A stretch of 64,000 nucleotides of DNA. It comes from Candidatus Poribacteria bacterium. Lineage in GTDB: Bacteria > Poribacteria > WGA-4E > WGA-3G. A model generated the notes under the pieces. It searched no databases and was not told where the DNA came from. It saw only the letters and a program-made list of their open reading frames with translations. Below, one piece after another: positions 1-64,000 of this stretch. Both the position numbers and the translations under genes were made by a program. The number at the start of each line of letters is the position of its first letter. Position 1 is the stretch's first letter. The stretch lies in the NCBI GenBank assembly GCA_965207855.1, contig OZ242310.1, forward strand, positions 1,656,686 through 1,720,685, in the 5' to 3' direction.

Positions 1-19
1 GGCATTTACAAATCTCCGC

Positions 20-697
20 TTATTTGTTATTACGGAACACCAATATAAATCTGTTTTCTTCTATTTGCACAACGCGTTCTAAAAGAAAGTACTTCTCAAT
101 AATGTGCTTAGCAAAGGGGACTGTCCAAAAGTAGGTTGGATACGCGTACGTACCTTTGTTAGGAATTGTCTTATTTCCTCCTATCAAACCCGTCTGCACG
201 TCGTATCGCTCTGGAAGTGCTTCCTCCCCTGCTCTTTTGACTAATTCATCGTGCATAATGACAACGAACATACCCTTATTCGATAGAATCCGTTTCAGCT
301 GGACCGACAGGTTCTCCAGCATCTGATATGATAAGTAAATGTTATTTTGAGGAAGCATCGCGAGGTCGAAAGCATTCTCTTTGTAAGGGAGCGCAACTAT
401 ATCCCCGATATTAAACTGGCATTGACTCTTTCTTTTTTGTGCAACCTTTTTGGCGTGAAGGAGTGGAATCTCTGCGCAGTCAATACCTGTTGCTATCGCG
501 CCCATGTCTTCCATGGCAAAGGTAAAGCGTCCTGCATTGCAGCCTAAATCTAATGCGCGCATGCCGGGTTTTATGAGTCTACGCAAGTAATCTTCATATC
601 TGTCAACGGCAAATTGTGATCTCGGATTGTCAGGATCAGTTGTCGGGTGAACACCCGCCGCATTGTAATGTTTCCGAGTCGCATTGAATATGTTCAT
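20..697 (-). CDS. class I SAM-dependent methyltransferase
   Basis: ORF 20..871(-). It has SAM-binding motif I RALDLGCNAGRF and the downstream GIDCAE / FDLAM motifs. Start placed at the Met of MNIFNATRK, with AAGGAA about 10 nt upstream. In-frame Mets up to 871 cannot be excluded. Confidence 0.7.
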   Translation of the reverse strand: MNIFNATRKHYNAAGVHPTTDPDNPRSQFAVDRYEDYLRRLIKPGMRALDLGCNAGRFTFAMEDMGAIATGIDCAEIPLLHAKKVAQKRKSQCQFNIGDIVALPYKENAFDLAMLPQNNIYLSYQMLENLSVQLKRILSNKGMFVVIMHDELVKRAGEEALPERYDVQTGLIGGNKTIPNKGTYAYPTYFWTVPFAKHIIEKYFLLERVVQIEENRFILVFRNNK

Positions 698-833
698 AGA
701 TTTCTGTTCCTTCAAATATCGCTTGCATTGTCTGGTGTTATCGTGTAAATTGGTCGGATAGGATATACCGAACATTTTGCCACAATTCATCATGTCAGAC
801 AAGAGAAATTTACTGTAAAGGGAGGTCTTGCGG

Positions 834-1898
834 ATGCTGTCAACCGAAAACATGGGAGACGTTATCGTCACACCAAATCAATTAAGTGAGATGCAAGCAG
901 GTGATTATATTCTGCATGCCCGCGATGGTGTATTGAACGAGGTCCCAGTAGAGAAAATCCGAATGCCTTTGGACCCACAAGCGCACTATCAAGGATTGAA
1001 CCTCGTGCTGGCTCCCGATAGCACCATCTACGCAGTACAACACACCATCATCTCTAAGTCCACAGATGGTGGTAAGTGTTGGGAACATCTCAACGGGGAT
1101 CCATCTGCTTTCGGTTTCAACGGGTGGTTGCTGCAAGCCAATCGGCATGGGCAGCTTATTAATGTGAGTCAGCATGGTGAAGAACAGCCGCCGACTATCT
1201 GGCTGTCTGATGATGAGGGTGAAACGTGGGAACAAACGAGCGAAATAGATGTGGCACCGTTTCAAAAAACCGTTGCCGGTTCAAGTCTGACTCGGCTCAG
1301 CGATGGTACACTTCTCCTACCGATTAAAAGGCGGGATGATCCGTTTTACGAAGGGACAAACCCGACTTATGTCTTCGTCTCGAACGATGACGGACACACC
1401 TTCTCAAACCGATTCTTCTTGTCAGATTACGGAAATGAGGTCAACATCGCAGAACTTTTTCCCGAAAGACTGCTCGCAGTTATCCGGTATCAACCGGGCC
1501 CACCGAATCAACCACATACGAACAAAACAGTTTTCCTCGCAGATTCAATAGACAAAGGTGCTACATGGACGAATCTGCGTCAATTGACGAGTGTGCATGG
1601 GCAGTGCCACGGCGCGGCTGTCGGACTTTCCAATAATCGTGCTGTTGTGGCTTATGATCACCGGTATCCGCGGGAGCTCGGTAGCGGTAGAGCAATGTTC
1701 AGCAATGATAACGGCGAAAATTGGCACGATGAAGTCTACTATCTCTGTCATGGACATGTTGCTGGCTTTCCGAGACACGTCACCTTAGATGGCGACGAGA
1801 TTCTAACCTTTATCGGTTCCTGCTATGGTGATGTCAGCAAATGGGAGAACGCTACGGGGAACTCACACTTCTGTATTATCCGGTGGCGACCGGTTTAG
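834..1898 (+). CDS. BNR/Asp-box repeat (sialidase-like beta-propeller) protein
   Basis: Five Asp-box motifs (S-x-D-x-G-x-T/W-W type): STDGGKCWE, SDDEGETWE, SNDDGHTFS, SIDKGATWT, SNDNGENWH. GGAGG (821-825) lies 8 nt before ATG 834; the ORF track starts at TTG 828. No signal peptide is visible. Confidence 0.75.
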   Translation: MLSTENMGDVIVTPNQLSEMQAGDYILHARDGVLNEVPVEKIRMPLDPQAHYQGLNLVLAPDSTIYAVQHTIISKSTDGGKCWEHLNGDPSAFGFNGWLLQANRHGQLINVSQHGEEQPPTIWLSDDEGETWEQTSEIDVAPFQKTVAGSSLTRLSDGTLLLPIKRRDDPFYEGTNPTYVFVSNDDGHTFSNRFFLSDYGNEVNIAELFPERLLAVIRYQPGPPNQPHTNKTVFLADSIDKGATWTNLRQLTSVHGQCHGAAVGLSNNRAVVAYDHRYPRELGSGRAMFSNDNGENWHDEVYYLCHGHVAGFPRHVTLDGDEILTFIGSCYGDVSKWENATGNSHFCIIRWRPV

Positions 1899-1912
1899 GA
1901 CGAAAGGATATT

Positions 1913-3037
1913 ATGAAAATTACCGGATTTGAAACGATACCCATTCAAGGTCGGGCGATGATCTTGAAAATGTTCACAGACGAAGGCATCATCGGCTACG
2001 GTGAACCGATGAACTACGAGCATTGGCGGGTTGTCGCGCAAGCCGTGGATGACATGGGAGAGTATCTGATCGGCAAAGACCCACTGCAGATTGAAGCGCA
2101 TTGGCAAGCGATGTACAGATCGAGTTATAGTCGAAGCATGCCGGTACTTGTAGGGGCACTCAGCGGTATTGAGATGGCGATGTGGGACGTGTTCGGCAAG
2201 GTCGTCGGAATGCCGGTGTGGAAGTTATTAGGCGGTTCGGTGCGGGATCGAATTCGCGTCTATACCGGTATAGGCGGTACAACACCTGTAGCGTGTGCAG
2301 AAAGCGCGAGTAAAGCAGTTAAAGCAGGATTTCGTACAGTAAAGATGGGCGCATCGCCGCAACCTGTTCGGTTCGTTGATACCCCAAAGGCGATTGACAC
2401 GATGGTGACACGGGTGGCAGCGGTGCGAGAGGCAGTCGGTGATGAGGTCGATATTGCTGTTGATCTGCATCGACGCTTGAGTCCAACGATGGCAGTCATC
2501 TTGGTAAAGGAATTAGAACCTTTCCGTCTCCTATTTGCCGAAGAGCCGTGCCACCCGGAAAACAATGAACCCTTGTTAATGCTGTCCCGCTCCACAACAG
2601 TGCCGATCGCGACGGGTGAGCGGCATTTGACGAGGTGGGGTTTTAGAGAGGTCATCGAACGTGAGATGTGCGCTATTTTGCAACCCGATATCCGACACTG
2701 TGGCGGGATGCTGGAACTGAAAAAGATTTCCGCGATGGCGGAAATCCACAATATGGCGGTAGCACCCCATAACGCTGCCGGTCCTGTCGGGGTTGCCGCA
2801 TCGGTACACGTTATGGCAACCGTGCCGAATTTGCTGATATGTGAGGGCGGACACCGACGCGGAGAAGGGCTGTTTCAAACACCTTTGGTTTTTAAAGATG
2901 GATTTATTGAACTCCCGACAGCACCCGGGCTCGGTGTGGATATGGACGATGCAGCTATTGAAGCGATTCGAGATGAAACATTTCGGCTGCGTGGAATGTT
3001 CTGGCACGCAGACGACGGGGCTTTCGCAGATTACTAA
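1913..3037 (+). CDS. enolase-superfamily dehydratase (D-galactonate dehydratase / mandelate racemase family)
   Basis: ORF 1841..3037, with the start moved to ATG 1913 (MKITGFETIP). Metal-ligand motifs IAVDLH, FAEEP and IATGER plus QPDIRHCGG are typical of this family. Confidence 0.85.
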   Translation: MKITGFETIPIQGRAMILKMFTDEGIIGYGEPMNYEHWRVVAQAVDDMGEYLIGKDPLQIEAHWQAMYRSSYSRSMPVLVGALSGIEMAMWDVFGKVVGMPVWKLLGGSVRDRIRVYTGIGGTTPVACAESASKAVKAGFRTVKMGASPQPVRFVDTPKAIDTMVTRVAAVREAVGDEVDIAVDLHRRLSPTMAVILVKELEPFRLLFAEEPCHPENNEPLLMLSRSTTVPIATGERHLTRWGFREVIEREMCAILQPDIRHCGGMLELKKISAMAEIHNMAVAPHNAAGPVGVAASVHVMATVPNLLICEGGHRRGEGLFQTPLVFKDGFIELPTAPGLGVDMDDAAIEAIRDETFRLRGMFWHADDGAFADY

Positions 3038-3048
3038 CCACGCGCACT

Positions 3049-3339
3049 TCACGTCATTTTATTTTGATCATTCGGTCGTGTGGAAAGATTTGTTTTCGGA
3101 GGAATGTCCCATGAAATGTGTCCGCAGCGCGGGCATCGCATCTCAAATTCGACGAGATTTCTGACGGTGCCTGTTTTTTCGGGTTTCCGTCGGGTTTGAC
3201 ATTGTGGACACCGAACAGCACGAAATTCATCGGCATCGCTTTTGCCAAAGTAAGCACCTATCTTAAAGAGGAGCAATAGCAAGACAACGATGAGAATACA
3301 GAAGAGGCTGAAAATGAGAAAAGGGACAAGCGTTGGCAT
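3049..3339 (-). CDS. small membrane-anchored zinc-ribbon protein (hypothetical)
   Basis: N-terminal hydrophobic helix (LVPFLIFSLFCILIVVLLLLLF) followed by CPQC...CPRC. GAGGAAAG lies upstream of the ATG. Confidence 0.5.
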   Translation of the reverse strand: MPTLVPFLIFSLFCILIVVLLLLLFKIGAYFGKSDADEFRAVRCPQCQTRRKPEKTGTVRNLVEFEMRCPRCGHISWDIPPKTNLSTRPNDQNKMT

Positions 3340-3394
3340 GTGGCTTTCCTCACAAGGGTCAAGGCTGGAAAATAAATGCGGTTGTCGGTCGGCG

Positions 3395-3964
3395 TTAATC
3401 TATTAGTCGTATGAGCGGTTTGACAGAGTGCTGAAGATACGTGGTTTCTGTGACATTGTCGGCAAAGAAAGGGGTGTAAAATACATCAGCGATTTCAAGG
3501 AATGTGGGCAAGTCGAGTCCCATATAGTTTCCCGATCCATCGTCACATTCAACCACGACTTGCCTCAATTTATCCCGTCCCGCAGTAGAAAGTGTGCGCA
3601 ATGGGCGCAGCATTCGTGTATGATATTTGATCAGGGATGCCGAAACCTGAATCAATCCTTGGAGAAAAAGCCGATACGTATCCTCTGCTTGGTGCCACAA
3701 CCCTTCCCACGCTTCATGGGCTTCCCACCAATAAGCGAAGTTGTACAAATCTACACCGTAGAGATAATCCTCATTTTCCTTCCAGAGTTCTGGAGGTAGC
3801 GGATCATCATCGTGTTCTTCTTCGAGTCCATAACTGTGTCCGCGCGGATCTCGGATAGGATGTGGTGTAACACCAGGAATATGCCGATACGGCGGGAAGG
3901 GTTTTTGTGGACAGTATCGATGCCAACTTGGGTCAAAAGGTTCGGGTTGTTTAATAGTGTCCAT
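3395..3964 (-). CDS. DUF309 domain-containing protein
   Basis: The segment YLYGVDLYNFAYWWEAHEAWEGLWH resembles the conserved DUF309 core. Confidence 0.6.
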   Translation of the reverse strand: MDTIKQPEPFDPSWHRYCPQKPFPPYRHIPGVTPHPIRDPRGHSYGLEEEHDDDPLPPELWKENEDYLYGVDLYNFAYWWEAHEAWEGLWHQAEDTYRLFLQGLIQVSASLIKYHTRMLRPLRTLSTAGRDKLRQVVVECDDGSGNYMGLDLPTFLEIADVFYTPFFADNVTETTYLQHSVKPLIRLID

Positions 3965-3996
3965 ATTGTGGGAGGGGTTTGGAACCCCGAATGTCC

Positions 3997-5376
3997 TTAC
4001 ATTCTGCCGACCCCGATGTAATGAAAACCCGCGGCTCTTGCTTCTTCCGGCGAATAGACATTACGTCCATCAATGAGGATGGGGGTCTTCATCTGTTTGG
4101 CGAGTTTACGGAGTTCGAGTCTGTGGTAGAGTTCCCATTCAGTGACAAGCACTAACGCATCCGCATTGTAGGCGAGTTCATCTATGTTTTCTGTGAAGGA
4201 CAGGTTGGTGTTAGCAGATGGATCCTTTCCACGCAAAGCACGCTGCGCATTTTCAATAGCGATCGGATCGTGGGCACGAACAGTCGCGCCCGCAGCAACA
4301 AGTTCGCAAATGATGTCAAGTGACGGGGCTCCCCTAACGTCATCTGTGTTGGGCTTGAAGGCGAGACCGAGGATACCGATAGTTTTACCTTTGAGGGTCT
4401 TCAGGATACCTCGCAATTTTTCGATGATATGCGCGCGTTGGCGAAAATTAACGGTCCGTGCGGCGGTTGTGATGGGCATCTCGTATCCGGATTGCGCTGC
4501 GACCCCTAACAGGGCTGAAGTATCTTTAGGGTAACAACTCCCACCCCATCCGAGACCGGCACGGAGAAACTGATTCCCAATACGTGCGTCAAGTCCGATA
4601 CCGCGTGCCACCTCTGTCACGTCTGCCGCAACCTCTTCACAAAGCCCGGCAATTTCATTGATGAAACTGATTTTCAGCGCGAGGAATGTGTTCGCAGCGT
4701 ATTTAATCATCTCAGCACTGCTCGGATCGGTTGTCATCATCGGGGGCAGATGGTAAGCCGATGGGCGTGGAAATTCACTCGGTGGATCAAACGTCTGTTC
4801 GAGGATCGGTTTATAGAGGCGACGTAAGGTATCAACGGCTTCATCGCTATTGGCACCAACAACAATCCGATCCGGATACAGTGCACTTTGTAACGCTAAC
4901 CCTTCTTGTAAGAACTCCGGGTTTGAAGCAACGGATACATTTCCCCGAATACCACGTGCCAAAAAAACAGACTCGACAACCTGAGCGACGCGTTGGTTGG
5001 TGCCGATGGGGACCGTGGACTTAACAACGAGCGTATAGTGTCTATCGGGCAGACAGACTTCTGCAACCTCTCTCGCCGCTTGTTCAACGTGCTGCGTATC
5101 GGCTTCTCCGTTCTTTTTCGGGGGTGTTCCGACGGCAATCAGAATTAGTTCTGAATCGGGGACGACCTCAGCGACGTTTGGGGTGAAACGGATAGTGTGT
5201 TGGACTTCTTCAAGAAGGTTCTGGATGCCAGGTTCATGGATAGGGCTTTTCCCTTCATGCAGAAGGTCTAACTTGCTTTCGTCTTTCTCTACTATTGAGA
5301 CATTGTGATTGAGGTAAGCGAGGACGACACCCGTGGTCAAACCGACGTAGCCTGCTCCTATAATTGCAATCTTCAT
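3997..5376 (-). CDS. ugd: UDP-glucose 6-dehydrogenase (nucleotide-sugar dehydrogenase)
   Basis: N-terminal Rossmann motif MKIAIIGAGYVGL. Catalytic-Cys motif GWGGSCYPKD. Length 459 aa. Confidence 0.9.
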   Translation of the reverse strand: MKIAIIGAGYVGLTTGVVLAYLNHNVSIVEKDESKLDLLHEGKSPIHEPGIQNLLEEVQHTIRFTPNVAEVVPDSELILIAVGTPPKKNGEADTQHVEQAAREVAEVCLPDRHYTLVVKSTVPIGTNQRVAQVVESVFLARGIRGNVSVASNPEFLQEGLALQSALYPDRIVVGANSDEAVDTLRRLYKPILEQTFDPPSEFPRPSAYHLPPMMTTDPSSAEMIKYAANTFLALKISFINEIAGLCEEVAADVTEVARGIGLDARIGNQFLRAGLGWGGSCYPKDTSALLGVAAQSGYEMPITTAARTVNFRQRAHIIEKLRGILKTLKGKTIGILGLAFKPNTDDVRGAPSLDIICELVAAGATVRAHDPIAIENAQRALRGKDPSANTNLSFTENIDELAYNADALVLVTEWELYHRLELRKLAKQMKTPILIDGRNVYSPEEARAAGFHYIGVGRM

Positions 5377-5434
5377 ATTTTTAACTATTCCATCTTAAAA
5401 GCATCAATCACTTGCATTGCTCTATGCGCTCCCT

Positions 5435-6487
5435 TCATTGAACCGGGGGTGGTTCGACGCTTTCCAGCAACCTATTGATAATGTCCAAACTCGTGATACC
5501 GTCAGCCTCAGCGTTGAAATTCGTCAGAATTCGGTGGCGTAAGACGGGGATCGCAACTGCCTTGATATCCTCATAAGCGACATGATAGCGTCCGTGGAGA
5601 ATAGCTCGCGCCTTTGCACCGAGGACCAGATATTGCGATGCTCGGGGTCCTGCTCCCCATTGGACCCAATCCTGAATGAAGTCGTATGCATCTGGGGCAG
5701 GACGCGTCTGTCTATTCAATTCCACGGCATACTCTACAATCGCCTCAGCGATGGGGACTTTCCGGACGACCTGCTGTATTTGTAGAACCTCTTCTCCGGT
5801 GATAACAGCATTGATTTCCGGTTCATAAGCCGCTGTTGTGGTCATCACAATCTCTTTTTCAGAAGTTTTGTCTGGATAGTCGAGGGTAATATGGAACATA
5901 AAGCGGTCAAGCTGTGCTTCGGGGAGTGGGTAAGTCCCTTCTTGTTCAATTGGGTTCTGTGTCGCTAAAACAAAAAATGGACGTTCCAAGAAATAGGTTC
6001 TACCGCCTGCGGTGACCTGATATTCTTGCATGGCTTGTAAAAGTGCGGCTTGTGTTTTTGGGGGTGTTCGATTGATTTCATCGGCGAGAACAATATTAGC
6101 AAACACTGGACCTTTAATAAATCGGAAGGCACGTTTGCCGGTTCCATCTTCTTCGATAATATCGGTCCCGATGATGTCAGATGGCATTAGGTCTGGTGTA
6201 AATTGGATGCGGTTAAATGGCAGTTTGAGAATCTGTGCGAATGTGCTAATGAGCAGCGTTTTTGCCAACCCCGGTACCCCAACCAGTAAGCAGTGTCCCT
6301 GCGAAAAGAGCGCAATGAGGAGCTGCTCAATGACCTCGTTTTGTCCAATGATGCGTTTTTTGAGTTCAGTTAGAATATTTTCTTTAGCTGTTTTTAATGT
6401 TTCAGCGACTTCTATATCAGTTGCAGCTTGCGTGGCGGGCGTGTCGTTTTTCATATATTTAAGGTTTAGTCGTTTGAGGCTCTCCAC
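5435..6487 (-). CDS. MoxR-family AAA+ ATPase
   Basis: Walker A GVPGLAKT, Walker B LADEINR, and PKTQAALLQAMQE typical of MoxR/AAA_3. An alternative start at Met12 (6454) would remove the 22-nt overlap with the upstream kinase. Confidence 0.85.
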   Translation of the reverse strand: MESLKRLNLKYMKNDTPATQAATDIEVAETLKTAKENILTELKKRIIGQNEVIEQLLIALFSQGHCLLVGVPGLAKTLLISTFAQILKLPFNRIQFTPDLMPSDIIGTDIIEEDGTGKRAFRFIKGPVFANIVLADEINRTPPKTQAALLQAMQEYQVTAGGRTYFLERPFFVLATQNPIEQEGTYPLPEAQLDRFMFHITLDYPDKTSEKEIVMTTTAAYEPEINAVITGEEVLQIQQVVRKVPIAEAIVEYAVELNRQTRPAPDAYDFIQDWVQWGAGPRASQYLVLGAKARAILHGRYHVAYEDIKAVAIPVLRHRILTNFNAEADGITSLDIINRLLESVEPPPVQ

Positions 6488-7524
6488 ATTTGGAGCCCAT
6501 CAAAATCGAAGTTGACATCAATAACGCGTGCGCCAGCGTCTTCGAGTTTCTGGCGTACACTATGTTCGCGGGTCGGTTCACAGTAGAATAGGAGACATCC
6601 GCCACCACCGGCACCACACGCTTTTCCGCCGATGGCACCGTGTGCTGTCGCGATTTTAAACAGCTGCTCAATCTGCTCGTTTGTAACAGACGGGTGTAAC
6701 TTTTTCTGATGCTGCCAATTTTGGGTGAGTAGTTCGCCGAATTCGGTTAATCTACCGCGCATCAGTGCCGTTTTTGTCGCTTCAGCGGTGGCTTTGAGAG
6801 TCTCTAAGGCGTCGCGGACACTTGGATCTGCACTTTTATAGGCAGTTGTCACGTTCTGATGGATGTTACCCGAGAGTCTCGGTTGCCCGGTATAACAGAG
6901 GACGAGATTTTTTTCGAGTTCGTAGCGAATCTGAGGCGGGAGTCTCAGCGGCGAAGTTTTGACCTCTTCCCCTTGGAATTCCATAAAATGAATACCACCG
7001 AGGGCACTGGCGTAATGGTCTTGCTTCCCACCGAGTATGCCAAGTTCATGGCGTTCGATGGTGCTGGCGAGTTCGGCGTATTCATACGGAAGATAGGTGG
7101 CTTCTTTGAGGGCGCCGAGGACGCTGACGAGGGCAACTCCCATTGCTGCCGAAGTTCCCAATCCACTCCCAGGAGGGGCATTGGACTGTGTGATCAGGTC
7201 GAATCCACCGATCTGTATAGACATGCGCCGGACCCCTGCCTTTACTAAATCGATATTTCCATCATATTCGAGTTGACGCACATCGTCGGCTTCAATGAAG
7301 GTATCGAAATCTGCGGAATAGATACGAATACTTTTATCTAAAATCCGCTGCAGTTCAACGGAATCGTCCTGCGTTGTCTGACTTTCACACCGGAGCGTTG
7401 CGTAAGCATACCGGTTGATTGCTCCGTTAACGACCAGTCCCTTTGAATGCTCGGTGAATAGGGCTACGTCGCTCCACCCTCCAGCAAAGTCAATTCGGAC
7501 TGGAGCTCTCGCTCGGATTAGCAT
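6466..7524 (-). CDS. GHMP-family sugar kinase (fucokinase / heptose-7-P kinase-like)
   Basis: N-terminal RAPVRIDFAGGWSD and GHMP motif II PPGSGLGTSAA. Confidence 0.75.
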   Translation of the reverse strand: MLIRARAPVRIDFAGGWSDVALFTEHSKGLVVNGAINRYAYATLRCESQTTQDDSVELQRILDKSIRIYSADFDTFIEADDVRQLEYDGNIDLVKAGVRRMSIQIGGFDLITQSNAPPGSGLGTSAAMGVALVSVLGALKEATYLPYEYAELASTIERHELGILGGKQDHYASALGGIHFMEFQGEEVKTSPLRLPPQIRYELEKNLVLCYTGQPRLSGNIHQNVTTAYKSADPSVRDALETLKATAEATKTALMRGRLTEFGELLTQNWQHQKKLHPSVTNEQIEQLFKIATAHGAIGGKACGAGGGGCLLFYCEPTREHSVRQKLEDAGARVIDVNFDFDGLQMWRASND

Positions 7525-7763
7525 GACGAGTCTCCTGACATCGGTTTTTTACCCGCGCGCTTGCAAAAGATTCTATAAAGAGTGCGAAGGAGTAGACAAG
7601 CGTGCCTGTAGGTTGTACAAACCGAAAATAAAAACGTACCCTTCCAAAGCGTGATGAAGACAAGAAATTGTGGCGAAAGTTAGCCGATAGTCGTATTGGA
7701 ATATTTTGCAAGGGCAGTCTCTGTCGAGAAAGTGGTTAAAATAGTTGATGATAGATGTAACGC

Positions 7764-7819
7764 GGAAAAGCCGCAGCTACCCCCCATTCGGAAACGGGGC
7801 ATAGCCCCGCGGCTTTTCC
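7764..7819 (-). terminator. long hairpin downstream of hup
   Basis: GGAAAAGCCGC (7764-7774) pairs with GCGGCTTTTCC (7809-7819). An inner CCCC/GGGG hairpin sits inside. There is no strong U tract, so the terminator role is tentative. Confidence 0.35.
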
Positions 7820-7841
7820 CAGAAACTGAGCGAAATAACCG

Positions 7842-8129
7842 CTAATCTTGGGCAGCAGCGTCGCGAAGCTTCTTACCAGCTTTGAAGACAGGGACGGTCT
7901 TCTCAGGGATGCTGAGCGGTTCGCCAGTCTGTGGATTGCGACCTGTACGGGCTGGCCGAACTTTGGCTTCAAATGTTCCGAAACCGATCAACCCAACGGA
8001 ATCGCCGTTACTTAAAGCATCGCAAACAGTCGCAGCAAAAGCGTCAACAGCGGCTGTTGCCTCTTTCTTGCTAAGATCCGTCTGTTCGACAATACTGCTG
8101 ACGACATCGTTCTTCATTAATTTTGCCAT
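7842..8129 (-). CDS. hup: HU family DNA-binding protein
   Basis: GFGTFEAKVRPARTGRNPQTGEPLSIPEKTVPVFKAGKKL is the HU/IHF arm signature. Start moved to MAKLMKND (8129), with GAGGAA upstream. Confidence 0.9.
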   Translation of the reverse strand: MAKLMKNDVVSSIVEQTDLSKKEATAAVDAFAATVCDALSNGDSVGLIGFGTFEAKVRPARTGRNPQTGEPLSIPEKTVPVFKAGKKLRDAAAQD

Positions 8130-8255
8130 GTCAAATGTTCCTCTAATTTTCAGCCCGAACAAGAAAACAATACGTCTGCCAAATAATTAAGAAACGTGGG
8201 TTTTCCCATATCGAGCGTAAATTGGATTTAACAAAAAACTAATAGTAGTAATTAT

Positions 8256-8284
8256 ATTATACTATACAAATATAGATATGTCAA
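8256..8284 (-). promoter_or_regulatory. consensus sigma70-type promoter for hup
   Basis: On the minus strand: TTGACA (8284-8279), a 17-nt spacer, then TATAAT (8261-8256), about 120 nt upstream of the hup start. Confidence 0.6.
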
Positions 8285-8593
8285 GGTGAATAGCACCCAC
8301 AACCTGAAAATTGGGGCTTCGGCTTCGTAGCAACTGCGGTTTTCTCAAAGAGTCAACCGTCTTAGTATCGCTCCACCCGTAGGCAATTCCCCTATACCCT
8401 AAAAGAAATGGGTAAGGGCATATCGTGCGGAAACTTTCACGGCTATCCCTGCCTACAAAAAGAAAAGGGGAGTAACAGTCATACAACGTGCGGGCTTCAC
8501 CTCCGCTCCGAAACTTACGCGTGAACTGCTACCGATACATGTTTTTTACAAGGTCTCACTTGACACCCGCCACACACCATACGATTGGTGAGG

Positions 8594-8624
8594 GTAGGAC
8601 CCTCTCAAATGAGAGAGGTCGTAT
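8594..8624 (+). repeat. GTAGG-headed hairpin (REP-like family)
   Basis: GTAGG ACCCTCTC aaat GAGAGAGGTC GTAT. Confidence 0.5.
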
Positions 8625-8736
8625 GCCTATCCAGCAAGTGTAATATCATTATACTACATTTTGAGGTGAATAACAAGTTTATTTTTCAATAACGCCATTA
8701 GTTGCCGTCTACATCCAGCAAACGAAAACATGGGAC

Positions 8737-8765
8737 TTGACACCGTGTGTTAAAATTAATACCAT
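8737..8765 (+). promoter_or_regulatory. possible promoter upstream of asd
   Basis: TTGACA (8737-8742), a 17-nt spacer, then TACCAT (8760-8765). It would give a 5' UTR of about 200 nt. Confidence 0.35.
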
Positions 8766-8972
8766 AGATTGCGGAATTTGTCAAATTTTTCTTTAAAAGC
8801 CATGAATCAAATTTTTAGCGGAATGCTTTGATTTTCAACGGCTCTTTTACCTGCCTATATGGAGTGGCTTTACCGAAATATTTGCTTTAAGCGGTACGTT
8901 TGTGGTAAAATTAAGAAAATATAGTTTACTGAAGATTCCGCTTGAGTAACACAATAAAGGAAAATATCAAAA

Positions 8973-9974
8973 ATGCATGAAAGTTATCGTGTAGCAGTTG
9001 TAGGCGCGACCGGTGCTGTTGGCAACACGATGTTGCAAATTTTAGAAGAACGCGGTTTCCCTATTGCCTCCTTGAAACTTCTGGCATCGCACCGCTCCGC
9101 TGGTGAGATTCTGTCCTTTAAAGATGCCCCAATTATCGTTGAAGAATTAACGCACGATTCCTTTGGAGATGTGGATGTCGTCTTTTCATCGGCGGGTGGG
9201 GCTGTCAGTCGCGAGTTCATTCCGACAGCTGTCGAAAAAGGAGCACTCGTTATTGACAACACAAGTGCATTCCGTATGGATCCAGGCACACCCTTGGTTG
9301 TCCCTGAAGTTAATATGGATGCTGCACGGGCACATAACGGGCTTATTGCCAATCCGAATTGTTCCACCATTCAGATGATGGTAGCCCTTAAACCGATTTA
9401 TGATGCTGTTGGTATCAAGAGGATCGTTGTTTCGACCTATCAGAGCGTCTCTGGCAAAAGTGGGCGTGCTGTTATAGAATTGGTCCAGCAAACAAAGGAC
9501 GCGCTTCAAGGGGTACCGGTTACTTTAGATAAATTTCCACACCAGATGGCGTTCAATGTCGCCTTTGATTGGCCCTTTTTAGACAGCGGTGACAATGAGG
9601 AAGAGGTCAAAATGATCAATGAGACTCGGAAAATACTCGCGGATGACACAATTCGGGTCTCTGCTACAACCGTTCGAGTCCCAGTCTTCTACGCACATTC
9701 CGAATCCATAAACCTTGAAACACACGGAAAACTCACCGCAGCTGAAGCGAGAGAATGTCTCGCCACGGCTCCGGGCGTGAAACTTGTGGATGATCCGAGC
9801 AACCAGCAGTACCCACTTGCTATAGATGCTGCAGGCAAAGATGATGTTTACGTAGGTAGAATCCGTGATGATGCCTCGATAGAAAATGGCTTGAATCTTT
9901 GGGTCGTCGCAGACAACCTGCGGAAAGGCGCAGCCTTAAATGCTATTCAGATAGCTGAGAACCTGCTGTTATAG
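8973..9974 (+). CDS. asd: aspartate-semialdehyde dehydrogenase
   Basis: VAVVGATGAVG NAD(P)-binding motif. Active-site motif NPNCSTI. Length 333 aa. Confidence 0.93.
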   Translation: MHESYRVAVVGATGAVGNTMLQILEERGFPIASLKLLASHRSAGEILSFKDAPIIVEELTHDSFGDVDVVFSSAGGAVSREFIPTAVEKGALVIDNTSAFRMDPGTPLVVPEVNMDAARAHNGLIANPNCSTIQMMVALKPIYDAVGIKRIVVSTYQSVSGKSGRAVIELVQQTKDALQGVPVTLDKFPHQMAFNVAFDWPFLDSGDNEEEVKMINETRKILADDTIRVSATTVRVPVFYAHSESINLETHGKLTAAEARECLATAPGVKLVDDPSNQQYPLAIDAAGKDDVYVGRIRDDASIENGLNLWVVADNLRKGAALNAIQIAENLLL

Positions 9975-9988
9975 TCGATTAAAAAGAT

Positions 9989-11125
9989 ATGGAACTCAAC
10001 CTTGCTACTCTCCAATCCTACTTGCGTAGACGAGGGACAGAGATCGGTGTCTTTGAATCTGACACGGAGTTCCACATAGAAGAGATTGGTGATGGGAACC
10101 TTAACACAGTCTATCGCGTCTCGGATACGACGCACTCAGAACGTTCGTTCGTCTTAAAACATGCCCCACCCTACATTAAGATATTGGGGCCCGATTACCC
10201 ATTGTCTACCAAACGTTTGGCTTATGAATCCCGCGCACTGGATGTTTACAATCGGTTGATGAGTGGGGCTGTGCCGGTGCAATACAGCTTTGATGCAGAT
10301 ATGGCGGTCATAGCCATGGAGGACCTCCGAGACGCACGCGTGCTACGAGATGATCTGATTGCTGGCATAGTGGACATCGCAATTCCCGAACAGGTTGGGC
10401 GGTTTATGGCGGTTGTGCATAGTCAGACGTATGTTGATAACCTTGATAGTGAGACCGCGCAGCACCGTAAGCAGCAGTTTGCGAACACCACTATGCAGTC
10501 GATAACTGCCGATTATGTGTTCACCTTTCCCTATACTGAACACGAGACGAACTTCTGGACTCCCGGATTAGCGTCTGATGTTCAGCACTTGAAAATGGAT
10601 GCGGACTTTTTGCGGTGGGCAACGCATCTTAAACAGGTTTTTCTTACCGCACAGCAGGGCGTTACCCATGGTGACCTACATACAGGTAGCGTTCTGGTCC
10701 AAGACAACACAGCCAAAGTTATTGATGCCGAATTTGCTTTTTACGGTCCCGTTGGGTTTGACCTCGGATTATATTGGGCGAATTATCTGTTATCCTATTT
10801 TTCGCATCAAGGTGCCTTAGGCGTACAATCGGCACTTAAAGCGGCGATTGTGCAAACGTGGCATACCTATAGTGCTGAATTCAAAATGGTTAATGCTGAG
10901 TTGAAGGCGCAAATATTGCAGAATATCTTTCACGATGCAGTTGGGTTTGCCGGATTGGAAATTCTACGCCGTCTCATCGGTGCCGCGCATGTCAAAGATA
11001 TGGAAGGTATCGCTGATATATCCCGAAAACTGCGCGTAGAAAGCGCAGCACTTCAATTCGGAACGGTACTTGTCAAACAACATCGATCTATACATGATGT
11101 CGCAGCGGTCATAGCGATGCTTTAA
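9989..11125 (+). CDS. mtnK: S-methyl-5-thioribose kinase
   Basis: EIGDGNLNTVYRV and HGDLHTGSV motifs match the MTR-kinase branch of the APH-type kinases. Confidence 0.7.
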   Translation: MELNLATLQSYLRRRGTEIGVFESDTEFHIEEIGDGNLNTVYRVSDTTHSERSFVLKHAPPYIKILGPDYPLSTKRLAYESRALDVYNRLMSGAVPVQYSFDADMAVIAMEDLRDARVLRDDLIAGIVDIAIPEQVGRFMAVVHSQTYVDNLDSETAQHRKQQFANTTMQSITADYVFTFPYTEHETNFWTPGLASDVQHLKMDADFLRWATHLKQVFLTAQQGVTHGDLHTGSVLVQDNTAKVIDAEFAFYGPVGFDLGLYWANYLLSYFSHQGALGVQSALKAAIVQTWHTYSAEFKMVNAELKAQILQNIFHDAVGFAGLEILRRLIGAAHVKDMEGIADISRKLRVESAALQFGTVLVKQHRSIHDVAAVIAML

Positions 11126-11170
11126 AATAATTGCGTATGTATCGCGCAGCCTTCACAAGATAATGTATCT

Positions 11171-12040
11171 ATGAGAGATTACTACGAAATCCTCGGTGTA
11201 GACCGAAGAGCAACTCCAGAAGAGATTAAAAAAGCCTATCGCAAACTCGCTGTTCAGTACCATCCCGATAAAAATCCGGGTGACAAAGGGGCAGAAGAGA
11301 AGTTTAAGGAAGCATCGAATGCCTATTCAGTGCTCTCTGATCCAGAGAAGCGACGTGTCTATGATACACGCGGGCATGCTGGTGTGAACAATATGGGGTT
11401 TGAAGGTTATACGACGATGGATGACATCTTCGCCAACCTGAACCTTGACGATATTTTTGGGCGCGGTGGGTTTGGTGGATTCGGCGGGTTCGGCGATGCG
11501 TTTGGTGATGCGTTTGGACAACGCCGCACGACTGCTCCCACACGTGGACGCGACATCCGTATGAACATCAGTATTCCTTTCGCGGATGCCGTATTGGGTA
11601 GCAAGAAAGAGGTGACTGTCCGAGGCAAGCGGATCACCCTTACAATTCCACCAAGTATTGAGAATGGGAAAACCTTACGCATTCGTGGGCAGGGCGAATC
11701 TCTCGGTATTGGCACTTCTGGGGATCTCTTGGTAACGGTCTCTGTGCAGCCGCATCCGACGTTGACACGCGATGGTTTAGATCTACTGACAGACGTAAAA
11801 ATTTCTATGACGACCGCAGCATTAGGCGGTTCGGTTCGGGTGAAAACGCTGACTGATGATGTGGATTTAAAGATCGCACCGGGTGCGCAACCCGGACAGC
11901 AACTCCGTCTACGCGGACGGGGCGGGACGGATACCTCTGGACGGAAAGGAGATTTGCGGGTGCGATTGGTTGTAGAGATACCGAAGTCATTGTCTCGCAA
12001 GCAGCGGAATTTATTGAAGGAACTTGAGAAGACACTGTGA
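11171..12040 (+). CDS. cbpA: J-domain co-chaperone lacking the zinc-finger domain (CbpA / class II DnaJ-like)
   Basis: J domain DYYEILGV...YHPDKN, then a G/F-rich linker ([18 protein letters not shown]) and DnaJ C-terminal domains. No CxxCxGxG repeats. Confidence 0.8.
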
Positions 12041-12065
12041 TGTGAAAACCGCATGGAGTTTAGCA

Positions 12066-12407
12066 ATGGAACTGGAAAGTTACTTTGACTTTGTTCAAGA
12101 AGGGGTCATCCGGATTAAAGGGAATCGCATTGACATTGAGATTGTGCTGGAAGATTATCTGGCAGGCGCGAGTCCCGAAGAAATTCTGCTACGCTATCCC
12201 ACCTTAACCCTTGAAAAAATACACGCAACCATCCTCTATTATTTAGCGAAAAAAGAGGAAGTAGAGGCATATCTTGAACGCGTGAGACAATTTGAAGCGG
12301 AAGCCGAGCAGGAACAACTCCGGAATCCATCGCCTTTCGTGGTTGAATTGCGAGAGCGTTTTGCAAAGGTTTCTCAGGAACTACTTGAGGCGAAGAGTCC
12401 AACTTAA
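12066..12407 (+). CDS. DUF433 domain-containing protein
   Basis: IRIKGNRIDIEIVLEDYLAGASPEEILLRYPTLTLEKIHATILYY matches the DUF433 pattern. Start moved to ATG 12066. Confidence 0.55.
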   Translation: MELESYFDFVQEGVIRIKGNRIDIEIVLEDYLAGASPEEILLRYPTLTLEKIHATILYYLAKKEEVEAYLERVRQFEAEAEQEQLRNPSPFVVELRERFAKVSQELLEAKSPT

Positions 12408-12429
12408 GTGTAGGAAATCGAGGACTCTC

Positions 12430-12612
12430 ATGTGCGATAACCCCGTAAAAGACATCCAACAAGCTAAAGCGCGTCTCGTCATCCTATTTGGGGACTTAGA
12501 GACATATATGGAATTTCTAATGAAACAGCAAAAGAAACGTATGAAACAGGGCGTGAAATACGTCGATTACTCGGGCCATCGGAAGGAAAAGGCAGAGAAA
12601 CATCTAACTTAA
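12430..12612 (+). CDS. hypothetical small protein
   Basis: 60-codon ORF from ATG 12430, with AGGA-like sequence upstream. No recognisable motif. Confidence 0.25.
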   Translation: MCDNPVKDIQQAKARLVILFGDLETYMEFLMKQQKKRMKQGVKYVDYSGHRKEKAEKHLT

Positions 12613-12746
12613 TCTCGTATTTCAACTGTTAGCCACTCAATAACAAATGCTATCTTTCAGTGTTATCACTGATAACATCTTCTGGCGTTGAAGTGAGTGA
12701 CTTCACACATGCAATTTGGAGCATAGGAATAAAAAAGGAGAATTCA

Positions 12747-12989
12747 ATGGACATATCACCTGCATATCAAGAAATTGTTGATTTTATCGCAGCAGGGACG
12801 ACTCCTGAAAATATAATAGACTTTTGTCCATCCGAAGGTGCAAAGGAGCGTATTGCAGATCTCATCTATCGCGAGAAAACAACAGGTCTCACCTCGGAAG
12901 AAACAGCAGAACTCAATTATTGTTTGCAACTTGAACATCTGATGCGTCTTGCGAAATCTCGCGCCCGATACTATTTGAAAAATGAGTAA
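12747..12989 (+). CDS. hypothetical small protein (antitoxin-like helical protein)
   Basis: AAGGAG lies 7 nt upstream of ATG 12747. 80 aa, helical, with no adjacent partner toxin. Confidence 0.45.
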   Translation: MDISPAYQEIVDFIAAGTTPENIIDFCPSEGAKERIADLIYREKTTGLTSEETAELNYCLQLEHLMRLAKSRARYYLKNE

Positions 12990-13042
12990 AACTTAAATTT
13001 GCCCAATTTCGGCTATACCTAACTTAAAACTAAGGAGAACAA

Positions 13043-14230
13043 ATGATCTCATTATCACAACGGAGTCAAAGTGTAACCCCATCGTCGACTTTGGCAATCA
13101 CCGCAAAGATTAACGCCTTGATCGCCGATGGCGTAGATGTCGTCAAATTCGGGGCAGGCGAACCCGATTTTGACACACCCGATTATATCAAAGATGCCGC
13201 AGTCAAAGCACTCAGTGAAGGGTTTACGAAGTACACCCCTGTCCCCGGCACCCCCGAACTCCGGGAGGCAATCACGGAGAAATTCAAAAGGGACAATGGA
13301 CTGAGTTATGAGTCCTCCGAAGTCATCGTCTCATGCGGTGCAAAGCACACGATCTATAACATCTTTCAAGCCATCTGCGACCCAGGCGACGAGGTTATCT
13401 TCGCCGCACCCTATTGGGTAAGCTACCCAGAACAGGTTAAACTTGCAGGAGCAGTGCCAAGCGTCATTGAGACGACCCCCGCGCAGAACTTCTGCATGGC
13501 ACCCGATCAGGTTGAAGCCGCTATCACTCCAAAGACAAAGGCGATCCTCGTTAACAGTCCAAGCAACCCCACCGGTACGACCTACGATGTAGACACACTC
13601 AAAGCCATTGCTGAGATTGCCGTTAAACATCAGATTTACCTTATCTCCGATGAAATCTACGAGGCGTTGCTCTACGACGGGGCAACCCATCAGAGTCCGG
13701 CTGCCTTCAACGAAGAGATCAAGGCGATTACCTTTGTTGTCAACGGTGTGTCGAAAGCCTACTCCATGACAGGGTGGCGGATTGGGTATACCGCTGGTCC
13801 CGAAGACGCTGTCTCAGCGATGTCGCGTATCCAATCGCACAGCACTTCAAACCCGACATCCATTGCACAGAAAGCCGCACTGGTCGCACTCAATGAACCA
13901 CAAGACGCTGTTGAAGAGATGCGAAAAGCGTTTGAGGAACGCCGAGATGTCATCTGTCAGCGTTTTGATGGGATTGAGGGGGTCAGTTATGCCAGACCGC
14001 AAGGTGCCTTCTATATCTTCCCCGATTTTTCTGCCCACTACGGCAGAACACTTGGTGGGAACAAGATCGAAAATTCGATGGATATGACCGATTACCTGCT
14101 CAACTCGGCAGGTGTTGGGGTTGTCCCAGGGGACGGTTTCGGTGCTGACAATCATTTGCGCCTCTCCTTTGCGACTTCACTGACGGAGATTAATCGCGGG
14201 TTGGATCGCATCAAAAAGGCATTGCAGTAA
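13043..14230 (+). CDS. pyridoxal-phosphate-dependent aminotransferase (aspartate aminotransferase class I)
   Basis: PLP-lysine motif SKAYSMTGWRIGY and NSPSNPTG. Length 395 aa. Confidence 0.9.
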   Translation: MISLSQRSQSVTPSSTLAITAKINALIADGVDVVKFGAGEPDFDTPDYIKDAAVKALSEGFTKYTPVPGTPELREAITEKFKRDNGLSYESSEVIVSCGAKHTIYNIFQAICDPGDEVIFAAPYWVSYPEQVKLAGAVPSVIETTPAQNFCMAPDQVEAAITPKTKAILVNSPSNPTGTTYDVDTLKAIAEIAVKHQIYLISDEIYEALLYDGATHQSPAAFNEEIKAITFVVNGVSKAYSMTGWRIGYTAGPEDAVSAMSRIQSHSTSNPTSIAQKAALVALNEPQDAVEEMRKAFEERRDVICQRFDGIEGVSYARPQGAFYIFPDFSAHYGRTLGGNKIENSMDMTDYLLNSAGVGVVPGDGFGADNHLRLSFATSLTEINRGLDRIKKALQ

Positions 14231-14263
14231 GTGAGTGCTGTATTAAGTTTGAGTTTATGGGGA

Positions 14264-14297
14264 GTAGGTTGGGTGGAGCGCGAGCGAAACCCAACAT
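14264..14297 (+). repeat. GTAGG-headed hairpin (REP-like family)
   Basis: GTAG GTTGGGT ggagcgcgagcgaa ACCCAAC AT, directly after the aminotransferase stop. Confidence 0.5.
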
Positions 14298-14328
14298 AAT
14301 TCCCGACATCCGATGAAAAACAAAAAAC

Positions 14329-14357
14329 TTGACACCTGTCCGAAAGTATGATATAAT
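14329..14357 (+). promoter_or_regulatory. perfect-consensus sigma70-type promoter without an adjacent ORF
   Basis: TTGACA (14329-14334), a 17-nt spacer, then TATAAT (14352-14357). The next ORF starts 430 nt downstream. Confidence 0.55.
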
Positions 14358-14518
14358 TATACTACACTGGGGATAAGTTGGGCGTTAATCTTGGTAAGTT
14401 GACAATCGCTAAAATGTTACACTTTTGGCAAAATTGCTTTTTTTTACACAAGAGAAAATCGAAAATTAAACGTCAATGAACCCTTACAGGGACTGGGTTC
14501 TCTAACGTTATGTGCCAC

Positions 14519-14560
14519 ACACTAAAGGGTACACGGGTGTAACTTTAGTGTAACATTTTT
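14519..14560 (+). terminator. hairpin plus T-run, possible end of a short transcript
   Basis: ACACTAAAG (14519-14527) pairs with CTTTAGTGT (14543-14551), followed by aacaTTTTT. Confidence 0.35.
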
Positions 14561-14628
14561 AAGACGGGACGTTGAGAAATATCCCGTTAAGTTAAATGCA
14601 TATTCACGTCAGTTCTTGTAGGAGAGGT

Positions 14629-14652
14629 TTTCAACCCCGATAACAAAACCCT
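14629..14652 (+). repeat. GTAGG-headed hairpin (REP-like family)
   Basis: GTAGG AGAGGTT ttc AACCCC GAT. Confidence 0.45.
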
Positions 14653-14788
14653 ATGAACGTCCAAAACCGAACCATCTTCTCAAATGACAACCTACCTGTC
14701 CTACGAGGTATTAACACCGATTGTACTCGCATAATTCATCGCGCCTCTTACATTAGATAGACGATCAAACGATAAAGGAGATACAATT

Positions 14789-16519
14789 GTGGCAGAACAG
14801 ACGACACCGAATCTCGTCTTCGTCATCACCGATGACCAAGGCTATGGCGATTTGGGATGCACCGGAAATCCCACTATCAATACACCCAATTTGGATGCAC
14901 TCGCCGACGAGAGTGTAAAACTACAGAACCTACACGTCGGACCCACTTGCTCCCCCACACGTGCGGGTATTATGACGGGACACTACTGCAACTCCACAGG
15001 CGTATGGCATACCATCGGTGGACGTTCGCTCCTCCGCAGCGACGAAGTCACGATGGCGGACATCTTCCGACGCAACGGCTATAAAACCGGTATGTTCGGT
15101 AAGTGGCACCTCGGCGATAACTACCCTTTCCGTCCGCACGACAGAGGCTTTGACGAGGCACTCTACCACGGCGGCGGCGGTATCAGTCAAACCCCGGACT
15201 ACTGGGGCAACGACTATTTTGACGATACCTATTTCCGCAACGGTTCCGAACAGCCGTTTGACGGTTACTGCACGGATGTCTGGTTTCAAGAGGCGATGGC
15301 GTTTATTGAGAGACAGGCGGATGACGCTCAGAATCGTCCGTTCTTCTGTTACCTCTCTACCAATGCTCCACACGGACCCTTCCGCGTCCCTGACGCTTAC
15401 GGCGAAGCCTACCGACGGAAAGGTGTAGAAGGCGAGCGTGCGAATTTCTGGGGTATGGTAACCAATATTGATGACAATATGGCGCGGCTACGGCATCATC
15501 TGCGGGTCTTAGGAATTGAGGAGAATACTATCCTTATCTTCATGACGGATAATGGATCTGCAATGGGGTGCGATTTGGATAGACAGCAGTTCGTCAGGGC
15601 GGGTTACAACGCCGGAATGCGCGGCAAAAAAGGATCGCCTTATGAAGGTGGACATCGCGTACCGCTCTTTATGCATTGGCCCGGTGGCGGTTTCAGTGAA
15701 AAGCACGAGGTACATGAGCTGACTGCAAACATCGACTTACTGCCCACACTGATAGACCTCTGTGATCTCGAAGTTTCCGCAAGCGCGAGTTTCCACGGTA
15801 AGAGTATTACCCCGTTGTTGAAAGGTGAAACCGAAACGTGGGAAGAACGGGTTATCGTCACGGATTCACAGCGCGTTGAGAACCCGATTAAGTGGAAAGA
15901 CAGCGCAACGATGTCGCAGCGGTGGCGGCTCATCAACGGCACTGAACTGTATGACATTCAAGAGGACCCTGGACAACGAAATGACATCGCCGATGAACAC
16001 CCAGAGGTTGTCGCAGAACTCCGCGAACATTATGAAGCGTGGTGGAAACTGGTTTCGGAACGGTTTGATGAGGACTGTCCCATCGTCATCGGAACGCAAA
16101 ACGAACCGGTTGCCTGCATCACGACGCACGATTGGCACGGGGAAGCACAGGCTTGGAATCACGGCATGATTCGCCGAGGGATGGAATGTAACGGATATTG
16201 GGCTATTGAGGTTCCTGAAGATGGGGAATACAGCTTTGAGTTACGACGGTGGCCCCTTGCCGAAGATAGAGCAATAACGGATGGCATACCCGGCGAACAC
16301 ATCGATCTTTACAACGGTGGCAAGGCTTTGGCATTAAAAACGGCACAAATCCGCATCGGGGAACAGACTGCAACGCAGGAAATTCCAGCAGATGCGAAAG
16401 GCGTAACATTTACGTTCCACCTGACTGCCGGTCAAACGCGCATGCATACCGAATTCGCTGACGAGACAGGTGAATTGGCAATCGGGGCGTATTATGTATA
16501 TGCGAAACGGGTCATCTGA
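14789..16519 (+). CDS. arylsulfatase (formylglycine-dependent sulfatase family)
   Basis: VFVITDDQGYGD metal site, CSPTRAG (CxPxR formylglycine motif), GKWHLG. GTG start with AAGGAG 9 nt upstream. No signal peptide. Confidence 0.88.
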   Translation: MAEQTTPNLVFVITDDQGYGDLGCTGNPTINTPNLDALADESVKLQNLHVGPTCSPTRAGIMTGHYCNSTGVWHTIGGRSLLRSDEVTMADIFRRNGYKTGMFGKWHLGDNYPFRPHDRGFDEALYHGGGGISQTPDYWGNDYFDDTYFRNGSEQPFDGYCTDVWFQEAMAFIERQADDAQNRPFFCYLSTNAPHGPFRVPDAYGEAYRRKGVEGERANFWGMVTNIDDNMARLRHHLRVLGIEENTILIFMTDNGSAMGCDLDRQQFVRAGYNAGMRGKKGSPYEGGHRVPLFMHWPGGGFSEKHEVHELTANIDLLPTLIDLCDLEVSASASFHGKSITPLLKGETETWEERVIVTDSQRVENPIKWKDSATMSQRWRLINGTELYDIQEDPGQRNDIADEHPEVVAELREHYEAWWKLVSERFDEDCPIVIGTQNEPVACITTHDWHGEAQAWNHGMIRRGMECNGYWAIEVPEDGEYSFELRRWPLAEDRAITDGIPGEHIDLYNGGKALALKTAQIRIGEQTATQEIPADAKGVTFTFHLTAGQTRMHTEFADETGELAIGAYYVYAKRVI

Positions 16520-16525
16520 AATTAG

Positions 16526-16620
16526 GTAGGACTTACGCATTTCCTTGGTAGGTGTGGTTTCCTAACCGCACCGATCGCGTGATAAATAGCGGAATTCCGT
16601 AATTTTGCGTAAGTCCTGAT
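16526..16620 (+). repeat. outer GTAGG-headed hairpin enclosing a second copy (nested REP-like elements)
   Basis: GTAGG ACTTACGCA (16526-16539) ... TGCGTAAGT CCTGAT (16606-16620). The loop contains the inner element at 16548-16575. Confidence 0.55.
16548..16575 (+). repeat. GTAGG-headed hairpin (REP-like family)
   Basis: GTAG GTGTGGTT tcct AACCGCAC CGAT. Confidence 0.55.
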
Positions 16621-17117
16621 TACGGAAGGGACGAATCGGTACAAGCGGCGGTTGCAGCGGAAAATAGATGCGCTAATTCATCTATTGACACACCGAGGCT
16701 CTCTTCAAGGTCTTTCTGCGTTAACCCAAGCTGCTTGACACCGAGGCTCTCTTCAAAGCTTTCTTGCGTTAACCCGAACTCGCAGTATCCCTGAACAACC
16801 ATTTCCAGATACCATTTTGCGGGAGGTTCTGAGTCTGCATCCCCTTGCGCCATTCGGTAAAACATGACATCGTCTTGGTAATATTTACCGTAGTAGTCTG
16901 GGTAACCTTCATAGCGGTCAAGTGCCTCTTCGTGTGCCTCTGTAATTTGCCAGAGTCCACCGTGGACTGAGCATCCCGCTGTCGGAATAATATCGGCGTG
17001 ATAGTTAAAGACGAGGCGAAAGCCTTCAAGTCTTAATTTCCCTATAGCAGCAATACCCGGACAGCATTGTTGCATGTGATCGTGGTTCATATTCGACCCG
17101 TAAGCGAAATATTTCAT
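16620..17117 (-). CDS. gamma-glutamylcyclotransferase (AIG2/GGACT-like) family protein
   Basis: Start moved to MKYFAYGSNM, the canonical YGSL/YGSN motif of the family. The C-terminus carries a 16-aa tandem duplication. Confidence 0.7.
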   Translation of the reverse strand: MKYFAYGSNMNHDHMQQCCPGIAAIGKLRLEGFRLVFNYHADIIPTAGCSVHGGLWQITEAHEEALDRYEGYPDYYGKYYQDDVMFYRMAQGDADSEPPAKWYLEMVVQGYCEFGLTQESFEESLGVKQLGLTQKDLEESLGVSIDELAHLFSAATAACTDSSLP

Positions 17118-17182
17118 CGACCGGTTCCTTAATCCTAAAGAGAGGTCTCCGCGCCAGATAAAGCGTGGAGACCTCAAAATCG

Positions 17183-17929
17183 TTACCGCGCCTTCAAGGC
17201 ACCCCAGAGGACGGGAAGTTTATCCAACGGTTCCACAGCAAAAGAGGTGTGATAAATGCCGTCATTCATAATCCCCTGAACTTCGTCTTCGGTGAGGGCA
17301 TCGTTAAAAAGTCCAACCTCGTCCATAATAACGGCAGAGAGGAAGCCAGTTCCTCTATCAGTGGCGAGCCATGCGGTCTGATCTTGGTCTTGAAGTTCAA
17401 ACTTTGGGACCTTTTGTGAGACTTGCTCTTCGCCATCAATATAGATATTACAAGTTTCTCCATCATAGACATTGGCGACATGATACCAAGTACCTGCCTT
17501 AACGGTCACGCCGCTGGCGACATCCCAAGTGTTAGTCCAACTACGCATGAGATTTCCACCGTTTTTGTAAGGCACATAGCGGTTGTTGCTCTGATCCCAT
17601 ATAGAGAAGTAGTTCTGCTGACCACCGATGTCAGTAAACTGCAGCCAGAGGATGAAAGTCACCTTATCTTCAATAATGCCTTGACCGAGCGGAATGGTAA
17701 CGGTTCCACCTTTCTTGATTTCAAGCGCACCATCGAACTTGCCTTTTTCCCATTTCCCTTGTGTAATCGTACCTTCACGTCCGTTTTCAGATGCGTCTTC
17801 AGCAACATCGCCTTTGCCTTCGTCCAGTAACCAGATACCGACAATTCTGTCTGGATCAATCTCGGCTTGGCTATAACTGACGACGAGACCCAACAGGAAT
17901 ATCGTACAGACGAATATATTCATTCTCAT
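17183..17929 (-). CDS. secreted LamG (concanavalin A-like lectin) domain protein
   Basis: Signal peptide MRMNIFVCTIFLLGLVVSYSQA, with AGGAG upstream. LamG-type core (WYHVANVYDG...IYIDGEE...DEVGLFNDALTEDEV). Paralog of 45027..45857. Confidence 0.7.
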   Translation of the reverse strand: MRMNIFVCTIFLLGLVVSYSQAEIDPDRIVGIWLLDEGKGDVAEDASENGREGTITQGKWEKGKFDGALEIKKGGTVTIPLGQGIIEDKVTFILWLQFTDIGGQQNYFSIWDQSNNRYVPYKNGGNLMRSWTNTWDVASGVTVKAGTWYHVANVYDGETCNIYIDGEEQVSQKVPKFELQDQDQTAWLATDRGTGFLSAVIMDEVGLFNDALTEDEVQGIMNDGIYHTSFAVEPLDKLPVLWGALKAR

Positions 17930-18082
17930 GGATTTGTGCTCCTTTTTGCTGTATGGAGAGGCACGACCATAAATCGTTCCTATCCGTGGAAATTGCAACC
18001 GGTTTGTTAGTTATATTGGACTTATTGATTATATTTGACGTTTAATTCCGAATTTCTGCTGACTCGTTCTCTCTGATTTAAT

Positions 18083-18111
18083 TTGACAAGGTACAGAAAT
18101 TAGAGTATACT
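18083..18111 (+). promoter_or_regulatory. promoter of tRNA-Leu(CAG)
   Basis: TTGACA (18083-18088), a 17-nt spacer, then TATACT (18106-18111), about 10 nt before the tRNA 5' end. Confidence 0.55.
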
Positions 18112-18120
18112 ATAATTGCT

Positions 18121-18205
18121 TGCCGGGATGCTGGAATTGGTAGACAGGCTAGGTTCAGGGTCTAGTGTGCATTACGCGCGTAAGGGTTCGAGCCCCTTTC
18201 CCGGC
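18121..18205 (+). tRNA. tRNA-Leu (anticodon CAG)
   Basis: Acceptor GCCGGGA/TCCCGGC, long variable arm, anticodon loop TTCAGGG, T-loop GGTTCGAGCC. No encoded CCA. Confidence 0.9.
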
Positions 18206-18306
18206 ATTTTCCAACAAACTGAGAAACTGAATTGTAACCCACTGCAACCTTCCTTACACTTTAGTTTGCATCGGCCTTTCTTTGCCAAGAGGGTATATAG
18301 AGAACA

Positions 18307-19485
18307 CTATTCCTTCCGTAAGGTCTCCGGGACCAACCATAGAAAGATGCCAACCCCGAGATAACCGATGCCTCCCAAGGCGAAGCCAGAATAACCCAAT
18401 CCGAACAAATCGGCAAGGTTCCCAACAATAACAGGGCCCGCAGAGCCACCGAAATCTCCCGTCAGTCGCCACAGACCTAAGAATTCACCGGTCCCCTCAC
18501 GTGGCGCGAGGTCTGCACCGAGCGTCATCATCGTCCCTGAAGCGATACCGTTGCCCATTCGCATGAAGATCGCTGCGAGCAACAACCCTGTAAATGTCCC
18601 CGTAAACGGCATCAACATCATTCCCGTAGCAAAAACACAAACCCCCGGCACTGTCGCGAATCTTCGACCAAAGCGATCCATCATATAGCCAGCAATGGGG
18701 AACATCGACATGTCCACTGCTGAGGAAATCATAACCACCGCTCGGACTTGCTGCGTTGTTAATCCAACAACCTCGTCGGCATAGAGCGGGATAATGATGT
18801 TGCAACCGCGCCGCAGCGTTTGTACACATACCTGTCCCACGCCGGCGGTCGCAAGGAGCCGCGCATGTTGACGCGATACTTCGAGTAGATGCCTCAGATA
18901 CGGGAGTTTTTTACCAGCGGTTTGGTGTGTGGAACGCCGTGTTTCTGGGATGAAAAAGAGACAGAGGACAAAGTTCAAAACCACAATACCAGCAAAGATG
19001 AAGAACGGAAGGCGGAGATTCACCCCAAGAAAAACGGAACAGAACTGTCCGGCGAAAGTACCCATCCGATTTACACCGCCAAACAGCGCGATCGCTCTCC
19101 CTCGATTTGCGATCGGAATGACATCTGTCATGTAAGCATGCCGAGCGAGCATCCATAACGCATTTCCGATACCCCCGACTAATTGGGCACCGATAAGTTG
19201 AAAGAAATTCGTCGCTGTCCCCATCCCAAGAGTTGACACCCCGATCATTACCAGACCCAGCAGCATTGACGGTTTACGACCCAGCCGTTCCACTAAGATA
19301 CCTGCTGGGATATTTCCAATCACTCCGACAGCAAGGACAACGGTCGTTAATGTATAGGAGAGCTCAAACGATTTAACATAGATGGAGAGCGTTGGTAAAA
19401 CAATACCCGCACCTGTTGACAGTAGAAACGCTGGAATGTAAAGGGGAAGAATCAACGAGGCACGGCTAAATTTCGGATTGTTCAA
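18307..19485 (-). CDS. MFS transporter
   Basis: About 12 hydrophobic segments. MFS motif A-like ERLGRKPSMLLG. Confidence 0.8.
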   Translation of the reverse strand: MNNPKFSRASLILPLYIPAFLLSTGAGIVLPTLSIYVKSFELSYTLTTVVLAVGVIGNIPAGILVERLGRKPSMLLGLVMIGVSTLGMGTATNFFQLIGAQLVGGIGNALWMLARHAYMTDVIPIANRGRAIALFGGVNRMGTFAGQFCSVFLGVNLRLPFFIFAGIVVLNFVLCLFFIPETRRSTHQTAGKKLPYLRHLLEVSRQHARLLATAGVGQVCVQTLRRGCNIIIPLYADEVVGLTTQQVRAVVMISSAVDMSMFPIAGYMMDRFGRRFATVPGVCVFATGMMLMPFTGTFTGLLLAAIFMRMGNGIASGTMMTLGADLAPREGTGEFLGLWRLTGDFGGSAGPVIVGNLADLFGLGYSGFALGGIGYLGVGIFLWLVPETLRKE

Positions 19486-19529
19486 TTTTGGATAACTTTC
19501 AGCAGCGGTGGCTTTCTAATGTGTGAACC

Positions 19530-20081
19530 CTAATTTGGGAAAAAGATAGACATAACGTCCATATAATGCGTGTGGGTCGCCTCGTCAAATAGGACAAACT
19601 GGATTTCACTTGGTGCGACGGTATTCTCTTGCACAAAACCTTTCACCGCCATCAGGGCAACGACTGCTGCCTTCTCCGTTGGATATCCATAAATACCGGT
19701 GCTAATGGATGGAAAGGCGATGCTCTGAATACCATTTTCTATCGCAAGCCAGAGACTTTCCCGATAGCAACTCGCGAGCAGTTCGGGTTCACCTGAGTTG
19801 CCGCCCTCCCAGACGGGTCCAACGGTGTGGATGACATATCTCGCAGGAAGATTGCCCCCTGGGGTGATGACTGCCTGACCCGTGGGACAGCCGCCGTCGC
19901 GTCTACGAATTTCTGCACAGGCTCGCTCAATTTCGTCACCGCCAGCACGGCGTATTGCACCATCCACACCCCCTCCACCGACGAGTTCGCTGTTCGCTGC
20001 ATTCACGATAGCATCAACTCCCATTTGCGTTATGTCTCCTTGGGTGAGTGATAAATTAGTCCCCTGAATTTGTGCTGTCAT
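19530..20081 (-). CDS. macro domain protein (O-acetyl-ADP-ribose deacetylase, YmdB-like)
   Basis: GDITQMGVDAIVNAANSELVGGGGVDGAI and FPSISTGIYGYP motifs. Confidence 0.88.
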   Translation of the reverse strand: MTAQIQGTNLSLTQGDITQMGVDAIVNAANSELVGGGGVDGAIRRAGGDEIERACAEIRRRDGGCPTGQAVITPGGNLPARYVIHTVGPVWEGGNSGEPELLASCYRESLWLAIENGIQSIAFPSISTGIYGYPTEKAAVVALMAVKGFVQENTVAPSEIQFVLFDEATHTHYMDVMSIFFPN

Positions 20082-20234
20082 TGCGTCGTCTCCTTATTTA
20101 TCCATGGAAATTATGGTGGATCGAAAAAAATAGATAGATATTCTCCCCCTGTGGTCCGGTTTTTGCTGGGTGTTTCTGCAAAGTTTCTAACCTCGCTGAT
20201 ACAGAGTGTTCAAGTCATTTTAAATCTACCATAG

Positions 20235-21134
20235 TCACCGATTTCTCTGGATCAAACCGATTTTAGGTAGTGCCTCCAGAACAAAGGTTTCGATCGGCGT
20301 ATCAGTTTTTAATTCCGCATAACCGATACCTTGGTCGGTACAGAAACGTTGTAGATTATCGCAAAACGCTTGCTGTTGAGCTTGGTATTGCGTTAAGATT
20401 TCAGCATTAATTGTAAGAGCCTTCGTTTCACCTGTCTCGGCATCTTCCATCAACCAATCGTTTCCTGTAGCTGCATTTTCCAAGTATGTTTGCGGTTCTA
20501 TTTCTTCTCGACTGACCACGTGAATTGCTGTGAGTGAGAATCCGTGTCCTCTGAGTGATTTAAAACCTGCTGTGTAACTATCTGGGTCCAAAAAATCGGA
20601 GAGAACAACGACCATTCCACGGTGTCGTTGATACATCGGAAGTTGCTTGAGGCATGCCGTCAATCGTGTGCGTCCGTCTGCTGCAATGGCTGTGATTGCC
20701 CTTGTAAGTCGTGGGAATTGCGCTTTGCCCGATATAGGGGGTAGCGTTAACGAGAGGCGTTCAGCACAGGTGTAAACTGCAACGCTATCTGCGTGTGCTA
20801 AAGCGACATAGCCAAGGGCTGCAGCAACCTGCTTGGTACATGTCAACTTCGTCGGTGTGCCAAATTCCATAGATCGGCTGCTGTCAAGTAGGAGGACAAC
20901 GGGCAAGTCTTCATCAGTATGATGAAGCTTGATAAAGAGTCTACCCAGGCGAGCATAAATGTTCCAATCGACATACCGTAGGTCATCACCCGGTTCGTAA
21001 GCCCGATGATCAGCGAATTCCATACCTGTGCCACGATTAAGGCTTCGCCGTTCGCCTCTGAGTTTTCCTCGAAATGGATGTTTCGAGTGGATGTAGAATG
21101 GATCAAGTTGTTTCAGGAATTGTGGTGTAAGCAT
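20235..21134 (-). CDS. DUF58 domain-containing protein (vWA-like, MoxR partner family)
   Basis: REYEPGDD-like AYEPGDDLRYVDWN, followed by VVLLLDSSRSM (MIDAS-like). Confidence 0.8.
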   Translation of the reverse strand: MLTPQFLKQLDPFYIHSKHPFRGKLRGERRSLNRGTGMEFADHRAYEPGDDLRYVDWNIYARLGRLFIKLHHTDEDLPVVLLLDSSRSMEFGTPTKLTCTKQVAAALGYVALAHADSVAVYTCAERLSLTLPPISGKAQFPRLTRAITAIAADGRTRLTACLKQLPMYQRHRGMVVVLSDFLDPDSYTAGFKSLRGHGFSLTAIHVVSREEIEPQTYLENAATGNDWLMEDAETGETKALTINAEILTQYQAQQQAFCDNLQRFCTDQGIGYAELKTDTPIETFVLEALPKIGLIQRNR

Positions 21135-21245
21135 TATTGGATGTAGATTTTTAGAGGGCAGCGAATACGCCTGTAACTCTTCGTTTCCCGATGTCTACTA
21201 TATTAGCATGAGGCTAAGAAAAAGACAAGAATTTTCATATTTAAC

Positions 21246-21274
21246 TTGACAGACCCCAAAAAATGATGTATAAT
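21246..21274 (+). promoter_or_regulatory. consensus promoter of the tRNA cluster
   Basis: TTGACA (21246-21251), a 17-nt spacer, then TATAAT (21269-21274). Confidence 0.6.
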
Positions 21275-21384
21275 TTAAACACGAAAAAAGATATACAGTT
21301 TAACTTACAAACGTCTATTACACCAGCAAATGTAGTTTCCAATTTTGCTTGTGTTGTTTGTAAGTGTAAGCAGTAGATAAAGCT

Positions 21385-21460
<76 letters not shown>

Positions 21461-21489
21461 TTCAAAACAGAATAAGATTTCTAACACAA

Positions 21490-21563
<74 letters not shown>

Positions 21564-21595
21564 CTTTTCATACTGCTGAAGGCAAATCTAAGTGT

Positions 21596-21668
21596 GGTGG
21601 ATGTAGCTCAGGGGTAGAGCACTTGACTGTGGATCAAGTGGTCGTGGGTTCAAATCCCATCATCCACC
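21596..21668 (+). tRNA. tRNA-His (anticodon GTG)
   Basis: Extra 5' G(-1), acceptor GTGGATG/CATCCAC, anticodon stem CTTGA/TCAAG with loop CTGTGGA. Confidence 0.9.
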
Positions 21669-21728
21669 CTCATTCATATCTGGGGTCCTGCCTATCACTG
21701 GGAACGGGGGACCGGTTGTATACGGATG

Positions 21729-21767
21729 TCAGGAGGCGTTGAGGGTTCGGTGCCTTCACGGCGCATC
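21729..21767 (+). pseudogene. duplicated 3' half of tRNA-Lys (fragment)
   Basis: TCAGGAGGCGTTGAGGGTTCGGTGCCTTCACGGCGCATC aligns with the 3' half of the intact tRNA-Lys (TCAGGCGGTTGAAGGTTCGATTCCTTCACGGCGCATC) about 90 nt downstream. Confidence 0.6.
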
Positions 21768-21858
21768 AGTAATACAATAGACTCGGAGACCACGCATGTC
21801 ACGAGTTAAAAGCGACGCTTGTAGAAACCGTTTCCGGTAGCAAAGGTACTGAGCAGGC

Positions 21859-21931
21859 GCGCCGTTAGCTCAATTGGCAGAGCATCTGACTCTTAATCAG
21901 GCGGTTGAAGGTTCGATTCCTTCACGGCGCA
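21859..21931 (+). tRNA. tRNA-Lys (anticodon CTT)
   Basis: Acceptor GCGCCGT/ACGGCGC, anticodon loop CTCTTAA, T-loop GGTTCGATTCC. Confidence 0.9.
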
Positions 21932-21993
21932 TCGCTTGTAATATTCGACGAGTGTCAGGCAACGGTAAATTTTGCCGCGTGTGGGCAAAATTT

Positions 21994-22078
21994 GGGCGGG
22001 TGCTGGAATTGGTAGACAGGATAGACTTAGGATCTATTGGGGTTACGCCTCGTGAGGGTTCAAGTCCCTCCTCGCCCA
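21994..22078 (+). tRNA. tRNA-Leu (anticodon TAG)
   Basis: D-arm identical to the other tRNA-Leu. Anticodon stem ATAGA/TCTAT with loop CTTAGGA, long variable arm, T-loop GGTTCAAGTCC. Confidence 0.9.
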
Positions 22079-22132
22079 TAGTCGCAGATTTTTAGTCAGT
22101 GATTTAAAGTATCCGGGCTTTCAGAGCTCGGC

Positions 22133-23452
22133 ATGAGGACAAAAGACTTGAAAGTTCAAACTGAAAGGTTAGATGCCACGCGAGTTCGTCTGGATATAGA
22201 AGTACCTTCTGAAGACGTTAATGCGGCATTGACAGAGACTTATGAAACATTGCGGTCGCAAGTCTCTATCCCCGGTTTCCGCAAAGGGCGCGTCCCTGTA
22301 GCTATCCTTAAATCTCGCTTTCCCGAATACGTCAGTAGCGAAGCTGTTCGGTATCTCATTGTACCTGCCTACGAAGATGCTATTGATAGAGAAAGACTCA
22401 ATCCGCTTTCACAGCCTATTTTTGAGCCGCCACTCAATGAATTGCAAGTTAAAGAAAATGAACCGCTCGCGTTTTCAGCCATTGTTGACACCCGACCCAG
22501 TATCCAGCTCCCAGATTACGATGATCTCGAAACCGATAAAAATCCCGTTGATGTGCCTCGTGAAGATGTTGATGCCTATATTACACGGTTACAAGCCCAA
22601 TCTGCTACTTACGAACCCCTTGATATTGAACGGTCAGTCGAAGGAAAAGACTGTGTGCGTATAGATTGGGAATGCTTACTTGGCGGTGAGCGCGTTGACC
22701 CTGAATCGCGACAAGATATTGATATAGAACTCGGGGTCGGAGCGATACACGAAAAACTTGAGCAGGCGTTGATTGGTATGCACATCGGGGATACAAAATC
22801 TGTGGATATTGAGTTTCCGCCAGAACACAGCAACCCAGAACTCGCAGGAAAATCTGCTCGCTATGAAATTGCACTGCATGCTATCACGCAGAAGCATCTT
22901 CCCGATTTAGATGATGAGTTTGCGAAAGATTTGGGGTATGAAAGTTACTCTCAACTCTATGGGTTAATATGGAACAATCTTGTTGAGGAAGAGACCAGTA
23001 TACACGTTGACAAGCAGAAGGCGGAGTTACTCACCCAACTTATTGAAAAAACTGATATCACTATTCCTGAACCTTTAGTGGATCAGTATGTGCAACAGAC
23101 ACTGCAGAACCTCCAACGGCAGTTGGAAAATGAACATAGAACACCCGAAGAGGCTGGCATTGACCTGGAGACACTGCCTGATGAATTGCGCAGAGATGTC
23201 ATTCAGCAAACCAAGCAGTCATGGATTTTTGAGACAATAGCTGAGAAAGAAGGTATCTTCGTGTCCGATGATGAGCTGGAGTACGAGATTCGGCGCGCCG
23301 CTGAGCAACAAAATCGGGACGCTCAAAAATATGCTGCGCTCCTCAAATCAAGCAATCGATTGGAGGATTTCCGAGGGCAGTTACAACACGAAAAAATCTA
23401 TCAATTCCTAATTCAACGTGCCTCCGCCAAACAGTCGCTTATCATTACTTAA
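22133..23452 (+). CDS. tig: trigger factor
   Basis: N-terminal ribosome-binding signature PGFRKGRVP. 439 aa. Located upstream of clpP-clpX. Confidence 0.92.
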   Translation: MRTKDLKVQTERLDATRVRLDIEVPSEDVNAALTETYETLRSQVSIPGFRKGRVPVAILKSRFPEYVSSEAVRYLIVPAYEDAIDRERLNPLSQPIFEPPLNELQVKENEPLAFSAIVDTRPSIQLPDYDDLETDKNPVDVPREDVDAYITRLQAQSATYEPLDIERSVEGKDCVRIDWECLLGGERVDPESRQDIDIELGVGAIHEKLEQALIGMHIGDTKSVDIEFPPEHSNPELAGKSARYEIALHAITQKHLPDLDDEFAKDLGYESYSQLYGLIWNNLVEEETSIHVDKQKAELLTQLIEKTDITIPEPLVDQYVQQTLQNLQRQLENEHRTPEEAGIDLETLPDELRRDVIQQTKQSWIFETIAEKEGIFVSDDELEYEIRRAAEQQNRDAQKYAALLKSSNRLEDFRGQLQHEKIYQFLIQRASAKQSLIIT

Positions 23453-23463
23453 AGGATGGCTAT

Positions 23464-23610
23464 CAGCGGTCAGGGCGGGAAATCAGAATCAACGATATGA
23501 ATGCCTTAATGGCATTCCCCGTCTCCGAAACCCTTTCAGCAGTCAGTGAGGAGATGTTCGGTAACGCTCGCGTCTTTGCTGATGGCTGAAAGTGCAGCGA
23601 CCTGACTGCT
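23464..23610 (+). repeat. intercistronic element with 13-nt terminal inverted repeat (tig-clpP spacer)
   Basis: 5' arm AGCGGTCAGGGCG and 3' arm CGACCTGACTGCT pair at 12 of 13 positions counting one G-U. An internal hairpin GAATGCC/GGCATTC is present. Confidence 0.5.
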
Positions 23611-23624
23611 AACTGCCCAAAAAT

Positions 23625-24224
23625 ATGAATCTGATACCTGTCGTTGTTGAACAGACAAGCCGAGGCGAACGCTCTTATGATATTTATTCTCGCCTGCTTG
23701 AAGACCGTATTATCATGATCGGGACGCCGATTGATGATGATGCCGTTGCAAATATCGTAACCGCACAGATGCTTTTCCTCGAGGGAAAGGATCCTGATGC
23801 CGACATTGTACTCTATATTAACACGCCGGGCGGATCTGTTTCTGCCGGTTTGGCAATCTACGATACAATGCAGTACATCAAAGCAGATGTGCAAACTTGG
23901 TGTTTGGGGAGAGCCTATAGTATGGGGGCTATCTTGCTCGCTGCGGGGGCGTCGGGCAAGCGCTACGCGCTACCACATGCCAAGGCACTCATTCACCAAC
24001 CCATGGCAAGTGGTATTGGTGGACAAGCCTCCGACATTAGTATCCATGCAAGCGAAATTTTACAAGAGCGCGATCGGCTTTATACAATTTTAGCGAAACA
24101 TACTGGTCAAACTGTTGAGAAAATCGCTACCGATGCCGACAGAGATTTTTATATGACTGCCGGACAGGCACTTGAATACGGTTTGGTCGACCAAGTTGTT
24201 TCCCAACGTGCTACAGCGTCGTAG
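23625..24224 (+). CDS. clpP: ATP-dependent Clp protease proteolytic subunit
   Basis: Catalytic-triad contexts GRAYSMG, LIHQP and DRD. 199 aa. Confidence 0.95.
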
Positions 24225-24376
24225 GAAGTTTGCCAGTTGAAAGTGTTCTAAAGTCCGTAAAGTTGTATGTGTGTCCCAACAACTTTAGTTCACCTGAGCC
24301 ATACTTTAGCACATTTCTTCTTATCTGACTGTTGAAAGCACAGGGACCTGACGGCTAATAGAGAGGAGAACGCTAT

Positions 24377-25891
24377 ATGTCACAATCCATCCAGCGTGAG
24401 TTATTCTGTTCTTTCTGCCAACGCGATAGTACACAAGTTCGGCGCCTCCTTCAAGGCAGGGAAGCGAATATTTGCGTTGAATGTATCGTCCGGTTATCAG
24501 CCTCCACTGCAGAAGAGGCTTCTTGTTCCTTCTGTAGACGCGATAATACCCAGGTTGAAAGACTCTTTAATGGGCTTGAGGCAGATATCTGTGAGAAATG
24601 TCTTGCTGAATGTATTACTGTCTGCAACGACATTCTCGCCCATCAAAATCCAGATGGCAGTCTTGATGTCTCAATGGGGAAAGATCAGCAGGAACACCAC
24701 GGAATGGGTCGCGAGCCGCAGAAACGGGCAAGAAGACAGAGCAGTGGACGGAACGAAGCGGACCCTGAAAGCGCAACTCGCTCCCAAGCACAGGATCAGC
24801 AAGAAACACTCTCAAAACCGCCTTCACCTAAAGAAATAAAAGCAAAACTTGATGAATATGTGATAGGTCAAGAGCAAGCAAAAAAAAGTTTATCTGTTGC
24901 TGTTTATAATCACTATAAACGTCTACACCATGACGAAACGACAGATGAAGTTGAATTAGATAAAAGCAATATCTTGCTCATAGGTCCAACAGGCACCGGA
25001 AAAACGCTACTCGCCCAGACGCTCGCTAAGGTTTTAGATGTACCGTTCGCTATTACTGATGCAACGACGTTGACTGAAGCGGGTTATGTTGGTGAAGACG
25101 TTGAGAATATCATCTTGAAATTAGTCCAAGCGGCGGACGGTGATGTCGCTCGCGCCGAAACGGGCATCATTTATATTGATGAAATTGATAAAATTACGCG
25201 TAAATCCGAGAACCCTTCAATTACTCGTGATGTTTCTGGTGAAGGCGTTCAGCAGGCATTGCTTAAGATTCTTGAAGGCACAACAGCAAATGTCCCGCCA
25301 CGCGGAGGGCGGAAGCATCCACACCAAGAGATGATTGAGGTTAATACCAATAGGGTCTTGTTTATCTGCGGTGGGACTTTTATTGGCGTCGAAAAGGCGG
25401 TTAAAGATAGACTTGGCAAACAGAGTATCGGCTTCGGAACTCCTATACAATCCAAGGATCAGACCAAAATTCATGAGCTTCTTGCACAGGTAAATCCCAA
25501 AGATCTCATCAAATACGGCTTTATACCAGAGTTGATTGGTCGGCTCCCGATTGTTACAACTCTCCACGAATTGGATGCCCCGGCATTAATTCGCATTCTT
25601 ACTGAGCCGAAAAATGCACTCGTCAAACAATATCGGCAACTTTTAGCTTACGAGGGTGTGGAGTTTCACGTAACCGACGCGGCGTTAACTGCTATCGCTG
25701 ATGAAGTGATTGAGCGCGAAACAGGGGCGCGCGGATTAAGAGCCGTTTTTGAAAAAATTATGCTTGATACGCTCTATCACCTCCCCTCTCTTGAGGATGT
25801 TGAAGCCTGTCATATTACTGAGGACTCTGTCCATAACCATGAGCCACCGCAACTTATCTACAGAAAATCCGAAGAACTTAAAACTGCTTAA
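24377..25891 (+). CDS. clpX: ATP-dependent Clp protease ATP-binding subunit ClpX with duplicated N-terminal zinc-binding domain
   Basis: Two CxxC...CxxC modules (C11/C14/C33/C36 and C50/C53/C72/C75). Walker [17 protein letters not shown], and an IGF-loop-like region. Confidence 0.93.
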
Positions 25892-25892
25892 T

Positions 25893-26040
25893 AGCAGTCA
25901 GGGCGTTCGCTACGAAAGCCGAAGCCATTCTCGGCAGTCAACAATCGGTAGGAAAGCGTGTAAACTTTCGGAACATTTCAGTTCGGATGTGGTCTTTACT
26001 GAAGGCTGAAAGGTTTGCGTGGTAAACCGCCCTGATTGCT
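25893..26040 (+). repeat. intercistronic element with 13-nt terminal inverted repeat (clpX-lon spacer)
   Basis: AGCAGTCAGGGCG (25893-25905) and CGCCCTGATTGCT (26028-26040) are reverse complements apart from one G-U position. Confidence 0.55.
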
Positions 26041-26052
26041 GATTGCTAATAA
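26032..26052. repeat. heptamer tandem repeat
   Basis: CTGATTG CTGATTG CTAATAA, immediately upstream of the lon RBS. Confidence 0.5.
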
Positions 26053-26064
26053 AGGATAAAAATC

Positions 26065-28506
26065 ATGAACTCGACAGCAACAGAAGAATATGAAACGGTG
26101 AGTTTACCCGTTATCTATTTGCCTCCGGATTTTGACGCTATTTTTCCAAGAACCAAATCTGTTTTGAATGTCGCTCGTAAAATGGGAGTTGCAGCAACCC
26201 ATGCAGCGCTGCGTTCAAAGCGACAGATACTCCTCCTCCATCAAAAAATGGACTTGGAGGAGGGAGAAGAAGCAACCCCCGAACATCTCCACGCCATTGG
26301 TGCTGTCGCGAATATCATTGAGTCTTATGAACCCGGCGACAGCACTATCCGTATCGCTATTGCAGCCGAGCAACGCGCTATTGTTCTCCGCTATACCAAA
26401 ACTGATGACTTTTTGAAAGCGGATGTCCAGATTGTTCATGAGGAGATAGGCTTAGCAGGTGCTGCCGAACCTCTTATTAAAGAAGCTAAGAAACTTTTCA
26501 GTAATTACGCAAAAGTCCGCCAAAAAGACCAAGGACAGGGTTCGCAATCCCATGTTTTGACCTCCGAAGAAGTCAAACGGGCTATTACAGAGCAGGAAGA
26601 ACCCGGACACCTTGCGGATACGATCGCTGGACTTCTCAACCTCACACCCGCCGAGCGTCAAGCCACTATTGATGAACTCAATCCTATTAAACGACTGCAA
26701 CTCGTCATCCAATTTTTAAAGGAAGCATCAGAGCGAAACGAATTGCGCGACGACATTCACAATCAGGTCCGGGAATCCATTCAAAAAACACATCGCGAAT
26801 TTTATCTCCAAGAGCAAATGAAGGTTATACAGAAGGAGCTCGGTCGCGATGACATTGCCGAAGTTGATGAACTTCGGGAGCAGGTGAAAAACGCCGGGAT
26901 GTCCGAAGAAGCTGAAGAAAAAGCACTCAAGGAACTCGATCGCCTTGCACAGATTCCACCGCAATCTGCTGAATCGGGGGTTATCCGAACCTATGTTGAT
27001 TGGATACTCGCGCTGCCTTGGAAAGAAAGCACTGAACATCAAATCCATCTTCCTGAAGCTGAACGTATCCTTGATGAAGACCATTACGGCTTGGAGAAAC
27101 CCAAGGAAAATGTGCTTGAATACCTCGCTGTTTTGCAACTCGTCAAACATCTGAAAGGACCGATTATCTGTCTCGTCGGGCCCCCAGGTGTTGGAAAAAC
27201 TTCGCTCGGTAAGTCGATCGCTCGTGCCACTGGTAGGAAATTCGTTAGGATGTCACTCGGTGGTGTTCGCGATGAAGCCGAAATTCGTGGGCATAGACGC
27301 ACCTATATCGGCGCAATTCCGGGTCGAATTATCCAAGGACTCCGAGATGTTAAGTCGAATAATCCACTGTTTCTTCTTGATGAGATTGATAAACTCAGTT
27401 CGGATTTTCGCGGGGATCCAGCATCGGCACTCCTTGAAGTCCTTGATCCCGAGCAGAATGCGACTTTCCGTGATCACTACATGGATATCGCGTTTGATCT
27501 TTCGGATGTCATGTTCATCACAACGGCGAATACCCGTGTCACTATTCCACCGGCGCTTGAAGACCGGATGGAAATCATTGAATTGCCGGGTTACACTGAT
27601 TTTGAGAAACATAAGATCGCTACCTTTACACCGAATGGACTTATTCCGAAGCAGCTTGAACGTCATGGTCTTTCATCTGAGAATATCACCTTCACAGACG
27701 AAGCCATCTTTGAGATGATTCACAAATATACGCGCGAGGCTGGGGTGCGAAGTCTTGAACGAACGATTACCACTGTTATGCGAAAGATAGCGAAAGAAAT
27801 GGTCACTGAAGAGAAACCTGACTTCAATATTGAGATAACGCCAGCGAATTTGAGTGATTATCTGGGGCCGGCTAAATGGACACGCACAAAGGCTGAGGAG
27901 AGTGATGAAGTTGGCGTTGCTACAGGGATGGTATGGACCCAAATTGGCGGTGATATCGTCTCCGTTGAGGCAACAACCATGCCCGGCGAAGGTAAACTCA
28001 ATATGACCGGACAACTTCAGGAAGTGATGCGTGAGTCAGTCCAAACAGCTGTCGCCTACATCCGATCGCGTGCGGAATCCTTTGGAATCTCTAAAAACCA
28101 GTTTGAGAAACACGATATTCATATTCACATTCCAGAAGGGGCTGTCCCGAAAGATGGTCCTTCAGCAGGGATCACTGTCGCTACGGCGATACTCTCTGCC
28201 TTGACAGGAAAATCTGTCCGAAAAGATGTTTCTATGACTGGTGAGATTACGCTCCGAGGTCGGGTACTACCGATCGGTGGCTTGAAGGAGAAAGCACTCG
28301 CTGCCTATCGCAACGGTATTTTCAACATCATCATCCCCAGCGATAATGAAAAGGATGAGGTTGACATTCCAACTGAAATTCGGGAGGGGATCCGTTTTCA
28401 CAAGGTCGACGATATGATGCAGGTGTTGGAACAAGCACTCAGAGAGCCAATCGTGGAACCCGAAGTTCCCGTAGAGATGCCGGTTACCTCACAACCTGCT
28501 GTGTGA
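26065..28506 (+). CDS. lon: endopeptidase La (Lon protease)
   Basis: Walker [10 protein letters not shown]. Catalytic-Ser motif PKDGPSAG. 813 aa. Confidence 0.95.
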
Positions 28507-28515
28507 TAACAGGCA

Positions 28516-28574
28516 GATAGCGAATAGCGAAAAGTGGAGCGCAGCGGAACGCCCTAACTGCTAATAGCGAACAA
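28516..28574. repeat. heptamer-type repeats in the lon / S4-gene spacer
   Basis: GATAGCG AATAGCG AAAAGTG ... CTAACTG CTAATAG CGAACAA. Confidence 0.4.
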
Positions 28575-28578
28575 AAAA

Positions 28579-28866
28579 ATGCGATTAGACAAATTTCTAC
28601 AGATCAGCCGCCTTGTGAAACGACGGACGATCGCCAATACGCTCTGTAGCAGAGGTGCTGTGAGTGTCAATGGACACGTCGCAAAAGCCGGGAAGGTGAT
28701 CGCTGTTGGAGATATAATCCGATTGCCTGTCGCTGTATCTGCGACTACAGAGGCGCATCTGGATGAAGAAGAAGCTGCCGACCCTGAGTATGAGGTCCTT
28801 GAGTTACCATCAGGGAATGTCTCACGCGCCCGTGCTACAACACTCTATCGCCAAATAAATCCGTAG
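28579..28866 (+). CDS. S4 domain RNA-binding protein (Hsp15/YlmH-like)
   Basis: MRLDKFLQISRLVKRRTIANTLCSRGAVSVNG is a typical S4 motif. Confidence 0.75.
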   Translation: MRLDKFLQISRLVKRRTIANTLCSRGAVSVNGHVAKAGKVIAVGDIIRLPVAVSATTEAHLDEEEAADPEYEVLELPSGNVSRARATTLYRQINP

Positions 28867-28973
28867 CCTCCATCTCTTGATCGAGGCCGGGGTCCCCACC
28901 CGTTACTGGGAAGGGGGAGTCCCCGCCCGTTACAGCGGAGGGTATCTCACTTGATCAAGGGAGAGAACTTGCT

Positions 28974-30125
28974 ATGACTCCTGAAGAGGTCCAGATCCGA
29001 CGCGAAGCGACAGATGTCTATCGAAAAGGTGGGACATCTGGTGTAAGGAAACCAAAGATTGGGATAACGATGGGCGATGCAGCTGGCATCGGTCCCGAAA
29101 TCATCGTCAAGGCACTCGCTTATGAAAGCATATATTCGGTGTGTCAACCGATAGTCGTTGGTAGTCCAGCTATCCTTCGGGACGCGGTTGTTAGATTTAC
29201 TCCCCCCGGTATACCACAACGAAAGCTCAATATCATCAATACACCGGCGCAAGCGGTCGCAGCGCATGGAACAATTGATGTTTTGAATGTAGTTCCAATA
29301 TCTCCGCAAGATATTTCTGTTGGAACTGTGGATGCTCGCGCAGGTGCCGCTGCTGTCAAGGTGATTGAAACAGCGGCCTATCTCGCGATGGATGGCGAAC
29401 TTGATGCAATCACGACCGCTCCCATCTGTAAAGCTGCCATACATCGGGCAGGGATGCCGTATCCGGGACACACGGAAATGCTTGCTGCCTTCACCAATGC
29501 CTCTGATGTGGTGATGATGCTTTGCACGGCTGAGGCATTAGGTGGCAGTCGGAAACCGCGAACCGCGGACCGCGGACCGCGAATAGCGGTTTCTTTCGTG
29601 ACGAATCACATCGCACTCGCTGATGTGCCAAAACAGCTGTCTATACAAAGAATTGTGGATGTCATCTGCCTCACCCATCAAGCACTCATTCGTAGCGGTA
29701 TTTCTGAACCACGGCTTGTTGTCGCAGGGTTGAACCCGCACGCCGGTGAAGAGGGGATATTCGGGAAAGAAGAAGAACAATTTATCTGTCCAGCCATCGC
29801 GCAGGCACAAGCGCACGTCGGCAAAATAGATGGACCTCTCCCTGCCGATGCACTTTTTGTCAAAGCAGTTCAAGGAGAGTGGCACGCCGTTATTGCTATG
29901 TACCACGATCAGGGTAATATTCCGATAAAACTTTTGGGTTTCGGTGAACTTGTAAATGTTACCTTGGGGTTGCCGATAGTCCGCACGAGCGTTGATCATG
30001 GGACAGCGTTTGATATAGCCGGTAAAGGAATCGCCAGTGAAACGAGTTTAGTGGCGGCACTAAAGTGTGCTTCACAACTGACAAACCAGACGTTTCCGCC
30101 TGTTTATAGTGAATTCCGAAAATAG
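28974..30125 (+). CDS. pdxA: 4-hydroxythreonine-4-phosphate dehydrogenase
   Basis: ITMGDAAGIGPEI, GLNPHAGE, MYHDQG and SVDHGTAFDIAGKG motifs. Contains an in-frame repeat-derived insertion. Confidence 0.9.
   Translation: MTPEEVQIRREATDVYRKGGTSGVRKPKIGITMGDAAGIGPEIIVKALAYESIYSVCQPIVVGSPAILRDAVVRFTPPGIPQRKLNIINTPAQAVAAHGTIDVLNVVPISPQDISVGTVDARAGAAAVKVIETAAYLAMDGELDAITTAPICKAAIHRAGMPYPGHTEMLAAFTNASDVVMMLCTAEALGGSRKPRTADRGPRIAVSFVTNHIALADVPKQLSIQRIVDVICLTHQALIRSGISEPRLVVAGLNPHAGEEGIFGKEEEQFICPAIAQAQAHVGKIDGPLPADALFVKAVQGEWHAVIAMYHDQGNIPIKLLGFGELVNVTLGLPIVRTSVDHGTAFDIAGKGIASETSLVAALKCASQLTNQTFPPVYSEFRK
29554..29588. repeat. heptamer tandem repeat inside pdxA
   Basis: AACCGCG AACCGCG GACCGCG GACCGCG AATAGCG. 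Confidence 0.6.
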
Positions 30126-30145
30126 ATACACGGCCCCACACCTTG

Positions 30146-30173
30146 GTAGGCGAGGTTTCCTAACCTCGCCGAT
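30146..30173 (+). repeat. GTAGG-headed hairpin (REP-like family)
   Basis: GTAG GCGAGGTT tcct AACCTCGC CGAT, just after the pdxA stop. Confidence 0.55.
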
Positions 30174-30211
30174 GCAAAGTATGTAAATAATCCCGAAATC
30201 TACTATAAAAG

Positions 30212-33200
30212 ATGAAAAAGATTTACATTTTTTTATTAATACCGCTTATACTCTATACTGTCTCGCCCTCAATTTCTGTAGCACAGACCCCTCTAACGTC
30301 GCCGCTGCAAGTGCTTTCGACCACATCAGATACGCTCACGGCGCGTTTTGCGTTACCTGAACTGCAAGTAAAGACAAGTGCTCATTCTGCTGAAGGCAGT
30401 TCTGCAGAACCGGTAACCGATATCCGTTTTGCCGGTGCTAATTGGACGCTTGACGTAGGTAGACCTCGGTTACCTGTCTATGTACAGTGCATCGGGATTC
30501 CTCTCGCTGGAACGCCGATTGTTGCCGTGATTCGGGCGCGTCCGGAAGTAAGAAGTGTTGAAAATGTTCGTCTCACACCCGATGATCCGATTTTCCCAAC
30601 TTCAACCCCATCGCGCCCTGATTCACAAGGGTTTTATCCGTCGAGATTGGTGGAAGTTGTCCCGAGCGGTCTTGTTCGCAATCAGCGTGTCGCGAGCCTA
30701 CAAATCAATCCGGTGCAATACAATTCGGCGACAAAGCAATTAAAGATCTATACATCTATAACATTCCGGATTGAATTTCCGGGTGCTGTCCGGCTTGCCA
30801 AGAATGGCGCGATAGAATCTACCATGCTTCCCTCCTTCCACTCTTCTGCTTTTGAAAGTCTCTTTCGAGGAACATTACGGAACTATGACCAAGCAAAATC
30901 ATGGCGGAACCAGCGACGGATGTCCTATAGTGGTGCGCCCGGGGCACCAGAATTAACGGCTTCTACCACCTACCGCTTTAAAATTCCAGTTGTTAGAACA
31001 GACCTTTATCGTATCACTTACAATAATATCAGGGCTGCCGCTGGTATTGAACCAGAGGATATTGATCTGAATACCCTTCGATTAGAAAGTAGCGGACAGA
31101 AACAGGGCGTTTACATTTTTGATGATAACGAAAACGATATACTTGACGCAGGCGAACAGATTGTTTTTTATGGACGGGCATTGGCGGACAACAAATTTAC
31201 TGACGAAAACGTTTATTGGCTCCATTTTGCTTTGCGAGGAGAGCCTGTTACTGGAGCTCTTGAACCGTCCCGTGTGGCAACGCGGGACGCAACACCACTC
31301 ACGCCAAACTTAGTAACACCGACTGCCTTTTTAACGCGCGTCCGTTTTGAAGAGAACGTACATCACGATGTTTTAGCCGGAACCAATATTAAGTCCGAAC
31401 TTGCTGATCACTATTTCTGGACTCCCTTCCGTGGTGGAAATATCAACACAAGTCGAAAGGATTTTCCTATAGAACTGCCTGCCGCAGTCCCGCGCCTTGA
31501 GATTGATCGCAATGCGACGCTACGTATTAAATTCCAAGGGGCTTCCCGCAGAGGTGCAGCACTCCACCAAGCGCGAATTGCTTTCAATGGACTTCAACTT
31601 GGTAGAGTCGAGGAGTGGAAACGTCAAGCTGCGCCTATTGCAACCCGCAGCATTCCGCAATTACGCATCCACCATAACCAAGTCAATTATATGCGTATTG
31701 AGGCACTTGATACCAACAGAACGCCTGCAGGATCCTACGATTTCTATCTCGATTGGTATGAACTTGATTATTGGCGAAACTTTCGAGCGGATGCCAACCG
31801 TCTTGAATTTAATACAAATACCGAACCTCGTAATCGCGGCAAGGTCCAATACCGGATTGAGAACATTTTTAATGAAACAATTGATGTGTATCAACTTGAT
31901 GAAAAAGGTATTGCGAGTAAACTCATCAACGGTGAAATTTCGCGAAGAGGCGCGGCTTATCAAATACTCTTTGAAGATACCGTCAATCTGCATACGCGCT
32001 ATTTTGTCATAGGTCGTTCTGCCTATCGGAGTATCAACGCACTCATACCGACACCACCAACCTTGCTGCGCAATCCATCCAATCAAGCCGATTATATTGT
32101 CATAACGCATCCAACCTTTACGGAGAGCATCCAGCCGCTCGTTGAATTCCGGCGGTCGCAAGGCTTAACAACGATGGTGGTTGATATCGGCGACATCTAC
32201 GATGAATTTAGTGATGGGCTCTTTAATCCACTGGCTATCCAGAAATTCCTTCGATATACCTATGATAATTGGCAACAACCTGTCCCGACCTATGTTGTTC
32301 TTGTGGGGGATGCCCATTACGATTACAAGCGTGCTACTGTTGAACTCTACCGTCGAGATCCGTCATTCCGGGGGACCTATAATCTCTATCCAATCTTCGT
32401 ACCAACATTCCACGGTTGGGCCCCTGAGAGCGGTGAAACTGCCATGGACCAGCGTTTCGTCAATGTGAGTGGCGAAGATCCGCTACCCGATATGCTTATA
32501 GGGCGACTCTCCGTTCAAACCCCTGAAGACCTCGCGACTATGGTTGAGAAAATCATCAACTATGAAAAGAATTTGAGAACCGGATTATGGCAAGGCACAT
32601 TAATTCAGGTGGCTGATGACAACACAGACAACCCTGGTGATGGACTCTTTGAGGTGTCGCGGGATGAACTGATAGCAGATGTTATACCCGTGGGCTACGA
32701 CACACGCCAAATCTATCTCCGAAAAATTAGAAGCCCAGAGCGCACACGCCTCCAGATACGATCTGCCATCAATCAGGGCGCGCTCGCAATTGAGTATACG
32801 GGACACGGTGGCATCCAGACGTGGGCGGATGAATCTATTTTTCGACTTGAAGATGTCGTTGGATTAAGGAATCGTTACCTTCCTTTCGTTATAACGACAA
32901 CCTGTCTCAATGGACAGTTCGATAAACCCCAACAAGTTGGGAATTTCTGCCTCAGCGAGCAATTCCTATTGGGTAAATATGGTGCTATTGCTACACTCTC
33001 GGCGACGCGGTTAACTTATGGCACAGCAAACGCTGAGTTTGACATCGATCTCTTTGAGTCCTTATTCGGGGTCGGGCGCGCTGGGGATCTGGATACCGGG
33101 TTTCAGCCCTCGCGAACTGCGCCGACGGTGGGGCATATTGTTACCAATGCTAAAATTAGTTTCCTCACCCGCATTCGGAACACGCAATGGATTCCCGGCA

Positions 33201-36200
33201 CGGAACAATATACGCTCTTTGGCGACCCGGCATCTCGTCTTGCACTCCCTGAACTCGATGTAAAGGTCGAGTTAGAACGCATCGCACTCAACGATGGGCA
33301 CCAGATAGTTATTGAGGCGAACGAAGTAGGGACGATTGAAAGAACGGGTATTGGTGGAACGGGCGGTACAACTTTCACACGCGCCTCCGATTTTAGCACA
33401 GAATCACTTTCTGCTTTTGCCGTTTTCGCAAATAATTTTGACGATGACCCTGGAAATGAGTTAACACGGCGGATGGGTGGCAGAGTGTGGCAAGGTGAGT
33501 ATGGAACGATTCGTATTGATGTGCCTAACAACGCCTTGCCGGGTGGTGGTGTGGCACGGATTTTCGCTTTTGATGACACGCGCGCCGCTGTTGGAGGTGC
33601 GCGCTTCTGGGTTGATACACCCGTTGTACACGACATCCAAGAAACACTCGATATTAAAGTTACCGACACTCTTAATATTAGTGTCCTCGTTGTTGACGAC
33701 CGCGGACCAGCGGGTATACGGAGCATTGAGGTCTTATGGGATGATACTGCGACCTTTAAAGATGAAACAATCCCTATGGTTAAAGCACCTGTTCCCCTCG
33801 GTGATGTGCCATTGGGTGGGCAGTGGTATGAACTCCAAACACCTATTCCACTGCCACAAGGTGGACGACAGATTCGCTACCGGATCCTTGTTACGGATAG
33901 GAGTGGAAACGATATTGCCATTCCATCAAAGATTGAGCGCAACGTCGTTAAGGTGCCTGAAGGTCCCAATATCGCAATCGGTACGGACGAAACGAACAAA
34001 GCACCGATTCGATATGAGTTTGCTGAAGAGAAAAATGCCTACCAACTCGTTGCGGAAATTGTTAACATCGGTGGACGACCTGTACGCGCAGATATTGAAG
34101 TCGTGTTTGCTGAAGGAAATCCGGATTCAGAAGGTGATAGCATTATTGATGAAGATGCTAATATTTTGGGTCGTCTAATTATCAAACCCACTGATTGGAC
34201 AGATGGCATCCATGTTTTGCAGCATGTGACGGCAACCTTAGATCTTGACAAGCCCCTCCTGACAGGTGTACATAAAATCTATGTTCTTGCAGATCCAGAT
34301 GATCCGACAATTGACGATGAAATCCGCGGCAGCGTTCAAGAATCGCGCCAGTTTGATAACAAACAACACGTCTCGTTTATCGTCAATGAGTTTAGCTATA
34401 AACTTCAAGAAGCGTTGACGGCCTTTAGTTTGGATCGGGTGTTTGACATCCATTTCCCCGCGAATGCCCTCGACATTGACGAACAAAGTAAGGCGGGGAT
34501 CCCACTCTCTGTTTCTTCACAGGCACCCGTTGAGCCAGTCCAACCTGATCTCCAATTCGCACCTATTCCTCGCGTCGCTGCACTCCGCCGCGGTCTCATC
34601 CGGCAGGGAGCAGAAGTCGCGCAATACTATGAACCGAGTTTCCGAGTAGGTGTAACAGAACTTGCTAAACCTGCTGAGGTTAAACTCCGTTTCGATGTGA
34701 GTGCTTTGGAGGATATTGTGCGGGAGGAGACGGCTCTCCGAGATAACACGCCTGCATTTAAAGCCGCATTAGCCGAAACTGCAAATCAGTTGGCGATCTA
34801 TGCGTGGCAAGCGGATTTTTCGGCGTGGCGACGCTTACCCTCCGAAATCAGTTACGCCTCTGAAGGGGAATTTTTGCTTGAAGACTATGTCACACCAACA
34901 CAGATGGAGAACGCAAATGAGCAGAAATTAGAGGATTCCGCGATCACCGTTAACCCAAATCTTACGCCTGCTGGGACGTGGGTACTGGTCTTTCTGGATT
35001 CTTATGAATACGAGGTGTTTCTCCAACGGAAGGGAGAAACGACTGTCCAGAAACTCGATCAATCTGGTCAATTGGACAATCCGTTCAGAGAGGAAGGCTT
35101 CGGTTTAGAATTGCGGATTCCGAGGCAAGAGAGCACACCACTTGGGGTTAATTACACCTTTGAATTTGCTGATGTTCTCGCTTTTAAAACTGACTATAAT
35201 CCGAGAGGCGATGTCGTTCTCACACGCACGTGGAATGCCAACACCGGGAACGGCAATGCGACAGTGGACGGCAGACGCGGACCCAGAGGCGAATTCATAA
35301 TTGGGGATTGGTTCATCTTTTTTACCGAACCTGAGCGCTACGAACTTCGTAATGCCTCCGGCGAACCGTCCTATTATCCGAATGGCGTCAAAATTCGAGG
35401 TAAAGTGAACGAACCGATTTATCTTGGGCACCTCGGATTGGAACTCCTTGTGACTGCCAGCTCCGAAAGCTTCGCGTTTGGCGATAAGATTAAGTTTAGC
35501 AGTGCTCAGGTCGGAACGATTACAGCGGAAGTCAGCGAACTTACACAGTTTAGTCTCATGCGCAGCACTGATACTGAACCGCCTGCTTTCAGTCTCTGGT
35601 TAGATGGTATCCAGCCGCAAACCGGTAGTGTGATTCCCCCACGCCCTACCATTTCTATTGTACTGGAAGATACTAACGGTATTGATATGGATTTCTTTGC
35701 TTTTGAGGGAAAAAAGGACGATGCTCCGTTTACACCTATCACCGACTATGAGCTCCGAATACAGGGAAGGACGCAAACTGTGCCGATTGATTATCAACCC
35801 ATTCTCTTCCCAGGTGAGCATACTTTTAACATCAGTGCACAAGATTTCAATGGAAATGCCATCGGTGGTGACGAAAAAGTCATCAGTTACAGATTTTTTG
35901 TAACCGAGGCTCCTGATCTGACACCGCCTACTATTGATATCCAAATCACTGCACTCGGTACAGGTTCAACGCGTGAGCCAATTGACGAGCCTTTGATAGA
36001 TGGTGCTGTACTTACAGAGCAACCCCGCTTTAAAATTACACTCACCGATGATAGTGCGCTTGACGAGACCTCTTTTAATCTCGGTTTTGGAAGTCTGTAT
36101 GAAACACTTAACCCGTTAGATGCAAGGGATTATACTGAAACCTTCGATCCTGATGCACCAGCGGATGCCGCTATCACTTATGCCCCGGATCTCGCTAATG

Positions 36201-36580
36201 GTGAGTATCAGTTCCATATTACCGCTGCAGATACCAGTGAGAACACAGCAGAATTTGTTACAACCTTTGTTTTGGATGAGGAAGTCACGCTCAGTGAGGT
36301 TTTCAACGTCCCAAACCCGATGGTCGATGGAAAGACCTTTTTTACATATCACCTCGCACAAGCACCCGACACCGTTACAATTAAGATTTACAGCGTCAAC
36401 GGCAGACTCCTCCGAACGCTTACCGATGCGAGTGCCAGTCGTGGTGCCAACGAAACCCATTGGGATGGTAGGGATGAAACAGGGGTGCGGTGTGCCAATG
36501 GTGTATACTTCTACCGTGTTATTGCTAACACGGAAAATGGAAAAGTCGAGCAGATCGGGAAGTTAGCCATTTTGCGTTAG
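30212..36580 (+). CDS. giant secreted peptidase C25 (gingipain-like) family protein with Por/FlgD-Ig-type C-terminal domain
   Basis: Signal peptide MKKIYIFLLIPLILYTVSPSISVAQ. C25 core from ADYIVITHPTF (about nt 32087), with YTGHGG (His865) and TTTCLNGQF (Cys898). The last ~90 aa (VFNVPNPMVDGKT...VTIKIYSVNGRLL...WDGRDETG...GVYFYRV) match the Por secretion tail / FlgD Ig-like pattern. Confidence 0.8.
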   Translation: MKKIYIFLLIPLILYTVSPSISVAQTPLTSPLQVLSTTSDTLTARFALPELQVKTSAHSAEGSSAEPVTDIRFAGANWTLDVGRPRLPVYVQCIGIPLAGTPIVAVIRARPEVRSVENVRLTPDDPIFPTSTPSRPDSQGFYPSRLVEVVPSGLVRNQRVASLQINPVQYNSATKQLKIYTSITFRIEFPGAVRLAKNGAIESTMLPSFHSSAFESLFRGTLRNYDQAKSWRNQRRMSYSGAPGAPELTASTTYRFKIPVVRTDLYRITYNNIRAAAGIEPEDIDLNTLRLESSGQKQGVYIFDDNENDILDAGEQIVFYGRALADNKFTDENVYWLHFALRGEPVTGALEPSRVATRDATPLTPNLVTPTAFLTRVRFEENVHHDVLAGTNIKSELADHYFWTPFRGGNINTSRKDFPIELPAAVPRLEIDRNATLRIKFQGASRRGAALHQARIAFNGLQLGRVEEWKRQAAPIATRSIPQLRIHHNQVNYMRIEALDTNRTPAGSYDFYLDWYELDYWRNFRADANRLEFNTNTEPRNRGKVQYRIENIFNETIDVYQLDEKGIASKLINGEISRRGAAYQILFEDTVNLHTRYFVIGRSAYRSINALIPTPPTLLRNPSNQADYIVITHPTFTESIQPLVEFRRSQGLTTMVVDIGDIYDEFSDGLFNPLAIQKFLRYTYDNWQQPVPTYVVLVGDAHYDYKRATVELYRRDPSFRGTYNLYPIFVPTFHGWAPESGETAMDQRFVNVSGEDPLPDMLIGRLSVQTPEDLATMVEKIINYEKNLRTGLWQGTLIQVADDNTDNPGDGLFEVSRDELIADVIPVGYDTRQIYLRKIRSPERTRLQIRSAINQGALAIEYTGHGGIQTWADESIFRLEDVVGLRNRYLPFVITTTCLNGQFDKPQQVGNFCLSEQFLLGKYGAIATLSATRLTYGTANAEFDIDLFESLFGVGRAGDLDTGFQPSRTAPTVGHIVTNAKISFLTRIRNTQWIPGTEQYTLFGDPASRLALPELDVKVELERIALNDGHQIVIEANEVGTIERTGIGGTGGTTFTRASDFSTESLSAFAVFANNFDDDPGNELTRRMGGRVWQGEYGTIRIDVPNNALPGGGVARIFAFDDTRAAVGGARFWVDTPVVHDIQETLDIKVTDTLNISVLVVDDRGPAGIRSIEVLWDDTATFKDETIPMVKAPVPLGDVPLGGQWYELQTPIPLPQGGRQIRYRILVTDRSGNDIAIPSKIERNVVKVPEGPNIAIGTDETNKAPIRYEFAEEKNAYQLVAEIVNIGGRPVRADIEVVFAEGNPDSEGDSIIDEDANILGRLIIKPTDWTDGIHVLQHVTATLDLDKPLLTGVHKIYVLADPDDPTIDDEIRGSVQESRQFDNKQHVSFIVNEFSYKLQEALTAFSLDRVFDIHFPANALDIDEQSKAGIPLSVSSQAPVEPVQPDLQFAPIPRVAALRRGLIRQGAEVAQYYEPSFRVGVTELAKPAEVKLRFDVSALEDIVREETALRDNTPAFKAALAETANQLAIYAWQADFSAWRRLPSEISYASEGEFLLEDYVTPTQMENANEQKLEDSAITVNPNLTPAGTWVLVFLDSYEYEVFLQRKGETTVQKLDQSGQLDNPFREEGFGLELRIPRQESTPLGVNYTFEFADVLAFKTDYNPRGDVVLTRTWNANTGNGNATVDGRRGPRGEFIIGDWFIFFTEPERYELRNASGEPSYYPNGVKIRGKVNEPIYLGHLGLELLVTASSESFAFGDKIKFSSAQVGTITAEVSELTQFSLMRSTDTEPPAFSLWLDGIQPQTGSVIPPRPTISIVLEDTNGIDMDFFAFEGKKDDAPFTPITDYELRIQGRTQTVPIDYQPILFPGEHTFNISAQDFNGNAIGGDEKVISYRFFVTEAPDLTPPTIDIQITALGTGSTREPIDEPLIDGAVLTEQPRFKITLTDDSALDETSFNLGFGSLYETLNPLDARDYTETFDPDAPADAAITYAPDLANGEYQFHITAADTSENTAEFVTTFVLDEEVTLSEVFNVPNPMVDGKTFFTYHLAQAPDTVTIKIYSVNGRLLRTLTDASASRGANETHWDGRDETGVRCANGVYFYRVIANTENGKVEQIGKLAILR

Positions 36581-36587
36581 TGCCGCG

Positions 36588-36917
36588 TTATTGCAGCGGC
36601 GAATAATCCGTGGGTTCAATAATCTTGGAGCTTGCCACGTTTACCAAGGGGCCCCCAACTTCCGTCAAGCGTTTTGCCGCTTGCCATTCTGGATCGGCGA
36701 TAAACGCGTCCCACGCTCGCTGATAGTGCCCTAAATCCTCAAAAGCGAGCATATAGATGAGTTCAGTTGTCGTCGCCTCACCAATAGCGGTCTCCCAAAA
36801 CCCGATAACCTTCATACCGTGTTTTTCAAACAGTGGAATTGTAATGTTTGCAAACCGGTCATTCAGATTTTTCATCTTCCCCGGTACAACCTGATAAGTA
36901 CGTAGTTCATAGATCAT
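36588..36917 (-). CDS. NIPSNAP family protein
   Basis: Start moved to MIYELRTYQVVPGK, the canonical NIPSNAP N-terminus. AAGGAAG upstream. Confidence 0.75.
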   Translation of the reverse strand: MIYELRTYQVVPGKMKNLNDRFANITIPLFEKHGMKVIGFWETAIGEATTTELIYMLAFEDLGHYQRAWDAFIADPEWQAAKRLTEVGGPLVNVASSKIIEPTDYSPLQ

Positions 36918-37088
36918 CTTTTTAATCTTCCTTGCGGTTCGTTCAGGCAGGTTTTGCGAAGCACATCGGTCTCCGTATATCCAGCCCGGCCCGTTGGTTG
37001 GGCTTACGCGCTTTTCTAAGAAATTGAAGTTGCTCTCTTTAATCTTCCTTCTTGGACGAGGGACTCGCATCTCTGTCCAATCTATTGG

Positions 37089-37763
37089 TCAAAGTATTCC
37101 ATATCTATCATAAACTTCCCGAAGCGTCGCGCCAGCGCGGAGTTCATCGCGTGTCCGGTTTTCACCACTCACCTTCGCCAAAGCAGCCTCAATCACTTCT
37201 ACCTCCACCGCTTGTGGAATGACAACGACCCCGTCTATATCGCCGAACACAATATCACTTGGATTAACTGAGACTCCCCCACATTCGATTGGAACGTTAT
37301 ATGCAACCACATCGCCACGTCCGTAGGAGTCTACGGGAGACAGACCCGTCATAAACACCGGAAACTGCATCTCTGTAATCTGTCGGGCATCTCGGATGAA
37401 GCCTTCGATAATAGCACCCCGTGCCCCGCGCGCCCGTGCTGCTGTTGAGAGCAGTTCCCCCCAGATGCAGTTACGGGTGCTCTGATTCGTAGAACAGACG
37501 AAGATGTCGTTCTGTTTGAGGCTATCCACTGCCGCAATTTCCTGCTGATACGGTTCATCTGGCATTTCGTAGACATCCACACAGAGTACAGGCATTGCTC
37601 GTCCCACGACAACTGCCTCTGGATACAGTGGACGGATGGTGTGTCGCAGCGTCTGCTCGCGATATCCAGCTGCATCGAGCGCATCGGAAATTACGGCAGC
37701 ATATAGCTGTTTTTCCATCATAGCAAACAGTTCCGTGTCGTCGTGCCACTTTTGGGTTTCCAT
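37089..37763 (-). CDS. RraA-family protein (4-hydroxy-4-methyl-2-oxoglutarate aldolase / RNase E regulator-like)
   Basis: GELLSTAARARGARGAIIEGFIRD and PVDSYGRG motifs. Start moved to METQKWHDD, with GAGGAAA upstream. Confidence 0.75.
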   Translation of the reverse strand: METQKWHDDTELFAMMEKQLYAAVISDALDAAGYREQTLRHTIRPLYPEAVVVGRAMPVLCVDVYEMPDEPYQQEIAAVDSLKQNDIFVCSTNQSTRNCIWGELLSTAARARGARGAIIEGFIRDARQITEMQFPVFMTGLSPVDSYGRGDVVAYNVPIECGGVSVNPSDIVFGDIDGVVVIPQAVEVEVIEAALAKVSGENRTRDELRAGATLREVYDRYGIL

Positions 37764-37863
37764 AGTTTTCCTCGTATTGGCTATTGGAAAAAATACCAAC
37801 CTTCAGGAGAATGGCTTTCAGCAGTTAGTAAAGAGAACTTGACGAAATCAAAAACCTCTTGTA

Positions 37864-37898
37864 CTGACTGCTGGTTGCTGACCGCTGACGGCTAATTC
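37864..37898. repeat. heptamer tandem repeat
   Basis: CTGACTG CTGGTTG CTGACCG CTGACGG CTAATTC, abutting the purE stop. It pairs with GGCTTTCAGCAGTTAG at 37812-37827. Confidence 0.55.
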
Positions 37899-38446
37899 TA
37901 ATAATTCTGATAGCCAACTTCTGCGAGACGTTCCGCTTTCTCCGCAACGCCATCGCTCAACTTCTCTTTGTATGCCAACAATTTTGCATCGAGTTCAGGG
38001 AATTGGAGTGCTAAAATTTCGACAGCGAAGAGTCCGGCATTTCGCGCACCCCCAGATCCGATTGCCATTGTTCCGACAGGAATGCCGGGTGGCATCTGTA
38101 CTGTCGCGTAGAGTGCATCAACGCCGTTGAGGGGACCACCGTCAATCGGGACACCAATAACCGGCAGTGTCGTGTGGGCTGCAATGACACCCGCGAGGTG
38201 TGCTGCGCGTCCTGCGCCAGCAATGATTACCTTGCCACCTTCGGCTTTAATCTTTTCTGTCCACGCGACTGTCCGTTCCGGTGAACGATGAGCAGAGGAG
38301 ACGGTTATTTCAAATGGGACCTCAAATTCTTCTAAGACCTTTGCGGCTTCCGCCATCTTTTCCAAATCGGAATCACTTCCCATTACAATACCAACAAGGG
38401 GAGTTTTTTGTTCTTGTAGCGACATATCTGTATCTATACCTTTCAA
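37898..38446 (-). CDS. purE: 5-(carboxyamino)imidazole ribonucleotide mutase
   Basis: VGIVMGSDSDL and SAHRSPERT motifs. The alternative start MSLQEQ at 38425 is equally plausible. Confidence 0.9.
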   Translation of the reverse strand: MKGIDTDMSLQEQKTPLVGIVMGSDSDLEKMAEAAKVLEEFEVPFEITVSSAHRSPERTVAWTEKIKAEGGKVIIAGAGRAAHLAGVIAAHTTLPVIGVPIDGGPLNGVDALYATVQMPPGIPVGTMAIGSGGARNAGLFAVEILALQFPELDAKLLAYKEKLSDGVAEKAERLAEVGYQNY

Positions 38447-38452
38447 ATAAAT

Positions 38453-38558
38453 GGCTGTCGGCTGTCAGTTGTTGGCTATCGGTGGTTGCATGAAAGTATC
38501 AGGCAACTGCCACGAGTTTCTCTTGCTGACTGCTGAAAGCCGATGGCTGACAACTAAT
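38453..38558. repeat. two heptamer arrays forming an imperfect inverted repeat (purE / MBL spacer)
   Basis: GGCTGTC GGCTGTC AGTTGTT GGCTATC GGTGGTT ... TGCTGAC TGCTGAA AGCCGAT GGCTGAC AACTAAT. Confidence 0.55.
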
Positions 38559-39342
38559 AAACAATATGTGAATTTCTTTGAATAATGAGTGGTTCGGGAC
38601 CACCAACGGGAAAGTTGGATGCCCACTCGTTCGGATCGTAATCTCGCGTGACGAAACACGCACGATGTACCGGCGCAGCGTGCTTTAATCCGATACGCGT
38701 TGCCATTTTCACACACCCATCGTAGAATGGGAATTCACCTTCCGTTGGGTGGTTCGTCAGGAAACCGACATCCGGTTTGTATGCTGCCACTGCCGAAATC
38801 AGTTCATCATGTTCGGCGAAGTTGTTAATTGGATCTCCACTGAAATAGAGGGTTACACCGTTGCTGACAATGACGTAGCCCAGATGGGTGACATCCGGCG
38901 GGGCTATATCTGCAGACGCATCGCCTTCAGGCGGTTTGGCATAGACGGCATGCACGGTGAGATTACTGAGTGTTGCCGATTCTCCAGCACGGATTTCCGA
39001 AACATTTGCTGCAGCCACATCTGTTTCTGATAGAATCTGGCGTGTGCTCTCTTCAGGTCCAAAAAAGCAAGTGGCATCGGAGGTCTCCCAAATTCTGCGA
39101 ATCGATTCTGAACAGGTATGATCTCCGTGGGCGTGTGTTAAAAGGACGAAATCGGTTGGAAGTGTTGATTCGTCGAGTGGCGGTTCGGCATGAATGAAAC
39201 GATCCGCCGGACGTTCCCGTGGAAAATACGGATCAATCTGGACAATCGTGCCAGCCGAATCCTTTACCGCAAAACTGCTCTGTTCAAACCAATGAACAGC
39301 AACGGAGCCTTCTGGCACTTTCAAGTCAACGAGTGGATGCAT
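38554..39342 (-). CDS. MBL-fold metallo-hydrolase
   Basis: LLTHAHGDH metal-binding motif. Confidence 0.8.
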   Translation of the reverse strand: MHPLVDLKVPEGSVAVHWFEQSSFAVKDSAGTIVQIDPYFPRERPADRFIHAEPPLDESTLPTDFVLLTHAHGDHTCSESIRRIWETSDATCFFGPEESTRQILSETDVAAANVSEIRAGESATLSNLTVHAVYAKPPEGDASADIAPPDVTHLGYVIVSNGVTLYFSGDPINNFAEHDELISAVAAYKPDVGFLTNHPTEGEFPFYDGCVKMATRIGLKHAAPVHRACFVTRDYDPNEWASNFPVGGPEPLIIQRNSHIVY

Positions 39343-39402
39343 TATGAATTCCTTTTTTAATAGTTATCAGTTGTCAGCTTTCAGCCACCGGTAAAATGTA
39401 AG

Positions 39403-39876
39403 TCAGGAACGTTTCTTTCTTTGCTGATTGCTGACTGCTGATTGCTGACGACTTCTATAATAGAGATAGACACCAAAGACACCCGCAATTGATCCGACCA
39501 CATCTGCAACCCAATCTGCGAGAGTAGCGAATCTACCGGGAACAAAGCTCTGGTGCCATTCGTCGCTCGCACCATAGAGAATTGACAACAGTGCTGCCAT
39601 AAACCACACCAGATGTGATGGCACTACTGTGGGTTTTGCTTTCACAAAGGCACGTGTGAGTAAGCCGCCAAGTATGGCGTATTCGATAAAATGGTAGAGT
39701 TTGTCAATCGTCAGCCACTCAAATTCTGGCATCGGCAGCGGCGGCTGCTCCATGGACGAGATGGCAAAAATGAGAACCATGTATAGAACAGGGGGCACCC
39801 AATATTTTAACGTTCCTTGCGGTTCGATAAGGTTCGCCTGAAATTTCACGTTTGTCTCCGTAGATCCGCCTTCCAC
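39403..39876 (-). CDS. VanZ family membrane protein
   Basis: DKLYHFIEYAILG and ASDEWHQSFVPGR motifs with four TM segments. GTG start. The C-terminal tail is encoded by heptamer repeats. Confidence 0.7.
   Translation of the reverse strand: MEGGSTETNVKFQANLIEPQGTLKYWVPPVLYMVLIFAISSMEQPPLPMPEFEWLTIDKLYHFIEYAILGGLLTRAFVKAKPTVVPSHLVWFMAALLSILYGASDEWHQSFVPGRFATLADWVADVVGSIAGVFGVYLYYRSRQQSAVSNQQRKKRS
39421..39448. repeat. heptamer tandem repeat inside the 3' end of the vanZ-like gene
   Basis: TTGCTGA TTGCTGA CTGCTGA TTGCTGA. Confidence 0.6.
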
Positions 39877-39930
39877 TTCGTTTCAGGCTTCGCGCTTTTT
39901 CCAATTTTCCGTGATACTCGCCTTTAGGAG

Positions 39931-41898
39931 TTATCCGCTCAGAGCATTAATGATTGCATCTACATCGTAGACACATCCGCCCCATGTACCACCGCCGACA
40001 GATTGTAACGCTGCCCAGAGCCTTGTATCGTCTGGTAACGCCTCGTCCGGTGAAAGATCTGCCCTCGGTTGACGTTCTGCTAACAGACGTTCACCCGCTT
40101 CAGCACCGAAATGCTCACCTCCGTGTCCTACCAGATCAATACTGCCTACGAGTCGCCGGGTATCAATCTCAATCTGAATTATATCGCCATCAAGCACCTT
40201 GCCAATAGGACCGCCTGCGAGTGCCTCCGGTCCGACGTGTCCGATACATGCCCCCGTCGAAACCCCAGAGAACCGTGCATCCGTAATCAAGGCAATATTT
40301 TTACCGAACGAAAGATGTTTCAACGCAGCCGTGAGTTGGTAGACCTCTTCCATACCCGTGCCTTGTGGTCCCCGGCAACACAGCACTATGATGTCCCCCG
40401 GTTGGATATTCCCTTCGGCTTGTCCTTTAAGCGTCTGGATCGCATCAGATTCACGAACAAAGACCCGCGCAGGTCCCGTCATCCGATACACGCCATCTGC
40501 ACCGACGACACTTGGGTCAATAGCAGTGCTTTTGATGACAGATCCCTCTGGTGCGAGATTGCCGCGTGGGAACGTGACAGTGCTTGTCAACCCCGCTGCC
40601 GCTGCGGCATCTGGATTTAGGATGACATCATCAGGAGAGACGTTATCCGTTGCTTCGAGGATTTCACGGACACGTGCGCGCCGTTCAGACGCTGCCCACC
40701 AATCAAGGTTGCTACCGAGAGATTCGCCTGTTACCGTTAACACGTCTTCATTGAGGCATCCGAGTTCACGTAGGTGTAACATAACTTCAGGGACACCACC
40801 GGCGAGGAAGACCTGTACCGTCGGGTGTCCAACAGGTCCGTTCGGAAGCACATCCACGAGACGTGGGACGTTCTGATTGACTTCAGTCCAATCCTCTACA
40901 GAGGGTCGTTGGAGTCCAGCAGCGTGTGCAATCGCGGGAATGTGCAGTAGGAGATTCGTCGATCCACCAAACGCTGCATGCACTACCATAGCATTCCGGA
41001 TTGACTCTGATGTAACGATGTCATTCATCGTCAAACCCTTGGCAGCCAAGTTCACCACAGCGCGGGCTGAACGGAGTCCCATATCCGACCAGATGTTCTG
41101 TCCAGACGGTGCTAACGCCGTATGGGTCAGGCTCATACCTAACGCTTCACCGACCACCTGAGAAGTCGCTGCGGTGCCAAGGAATTGACAACCGCCACCG
41201 GGTGTCGCACAGGCACGGCATCCCATGTCCGCCGCGTCTTGTAGACTTATTTCACCGTGTGCAAAACGCGCACCAATTGTCTGTATCTTTCCTGCATCCT
41301 CACCTGTGGTCGGTGGCAGTGTCACACCACCCGGAACGAGGACAGCGGGTAACTCCCGCATTGAAGCGAGTGCCATCATCATTGCCGGTAGACCTTTATC
41401 GCACGTAGCAACACCCACAACACCTTTCCGCGTCGGTAGAGAACGGATGAGTCGGCGGAAAACCTGTGCAGCGTCATTGCGATAGGCGAGACTGTCCATC
41501 ATACCGACGGTGCCTTGTGTCCGTCCATCGCACGGGTCGGAACAGTAGCCTGCAAACGGAATTGCAGCGAGTTCTTTAAGTTCGTATGCGACTGCCTGCA
41601 TGAGAAGCCCGACCTCCCAATGCCCAGTGTGGTATCCGAGTGCAATAGGCGTGCCGTCAGGGGCGCGGATACCGCCTTGCGTGCTGAGAATCAGAAATTC
41701 TTCGCGTCGGAGTTCCGTCGGTGCCCATCCCATCGCTGTGTTGTGGCTCAAGCCAAATATATCGCCACTCGGTCGGGTGAGGAGCATCTCTTCCGTCAGC
41801 GGTAGGCTGCCTTCGGGCCCCGCGGCATGCGTTTGGATGTCGTAAATACCACCATCACCCGTTTCTAAAATGTCGGTGTAGTTAATCGGTTTTGCCAT
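39931..41898 (-). CDS. IlvD/Edd-family sugar-acid dehydratase (YjhG/YagF-type xylonate dehydratase)
   Basis: 655 aa, and the sequence appears collinear with E. coli YjhG/YagF as I remember them. Recalled matches include [63 protein letters not shown] and [12 protein letters not shown]. Confidence 0.85.
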
Positions 41899-41959
41899 TA
41901 TGCAGTATCTCCATTTCTGTTCTTTTTCACATTCATGCCCTTTTGTTCACTCTCGGTTT

Positions 41960-42526
41960 CTATTCAAACAATTGTGCCACAGGACACGTAAACCCTTCAA
42001 CGACATCCTCCCCTGTCAATGTGTCTTCAAAATTCAGCAGTATAAAGTCCATTTCAGAACGATAGACCATAACCGTTTTCATAATCGGTTCAATAACCCA
42101 GACCAAGCGTGTCCCTGCCTTCAGATAGGCTAACGCCTTTTCGGTGACATCATAATGCTTATCTGTTGGCGAAACGATCTCAATAGCGAGGTCAGGTGCT
42201 ACTGAGAATCCTTTTAGCTTATCTTCTGACAACCGTTCTGTCGAGACAAACGCAACGTCTGGTTTCACTACCCGATCCCCTAATTGAAATGTCGTTTCTG
42301 CAATATATAAACGCCCTAATTTATTTTCACGAACGTGCGATGCCAAAAGAAAATGAACGTTAGATCCTATTTCACCATGCACAATTGCGGCAGCTGCCAT
42401 CGGCACCAATTCTCCTTTTATGTACTCATACCCCTCGAAATCGTTTTCAAGAAACGCCTCCAGTGTTATTGAGTGAGGCACTGGTCTCTCTTGAATAGAT
42501 TCAGCGTTCGTCTGCGAATTAGGCAT
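41960..42526 (-). CDS. Uma2 family (DUF820) endonuclease
   Basis: PDLAIEIVSPTD catalytic-core motif of the restriction-endonuclease-like Uma2 family. Confidence 0.8.
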   Translation of the reverse strand: MPNSQTNAESIQERPVPHSITLEAFLENDFEGYEYIKGELVPMAAAAIVHGEIGSNVHFLLASHVRENKLGRLYIAETTFQLGDRVVKPDVAFVSTERLSEDKLKGFSVAPDLAIEIVSPTDKHYDVTEKALAYLKAGTRLVWVIEPIMKTVMVYRSEMDFILLNFEDTLTGEDVVEGFTCPVAQLFE

Positions 42527-42543
42527 CGGTTTCCTCCTCTTTC

Positions 42544-42570
42544 GTAGGAGCGATCTTCTGATCGCGACAT
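42544..42570 (+). repeat. GTAGG-headed hairpin (REP-like family)
   Basis: GTAGG AGCGATC ttct GATCGCG ACAT. Confidence 0.45.
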
Positions 42571-42573
42571 CTT

Positions 42574-44805
42574 CTATTTTTTCTGCTCTATAAGCAGCTT
42601 CGCAACCTCGGTTCTACCTGCTTTGACTTCCGCCTCGTTCACCTCTATCTGTAGCATTCCAGCCACGAATTGCGTCAGTTGCCAGTCAACTTTCGTGACG
42701 GCCAGAGGGGTCATACCTTGATTATCTTGGATGGTCGTATCCGCACCCTTTTCTAAAAGTAACTTTGCTGTTTCAGCGTGTCCGAAGAAAGCCGCTGCGT
42801 GTAGTGCGGTTCCACCGTCTCGACTCTTTGCATTGATGTCCGCGCCGTGTTCGAGGAGCATCGTGACTGCCGCTGTGTGTCCCATTAATGCTGTTGTGCT
42901 CAACAGTGTTGACCCGAATTCCATGTGCATGGCATTGGGGTCCGCGCCATCTGCTAAAGCCTGTTTCAGTGCCGCGGTGTTACCCGTGAATGCTGCCGCC
43001 CATATATCACCTATGACTGTGCCTGATTCCGAGGGTGGTTCGACCTTGAGCATCTCGGCAATTTTGGCTTTCCCTGCTGCCACCTGTTCCTGTTCGAGTT
43101 TTACGCCTAACGATCTCGACAAAAACTGCGTCATTTCCCAAGGAACCGCCAAAATGTCTATAGGTGTTGCGCCGTCGCCATTTTTTGCCTTTACATCAGC
43201 ACCGTTGTTTATGAGCAGCTCGGCAGTTTCAGCGCGCCCTAAAAACGCAGCCAAATGCAAAGCCGTATTACCATCTTGATTTCTTCCGTTGATATCCGCC
43301 CCATGTTCGAGCAGCAGTTCAGCAGCAGCTGTTTGCCCCATCATCGCTGCCCATGCCAACGGCGGCATCTCAAAACGCATCTCATTAACATCGGCACCCT
43401 CTGCTATGTGTTGTTTGATCGCTGCGATGTCTCCGGCGCGCGCAGCACCTATTAGGGTATTTTCTGTTAATTTTAGAAAACCTTTCATGAGGTCGCCATC
43501 TTCTGGAATAGCGAACGGCGGATCGGGTTGTTTGTTCCATATCGGCATTCCGTCGGCAATTTCCCGCTGTATATCATCTTTACGATTGCGAATGAAGTCG
43601 CGTGCTGCTTCTAATTCGCTTTCAAAAGTCGGTTTAGACTCGTTTCCTCCCCCTCCCCCTCTGCCCCATTCTTCTTCAATCACACGCTGAGCAGGCACTA
43701 AATGTGGTTCAACCCTCACAGCGACTTTATCTAACGTCGCTAACAATTCCGCTGTATTCCAGTGTTTGTCTAAAATCTCAGTGAGTACTTTCCTATATTG
43801 TTGCCGTCCGGACTCGAATTGGTACAACTTATAGGCAATCAGCCCTTGTGTCTTGACAGAGATCGGTGCATTCTTGTCGTTCATGAACTCAATTTTACTG
43901 TGCTTGGTAAAGACAGAGTCCATACCCCACGGAATGAAGTAAAATTTATTATCATCAGGGTTCAAATAGGCAAAAAAGTTGTTTTTGTTCCCAGAGTAAC
44001 CGTCCCAGAACCCGACCAAACTTTCAATTGCCCAGAATTTATAAAACGACTCCAAGTCTACCAACTTACCGATGTCAGCCTCCGTTGCTTTCGGGTCCGC
44101 CAAAAGGTTAATCAAGGCTTTAATGTGTGCCCTGCCCCGTGTGTCGTCGCCACGTTTATGTTCAAGGCTGTTTTCCCAACCTTCATAAAAATCTACGACT
44201 GTTCCTTCATAGAGGGGACCGTTGCTATTCCCGAAAGCGCGTTTCAACAAAGGGGGTCGAATGGTCTCCACGTGTGCGTAGACGCCGAGATTTTTGCCGT
44301 TTACCGTCACCTTCGCATACGCGCATCGCGGTGCGGGTGATCCGATTGCGTTAAACAGTGCATACCCTATAAACTGGCTCACCAAACCTGTGTCCTGTTT
44401 GTTGTTATTAAGAGTAAGGTTTGTGAGTCCCTCAATCTCACCATCTTTGTCAACGTGATTTAATTTGATTTTCAGCGACGGACGCGTGTGGCTGAGCGAA
44501 CCGATAAACCCTTTTTTACGGATCCCGACTTTTGAGAAAACCACGCCATCAATGCTGACACTCCCTTCAACATAAGTATATGGACTCTCCATCGGCTTGA
44601 ATTGCCGGGAGGCACCGAGTGCTGTCCTGATATCCCGCGACTGATACCGGAGTGTATCCCAATCCTGCTGCGAGAGTGTAATCTGCACATCTATAATGCG
44701 ATCGGTTGGGAAAATATCATCTAATGTCAATTCTTTTGCGTGCGTATTGTGTGCAGCAAACGTAAAACAGAGAACGATTGTTAAGCATGTTGTCAATTTT
44801 GCCAT
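42574..44805 (-). CDS. secreted CotH kinase-family domain fused to two ankyrin-repeat modules
   Basis: Signal peptide MAKLTTCLTIVLCFTFAAHNTHA. CotH pattern: KKGFIGSLSHTRPSLKIKLN, VNGKNLGVYAHVE, GPLYEG, FFAYLNPDDNKFYFIPWGMDSVF. C-terminal ANK repeats: GNTALHLAAFLGRAETAELLINNGADV and GGTALHAAAFFGHAETAKLLLEKGAD. Confidence 0.8.
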   Translation of the reverse strand: MAKLTTCLTIVLCFTFAAHNTHAKELTLDDIFPTDRIIDVQITLSQQDWDTLRYQSRDIRTALGASRQFKPMESPYTYVEGSVSIDGVVFSKVGIRKKGFIGSLSHTRPSLKIKLNHVDKDGEIEGLTNLTLNNNKQDTGLVSQFIGYALFNAIGSPAPRCAYAKVTVNGKNLGVYAHVETIRPPLLKRAFGNSNGPLYEGTVVDFYEGWENSLEHKRGDDTRGRAHIKALINLLADPKATEADIGKLVDLESFYKFWAIESLVGFWDGYSGNKNNFFAYLNPDDNKFYFIPWGMDSVFTKHSKIEFMNDKNAPISVKTQGLIAYKLYQFESGRQQYRKVLTEILDKHWNTAELLATLDKVAVRVEPHLVPAQRVIEEEWGRGGGGGNESKPTFESELEAARDFIRNRKDDIQREIADGMPIWNKQPDPPFAIPEDGDLMKGFLKLTENTLIGAARAGDIAAIKQHIAEGADVNEMRFEMPPLAWAAMMGQTAAAELLLEHGADINGRNQDGNTALHLAAFLGRAETAELLINNGADVKAKNGDGATPIDILAVPWEMTQFLSRSLGVKLEQEQVAAGKAKIAEMLKVEPPSESGTVIGDIWAAAFTGNTAALKQALADGADPNAMHMEFGSTLLSTTALMGHTAAVTMLLEHGADINAKSRDGGTALHAAAFFGHAETAKLLLEKGADTTIQDNQGMTPLAVTKVDWQLTQFVAGMLQIEVNEAEVKAGRTEVAKLLIEQKK

Positions 44806-44974
44806 TGTTTTTTCCTTATCCTTTGGACTTCAGTTTGTAATGTAGTATAGCATATTTTAGGTTTTTATGCTTGCAAATATAGTAGGCATCAAGTTTGAAT
44901 TAGTTAAGCAGTTTCAACAGTTGTTGGTAGGTTATTTGGTAGGATTGCCTGATTTACCATATCCTCAATTGAAG

Positions 44975-45003
44975 GTAGGTGCGGTTGAGGAAACCGCACC
45001 GAT
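44975..45003 (+). repeat. GTAGG-headed hairpin (REP-like family)
   Basis: GTAG GTGCGGTT gaggaa AACCGCAC CGAT. Confidence 0.55.
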
Positions 45004-45026
45004 TTAGGAAGAAAAACACTCAGGTA

Positions 45027-45857
45027 TTATTTGCTCTTAAGCGCGCCCCATGTTGTCGTTAGTTTACCCGCAGCGTCTACGGTCAGAATGTCCTTCGCGT
45101 TCATGACTGTTACAACCTCAGCCTCCGTTAGTGCGCGATCGTATACTGCCAGTTCGTCAAGCAAGCCTTTGTAGAGGTTAGCACCACCATTGGTATCAGG
45201 TCTACCCCCGATTTCAATATTGTTGTCGTTCCAGACCATCACGGGTCCGTTATTTGGAACATCTTTCTCACCCTCAAGTTTGCCATCAACGTAAATCTGA
45301 ATTTTCTCTCCGTCGAAAGTACCGACGACGTGATACCAGTTCTTCGGTTTTAAACCTAAATTAGGCAATGAAAGTGTTGTATCAACATCGGCACCGTTAA
45401 ACGGTCCCATCTTCTTCTGCCCGGAATTGATATACCAATATATGCCTTCACCGCTACCGAGTCCAAATTCTACGTTATCGTCACTTGTGCCTGATTTGTC
45501 ATAAAAAATATTGCCATAGACGTGTCCGTCGCCGAGAGCAGTATTTGATATTTCAAACGGATGTATCCAGACAGCGACAGTTAGATGCTCTACATAAAGT
45601 TCGCTCTGACCCCCTGGATCAATTATCAACGCCGGTCCCTCTGAGAATTCGATCGCCGTTCCAACTTTACCCTTGACGAATTTTGCGCTGTCATGAAGTT
45701 CTGCTTCAAACCCCTTCGGACCGACATCTTTAACGACATCGCCTTTCCCTTTGTTAAACGGCATATAGAAGTGTAGACCTTTTGTTACTTGTGCAGTTGC
45801 ATTGACGGTTACAACACAGAGCGCAAAAATCGCGAAAGTCCAAAAATATTTTCTCAT
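45027..45857 (-). CDS. secreted LamG (concanavalin A-like lectin) domain protein
   Basis: Signal peptide MRKYFWTFAIFALCVVTVNATA. WYHVVGTFDG...IYVDGKL...DELAVYDRALTEAEV. Ends in WGALKSK like its paralog. Confidence 0.7.
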   Translation of the reverse strand: MRKYFWTFAIFALCVVTVNATAQVTKGLHFYMPFNKGKGDVVKDVGPKGFEAELHDSAKFVKGKVGTAIEFSEGPALIIDPGGQSELYVEHLTVAVWIHPFEISNTALGDGHVYGNIFYDKSGTSDDNVEFGLGSGEGIYWYINSGQKKMGPFNGADVDTTLSLPNLGLKPKNWYHVVGTFDGEKIQIYVDGKLEGEKDVPNNGPVMVWNDNNIEIGGRPDTNGGANLYKGLLDELAVYDRALTEAEVVTVMNAKDILTVDAAGKLTTTWGALKSK

Positions 45858-46097
45858 TTTCTCACTCCTTTTCCATTTCTTAGTGCTATTTGCACCGCAT
45901 CCGTTTCAAAATTGCTGGAAATCTCACCATAAATATTACCATTTTAATAGCAATATAGACACGCGTCAAGAGGAAACGAGAACCCTTTTTTACGGAAAGT
46001 TTCAGGAGATTTCGCAAAAAAGATATTTAACTTTTTTCTTCAATTTTTGGGATTTTATCTGAAACCGATTTCGCGAATCCGACGTTTTATACTCTCA

Positions 46098-46137
46098 TAC
46101 ATGTCTACATGTTTGCATGTGCACATGTGTATATGCA
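46098..46137 (+). repeat. five tandem 8-bp iterons centred on ACATGT
   Basis: TACATGTC TACATGTT TGCATGTG CACATGTG TATATGCA, ending just before the GGAGG RBS of the RHH gene. Confidence 0.7.
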
Positions 46138-46153
46138 CGGAGGCATAAACGAT

Positions 46154-46393
46154 ATGAAAACAGTAGCTATTTTATCAGACAAAGGCGGAGTTGCCGTTGG
46201 AGATACACCGAAACCGACTGCAGCGGTACCGCCATCCCGTCAAGGGAAAAAGATGATTTCTGGTCATTTTGACAAGGATGTGCATCGGCAGTTGAAAATG
46301 CTCGCGCTTGAAAAAGACACGAGTATTCAAAGTTTGCTGAGTGAGGCATTGAATGCGTTGTTTGAGCGGAATAACAAACCGCCGATAGCGTGA
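46154..46393 (+). CDS. ribbon-helix-helix (CopG/ParG-like) protein with ParA-like N-terminal remnant
   Basis: GGAGG upstream of ATG 46154. The N-terminus MKTVAILSDKGGVAVGDT resembles the deviant Walker A start of ParA/MinD ATPases. The C-terminal KKMISGHFDKDVHRQLKMLALEKDTSIQSLLSEALNALF is RHH-like. Confidence 0.5.
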   Translation: MKTVAILSDKGGVAVGDTPKPTAAVPPSRQGKKMISGHFDKDVHRQLKMLALEKDTSIQSLLSEALNALFERNNKPPIA

Positions 46394-46410
46394 AATACCG
46401 GGAGGGTATC

Positions 46411-46608
46411 ATGATTTCCAACGCGGATTGGAGAGTTTTAGAAAGAACGAACCGGATGCTGGCGTTGAGTTGGGAGGCACTTAGACGCGCGCGGGCAACT
46501 AAGGATAATCACACCATCAAAATGGCTGAAATGAACTACTTTCAGGCATTGCAAAGTGTGCTTGTCTCTACGCAAAACGCGGTTTCTCAGTATACGATGT
46601 CAAAGTAA
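46411..46608 (+). CDS. hypothetical small protein
   Basis: GGGAGG lies 5 nt upstream of ATG 46411. 65 aa, helical, no recognisable motif. Confidence 0.4.
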   Translation: MISNADWRVLERTNRMLALSWEALRRARATKDNHTIKMAEMNYFQALQSVLVSTQNAVSQYTMSK

Positions 46609-46710
46609 AGGGGTAGAGGCAGTTTCTAAGTTGTGTTTTTGAGGCGCAATTTGTCTCTGTTGGGCATTTGGGAAATTTTTTGAATTGATTCTTGTTCTGT
46701 TTTAACGCGG

Positions 46711-46742
46711 TAAGGGGAACAACGTGATTGTTGTTCCCCTTA
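46711..46742. terminator. bidirectional hairpin terminator
   Basis: TAAGGGGAACAAC / GTTGTTCCCCTTA forms a 13-bp perfect stem with a 6-nt loop, followed by TGTTTTTGG on the plus strand. It lies between convergent genes. Confidence 0.7.
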
Positions 46743-46754
46743 TGTTTTTGGTGT

Positions 46755-47972
46755 TTACCGCGCCAGTATCGTTACCCACGCGTGTGTGCCATTAATTGCA
46801 AGTTTTGGTGCTGGATGTCCTGCTTCAGCCAGTAACCTTCTCGCTATCGGTATACCCATGCCGAAACGCTGTACAAACCCAAAAGTTCGCATTGCTTCCG
46901 CCAGATTCGGGTTCCGATAGTCGATAAATCCTGGCTCGCCAAAATTTTCAGTCGTTATGGCACCGAATATACCCCCGGGACTTAAAATCTCGATCCTGTC
47001 GTTGTACCAATACACATGAACTGGGGCATTTGTCCCCTCGTAAGCCCTGTGCATAAGGGCGTTTCGGGTAAGCTGCTGCACCGCTTCTATCGGATAAAGT
47101 GCGGTTCGCTTTTCGAGAGGACCAGAGGTAATGTCAACCGCGATACGATTATGTGCTATCAGTTTATCATCTAAGCGACGGACTTGGTCAGGAATTGCAC
47201 CGCGGATCGCCAGACTGTCAACAATAACATCTGTGAGTTCATTTCCATCAATTCTGAGGAATTGCACATAAGCACAAGGCAGAAAGTCTTGTGGCTTTTT
47301 CCCAAGTGTGAGTATTCCAAGCACAGTCGCGGTCGGATCATCAGCGGCCGTAATCATTTTTGTTGCTGCGAGTTGCTCGTTCAGACTTCGATCATTCGCA
47401 GCCAATATCTCTTCAGAGAACGCTTTAGGGAGGTATTCGTAACTAAACAGTGCAAGGTTGAGATCCGAAATCCCAGTTGAACGAATCGGATAGAGGTCAA
47501 ACGGACGATCGCCATAGCGTCGTTTTTCGTTGAGTATCCGTTCATCTTGTGCTGTGGCGATACCGCGGCGGGGTCCAGTTCGGATATGGATCGCACCTCT
47601 GCAGCGGACCGGGGGTGAATTGGAAGGTAACACCGTAATCACTGCCACTTCCTTATTCTCCAGCAAACGCTTTTCCACTGTCAGTGATGGCGGTGGCAGG
47701 ATATTTCCATCCGTTTTCATATCTGCTAACCGCCGCAACAGTTCGTCTGTAATCGGTGTGGTTCCGAGAGTCGTATCGTCTCTTACACCCACAAAAACAA
47801 GGCCGGGGCTTCCGTTGGCAGGTAGATCGTTGGCAAAGGCACAGATCGCCTCCCGAATCCGTTGTGGTGCATTGCCAGACAAGGACTCCTTAAACTCAAC
47901 AGTGTCAGACTCTCCAACTTCGATAATTTGCAATAGTTCTTCGTCTGTAAACTGTTGCATTGTAATTTCCAT
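46755..47972 (-). CDS. AlbA_2 (Schlafen-like) DNA-binding domain / HATPase_c_4 ATP-binding protein (RecG-like putative regulator)
   Basis: ESDTVEFKESL...REAICAFANDL...GLVFVGVRDD is the AlbA_2 signature. The C-terminal half resembles the HATPase_c_4 region of this family. Confidence 0.7.
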   Translation of the reverse strand: MEITMQQFTDEELLQIIEVGESDTVEFKESLSGNAPQRIREAICAFANDLPANGSPGLVFVGVRDDTTLGTTPITDELLRRLADMKTDGNILPPPSLTVEKRLLENKEVAVITVLPSNSPPVRCRGAIHIRTGPRRGIATAQDERILNEKRRYGDRPFDLYPIRSTGISDLNLALFSYEYLPKAFSEEILAANDRSLNEQLAATKMITAADDPTATVLGILTLGKKPQDFLPCAYVQFLRIDGNELTDVIVDSLAIRGAIPDQVRRLDDKLIAHNRIAVDITSGPLEKRTALYPIEAVQQLTRNALMHRAYEGTNAPVHVYWYNDRIEILSPGGIFGAITTENFGEPGFIDYRNPNLAEAMRTFGFVQRFGMGIPIARRLLAEAGHPAPKLAINGTHAWVTILAR

Positions 47973-48086
47973 TGTTTAAATGCATGTTAATCGTTTGTAT
48001 TTTCCCCAACAACCAACCATCGTGAATGCGAAAAGTATACAGTATATTGCAAAATATATCAAGATGAGCGTTCACACTACAAAAAA

Positions 48087-49775
48087 TCAATACAGCACAT
48101 GCACCCGATTCTTCCCGCGCACCGTTTCATCTGGCATCGCAATGGGAACCTCAACGATAACGATGAGAGCACCATCTGTGCTAATCGCGAGCGTATCATA
48201 AGGGAGCTGCCCTTCCGTGCGGTAGGTGTACAGGTATTTTGATAAGCCACTGCCTTCGGCTGTCAGGTCGAACATTGACACGCCGTGAAGGCTCTCATTC
48301 GGATCCTGCGTACGCTTGGAAACAGATAACAGGGCGTAGCGATCCGTCGCGTCAATGCGTAAACCTTGGGGCATATTCTCAAGTTGCCACTGCCAGATTT
48401 TTTCCCCCGTCCACGAATACGCGAACAGGGTCATCGCATTCGGGTGTGCGCCCGAAGGGCGTTGCGCGCCTTTTCGGAGATGGTAGGGAATATATGTATC
48501 ACCCGTAACAAAAAGTGCCGCTGCGTCCGTCGCATCAATTGTGCCAGAGGTGGCTACGATAGGAATACCGCTTACCTCTAATGGAGTTGTCAGATTTTCC
48601 TGCCATATCGGTTCTGGGTTATTGACATCAAAGATGAATGCGCGTCCATCATCTGTTGTTACGTTGATAAACTTACCATCGGGGGACACACTCACCCCAC
48701 GCCAAAACGTGACCTGTGAGAAATATGGGGTCAACGGTTCAATATCAGCGCGCCACTTTTCGGTCCCGTCTTTCGCGTTGAGGACGACGAGTTTGCCGTT
48801 ACCTTTTGTCGTGTTCCCCTGTAAATTATGTCCGGCATCTGTGACGAGCGCGAGTGTTTCTCCATCAGCACTTGCGTCAAACCAGCGTATTATCCTCGAT
48901 ACCGCGCTATCGTGGGGCCATTTCCAAATAACGTTTCCCGTTTTATTATCGAACCTATAGAGCTGAGACTTCTTACGGGGTGTATCGTTTTCTGTCCACG
49001 AATGCACACCAGCAACCAGAAGGTCGCCGTTCGCCAGCGTTTGCATACAAGACTGACCGGGGTAGCTGACCCATGCATAGACACTTCCAGGATCACTCGG
49101 CGTGGAAGTCTCTATGTCGTCGGCTGTACGGTATTTCCAGCGAAGGGTCGGCGTATCGGTTGTTAGATTGTAGCAATAGATAAATCCGTCTGATGCCTGT
49201 TCTCCGACATAGAGCAGCGCGTTGTCAGGACTAAACGCCACCCGTCGCACGTAGCCTTCCGAGATGCGGGTCTTCCAAAGCGTTTCACCCGTGATGGGTT
49301 GAAGAATCGTGAGGTGTCCACTGTCTGTCGCAACTGCCAACTTTTCTGTGTTGGACGCGTTTCCGGTCCCCAAGGCGACGGCTGTCGGTTTTGCGGGTTG
49401 ACGGAGGTCTTCCATCAATGACAAAAGCCCATCTAATTCAACGGTCCGAATGAGATAAGGTTCAGGCTTGAGTGGTGAAGTTGCTGTTGTCTCATTCTCG
49501 CTCAAGCGGAATTGGTAATTTTCGTTCGGTTGCCATGTGAATTGGAGAAAAACGCGATTCACGTCAAGCCTCTGAATTGTAGGTGCCTCGGCTAATGCGT
49601 GTGTTGTGCCGTTGGACATCGTTGCGACATTAATCTCACCTTCAATGCCGTTTTTCTGTTGTGTTTCAAGTACTACGCCTGTCCGTACCCAAGTGATGCC
49701 CATATCGGCTGTCACAATACCAATGGGTGAAACTATCAACAGACAGAATAGCGTAAAAAATTGAATTCGTTTCAT
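48087..49775 (-). CDS. secreted PQQ-like / WD40-like beta-propeller repeat protein
   Basis: Start moved to MKRIQFFTLFCLLIVSPIGIVTA (signal peptide). Repeated G-x-x-x-W-K/Q propeller blades (GETLWKTR, GNVIWKWP, GTEKWRAD, PEPIWQEN, GEKIWQWQ). Confidence 0.65.
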   Translation of the reverse strand: MKRIQFFTLFCLLIVSPIGIVTADMGITWVRTGVVLETQQKNGIEGEINVATMSNGTTHALAEAPTIQRLDVNRVFLQFTWQPNENYQFRLSENETTATSPLKPEPYLIRTVELDGLLSLMEDLRQPAKPTAVALGTGNASNTEKLAVATDSGHLTILQPITGETLWKTRISEGYVRRVAFSPDNALLYVGEQASDGFIYCYNLTTDTPTLRWKYRTADDIETSTPSDPGSVYAWVSYPGQSCMQTLANGDLLVAGVHSWTENDTPRKKSQLYRFDNKTGNVIWKWPHDSAVSRIIRWFDASADGETLALVTDAGHNLQGNTTKGNGKLVVLNAKDGTEKWRADIEPLTPYFSQVTFWRGVSVSPDGKFINVTTDDGRAFIFDVNNPEPIWQENLTTPLEVSGIPIVATSGTIDATDAAALFVTGDTYIPYHLRKGAQRPSGAHPNAMTLFAYSWTGEKIWQWQLENMPQGLRIDATDRYALLSVSKRTQDPNESLHGVSMFDLTAEGSGLSKYLYTYRTEGQLPYDTLAISTDGALIVIVEVPIAMPDETVRGKNRVHVLY

Positions 49776-49807
49776 TGTTGTGTTCCTTTCTATGAGGGAG
49801 TGATAGT

Positions 49808-51811
49808 TTAGTCCGCTACACGCCAGAGGCCTCGTCCTAATCTCGCACCGAGAAGTACGCCGATAAACGTATAGACGAATCCTTCTATCAGAATTCGGAG
49901 AATGATATACCAATCGGCGTAAAAAAGCCGATAGAGCAGTATAGAGAGTTGGAGATCAACATAGACGGCAATCGCATCACAGAGACCTAACACAACTGCC
50001 CATGCGAACAGACTACGACTTCGCACAAATAGAAAACCCGTTTCCAAGAGAAGAACGCTTGTGCCGGTGTAGACGATCGCCATCGGTGTAAAAAGTCCGA
50101 ACGTCACACCACCGAGCAGTAAGCGGACTGCAGAGACAAGCAAGATAACACCACTCCCGTTATTATGTGGTTTCAGGGCATCGCTCGCCGAATTTTCAGG
50201 GTCTCCACTAATATAAATTAACAATGCCGTCAGCAAAGCGTAGTAGAGCGTCTCATTTATCAAGCCAGTCACCAGTACGGAAATAGGTCCGAGGAGTGCG
50301 CGGATTAAGTTAAGAAACAACGTGGACGGGACCATTACCGCCACAAAAACAGTCGTGCCAAAGAGTGCGATAACAATGAGTTGTTTCGTGGTGAAACCCG
50401 CGAACAGTTGTTTGTGCAACTTTAAGACAACTGCCAATCCGATCGTACTGCTAATGATTGCCAATAGACTAACAAGCAATGCTTGTTGGTTTGGAACAAT
50501 CAGGTGAAGTGGACGCTCTTCACGAAAGATTGTTGCATCGCTTCCCCAGACCTTTACCGAAATATCGCGCGTGTATCCTCCAGGAATCGCCTGTTCTATC
50601 TTACCCGCTTTTAGATACGTCGGATGAAAGTAGATAGGTAAGGGAATCTCAGTAACTTCGCCTCCCGGCAGACTCGCAAAGGCAACGCTCCGGTTCGTTC
50701 CGCCGTTTGCTGTCTCTGGTGGTGAAAGAAAAGGAACAACTTCACCAGTCTTTATATCTCTATTGATTGATGACACAGCCACATGGATAGTCTCTTCGCC
50801 CTGATTGTGGAGGCGGATGGTCTGAAAGGTTGTCGGCTCAAATGGATTCGTCTGTGAGGGGTCAAGCCAACTGAACAGTGGACGCGGGTAGTAGATGGTA
50901 TCCGCCCGCTGCTTGGTGTCTACTGCGCCTGTTGCGTCTGTAGGCATCTCGATCGATGCTATTGAGAGGTATTTAGTAATCTCTGAAACGGTTGCCGTTC
51001 GCAACTGTACCGTTGTCTGTTGTTCCCATGTCTGTCCTGTATCTGTTGTGAAGCGGACAACTCCCGATATTTCTTGCTTATCTGAGTCAGCTGCTCTGGA
51101 GGTTTTCAGCACTAGTTCACGGTACCAGACCTCCGATGCGATCCCAAATCTACCTGTGGTCGAGAGACAGATTCCTGCGTTGGTCGTTTCAGTCTGCCAA
51201 CCTGTTGGCAAACGCACAACAGTTAACGTTGATGGGAGACAGAGTTCGACCTCAAAAGTTGTCGGGGTTTTTCCATTTCTAACGAGGACTGTGGCTGTCA
51301 TTTCGCTGTCCTGTAGGACGAGCGCGACTTGATCGTTGTTTGTTGTATCTCCTGCTTCCAGTTGCGTCCCAACACCATAAGGGATGGCGATTTCTAAACT
51401 CCCTTGTGTGTATGTCCGCGGCGCAGTTACCGTTTGAACGTCCACATCGCCTGTTGTTAAGGTCGCTTCAAACCTATAGGTTTCTCCTTCACGCCATTCA
51501 AAATAGAGTGGCTCTGTCTGACGGGGTGGCGTAGGAAAATTGAGCTGCGCAACCATCGCACCGTCGGCGTTAAAGGCGTTCAGGAGTTGAACGGGTGCTT
51601 CCGCGCGCAATTGCACCTTTGCCCCCAATGAAAAGAATGTCACCTTCCATGTGAAAGGCTCTTCTTTGGGAGCTGAGGCACAACTCAGCAAAAAAACGAG
51701 GAGAGGCAAACAACAAGCCGCCTTGGATAAGAGGTCTGAACTGTGATTTATGAGATTGGTAGATGGTTCCTGATTAGGTACTCTTTTAATCATAGCAAAT
51801 CTTAAAATCAT
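49808..51811 (-). CDS. lipoprotein-like protein with large extracytoplasmic domain and C-terminal polytopic membrane domain (hypothetical)
   Basis: Lipobox-like LLVFLLSC, about 400 aa of beta-rich soluble region, then about 6-7 hydrophobic helices. No family recognised. Confidence 0.55.
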   Translation of the reverse strand: MILRFAMIKRVPNQEPSTNLINHSSDLLSKAACCLPLLVFLLSCASAPKEEPFTWKVTFFSLGAKVQLRAEAPVQLLNAFNADGAMVAQLNFPTPPRQTEPLYFEWREGETYRFEATLTTGDVDVQTVTAPRTYTQGSLEIAIPYGVGTQLEAGDTTNNDQVALVLQDSEMTATVLVRNGKTPTTFEVELCLPSTLTVVRLPTGWQTETTNAGICLSTTGRFGIASEVWYRELVLKTSRAADSDKQEISGVVRFTTDTGQTWEQQTTVQLRTATVSEITKYLSIASIEMPTDATGAVDTKQRADTIYYPRPLFSWLDPSQTNPFEPTTFQTIRLHNQGEETIHVAVSSINRDIKTGEVVPFLSPPETANGGTNRSVAFASLPGGEVTEIPLPIYFHPTYLKAGKIEQAIPGGYTRDISVKVWGSDATIFREERPLHLIVPNQQALLVSLLAIISSTIGLAVVLKLHKQLFAGFTTKQLIVIALFGTTVFVAVMVPSTLFLNLIRALLGPISVLVTGLINETLYYALLTALLIYISGDPENSASDALKPHNNGSGVILLVSAVRLLLGGVTFGLFTPMAIVYTGTSVLLLETGFLFVRSRSLFAWAVVLGLCDAIAVYVDLQLSILLYRLFYADWYIILRILIEGFVYTFIGVLLGARLGRGLWRVAD

Positions 51812-51851
51812 AAGAATCTTGGTTCAGACTTCTACTGAGAACCGATAACCA

Positions 51852-53192
51852 TTAAAGTCCCTGTCCTATCAACACTAAATCAAGGACATTAACAACTTGG
51901 TCTCCGTTGACATCGGCGACTATGCCCGGGCCCTCGTCCCCCAAGAATCGGCTGGCAATGATTAGGTCTTCCTCGTTGACGAACCCATCGTTGTTGATGT
52001 CTTCACGGCGTGGGACAATCTGTGCGAATCCCACATTGTTAGCACCGGATCCAACGCGGTAGGATCGCAGGAGAGACGCATCCATGACATCCATAACGCG
52101 AACGAAATCCTGTCCGCCGCCCGACCAATCGGGTTGGGTGATATAGAGACTTCCATCTGGTGCGAAGGTCAGTCCCCCACTGATAGAGGCATCTGCATCG
52201 TTGCTGAAGTTGGCGATCACGTCATCTTCATCCCGAATCCACGCTTGTGCCGCGACATCGTAGATAAGCAAACCTGGATTTTGCCAACTCCCTTGGAGAA
52301 ATAACTGCTTTTGTGAATTGAGAGCGACGGAGCCAGGCGTGAAGCCAAGTTTGACCGTTTCGATAATCTCATCGGTGGTCGCGTCAATCAGAACGAGATG
52401 CCCCGAAATGTCATTGTAATTACCCGTTGTTTTGAGAACGATAGTGGAGCCGCCATCGTTGACGATTGTGCTTGCGTTTGTCGGTACCGGTATGGATTTC
52501 AATATGATATCAGTCTCCGTGTCAATCACTGTGACACTGCTATCGTAATAGGTCGTTTTCCGTGCGACCGGGTCCCACTCCCATGCCGGATTCGAGACAT
52601 AAGCTTTGCCGTTGAGGAGCGTGATGCCGGTCGGTTTGTTGAAGGAACCCGTGAGGACCTTTGTCACGTTGCGATTTGGAATATCAACGACATGCACCTC
52701 ATGTGCTGCTGCACAGGTGACGTATAGCTTCTGATTATTGATCAAAGCGATCTGCTGCGGCGTTGTACCCGCTTGGATTGGAATTTCACCAACAAACTCT
52801 CGATTTTCCAAGTTTATAATATAGATGTTGTCACCGGAACTTGTTCCGCCAGTGATAGGTAAGTTAAAAGTTGTTATATAGGCAAGATGCCCGTGAATAG
52901 AGAGACCTATTGCCCGCCGCCGCAATATTGGATCAAAGCCGAAGCGAAGTATCTCATTATCAACAGCCCGTCTTTCATTCGGTTCCATTAAGTCGATAAG
53001 TGAGAGTGAAGCGGTGATGCCTAAGTCGGGATGTGTCAGGGCGTTTATGACAACTGCCAGTTCCTGAACTTCTGTTTGTCCGAAAGCTGAACTAAGGAGA
53101 AGTGTGAAGAGTATCGCTCCTATAAGTAAGAGCGATTGTAAATTGTGAGAATGGCACGAAAAATGCCGCCGAGTCAAAAAAACTTTGTTCAT
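51852..53192 (-). CDS. secreted YVTN-type beta-propeller protein with C-terminal dockerin
   Basis: Start moved to MNKVFL, with GGAGG 7 nt upstream. YVTN-like blades (LYVTCAAAHEVHVVD, AYVSNP, SVTVIDTETD). The C-terminal duplicated Ca-loop DINNDGFVNEED / DVNGDQVVNVLD indicates a type I dockerin. Confidence 0.65.
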   Translation of the reverse strand: MNKVFLTRRHFSCHSHNLQSLLLIGAILFTLLLSSAFGQTEVQELAVVINALTHPDLGITASLSLIDLMEPNERRAVDNEILRFGFDPILRRRAIGLSIHGHLAYITTFNLPITGGTSSGDNIYIINLENREFVGEIPIQAGTTPQQIALINNQKLYVTCAAAHEVHVVDIPNRNVTKVLTGSFNKPTGITLLNGKAYVSNPAWEWDPVARKTTYYDSSVTVIDTETDIILKSIPVPTNASTIVNDGGSTIVLKTTGNYNDISGHLVLIDATTDEIIETVKLGFTPGSVALNSQKQLFLQGSWQNPGLLIYDVAAQAWIRDEDDVIANFSNDADASISGGLTFAPDGSLYITQPDWSGGGQDFVRVMDVMDASLLRSYRVGSGANNVGFAQIVPRREDINNDGFVNEEDLIIASRFLGDEGPGIVADVNGDQVVNVLDLVLIGQGL

Positions 53193-53658
53193 TAGAACCT
53201 CCGTAATGAAACAAAAAACCCCTGCCTTCATAGCCTTTTTGTAGCAAGCGTTGACTTGCAAACGGCTCGAAAAGCAGAGGAGGCGACATTCTGTGCGAAT
53301 CTGATCCTGTCGTTTCGTGTGAGAATTCTATACCTTTATGGGTATTTCTATGTTTCTGACAGGATATTGCTGCGCGCTGTTCCACTGCTTTCCCGCGAAA
53401 GCAGATATGTGAAACACGATTCAGGCAGGTCTCCTGACTTCCGATCTTGCGTCCACTGAACCTTCCCATCAATGCATTGACAGTGGTTTCTACAGCGGAT
53501 ATTTACGATCGTTCACAGTGGCGGGGCCGTGGCGGATTCTCACCGCGCTTCCCTATTCTCCGGCTCTCTCCGGCACCTAAATCGTCAGCTTATTTAATTG
53601 TAATATCTATATTGTATCACGTTGTGCTATTTTTTGCAAATGTTTTTTGGTTAAAAAT

Positions 53659-53687
53659 TTGACAATGTAATGTAGATGTGTTATTAT
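53659..53687 (+). promoter_or_regulatory. promoter of the hisI-trpEG leader
   Basis: TTGACA (53659-53664), a 17-nt spacer, then TATTAT (53682-53687). Confidence 0.55.
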
Positions 53688-53761
53688 TAATATTAGTGTT
53701 TGGAATTTGGATAAAAATGAGCGTTTAGAAGTTATCAATCCGTCTGTGAAAAGTGATAAAC

Positions 53762-53863
53762 ATGACACTTGTACGTTCACACTCCAACTTGCATAGCGTA
53801 TCCAACCATTGGCATTGGTGGCGTTCCAACTGCTTGCTGGGGAGTGTGCGCTTAGACAGATAA
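53762..53863 (+). CDS. candidate His/Trp-rich leader peptide (33 codons)
   Basis: Hand translation gives MTLVRSHSNLHSVSNHWHWWRSNCLLGSVRLDR*. It has three Trp and four His codons. Location is between the promoter and the terminator upstream of hisI-trpEG. The RBS is weak, and an in-frame GTG lies at 53753. Confidence 0.55.
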   Translation: MTLVRSHSNLHSVSNHWHWWRSNCLLGSVRLDR

Positions 53864-53911
53864 ATACAATAAAAATAGAAAATCGCCTTTTTTCATTTTT
53901 AAATCTTGTTG

Positions 53912-53957
53912 AAGCCTTATGCATACCAATCCCGGAAGCGTAAGGTTTTTTATTTTT
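53912..53957 (+). terminator. intrinsic terminator / attenuator hairpin before hisI
   Basis: CCTTATGC (53915-53922) pairs with GCGTAAGG (53938-53945), including one G-U, followed by TTTTTTATTTTT. The hisI RBS AAGGAGG follows immediately. Confidence 0.6.
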
Positions 53958-53973
53958 AAGGAGGAGAATCCGA

Positions 53974-54354
53974 ATGAAAATTCTATCGGAACTTAAGTAT
54001 GACAGGGATGGCTTAGTTGCTGCAGTCATTCAAGATGACGCGAACAACGAAATTTTAATGGTAGGTTATATGAACGCGGAAGCAATAGAAGAGACGCTAA
54101 CAACTGGGCGCGTCTGCTTCTGGAGCCGTTCCCGCCAGAAACTCTGGATAAAGGGGGAGACTTCAGGGCATACACAGACGGTTAAGTCTGTCGCGATTGA
54201 TTGCGACGGTGATGCCTTGCTCATAAAAGTTGATCAGAAGGTAGCAGCGTGTCATGTTGGCTATCGTTCCTGTTTCTTTCGAGAAGTTTCCCCCGACGGA
54301 GAGTCAACACATATCGTAGGTGAAAAGATTTTCGATGCAGATGCCGTTTATTAG
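53974..54354 (+). CDS. hisI: phosphoribosyl-AMP cyclohydrolase
   Basis: VIQDDANNEILMVGYMN, WSRSRQKLWIKGETSGH, DCDGDALL and CH.GYRSCFF motifs. Monofunctional, 126 aa. Confidence 0.92.
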   Translation: MKILSELKYDRDGLVAAVIQDDANNEILMVGYMNAEAIEETLTTGRVCFWSRSRQKLWIKGETSGHTQTVKSVAIDCDGDALLIKVDQKVAACHVGYRSCFFREVSPDGESTHIVGEKIFDADAVY

Positions 54355-54478
54355 ATGCCGATATTTCGTCGATTCTTGTATCCTTGCATCCGTTCGAGAA
54401 TTGCTTGATTAAATTCATCTATAGTCTCGATTTTATAGGAAAGCCCCTAATTACCTAACCGCAAGGAATAATTGAAAA

Positions 54479-55981
54479 ATGTATTATCCTACGTTGGAAG
54501 ACTTTCGCGAGGCAGCGAAAGCAGGAAACACAGTACCCGTATACCGATCTATTTTAGCGGATATGGAGACGCCGGTATCTGCCTTTTATAAGTTGATGCC
54601 AGATAATTATGCGTTTCTGTTAGAGAGTGTTGAAGGCGGTGAGAATGTTGCGCGCTATTCATTTCTGGGAAGTCAGCCATCAGTGCTTTTCCGGAGCAAA
54701 GGACATCAGGTTACTATTGAGGACTTGACGACAGGTGAAACTGTATCACAAGAATATGAAGACCCCTTAGGGGCACTTGAGGAGATGATGCGGAATTATG
54801 AACCTGTCCATATCGAGGGCTTACCGCAATTCCACGGCGGGGCGGTCGGTTATATGAGTTACGACATGGTGCGTTTCGTAGAGGAGTTGCCTGATAGCAC
54901 TGAAGATGATCTGCAGATTCCGGATTGCTTTTTCATGATTGCCGAGACGATTCTGATATTTGATCATGTGAACCATCAGATTCGGGTGGTAGTGAACGCA
55001 TGTATTGACGGAGATGTGGACACGGCTTATGCGAATGCAGTTGCGAAAATTGATGTCTTGGTAAAAAAACTCACGGCTGTTCCAGAAATACGCCTGGACG
55101 CGAACAAAGATGATCCATCAGAGCCGCAAGAGGATGTCTCATCTAAGCCGCAGTCGAATTTCACGAAGTCTGCTTATGAGGATATGGTGCGACATGCCAA
55201 AGAGTACATAGCAGCAGGGGACATCATCCAGGCTGTATGTTCGCAGCGGCTGAATTGTCCAGTATCCGTAGACCCATTTGAGATTTATCGAGCGTTGAGA
55301 GTGGTCAACCCCTCGCCATATATGTACTATCTGAAATTTGATAGCTTTAACATCGTAGGTGCATCCCCAGAGATGATGGTCCGTGTAGAAGACGGCATCG
55401 TCCAGACGGTTCCAATCGCTGGCACACGTCCGCGTGGCGCGACACCAGAAGAAGATAAAGCGTTAGAACAGGAACTCCTCACGGATCCCAAAGAACGTGC
55501 GGAGCACGTCATGCTCGTGGATTTAGGACGAAACGACCTTGGACGTGTATGCGAGTATCATAGCGTTGAGGTGACCGACCTTATGATCGTCGAACGTTTT
55601 TCACATGTGATGCACATCGTTTCACGCGTCGTTGGCCGCCTGCGCGAGAATATGACGGCTTTTGATGTCCTCCGTTCGTGTCTACCCGCCGGTACGCTCT
55701 CTGGTGCCCCCAAGGTACGGGCGATGGAAATCATCGACGAACTTGAATCGACGCGACGCGCCACATACGGCGGCGCAGTCGGTTACTTCAGTTTCTCTGG
55801 CAGTGCTGACACAGCGATTACGATCCGAACTGCACTTATTAAAGATGGGATCGCTTACGTGCAAGCCGGGGGTGGGATCGTCGCGGATTCGGTGCCTGAA
55901 ACCGAGTATTATGAAACCCTAAATAAGGCGTGGGCAATGTTCACGGCTATTGAGTTGGCGGAGCAAGGGCTTTTGTTGTGA
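54479..55981 (+). CDS. trpE: anthranilate synthase component I
   Basis: FLLESVEGGENVARYSFLG (Trp-feedback LLES motif), GAPK, and GGAVGY...IRT chorismate-binding core. 500 aa. Confidence 0.92.
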   Translation: MYYPTLEDFREAAKAGNTVPVYRSILADMETPVSAFYKLMPDNYAFLLESVEGGENVARYSFLGSQPSVLFRSKGHQVTIEDLTTGETVSQEYEDPLGALEEMMRNYEPVHIEGLPQFHGGAVGYMSYDMVRFVEELPDSTEDDLQIPDCFFMIAETILIFDHVNHQIRVVVNACIDGDVDTAYANAVAKIDVLVKKLTAVPEIRLDANKDDPSEPQEDVSSKPQSNFTKSAYEDMVRHAKEYIAAGDIIQAVCSQRLNCPVSVDPFEIYRALRVVNPSPYMYYLKFDSFNIVGASPEMMVRVEDGIVQTVPIAGTRPRGATPEEDKALEQELLTDPKERAEHVMLVDLGRNDLGRVCEYHSVEVTDLMIVERFSHVMHIVSRVVGRLRENMTAFDVLRSCLPAGTLSGAPKVRAMEIIDELESTRRATYGGAVGYFSFSGSADTAITIRTALIKDGIAYVQAGGGIVADSVPETEYYETLNKAWAMFTAIELAEQGLLL

Positions 55982-56017
55982 GAAATAATCGTCGATTTTT
56001 GTTAAAGGAGGAAAAAA

Positions 56018-56581
56018 ATGGTTTTAATGATTGATAACTACGACTCCTTTACCTATAATCTCGTTCAGTATCTCGGCGAACTCGGTGCTGAACTGGAAAT
56101 TCATCGGAGTCGAAAGATAGGACTGGAGGCGTTAGACGCACTGCAGCCAGAACGAATTGTTATTTCACCGGGGCCTTGCACGCCGAAAGAGGCAGGCATA
56201 TCCAACGATGTCATAAAACACTTTGCTGGAAAGGTGCCGATTTTAGGGGTTTGTCTCGGACACCAATGCATCGGGGACGTGTTCGGTGGTGAGGTGGTGC
56301 GTGCGGATCGTTTGATGCACGGCAAAACGTCTATGATACTGCATAACGGTACTGAACTCTTTGAAGGGTTGGACAACCCGTTTGAAGCGACGCGCTACCA
56401 TTCGCTTATCGTCCGAAAAGAGACGCTACCGGATTGCTTTGAGATTACAGCGTGGACCGACCAAGACGAGATTATGGGACTTCGGCATAAAACTTTACCT
56501 ATTTGGGGTGTGCAGTTTCATCCGGAGTCGATTTTAACAGCTGCTGGAAAGAGTTTGTTACAGAACTTTTTGGTACTATAA
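56018..56581 (+). CDS. trpG: anthranilate synthase component II (glutamine amidotransferase)
   Basis: GVCLGHQ catalytic Cys and FHPES. 187 aa. Confidence 0.92.
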
Positions 56582-56596
56582 CACAGAGGTTTAATA

Positions 56597-57358
56597 ATGG
56601 CAAAACAGACGAACGAGACGACACCGGTTTTGGTGTCTTGGTCTTCTGGTAAAGATTCCGCGTGGGCACTTCATACGCTACGACAACAGCCGGAACGCTA
56701 TGACGTGCGCGGTATCTTTACTACTGTTACAAAGACATTTGACCGGGTGTCTATTCACTCTACACCGGCATGGGTGCTGAAACAGCAGTCTGAAAAACTT
56801 GGGGTGCCGTTGTACGAGATACCGATTCCCTATCCTTGTTCTAACGCGATCTACGAAGAGGCGATGCGGAAATTTCTTGCTGAGATGGAAGCGTTACCTG
56901 AACATTTGGGGGCATCGCATTTAGCATTTGGGGATCTGTTCCTTGAAGACATCCGTGAATATCGCGAGGATAAGCTCAGTGGAACGGGTTTCACACCGAT
57001 TTTTCCGGTGTGGGGTGAAGACACGACGGAGCTTGCCCAGAAGATGATTGGTTCTGGCTTGCGCGCCATTGTTACAGCACTTAATCCTACCAAAGTTCCG
57101 CCTGACTTCGCGGGACGATGGTTTGATGCTGACCTCCTCGCAGATATGCCTGATGGCGTAGATCCGCTCGGCGAAAACGGTGAATTCCATACCTGTGTTG
57201 TTGATGGACCGATGTTTAGTTCGCCTATTGCAGCGAAACCGGGTAGGGTCGTCCAGAGAGATATTGTTTCTACTAAAGACAGCGACGACAAAATTCACAC
57301 AAGAAGCAACACGTCACCGACCTATATCTATGCTGATGTCGTACCGTTGGATGCGTAA
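56597..57358 (+). CDS. PP-loop ATP pyrophosphatase, Dph6/MJ0570-related (DUF71)
   Basis: VSWSSGKDSAWAL PP-loop variant and ENGEFHTCVVDGPMF motif. Confidence 0.65.
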   Translation: MAKQTNETTPVLVSWSSGKDSAWALHTLRQQPERYDVRGIFTTVTKTFDRVSIHSTPAWVLKQQSEKLGVPLYEIPIPYPCSNAIYEEAMRKFLAEMEALPEHLGASHLAFGDLFLEDIREYREDKLSGTGFTPIFPVWGEDTTELAQKMIGSGLRAIVTALNPTKVPPDFAGRWFDADLLADMPDGVDPLGENGEFHTCVVDGPMFSSPIAAKPGRVVQRDIVSTKDSDDKIHTRSNTSPTYIYADVVPLDA

Positions 57359-57373
57359 TCTTTAGGCTGTCTC

Positions 57374-58021
57374 ATGAAAAAAAAGAAAGCGGTTGTATTA
57401 TGGACGGGTGGAAAAGATTCTGCCCTCGCCCTTCAAGTCTCCTTAAATCTTTACGATATAAGGAGGCTTGTCTGTTTTGTCCCAGCAGACAATCGGCAGT
57501 TCTACGCACATCCGACGCAACTCATGGAACTGCAGGCACGAAAAATCGGACTCCCAATTGAATTCATGTCGATCTCTGAACCTTATGCGTCGAGTTATCG
57601 TCAACAAATTGAGAAGATTAAAGACAGCGGAATTGAGGTGTTAATTACGGGAGATATTTCTACTGTAGGTGGGATGCCGAACTGGATTGACGGTGTTGCG
57701 GCTGGCGTGGCAGAGGTCTATAAGCCGCTATGGGAGTTGGACCGAGAGACGATATTGGATGAGTTAGTCTCTAAAAAATTTAAAGTCGTCTGCTCTCTGG
57801 CTTACAAAAAATATTTCCAATCTACGATCGCCGGAAGATATTTAGATGTGGAACTCATTTCAGAACTGAAGCAGTTACCGATTGACCCCTGCGGAGAACA
57901 AGGCGAATACCACACATGGGTGTTAGATGCGCCATTTTTTAAGGAATCTATCCGGTTGGAAGGCACACAGGTCGTTGAGGCGGTCGAATATTGCTATCTC
58001 ACTTACGAAAAGGCGATATGA
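57374..58021 (+). CDS. PP-loop ATP pyrophosphatase, Dph6/MJ0570-related (DUF71)
   Basis: VLWTGGKDSALAL PP-loop and EQGEYHTWVLDAPFF motif. Paralog of the preceding gene. Confidence 0.65.
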   Translation: MKKKKAVVLWTGGKDSALALQVSLNLYDIRRLVCFVPADNRQFYAHPTQLMELQARKIGLPIEFMSISEPYASSYRQQIEKIKDSGIEVLITGDISTVGGMPNWIDGVAAGVAEVYKPLWELDRETILDELVSKKFKVVCSLAYKKYFQSTIAGRYLDVELISELKQLPIDPCGEQGEYHTWVLDAPFFKESIRLEGTQVVEAVEYCYLTYEKAI

Positions 58022-58025
58022 AGCA

Positions 58026-58856
58026 TTAACGTTCCGATTTCAGCCACTTCTGCACCCGTCCGAGTTTGTCCGCGGGGATATGGGAGACATTCGCATCTGT
58101 AGGGAATGTGCCCTTTGTTACCTCTTCTCGATATCTGCAGATTGCTTCAAAAGTCAGGTGATTGTAATTCTGATAGCGTTTGGCGTGTTTGAAAGGGGGA
58201 CCTATTCCTAATATATCGTTGATGACAAGGACCTGTCCGTCACAGAACCGTCCTGCCCCGATACCAATAGTGGGAATGTTGAGGGTCTCGGTGATGATTT
58301 GGCTGACTTCTTCAGTGATTTTCTCAAGAACGATGAGTTTCGCGCCGGCCTCTGAGAGTGCCGATGCGGTTTCGATGAGGCGTTTCGCTTTTGAAAACGT
58401 TTTGCCGTGTGTCGTTGCTTTAGTCCCATGGATCTGTGGGTTATGTCCGATATGCGCGCAGGTCTCTATGCCGTGTTCGGTGAGAGCCTCAACAATTGGG
58501 ACCTTCTCTACACCGCCTTCTAATTTGACACCATCTGCGCCGTCGGATAAGAAGAGCTTCGCGTTAGCAACGGCTTGTTCCGCGTCTCGGTCAGCGGCGT
58601 AAGGCATATCGACAAGCAGGTAAGCGTCTGTCACACCACGGTGCACTGCTTTGAGGTGGTGGCGCATATCCGCCATCGTCACCTCCGTCTCGCTTTCATA
58701 ACCGAGGATGTTCGTACCGACGCTATCCCCGACAAAAACAATGTCGATCCCCGCCTCGTCTTGCAAACAAGCAGTTGGGTAATCGTAGCAGGTTAGCACA
58801 GTGATCGGTTGCTGCTCCCGTTTTTTGGTGTGTAAGTAAGCAATATCTTTCTTCAA
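58026..58856 (-). CDS. panB: 3-methyl-2-oxobutanoate hydroxymethyltransferase
   Basis: ITVLTCYDYPTA, VGDSVG and GADGVKLEGG motifs. Confidence 0.92.
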   Translation of the reverse strand: MKKDIAYLHTKKREQQPITVLTCYDYPTACLQDEAGIDIVFVGDSVGTNILGYESETEVTMADMRHHLKAVHRGVTDAYLLVDMPYAADRDAEQAVANAKLFLSDGADGVKLEGGVEKVPIVEALTEHGIETCAHIGHNPQIHGTKATTHGKTFSKAKRLIETASALSEAGAKLIVLEKITEEVSQIITETLNIPTIGIGAGRFCDGQVLVINDILGIGPPFKHAKRYQNYNHLTFEAICRYREEVTKGTFPTDANVSHIPADKLGRVQKWLKSER

Positions 58857-58875
58857 TTTTTTAACGATTATGTCT

Positions 58876-58904
58876 GGTCGGCGTTTCCGCTGTCAACGCC
58901 GATC
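58876..58904 (+). repeat. variant member of the hairpin family
   Basis: TCTGGTC GGCG tttccgctgtcaa CGCC GATC. It shares the TTTCC loop start and the CCGAT tail but lacks the GTAGG head. Confidence 0.3.
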
Positions 58905-58991
58905 TAAAATTGGTAAGAGGCTGGCTTTAGGGTATCAGAAGTTTCTTAACAATTGGAATACTGCAAGGACAACGTCCGCAGCAGCCCATAT

Positions 58992-59867
58992 CTAATAGTT
59001 TAAAATATCGGCTACAGTTTCCCCAATGACATCAAGGCTATCCGCCACAGCGATGCCAGCGTCTTTGAGTGCCCGAATTTTGTCTGCAGCCGTGCCTTGT
59101 CCACCAGAGATGATTGCCCCCGCATGCCCCATCCGTTTTCCCGGTGGCGCAGTTTGACCAGCGACGAAGCCAACTACTGGTTTTGTCATTTCGTTTTTCA
59201 CGAACAGTGCTGCCTTTTCCTCCGCCGTGCCGCCGATTTCGCCGATGAGAACAACGGCATCCGTGTCATCATCCGCTTCAAAAAGTTTAAGGACATCAAC
59301 GAAGTTCGTCCCAATGACTGGATCTCCGCCGATACCGACACAAGTAGACTGACCGATGCCGAGACATTTCAGTTGATAGGCGGCTTCGTAAGTGAGTGTT
59401 CCGCTACGCGAGACGATACCGATGTTCCCGGGAGTATAGGCGAACTCAGGCATCACACCGATTTTGCATTCGCCGGGTGTGATGATCCCGGGACAGTTCG
59501 GACCGATTAACCGTGTCGGTTTTCCGTGAAGGTACGCCTTCGCTCTCACCATATCAAGAACGGGGATATGTTCGGATATACAAACAATCAGTTCAACGCC
59601 AGCCTCAGCAGCCTCCATGATGGAATCCGCAGCGTTGAAGCGTGCCGGGACGAAAACCATTGATGTATCTGCTCCTGTTGCTGCAACGCCTTCTGCTACA
59701 GTGTCATATACCGGGATACCGTTCACATCCGACCCACCTCTACCGGGAACTGAACCGGCGACAATTTGGGTGCCGTAGGCTGCACACTGCTCGGTGTGAA
59801 AACGTCCAGAACGACCTGTAATGCCTTGCACAATCACTTTTGTGTTTTTATTAACGAGTATGCTCAT
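58992..59867 (-). CDS. sucD: succinate--CoA ligase subunit alpha
   Basis: Start moved to [18 protein letters not shown]. Phosphohistidine motif [11 protein letters not shown]. Confidence 0.93.
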
Positions 59868-59922
59868 ATTTTTTATCGTTATTGGTTGTTGAGTAAAGAA
59901 ATACTGATAACCGACAACCAGT

Positions 59923-61359
59923 CTAATAGGCGCGGGCGAAAATTGCGGCCTCCTCCGCAGGTTTACCACAAACAATACACGCACCATTTCCATCGGGTTG
60001 TTCTATTGGGATGCATCGGATCGTCGCTTGTGTTTCTTCCGTGACTTTGTCTTCACATGCTTCGTTGCCGCACCACCCTGCCCGGGCAAATCCCTCTTCG
60101 ACCGCCTCTTTGAATGCATCGTAGGTAGTGGGTTCGGAGGTATTCGCATCGCGAAATTCCGTTGCCCGTTTGAGCATATCTGCTTGAATTGTGTCGAGCA
60201 TCTGGATCACTGTTTCAGCGGCATCGGCAATCGGCACAAAAGTTTTACCTTCTTTGCCCGGAATATCGCGTCGCGCAAGAACAATCTGTTGGTTGCTCAA
60301 GTCACGGGGGCCTATCTCTATGCGGAGTGGAACGCCTTTAAGTTCCCATTCGTTGAACCGCCATCCCGGTGAGTACTCGTGTCTATCGTCAACGTGGTAA
60401 CGAACGCTGTCCAATGCCTTACAGATACCGTCAACGGCTTGCATGACTGACTGTTTGTCATCTTCTCTATTTTTCGGAACGATTGGTACGATGACGAGTT
60501 GTGTAGGAGCGAGTCTCGGCGGAAGGACTAACCCTTGATCATCGCCGTGTGTCATTATAATTGCACCGATCATTCGGGTGCTAACCCCCCAACTCGTTGT
60601 CCAGCAGTACTGTTGTTTCTGGTTCGCATCAAGGTATTGGATATCGAAGGCTTTCGCGAAATTCTGTCCGAGATCGTGGGATGTGCCTGCCTGTAGGGCG
60701 CGTTTATCACCCATCATCGCCTCAATCGTGTAGGAGGTTAAGGCACCGGGAAACTTTTCGCTTTCGCTCTTGCGACCGGGTATCACAGGTATTGCGGCTT
60801 CGTTGACGGCGAAATCGGTGTAGAGATCAAGGATGCGGAGGGTCTCTTCTTCTGCTTCTTCATGCGTCGCATGGGCAGTATGGCCTTCTTGCCAAAAGAA
60901 TTCCATGGTTCTTATGAAAAGACGAGTCCTCAACTCCCATCGGACGACGTTTGCCCATTGATTGATAAGCACCGGCAAATCGCGGTAAGACTGGATCCAC
61001 TGGCTATACATATAGCCGATGATGGTTTCAGAAGTTGGACGGATTACGAGCGGTTCTTCCAGTTTTTTCCCACCGCCGTGGGTGACAACAGCAAGTTCCG
61101 GTTTGAAACCTTCAACGTGTTCTGCTTCTTTCTCAATGAAACTCATCGGAATGAAGAGTGGGAACGCAGCGTTTTGGTGTCCTGTTTCCTTGAAACGGGT
61201 ATCCAGTTGTTCTTTGACGTTCTCCCAGAGCGCGTAGCCGTAAGGACGCACGACCATACAGCCGCGTACAGGCGCGTAATCTGCCATTTCCGCTTGACGG
61301 ATAACTTGTGTATACCATTTTGCGTAGTCTTCACTACGGGGAACTATTTTATCAAACAT
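59923..61359 (-). CDS. proS: proline--tRNA ligase (archaeal/eukaryote-like type with C-terminal zinc domain)
   Basis: Appears collinear with the Thermus-type ProRS as recalled ([30 protein letters not shown], ends FARAY). Start set at Met12 (61359); the GTG at 61392 is an alternative. Confidence 0.9.
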
Positions 61360-61365
61360 ATTTTT

Positions 61366-61525
61366 AACTATTAAATCTGGGCACCGTTCCACTTCGTTTC
61401 ACGGTGGTTTCCAATTAATTCCAGCAGGATCTGGATTATATTAATAATTTCCAACGACAAAGTATTTAATGACTTAACTAAAAACCGCAAGCGACAACGG
61501 AGCGCAGCGCCCAGATTTAATAGTT
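61366..61525. repeat. perfect 17-bp inverted repeat bracketing the pgk-proS spacer
   Basis: AACTATTAAATCTGGGC (61366-61382) and GCCCAGATTTAATAGTT (61509-61525), separated by 126 nt. Confidence 0.65.
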
Positions 61526-62715
61526 TAAAAGTCCGTTAGAGCAACGATGCCGGGTAAAGGTTTTCCTTCTAAAAATTCTAAGGACGCACCACCGCCTGTT
61601 GAGATGTGATTCATGCGATCTCCAACACCGGCTTGCTGTATCGCTGCGACGCAGTCACCGCCGCCGATAATACTCACTGCTTCCGAATCGGCAATCTGTT
61701 TCGCTACCGCAATTGTCCCCTGCGCGAACTTCTCGAATTCATAAACACCTAAGGGACCGTTCCATACGACTGTTTTCGCTGCTGCAATTTGTTCACCGAA
61801 TGCAGAGACCGTTTCGGGACCGATGTCTAACCCTTGCCAGCCGTTGGGGATGTCCTGTTTGTCAATAGTCTTGGATGCGGTTTCAGGGTCAAAGTTTTTT
61901 CCTACAACGTGATCTACCGGTAGTGAAACAGATTCTGAGAATGTTTCCCTTTCAACCAATGATTTTGCGACATCAAGTTTTTCAGTTTCAACAATTGAAT
62001 TGCCGATACCGAGTCCCATCGCCGATAGGAATGTGTATGCCATACCGCCGCCGATCAGCAGTTTATCAACTTTCCCAAGGAGATTCTCAATCAGTGTGAT
62101 TTTATCCGATATTTTTGCACCACCAAGAATAGCAACATAAGGACGTTTTGGATTTTCAAGGGTTGTGCTGAGGTAATAGATTTCGCGAGCCATTAAAAGA
62201 CCCGCGGCGCACGGGTTCAGATAATGTGTCACGCCTTCCGTTGAGGCATGGGCGCGGTGCGCAGTGCCGAAAGCATCGTTGACGTAGACATCCGCCAGCG
62301 AACCGAGTGCCGCTGCAAATTTTGGATCGTTTTGGGTTTCTTCAGCATAGAAACGGACGTTTTCAAGAAGGAGTACCTCACCATCGCGCATTGAAGCGAC
62401 AGCACTCTGGACGGATTCACCGATACAATCGTTAACATGCGCGACGCGTCTGCCGAGTTTCTGACTGAGCGCGATGGCGATCGGTTGGGTCGTGAACGTC
62501 TTTCGGTCAGCAACCGAACCCGGTTCAGGTCTGCCTAAGTGTGTTATTAAAATGATTTTCGCATCGGCGTTGATGAGGGCAAGGAGGGTTGGCAGCGCAG
62601 CGGTGATACGGGTTTCATCCGTGATCTTGCCGTCCTTCATTGGAACATTGAAGTCCACCCGTACGAGAACGTGTTTCCCTGTAACGTCTATGTCCTTTAA
62701 TTCAAGTTTGGCCAC
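61525..62715 (-). CDS. pgk: phosphoglycerate kinase
   Basis: Start moved to GTG 62715 (VAKLELKDIDVTGKHVLVRVDFNVP), with AGGAG 9 nt upstream. Canonical N-terminal and GGGD/GGGAS motifs. Confidence 0.92.
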   Translation of the reverse strand: MAKLELKDIDVTGKHVLVRVDFNVPMKDGKITDETRITAALPTLLALINADAKIILITHLGRPEPGSVADRKTFTTQPIAIALSQKLGRRVAHVNDCIGESVQSAVASMRDGEVLLLENVRFYAEETQNDPKFAAALGSLADVYVNDAFGTAHRAHASTEGVTHYLNPCAAGLLMAREIYYLSTTLENPKRPYVAILGGAKISDKITLIENLLGKVDKLLIGGGMAYTFLSAMGLGIGNSIVETEKLDVAKSLVERETFSESVSLPVDHVVGKNFDPETASKTIDKQDIPNGWQGLDIGPETVSAFGEQIAAAKTVVWNGPLGVYEFEKFAQGTIAVAKQIADSEAVSIIGGGDCVAAIQQAGVGDRMNHISTGGGASLEFLEGKPLPGIVALTDF

Positions 62716-62773
62716 GTGTTTAATGCTCCTGAAGCCTAAATTTTCTATGTAGGGATATCCGTTGTGGGTATCC

Positions 62774-62802
62774 AATTGGGCAGGCACAAGACCTGCCCCT
62801 AC
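62774..62802 (-). repeat. GTAGG-headed hairpin (REP-like family), minus orientation
   Basis: The minus strand reads GTAGG GGCAGG tcttgtg CCTGCC CAAT, just downstream of the sucC stop. Confidence 0.45.
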
Positions 62803-62821
62803 AACGATGAAGGGTCAATCT

Positions 62822-64000
62822 TTATGCGGGATTCGCCGCTGCTACTGCGAGTTCTGCCGCCTCAGAAAGTCCATCTGCGAGTTGAACGTTCAAGTCCGAT
62901 TCGGCGATGATCTGTTTTCCAAGTTCCACATTTGTTCCTTCCAGCCGAATCACGAGTGGAACATTGAGTTCGACCTGTTTCGCTGCGTCAACGATACCGT
63001 TCGCGATTGTGTCGCATTTCATGATGCCGCCGAAGATGTTGACAAGAACGGCTTTCACACTTTTATCTGCGAGGATGAGCCGGAAAGCGTGGGCGACTGC
63101 TTCTACAGATGCCCCCCCGCCGACATCAAGAAAGTTTGCCGGTTCGCCGCCGTTTTGTTTAATGATGTCCATCGTCGCCATAGCCAGTCCCGCACCGTTT
63201 ACCATACACCCGATGTCGCCGTCAAGACGAATATAGCTCAAACCCGATTCACTTGCCTCTAATTCGCTTGGGTCTTCTTCGTGTGGATCACGCATCGCAG
63301 TTATATCGGGGTGCCGCCAAAGTGAGTTGTCATCAAGATTGACCTTTGAATCGAGGGCAACGATATCTAATTCCTCATCTGTTGTTACAATTGTCAATGG
63401 ATTAATCTCTACGAGTGAGCAATCACAAGCCGTGAAGGCATTATAAAGTGAAATAATCAATTCAACGGCTTTCGGAATAATGGAACGGTATGCTGGATCC
63501 GTGATTAATTTGTATGCGAACTCACGTGCCTGAAACTCGGTTAATCCGAAGGCAGGATGCACTTGTGCCCTAATAATCTTTTCAGGTGTTTCTGCCGCAA
63601 CCTCCTCAATATTGACACCGCCCTCTTCACTACCGATTAAAGTAATGTGTGAGGTTTCCCGATCCAGAAGTATAGCGAGATAGAATTCTTTTTCTATCTC
63701 TGCGGCTTCGGCAATCAGCACTTTTCGGACGAGTTTGCCTTCGGGACCTGTTTGGGGTGTTACGAGTTGCATGCCGAGAATCGTTTCGGCATGTTCTTTT
63801 ACTTCAGCCGGTGAATTGGCGAGTTTCACACCCCCACCTTTTCCGCGGCCGCCAGCGTGAATTTGTGCTTTGATAACGTACGTCGGACAATTGAGTTCTT
63901 GCGCGATGGCTTCCGCTTCCTCTGGTGTTTCAGCGACCTTGCCGGGGAGCATGTTGACACCGTAGGATTCTAAGAGTTGTCTGGCTTGATATTCGTGAAT
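62822..64000 (-). CDS. sucC: succinate--CoA ligase subunit beta (5' end beyond window)
   Basis: The reading frame stays open to nt 64000 (..[21 protein letters not shown]). ATP-grasp motif [10 protein letters not shown]. Only the first codon or two are missing. Confidence 0.92.

Follow-up and report, generated by a model that had tools for sequence, protein, structure and literature searches.

What controls a transcription unit that opens with a histidine gene and continues with two tryptophan genes? The question is raised by a locus in the 64,000-nucleotide stretch of a Candidatus Poribacteria genome analyzed here (the window), in which hisI, trpE and trpG stand behind an unannotated, highly conserved element of ~300 nt that is missed by current RNA family libraries. 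A preliminary description of this DNA had called the element a candidate dual-amino-acid attenuator. The comparative evidence upholds the core of that proposal but does not establish its dual, His plus Trp, part. Judged from sequence comparison and fold models, the leader is very probably a transcription attenuator of the ribosome-mediated (leader-peptide) kind, like E. coli trpL, that controls hisI-trpE-trpG. All features below lie on the forward strand unless noted.

Gene content and distribution of the locus

Family matches corroborate the identities first given to the downstream genes. hisI (phosphoribosyl-AMP cyclohydrolase; 53958-54354, with a Shine-Dalgarno sequence, AAGGAGG, at 53958 and its ATG at 53974; NF000768, 173.6 bits against a cutoff of 126) is followed by trpE (anthranilate synthase component I; 54479-55981; TIGR00564, 592.8 bits against a cutoff of 517.7) and trpG (glutamine amidotransferase component II; 56018-56581; TIGR00566, 273.8 bits). 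Two tandem genes of the PF01902 family (Diphthami_syn_2, ATP-pyrophosphatase-like; 56597-58021, with gaps of 15 nt) come next and are probably the distal part of the same operon; the first of them lies 3' of trpG in most species. Gene order is well kept, with trpE after hisI in 79 of 80 loci and trpG after trpE in 77; in L046, L064 and L071 the locus ends, or there is no match, within this order. Only trpE and trpG, of the trp genes, adjoin the leader in the window and in the related loci. The hisI-trpE gap, usually 35-330 nt and in a few cases up to 1.6 kb, contains neither a second leader in any species nor a Trp-rich small ORF. Likewise, some species have more distance between the terminator and hisI, and no His leader was found there.

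Among 80 Poribacteria species genomes, 78 have the whole leader unit 5' of hisI-trpE-trpG, and so do five metagenome contigs; complete chromosomes with related loci include OZ240248.1, OY762722.1, OX639992.1 and OZ246958.1. The unit is always directly upstream of these three genes, while the gene on its other side varies. An alignment of the related hisI upstream regions, proposed as a check in the preliminary description, reveals conservation of the ORF, the Trp codons and the terminator hairpin. One locus, L077, has a divergent terminator sequence but keeps the same three-helix antiterminator and the run of His and Trp codons. A metagenome scan seeded with the HisI of L077 returned six Poribacteria contigs, five with an ordinary W-H-W-W leader and one cut off within hisI; no leader was found in other taxa in that scan. 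Conservation across about 80 species is the decisive evidence that the leader unit is more than chance. The fold of the whole leader in this window is unexceptional (z = -0.33).

The leader follows a sigma-70-type promoter at 53659-53687, as originally described: TTGACA (53659-53664), a 17-nt spacer and TG-TATTAT (53682-53687) agree with 11 of 12 consensus positions and include the extended -10 TG. Such a match is not significant in the 64-kb window alone (three sites against 2.7 expected); among related leaders, 47 of 70 have a promoter with at least 11 of 12 positions, 100-156 nt upstream of the first Trp codon. The divergent intergenic space shared with the leader also holds a cobalamin riboswitch on the opposite strand (53407-53595). 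One could read this space as a divergent promoter region, shared with the cobalamin-riboswitch gene, that contains a constitutive terminator or insulator and a chance small ORF, and thus no regulator. The divergent arrangement itself and the chance-level promoter match in the window are compatible with such a reading. We give it almost no credence, since the unit stays with hisI while its upstream neighbor changes, the ORF and the alternative pairings are conserved, and an essential biosynthetic operon that has its own conserved promoter would be shut off by a full terminator placed directly before it.

The leader reading frame and its regulatory codons

The 33-codon ORF that had been proposed as a leader peptide (MTLVRSHSNLHSVSNHWHWWRSNCLLGSVRLDR; 53762-53863, with ATG at 53762 and TAA at 53861-53863) is present in the sequence, and its reading frame is open in all 71 aligned leaders, compared to 7 and 5 of 71 for the other two frames. 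The ATG is found at -48 (or -45 to -60) from the first Trp codon in 70 of the 71, with GTG in one, and the stop is at +45 or +51 in most of them, within or just after region 2 of the RNA structure described below. Indels 5' of the Trp codons measure 3, 9 or 39 nt, all multiples of three. Trp makes up 9% of the ORF versus 1.0% in the genes of the window, and His 12% versus 2.2% (P about 5e-3 for each); in the 64 kb this is the sole intergenic small ORF with a Trp run. A Cys-rich small ORF before panB, on the opposite strand (58927-58989), was also considered; it is absent upstream of panB in the three relatives checked and was therefore treated as chance.

The cluster of Trp and His codons noted at the outset is confirmed by the comparative alignment: TGG CAT TGG TGG (Trp17-His18-Trp19-Trp20) occupies 53810-53821, so that three of four positions are Trp codons, ahead of trpE and trpG. 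All 83 leaders retain two or more Trp codons. The regulatory 12-mer occurs once per Poribacteria locus, always 5' of hisI (76 occurrences in 892 kb), and variants of the codon run among the leaders include RHWW, WHRW, WYWR, WHWR and HHWHWWWH. The last two Trp codons sit in an apical hairpin (53815-53829; TTGG at 53815-53818 with CCAA at 53826-53829) inside the larger 1:2 structure; this hairpin belongs to the RNAalifold consensus, with alignment columns 97-100 and 108-111 paired in almost all 71 sequences.

Across the 71 sequences the variation in the ORF has no 3-base periodicity, and region 2, although its RNA sequence is kept, reads as GSVR in one leader subtype and, in another frame, as EECAR in the second. 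Both properties fit a leader that needs only to be translated and to carry its regulatory codons. The leader ATG is preceded by a weak Shine-Dalgarno sequence (GTGA/GAG-like), unlike hisI with its AAGGAGG. An RNA that senses its signal by structure and without translation, of the riboswitch, T-box or TRAP type, with the ORF a by-product of sequence conservation, would likewise account for the weak Shine-Dalgarno sequence, the very high nucleotide conservation without codon periodicity and a C-terminal peptide that is not conserved between subtypes. We regard such an RNA as improbable. It does not explain why one frame is open in every leader, with a conserved ATG, 5' indels in multiples of three and a stop at region 2 even where the downstream frame differs, nor why the invariant core should be made up of codons for the very amino acid whose synthesis the downstream genes serve. 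In addition, no Rfam family reaches threshold for the leader: a permissive scan of 53200-54100 passed only the opposite-strand cobalamin riboswitch and otherwise gave chance-level matches, none at E < 0.7, among them Trp_leader but no T-box; T-box, TRAP, His_leader and other riboswitches were accordingly rejected. No obvious run of (G/U)AG repeats, as TRAP would bind, is seen on reading the sequence by eye.

The peptide itself could also be the sensor, as in TnaC, if R-S-H-S-x-L-H-S-x-S-N-H-W-H-W-W stalled the ribosome on free tryptophan and not on uncharged tRNA. The N-terminal half of the peptide is indeed more conserved in amino acids than is usual for biosynthetic leaders, although this conservation coincides with RNA helix 1 and neighboring conserved nucleotides. 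Induction by free Trp has the wrong sign, because the operon is biosynthetic, and an architecture of four regions, in which the stop codon is placed at region 2, accords with a sensor of starvation; nascent-peptide arrest is accordingly very improbable here.

Terminator and competing helices

Immediately before hisI lies an intrinsic terminator (53911-53957). The hairpin that had been recognized there, CCTTATGC (53915-53922) with GCGTAAGG (53938-53945), extends to a stem of 12 bp (53911-53922 with 53938-53949; -15.9 kcal/mol), and the TTTTTTATTTTT tract said to follow it is found at 53946-53957. With a loop of more than 8 nt, this hairpin escaped a simple terminator scan of the window. The terminator helix, 3:4, is paired in 98.9% of cells across the 71 sequences, and its stem in L077 contains two compensatory double substitutions.

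Further upstream, region 1 (CACACTCC, 53778-53785) forms the 5' arm of a 1:2 anti-antiterminator helix and overlaps the Ser-His-Ser codons. This is the eight-of-eight pairing reported earlier; its 3' partner, GGAGTGTG, is at 53841-53848 as stated, and the 5' arm is offset by one base from the 53779-53786 first given. The partner falls within region 2 (CTGGGGAGTGTGCGCTT, 53837-53853), which can pair either with region 1 or with region 3 (53912-53935), the base, top and loop of the 5' arm of the terminator (AAGC, GCATAC and TCCCGG). The leader thus offers competing terminator and antiterminator structures, for which the preliminary description had suggested a fold analysis. The Trp codons are located between regions 1 and 2. 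A further conserved block, TTGCATAG at 53789-53796, can on paper pair with the 5' arm of the terminator; the pairing lacks covariation and was not adopted.

RNAalifold applied to the full alignment recovered the apical hairpin and the terminator but not the long-range helices, and 1:2 and 2:3 were tested on the alignment as named structures. The 1:2 helix (columns 51-58 with 126-133) is paired in 94.4% of cells in the 71 sequences; slid controls for this helix and for the terminator reach at most 48%. For the antiterminator, 2:3, the value is 90.6% versus at most 64% when slid. Within the 71-sequence set, double-sided covariation was found at one pair in 1:2, none in the terminator and three in the antiterminator (one of them frequent), and is sparse because the element is so conserved; a compensatory pair in the antiterminator is distributed as GC30/GU15/AU13. 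The shuffle controls behind these pairing and covariation results ignore the relatedness of the sequences. The region 2:3 duplex has a mean energy of -18.9 kcal/mol over the 71 leaders; in 5000 permutations of the partners, none matched the cognate pairs in stability. Judged one sequence at a time the pairing is not significant, since 8.7% of mononucleotide shuffles of region 2 equal the native sequence in binding region 3.

Fold simulations place the terminator in the minimum-energy fold of all 71 leaders when no ribosome is present or when the ribosome is at the stop. With the ribosome on the last Trp codon, the terminator is lost in 26 of 71, this window included; in the other stalled models (45 of 71) it is still in the minimum-energy fold at equilibrium, and the switch must therefore act kinetically. 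The E. coli trp terminator is likewise kept at equilibrium, and its switch is kinetic. Before region 4 is made, the structure extending from region 2 to the terminator loop has a mean energy of -24.2 kcal/mol, versus -16.4 kcal/mol for the terminator alone; in the window, the antiterminator at this stage has -24.6 kcal/mol.

Proposed mechanism

The sequence elements of the leader, their conservation, the preserved frame and the pairing potential are observations; translation of the ORF, ribosome stalling and starvation-dependent read-through are what we infer from them, as follows. Transcription would start at about 53694, and the 33-codon ORF would be translated while RNA polymerase proceeds. 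In this window region 2 ends 8 nt before the leader stop, so a ribosome at the stop would cover it. When charged tRNA-Trp is plentiful, the ribosome is predicted to reach the stop at 53861 and mask region 2 (53837-53853); region 3 could then pair with region 4, and the terminator would release the transcript before hisI. If the leader were not translated, region 1 would pair with region 2, and the terminator would form again. When charged tRNA-Trp is scarce, the ribosome would stall on Trp17, Trp19 or Trp20, between regions 1 and 2, blocking the 1:2 helix and freeing region 2. Region 2 could then pair with 53912-53935 before region 4 is made, allowing the polymerase to read through into hisI-trpE-trpG. 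The PF01902 pair would probably be controlled together with these genes. His18 belongs to this stall site, so that running short of charged tRNA-His would be predicted to have the same effect.

Histidine codons

That expectation leads to a true dual sensor, in which stalling above all at His18, but also at His7, His11 or His16, would relieve termination, and starvation for either His or Trp would induce the operon. We consider such a sensor possible but somewhat doubtful. The operon context speaks for it, with hisI as the first gene wherever the leader occurs, and so do the codons themselves: His accounts for 12% of the leader, compared to 2.2% in the proteins of the window, and each of the four His codons is placed such that a ribosome stalled on it would keep the 1:2 helix from forming. 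The preliminary description had left the conservation of the Trp and His codons in relatives to be examined; it holds for the Trp codons and for His18, but not for His11 (L-H-S) and His16 (N-H-W), where 10-25% of species have an Asn, Tyr, Asp or Arg codon instead. Of 83 leaders, 81 retain His18; L050 has a Tyr codon there, and L003 an insertion. This figure includes leaders picked without the pattern that defined the 71-sequence alignment; that pattern contained the His18 codon, so invariance of His18 within the 71 is circular and counts against the argument there.

Structure can be separated from coding to some extent. The first base (C) of the His18 codon is unpaired in 60 of 71 sequences, the partner of its A changes in 17 of 71 with the A itself unchanged, and the structurally analogous codon before Trp17 varies freely (CAT 54, GAT 7, TAT 6, and others). 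L077, in which the flanking RNA has diverged, still encodes His-His-Trp-His-Trp-Trp-Trp-His, with CAC instead of CAT. On the other side, the 1:2 stem includes the CAC of Ser-His-Ser, and the conserved apical hairpin takes in two bases of His18, its A and its T; RNA structure alone can therefore explain much of the His conservation. The codon that follows Trp-Trp varies among Arg, His, Gln and Cys. Furthermore, the leader has no run of His codons, whereas hisL has seven in a row, and the response to one codon by itself would be weak at best. With three of the His codons in a stem or replaced and His18 partly in a conserved hairpin, we treat His sensing as a plausible hypothesis and not as a finding.

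Comparison with known attenuators

The closest likeness is to E. coli trpL. Both have a small ORF in which neighboring Trp codons precede Arg/Ser-type codons (...W-W-R-S... in Poribacteria, ...W-W-R-T-S in the E. coli peptide), four regions that can pair alternatively as 1:2, 2:3 or 3:4, a stop placed so that the terminating ribosome masks region 2, and an intrinsic terminator directly before the first structural gene; both control trpE and trpG. They differ in that the Poribacteria ORF has 33 codons and the E. coli ORF 14, in that the Trp codons lie in the apical part of the 1:2 hairpin and not inside arm 1, and in that a His codon interrupts the Trp run and the first gene is hisI. There is no detectable homology to the Rfam family RF00513 (Trp_leader; 15.7 bits versus a gathering score of 41, E = 3.6). 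The leader is outside this family, and its likeness to the enterobacterial trpL is one of mechanism.

Leaders that respond to several shortages are known from the thr (Thr and Ile) and ilvGMEDA (Leu, Val and Ile) operons. The preliminary description had found a single leader mixing His and Trp codons unfamiliar; the multi-amino-acid concept as such is already known. The amino acids of the thr and ilvGMEDA leaders share a pathway or branch, whereas His and Trp belong to separate pathways, both of which use PRPP. Moreover, the second amino acid is represented in the Poribacteria leader by single codons and not by runs, and its role is putative.

In Firmicutes, the same output, conditional termination before trpE, is obtained in response to the same physiological signal by the T-box (tRNA-Trp) or by TRAP. 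A T-box RNA binds uncharged tRNA, TRAP is a Trp-binding protein, and neither needs a small ORF. The Poribacteria leader differs from this mode of trp control in having a small ORF and no T-box match.

Restriction of attenuation to the anthranilate synthase genes has a precedent in Sinorhizobium meliloti, in which trpL lies upstream of trpE(G) and attenuates this unit only, the other trp genes being elsewhere (PMC6614838). The Poribacteria loci likewise hold only trpE and trpG beside the leader; the S. meliloti unit lacks hisI and has a leader peptide of 14 aa (PMC6614838), compared to a unit with hisI and 33 codons here. The terminated S. meliloti leader RNA and the peptide have functions in trans (PMC6614838).

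Leader peptides with His codons are known from hisL and from the hisS/hisZ paralogs of Bacillus (PMC2965389). These leaders share with ours His codons in an ORF 5' of a his-related gene, followed by a terminator; they contain runs of His codons, and the Poribacteria leader scattered ones. The Rfam His_leader model has no match in 53200-54100.

Implications for Poribacteria

As of a 2010 survey, leader-peptide attenuators were known only from Proteobacteria, Actinobacteria and a few Firmicutes (PMC2965389), and our literature search found no earlier report of one in Poribacteria. The leader described here extends classical leader-peptide attenuation to Candidatus Poribacteria, an uncultivated phylum of sponge symbionts, and gives an annotation to a conserved element of about 300 nt that had none. 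If the dual sensor is true, it would tie hisI to the first trp enzymes within a single transcription unit across this phylum, would be the first leader-peptide attenuator to integrate two unrelated biosynthetic pathways, and would provide a compact natural two-input attenuator linking them. For tryptophan, the leader sequences indicate that the symbionts' own Trp charging status may regulate anthranilate synthase, which bears on amino-acid exchange in the sponge holobiont.

Leader Upstream of hisI-trpE-trpG

The region before hisI carries, on the forward strand, a promoter (TTGACA at 53659-53664, a 17-nt spacer and TG-TATTAT at 53682-53687; 11 of 12 consensus positions plus an extended -10 TG), a small ORF from ATG 53762 to TAA 53861-53863 that encodes MTLVRSHSNLHSVSNHWHWWRSNCLLGSVRLDR, and a 12-bp terminator hairpin (53911-53922 with 53938-53949; -15.9 kcal/mol), the stem of which overlaps the beginning of the run TTTTTTATTTTT. 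Codons 17-20 of the ORF (53810-53821) read TGG CAT TGG TGG. The run ends at 53957 and is directly followed by the hisI Shine-Dalgarno sequence (53958) and ATG (53974). The preliminary description had correctly recognized the promoter, ORF, codon run, terminator and hisI start; its 8-bp pairing of CACACTCC with the complementary GGAGTGTG (53841-53848) also exists, but CACACTCC lies at 53778-53785, one base further left than it was placed.

Statistics from the window alone are weak. Promoter-like sites occur at chance level (3 found, 2.7 expected), and the whole-leader fold of this single sequence is no better than shuffles (z = -0.33). Trp and His account for 9% and 12% of the leader ORF and for 1.0% and 2.2% of the genes in the window; no other intergenic small ORF of the 64 kb contains a Trp run.

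Distribution among Poribacteria

A scan with the HisI protein, covering a single genome of each species, yielded 80 loci (77-94% identity to the query), all labeled Candidatus or uncultured Poribacteria except two labeled "uncultured bacterium". The gene order is hisI-trpE-trpG wherever a locus extends far enough (trpE after hisI in 79 of 80, trpG after trpE in 77), while the neighbor on the upstream side differs. A leader-type small ORF precedes hisI in 78 of the 80 loci, with the consensus M-x3-R-S-H-S-x-L-H-S-x-S-N-H-W-H-W-W-(R/H)-S-N…; one of the loci, L078, runs into a contig end. Among the 80, it is absent upstream of hisI in L064 and L071, and in the latter GC-rich palindromes of ~100 nt, about four in tandem, stand before hisI (~3580-4000). 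The leader is also present in five further Poribacteria metagenome contigs. There are 76 copies of the 12-mer TGGCAYTGGTGG in 892 kb of collected locus sequence, one per locus, always upstream of hisI and on its strand, with none in the non-Poribacteria loci. The promoter matches at least 11 of 12 positions in 47 of 70 leaders. The Trp/His core and the hairpin are conserved among relatives.

Many species, including L001, L007-L009, L011-L013, L018, L027, L044 and L055, have an additional conserved segment of 42 to ~220 nt, with GCAAAGTTCGCAGATTGAC… as its start, that separates the T-run of the terminator from the hisI Shine-Dalgarno sequence; no His- or Trp-rich small ORF was found in this segment.

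Conserved Reading Frame

Alignment A1 comprises 71 leaders. All of them keep the frame open between -48 and +27 relative to the first Trp codon, compared with 7 and 5 of 71 for the other two frames. An ATG is found at -48 (or -45, -51, -57 or -60) in 70 leaders and a GTG in one, and most have their stop at +45 or +51. The 5' half has indels of 3 and 9 nt, and in L003 an in-frame insertion of 39 nt (~3750-3890) splits TGGCA|TTGGTGG. The small ORF proposed for the window is accordingly conserved in relatives. The two leader subtypes differ by a single nucleotide before region 2 (53837-53853 in the window), so that region 2 is read in different frames (…G-S-V-R… or …E-E-C-A-R-stop); in both, the ORF terminates at region 2 or shortly beyond it. 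As variation across the 71 leaders also has no three-base periodicity, the peptide sequence as such does not appear to be under selection. What is kept, namely the open frame, the Trp codons, the stop position and the RNA sequence, is, judged from the alignment, the signature of a leader peptide and not of a small protein.

Alternative Structures and Mechanism

The conserved blocks of A1 correspond to region 1 (TTCACACTCC; 53778-53785 in the window), the regulatory codons inside a small hairpin (CATTGGCATTGGTGGCGTTCCAAT), region 2 (GGGGAGTGTGCGC), and regions 3 and 4, the two sides of the terminator (GCCTTATGCACAC…GGCATAAGG, then the T-run; region 3 is 53912-53935 in the window). Helix 1:2, the anti-antiterminator, is paired in 94.4% of cells and the terminator 3:4 in 98.9%, compared with at most 48% for each when partners are slid by 1-3 columns; the former has one pair with both sides changed and the latter no covariation within the 71 sequences. 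A structure competing with the terminator was also found: regions 2 and 3 form an antiterminator paired in 90.6% of cells (at most 64% when slid), in which pair 125:315 is GC in 30, GU in 15 and AU in 13 leaders. Duplex folding of the window gives CTGGGG:TCCCGG, GTGTGC:GCATAC and GCTT:AAGC, a three-part pairing that occupies the base, top and loop of the terminator 5' arm.

The 2:3 duplex averages -18.9 kcal/mol over the 71 leaders. Both sides are changed in 15 cells, a count matched by 6 of 500 shuffles, and none of 5000 permutations paired as well as own-species partners, both figures being uncorrected for relatedness; at the single-sequence level, shuffling region 2 leaves its binding to region 3 as strong in 8.7% of cases. 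Covariation is sparse because the element is so conserved. In the diverged leader of L077 (1-190; …S-H-H-W-H-W-W-W-H-R…, contig 5' end missing), the terminator is re-made by two compensatory double changes (GCCGTAGGC/GTCTACGGC instead of GCCTTATGC/GCATAAGGC), and the same three-part antiterminator is retained. A further conserved block, TTGCATAG (53789-53796, Leu-His-Ser codons; A1 columns ~63-79), lacks a conserved partner within the 1:2 structure. Its sequence is similar to that of the terminator 3' arm (GCATAAGG), and pairing with CCTTATGC is possible, though not backed by covariation.

We modeled three ribosome states for all 71 leaders and read out the minimum-energy fold. The terminator is present in all 71 both without a ribosome, together with 1:2, and with the A-site on the stop codon; with the A-site on the last Trp codon, the antiterminator replaces it in 26, including the window, and it persists in 45. 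Before region 4 is transcribed, the structure from region 2 to the loop averages -24.2 kcal/mol, compared with -16.4 kcal/mol for the terminator alone, so the switch must be kinetic. The E. coli trp switch is likewise kinetic, 3:4 being more stable than 2:3. A ribosome stalled at the Trp codons, which lie between regions 1 and 2, would hold these regions apart, and one terminating at the stop codon, 8 nt past region 2, would cover region 2. We therefore consider the leader very probably a ribosome-mediated attenuator of the trpL type, and infer translation of its ORF, stalling and starvation-dependent read-through.

Does the Leader Sense Histidine?

The preliminary description had proposed a dual-amino-acid attenuator. 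The conserved frame, helices and geometry uphold the leader-peptide attenuator; the His input is a hypothesis. The leader has no run of His codons. Still, each operon with the leader starts with hisI, and every His codon is placed such that a stalled ribosome would block helix 1:2. Other observations speak against His sensing: the CAC of S-H-S belongs to stem 1, other amino acids take the place of His11 and His16 in 10-25% of species, and the codon following W-W specifies Arg, His, Gln or Cys. By contrast, 81 of 83 leaders retain the His codon within W-H-W-W (Tyr in L050, the insertion in L003). Its A and T sit in the apical hairpin, yet its first base is unpaired in 60 of 71 sequences, and its second base is always A even though the base paired with that A differs in 17 of 71; the structurally analogous codon before Trp17 varies (CAT 54, GAT 7, TAT 6, others). 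In L077, where the flanks have diverged, the peptide reads H-H-W-H-W-W-W-H, with CAC as the His codon. Physiologically meaningful His sensing seems to us conceivable, if somewhat doubtful. A His codon in a Trp run ahead of hisI is distinctive, and the leader might be a two-input sensor.

Genes around the Leader

The forward-strand genes downstream are hisI (NF000768, 173.6 bits), trpE (TIGR00564, 592.8 bits), trpG and, after 15-nt gaps, two PF01902 genes in tandem (Diphthami_syn_2, N-type ATP-pyrophosphatase; 56597-57358 and 57374-58021). In most species, the first of the pair likewise comes after trpG. On the reverse strand, the divergent gene is served by a cobalamin riboswitch (53407-53595, 112.6 bits), which makes this a divergent control region with the leader as its right half. 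The riboswitch precedes a row of reverse-strand ORFs resembling beta-propellers (51852-53261, 49808-51811 and 48087-49913; family matches none or weak), the first two of which adjoin hisI in roughly half the Poribacteria species; together these look like a putative B12-controlled gene set.

A Cys-rich small ORF, MGCCGRCPCSIPIVKKLLIP (58927-58989, reverse strand), is located 70 nt before panB; L001, L018 and L080 have none at this position, and it is probably a chance ORF. The window also contains, on the forward strand, a Pro-Arg-His-Lys-Leu tRNA cluster (21384-22079), a separate tRNA-Leu (18121-18207) and an ORF of 2122 aa (30212-36580).

Comparison with Known Systems

The mechanism proposed here is that of trpL. 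The leader scores 15.7 bits against the Rfam Trp_leader model, excluding membership at the gathering score of 41, and the Rfam scan of the leader region gave no His_leader or T-box match. The thr and ilv leaders are established cases in which one leader senses several amino acids. In unrelated, mostly high-GC metagenome contigs (L137, L150, L152, L154, L120, L127 and L138), trpE also follows hisI, and hisI follows hisF in L137, L150/L152 and L154; none of the seven has a leader ORF, indicating that the gene linkage is older or wider than the leader. In S. meliloti, too, attenuation is confined to the anthranilate synthase unit (PMC6614838). A 2010 survey added Firmicutes hisS paralogs to leader peptides then known in Proteobacteria and Actinobacteria only (PMC2965389); our literature search found no report of a leader-peptide attenuator in Poribacteria. 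The leader is a real, conserved and functional-looking element, which brings a well-known type of regulator to a phylum with no earlier description in that search.
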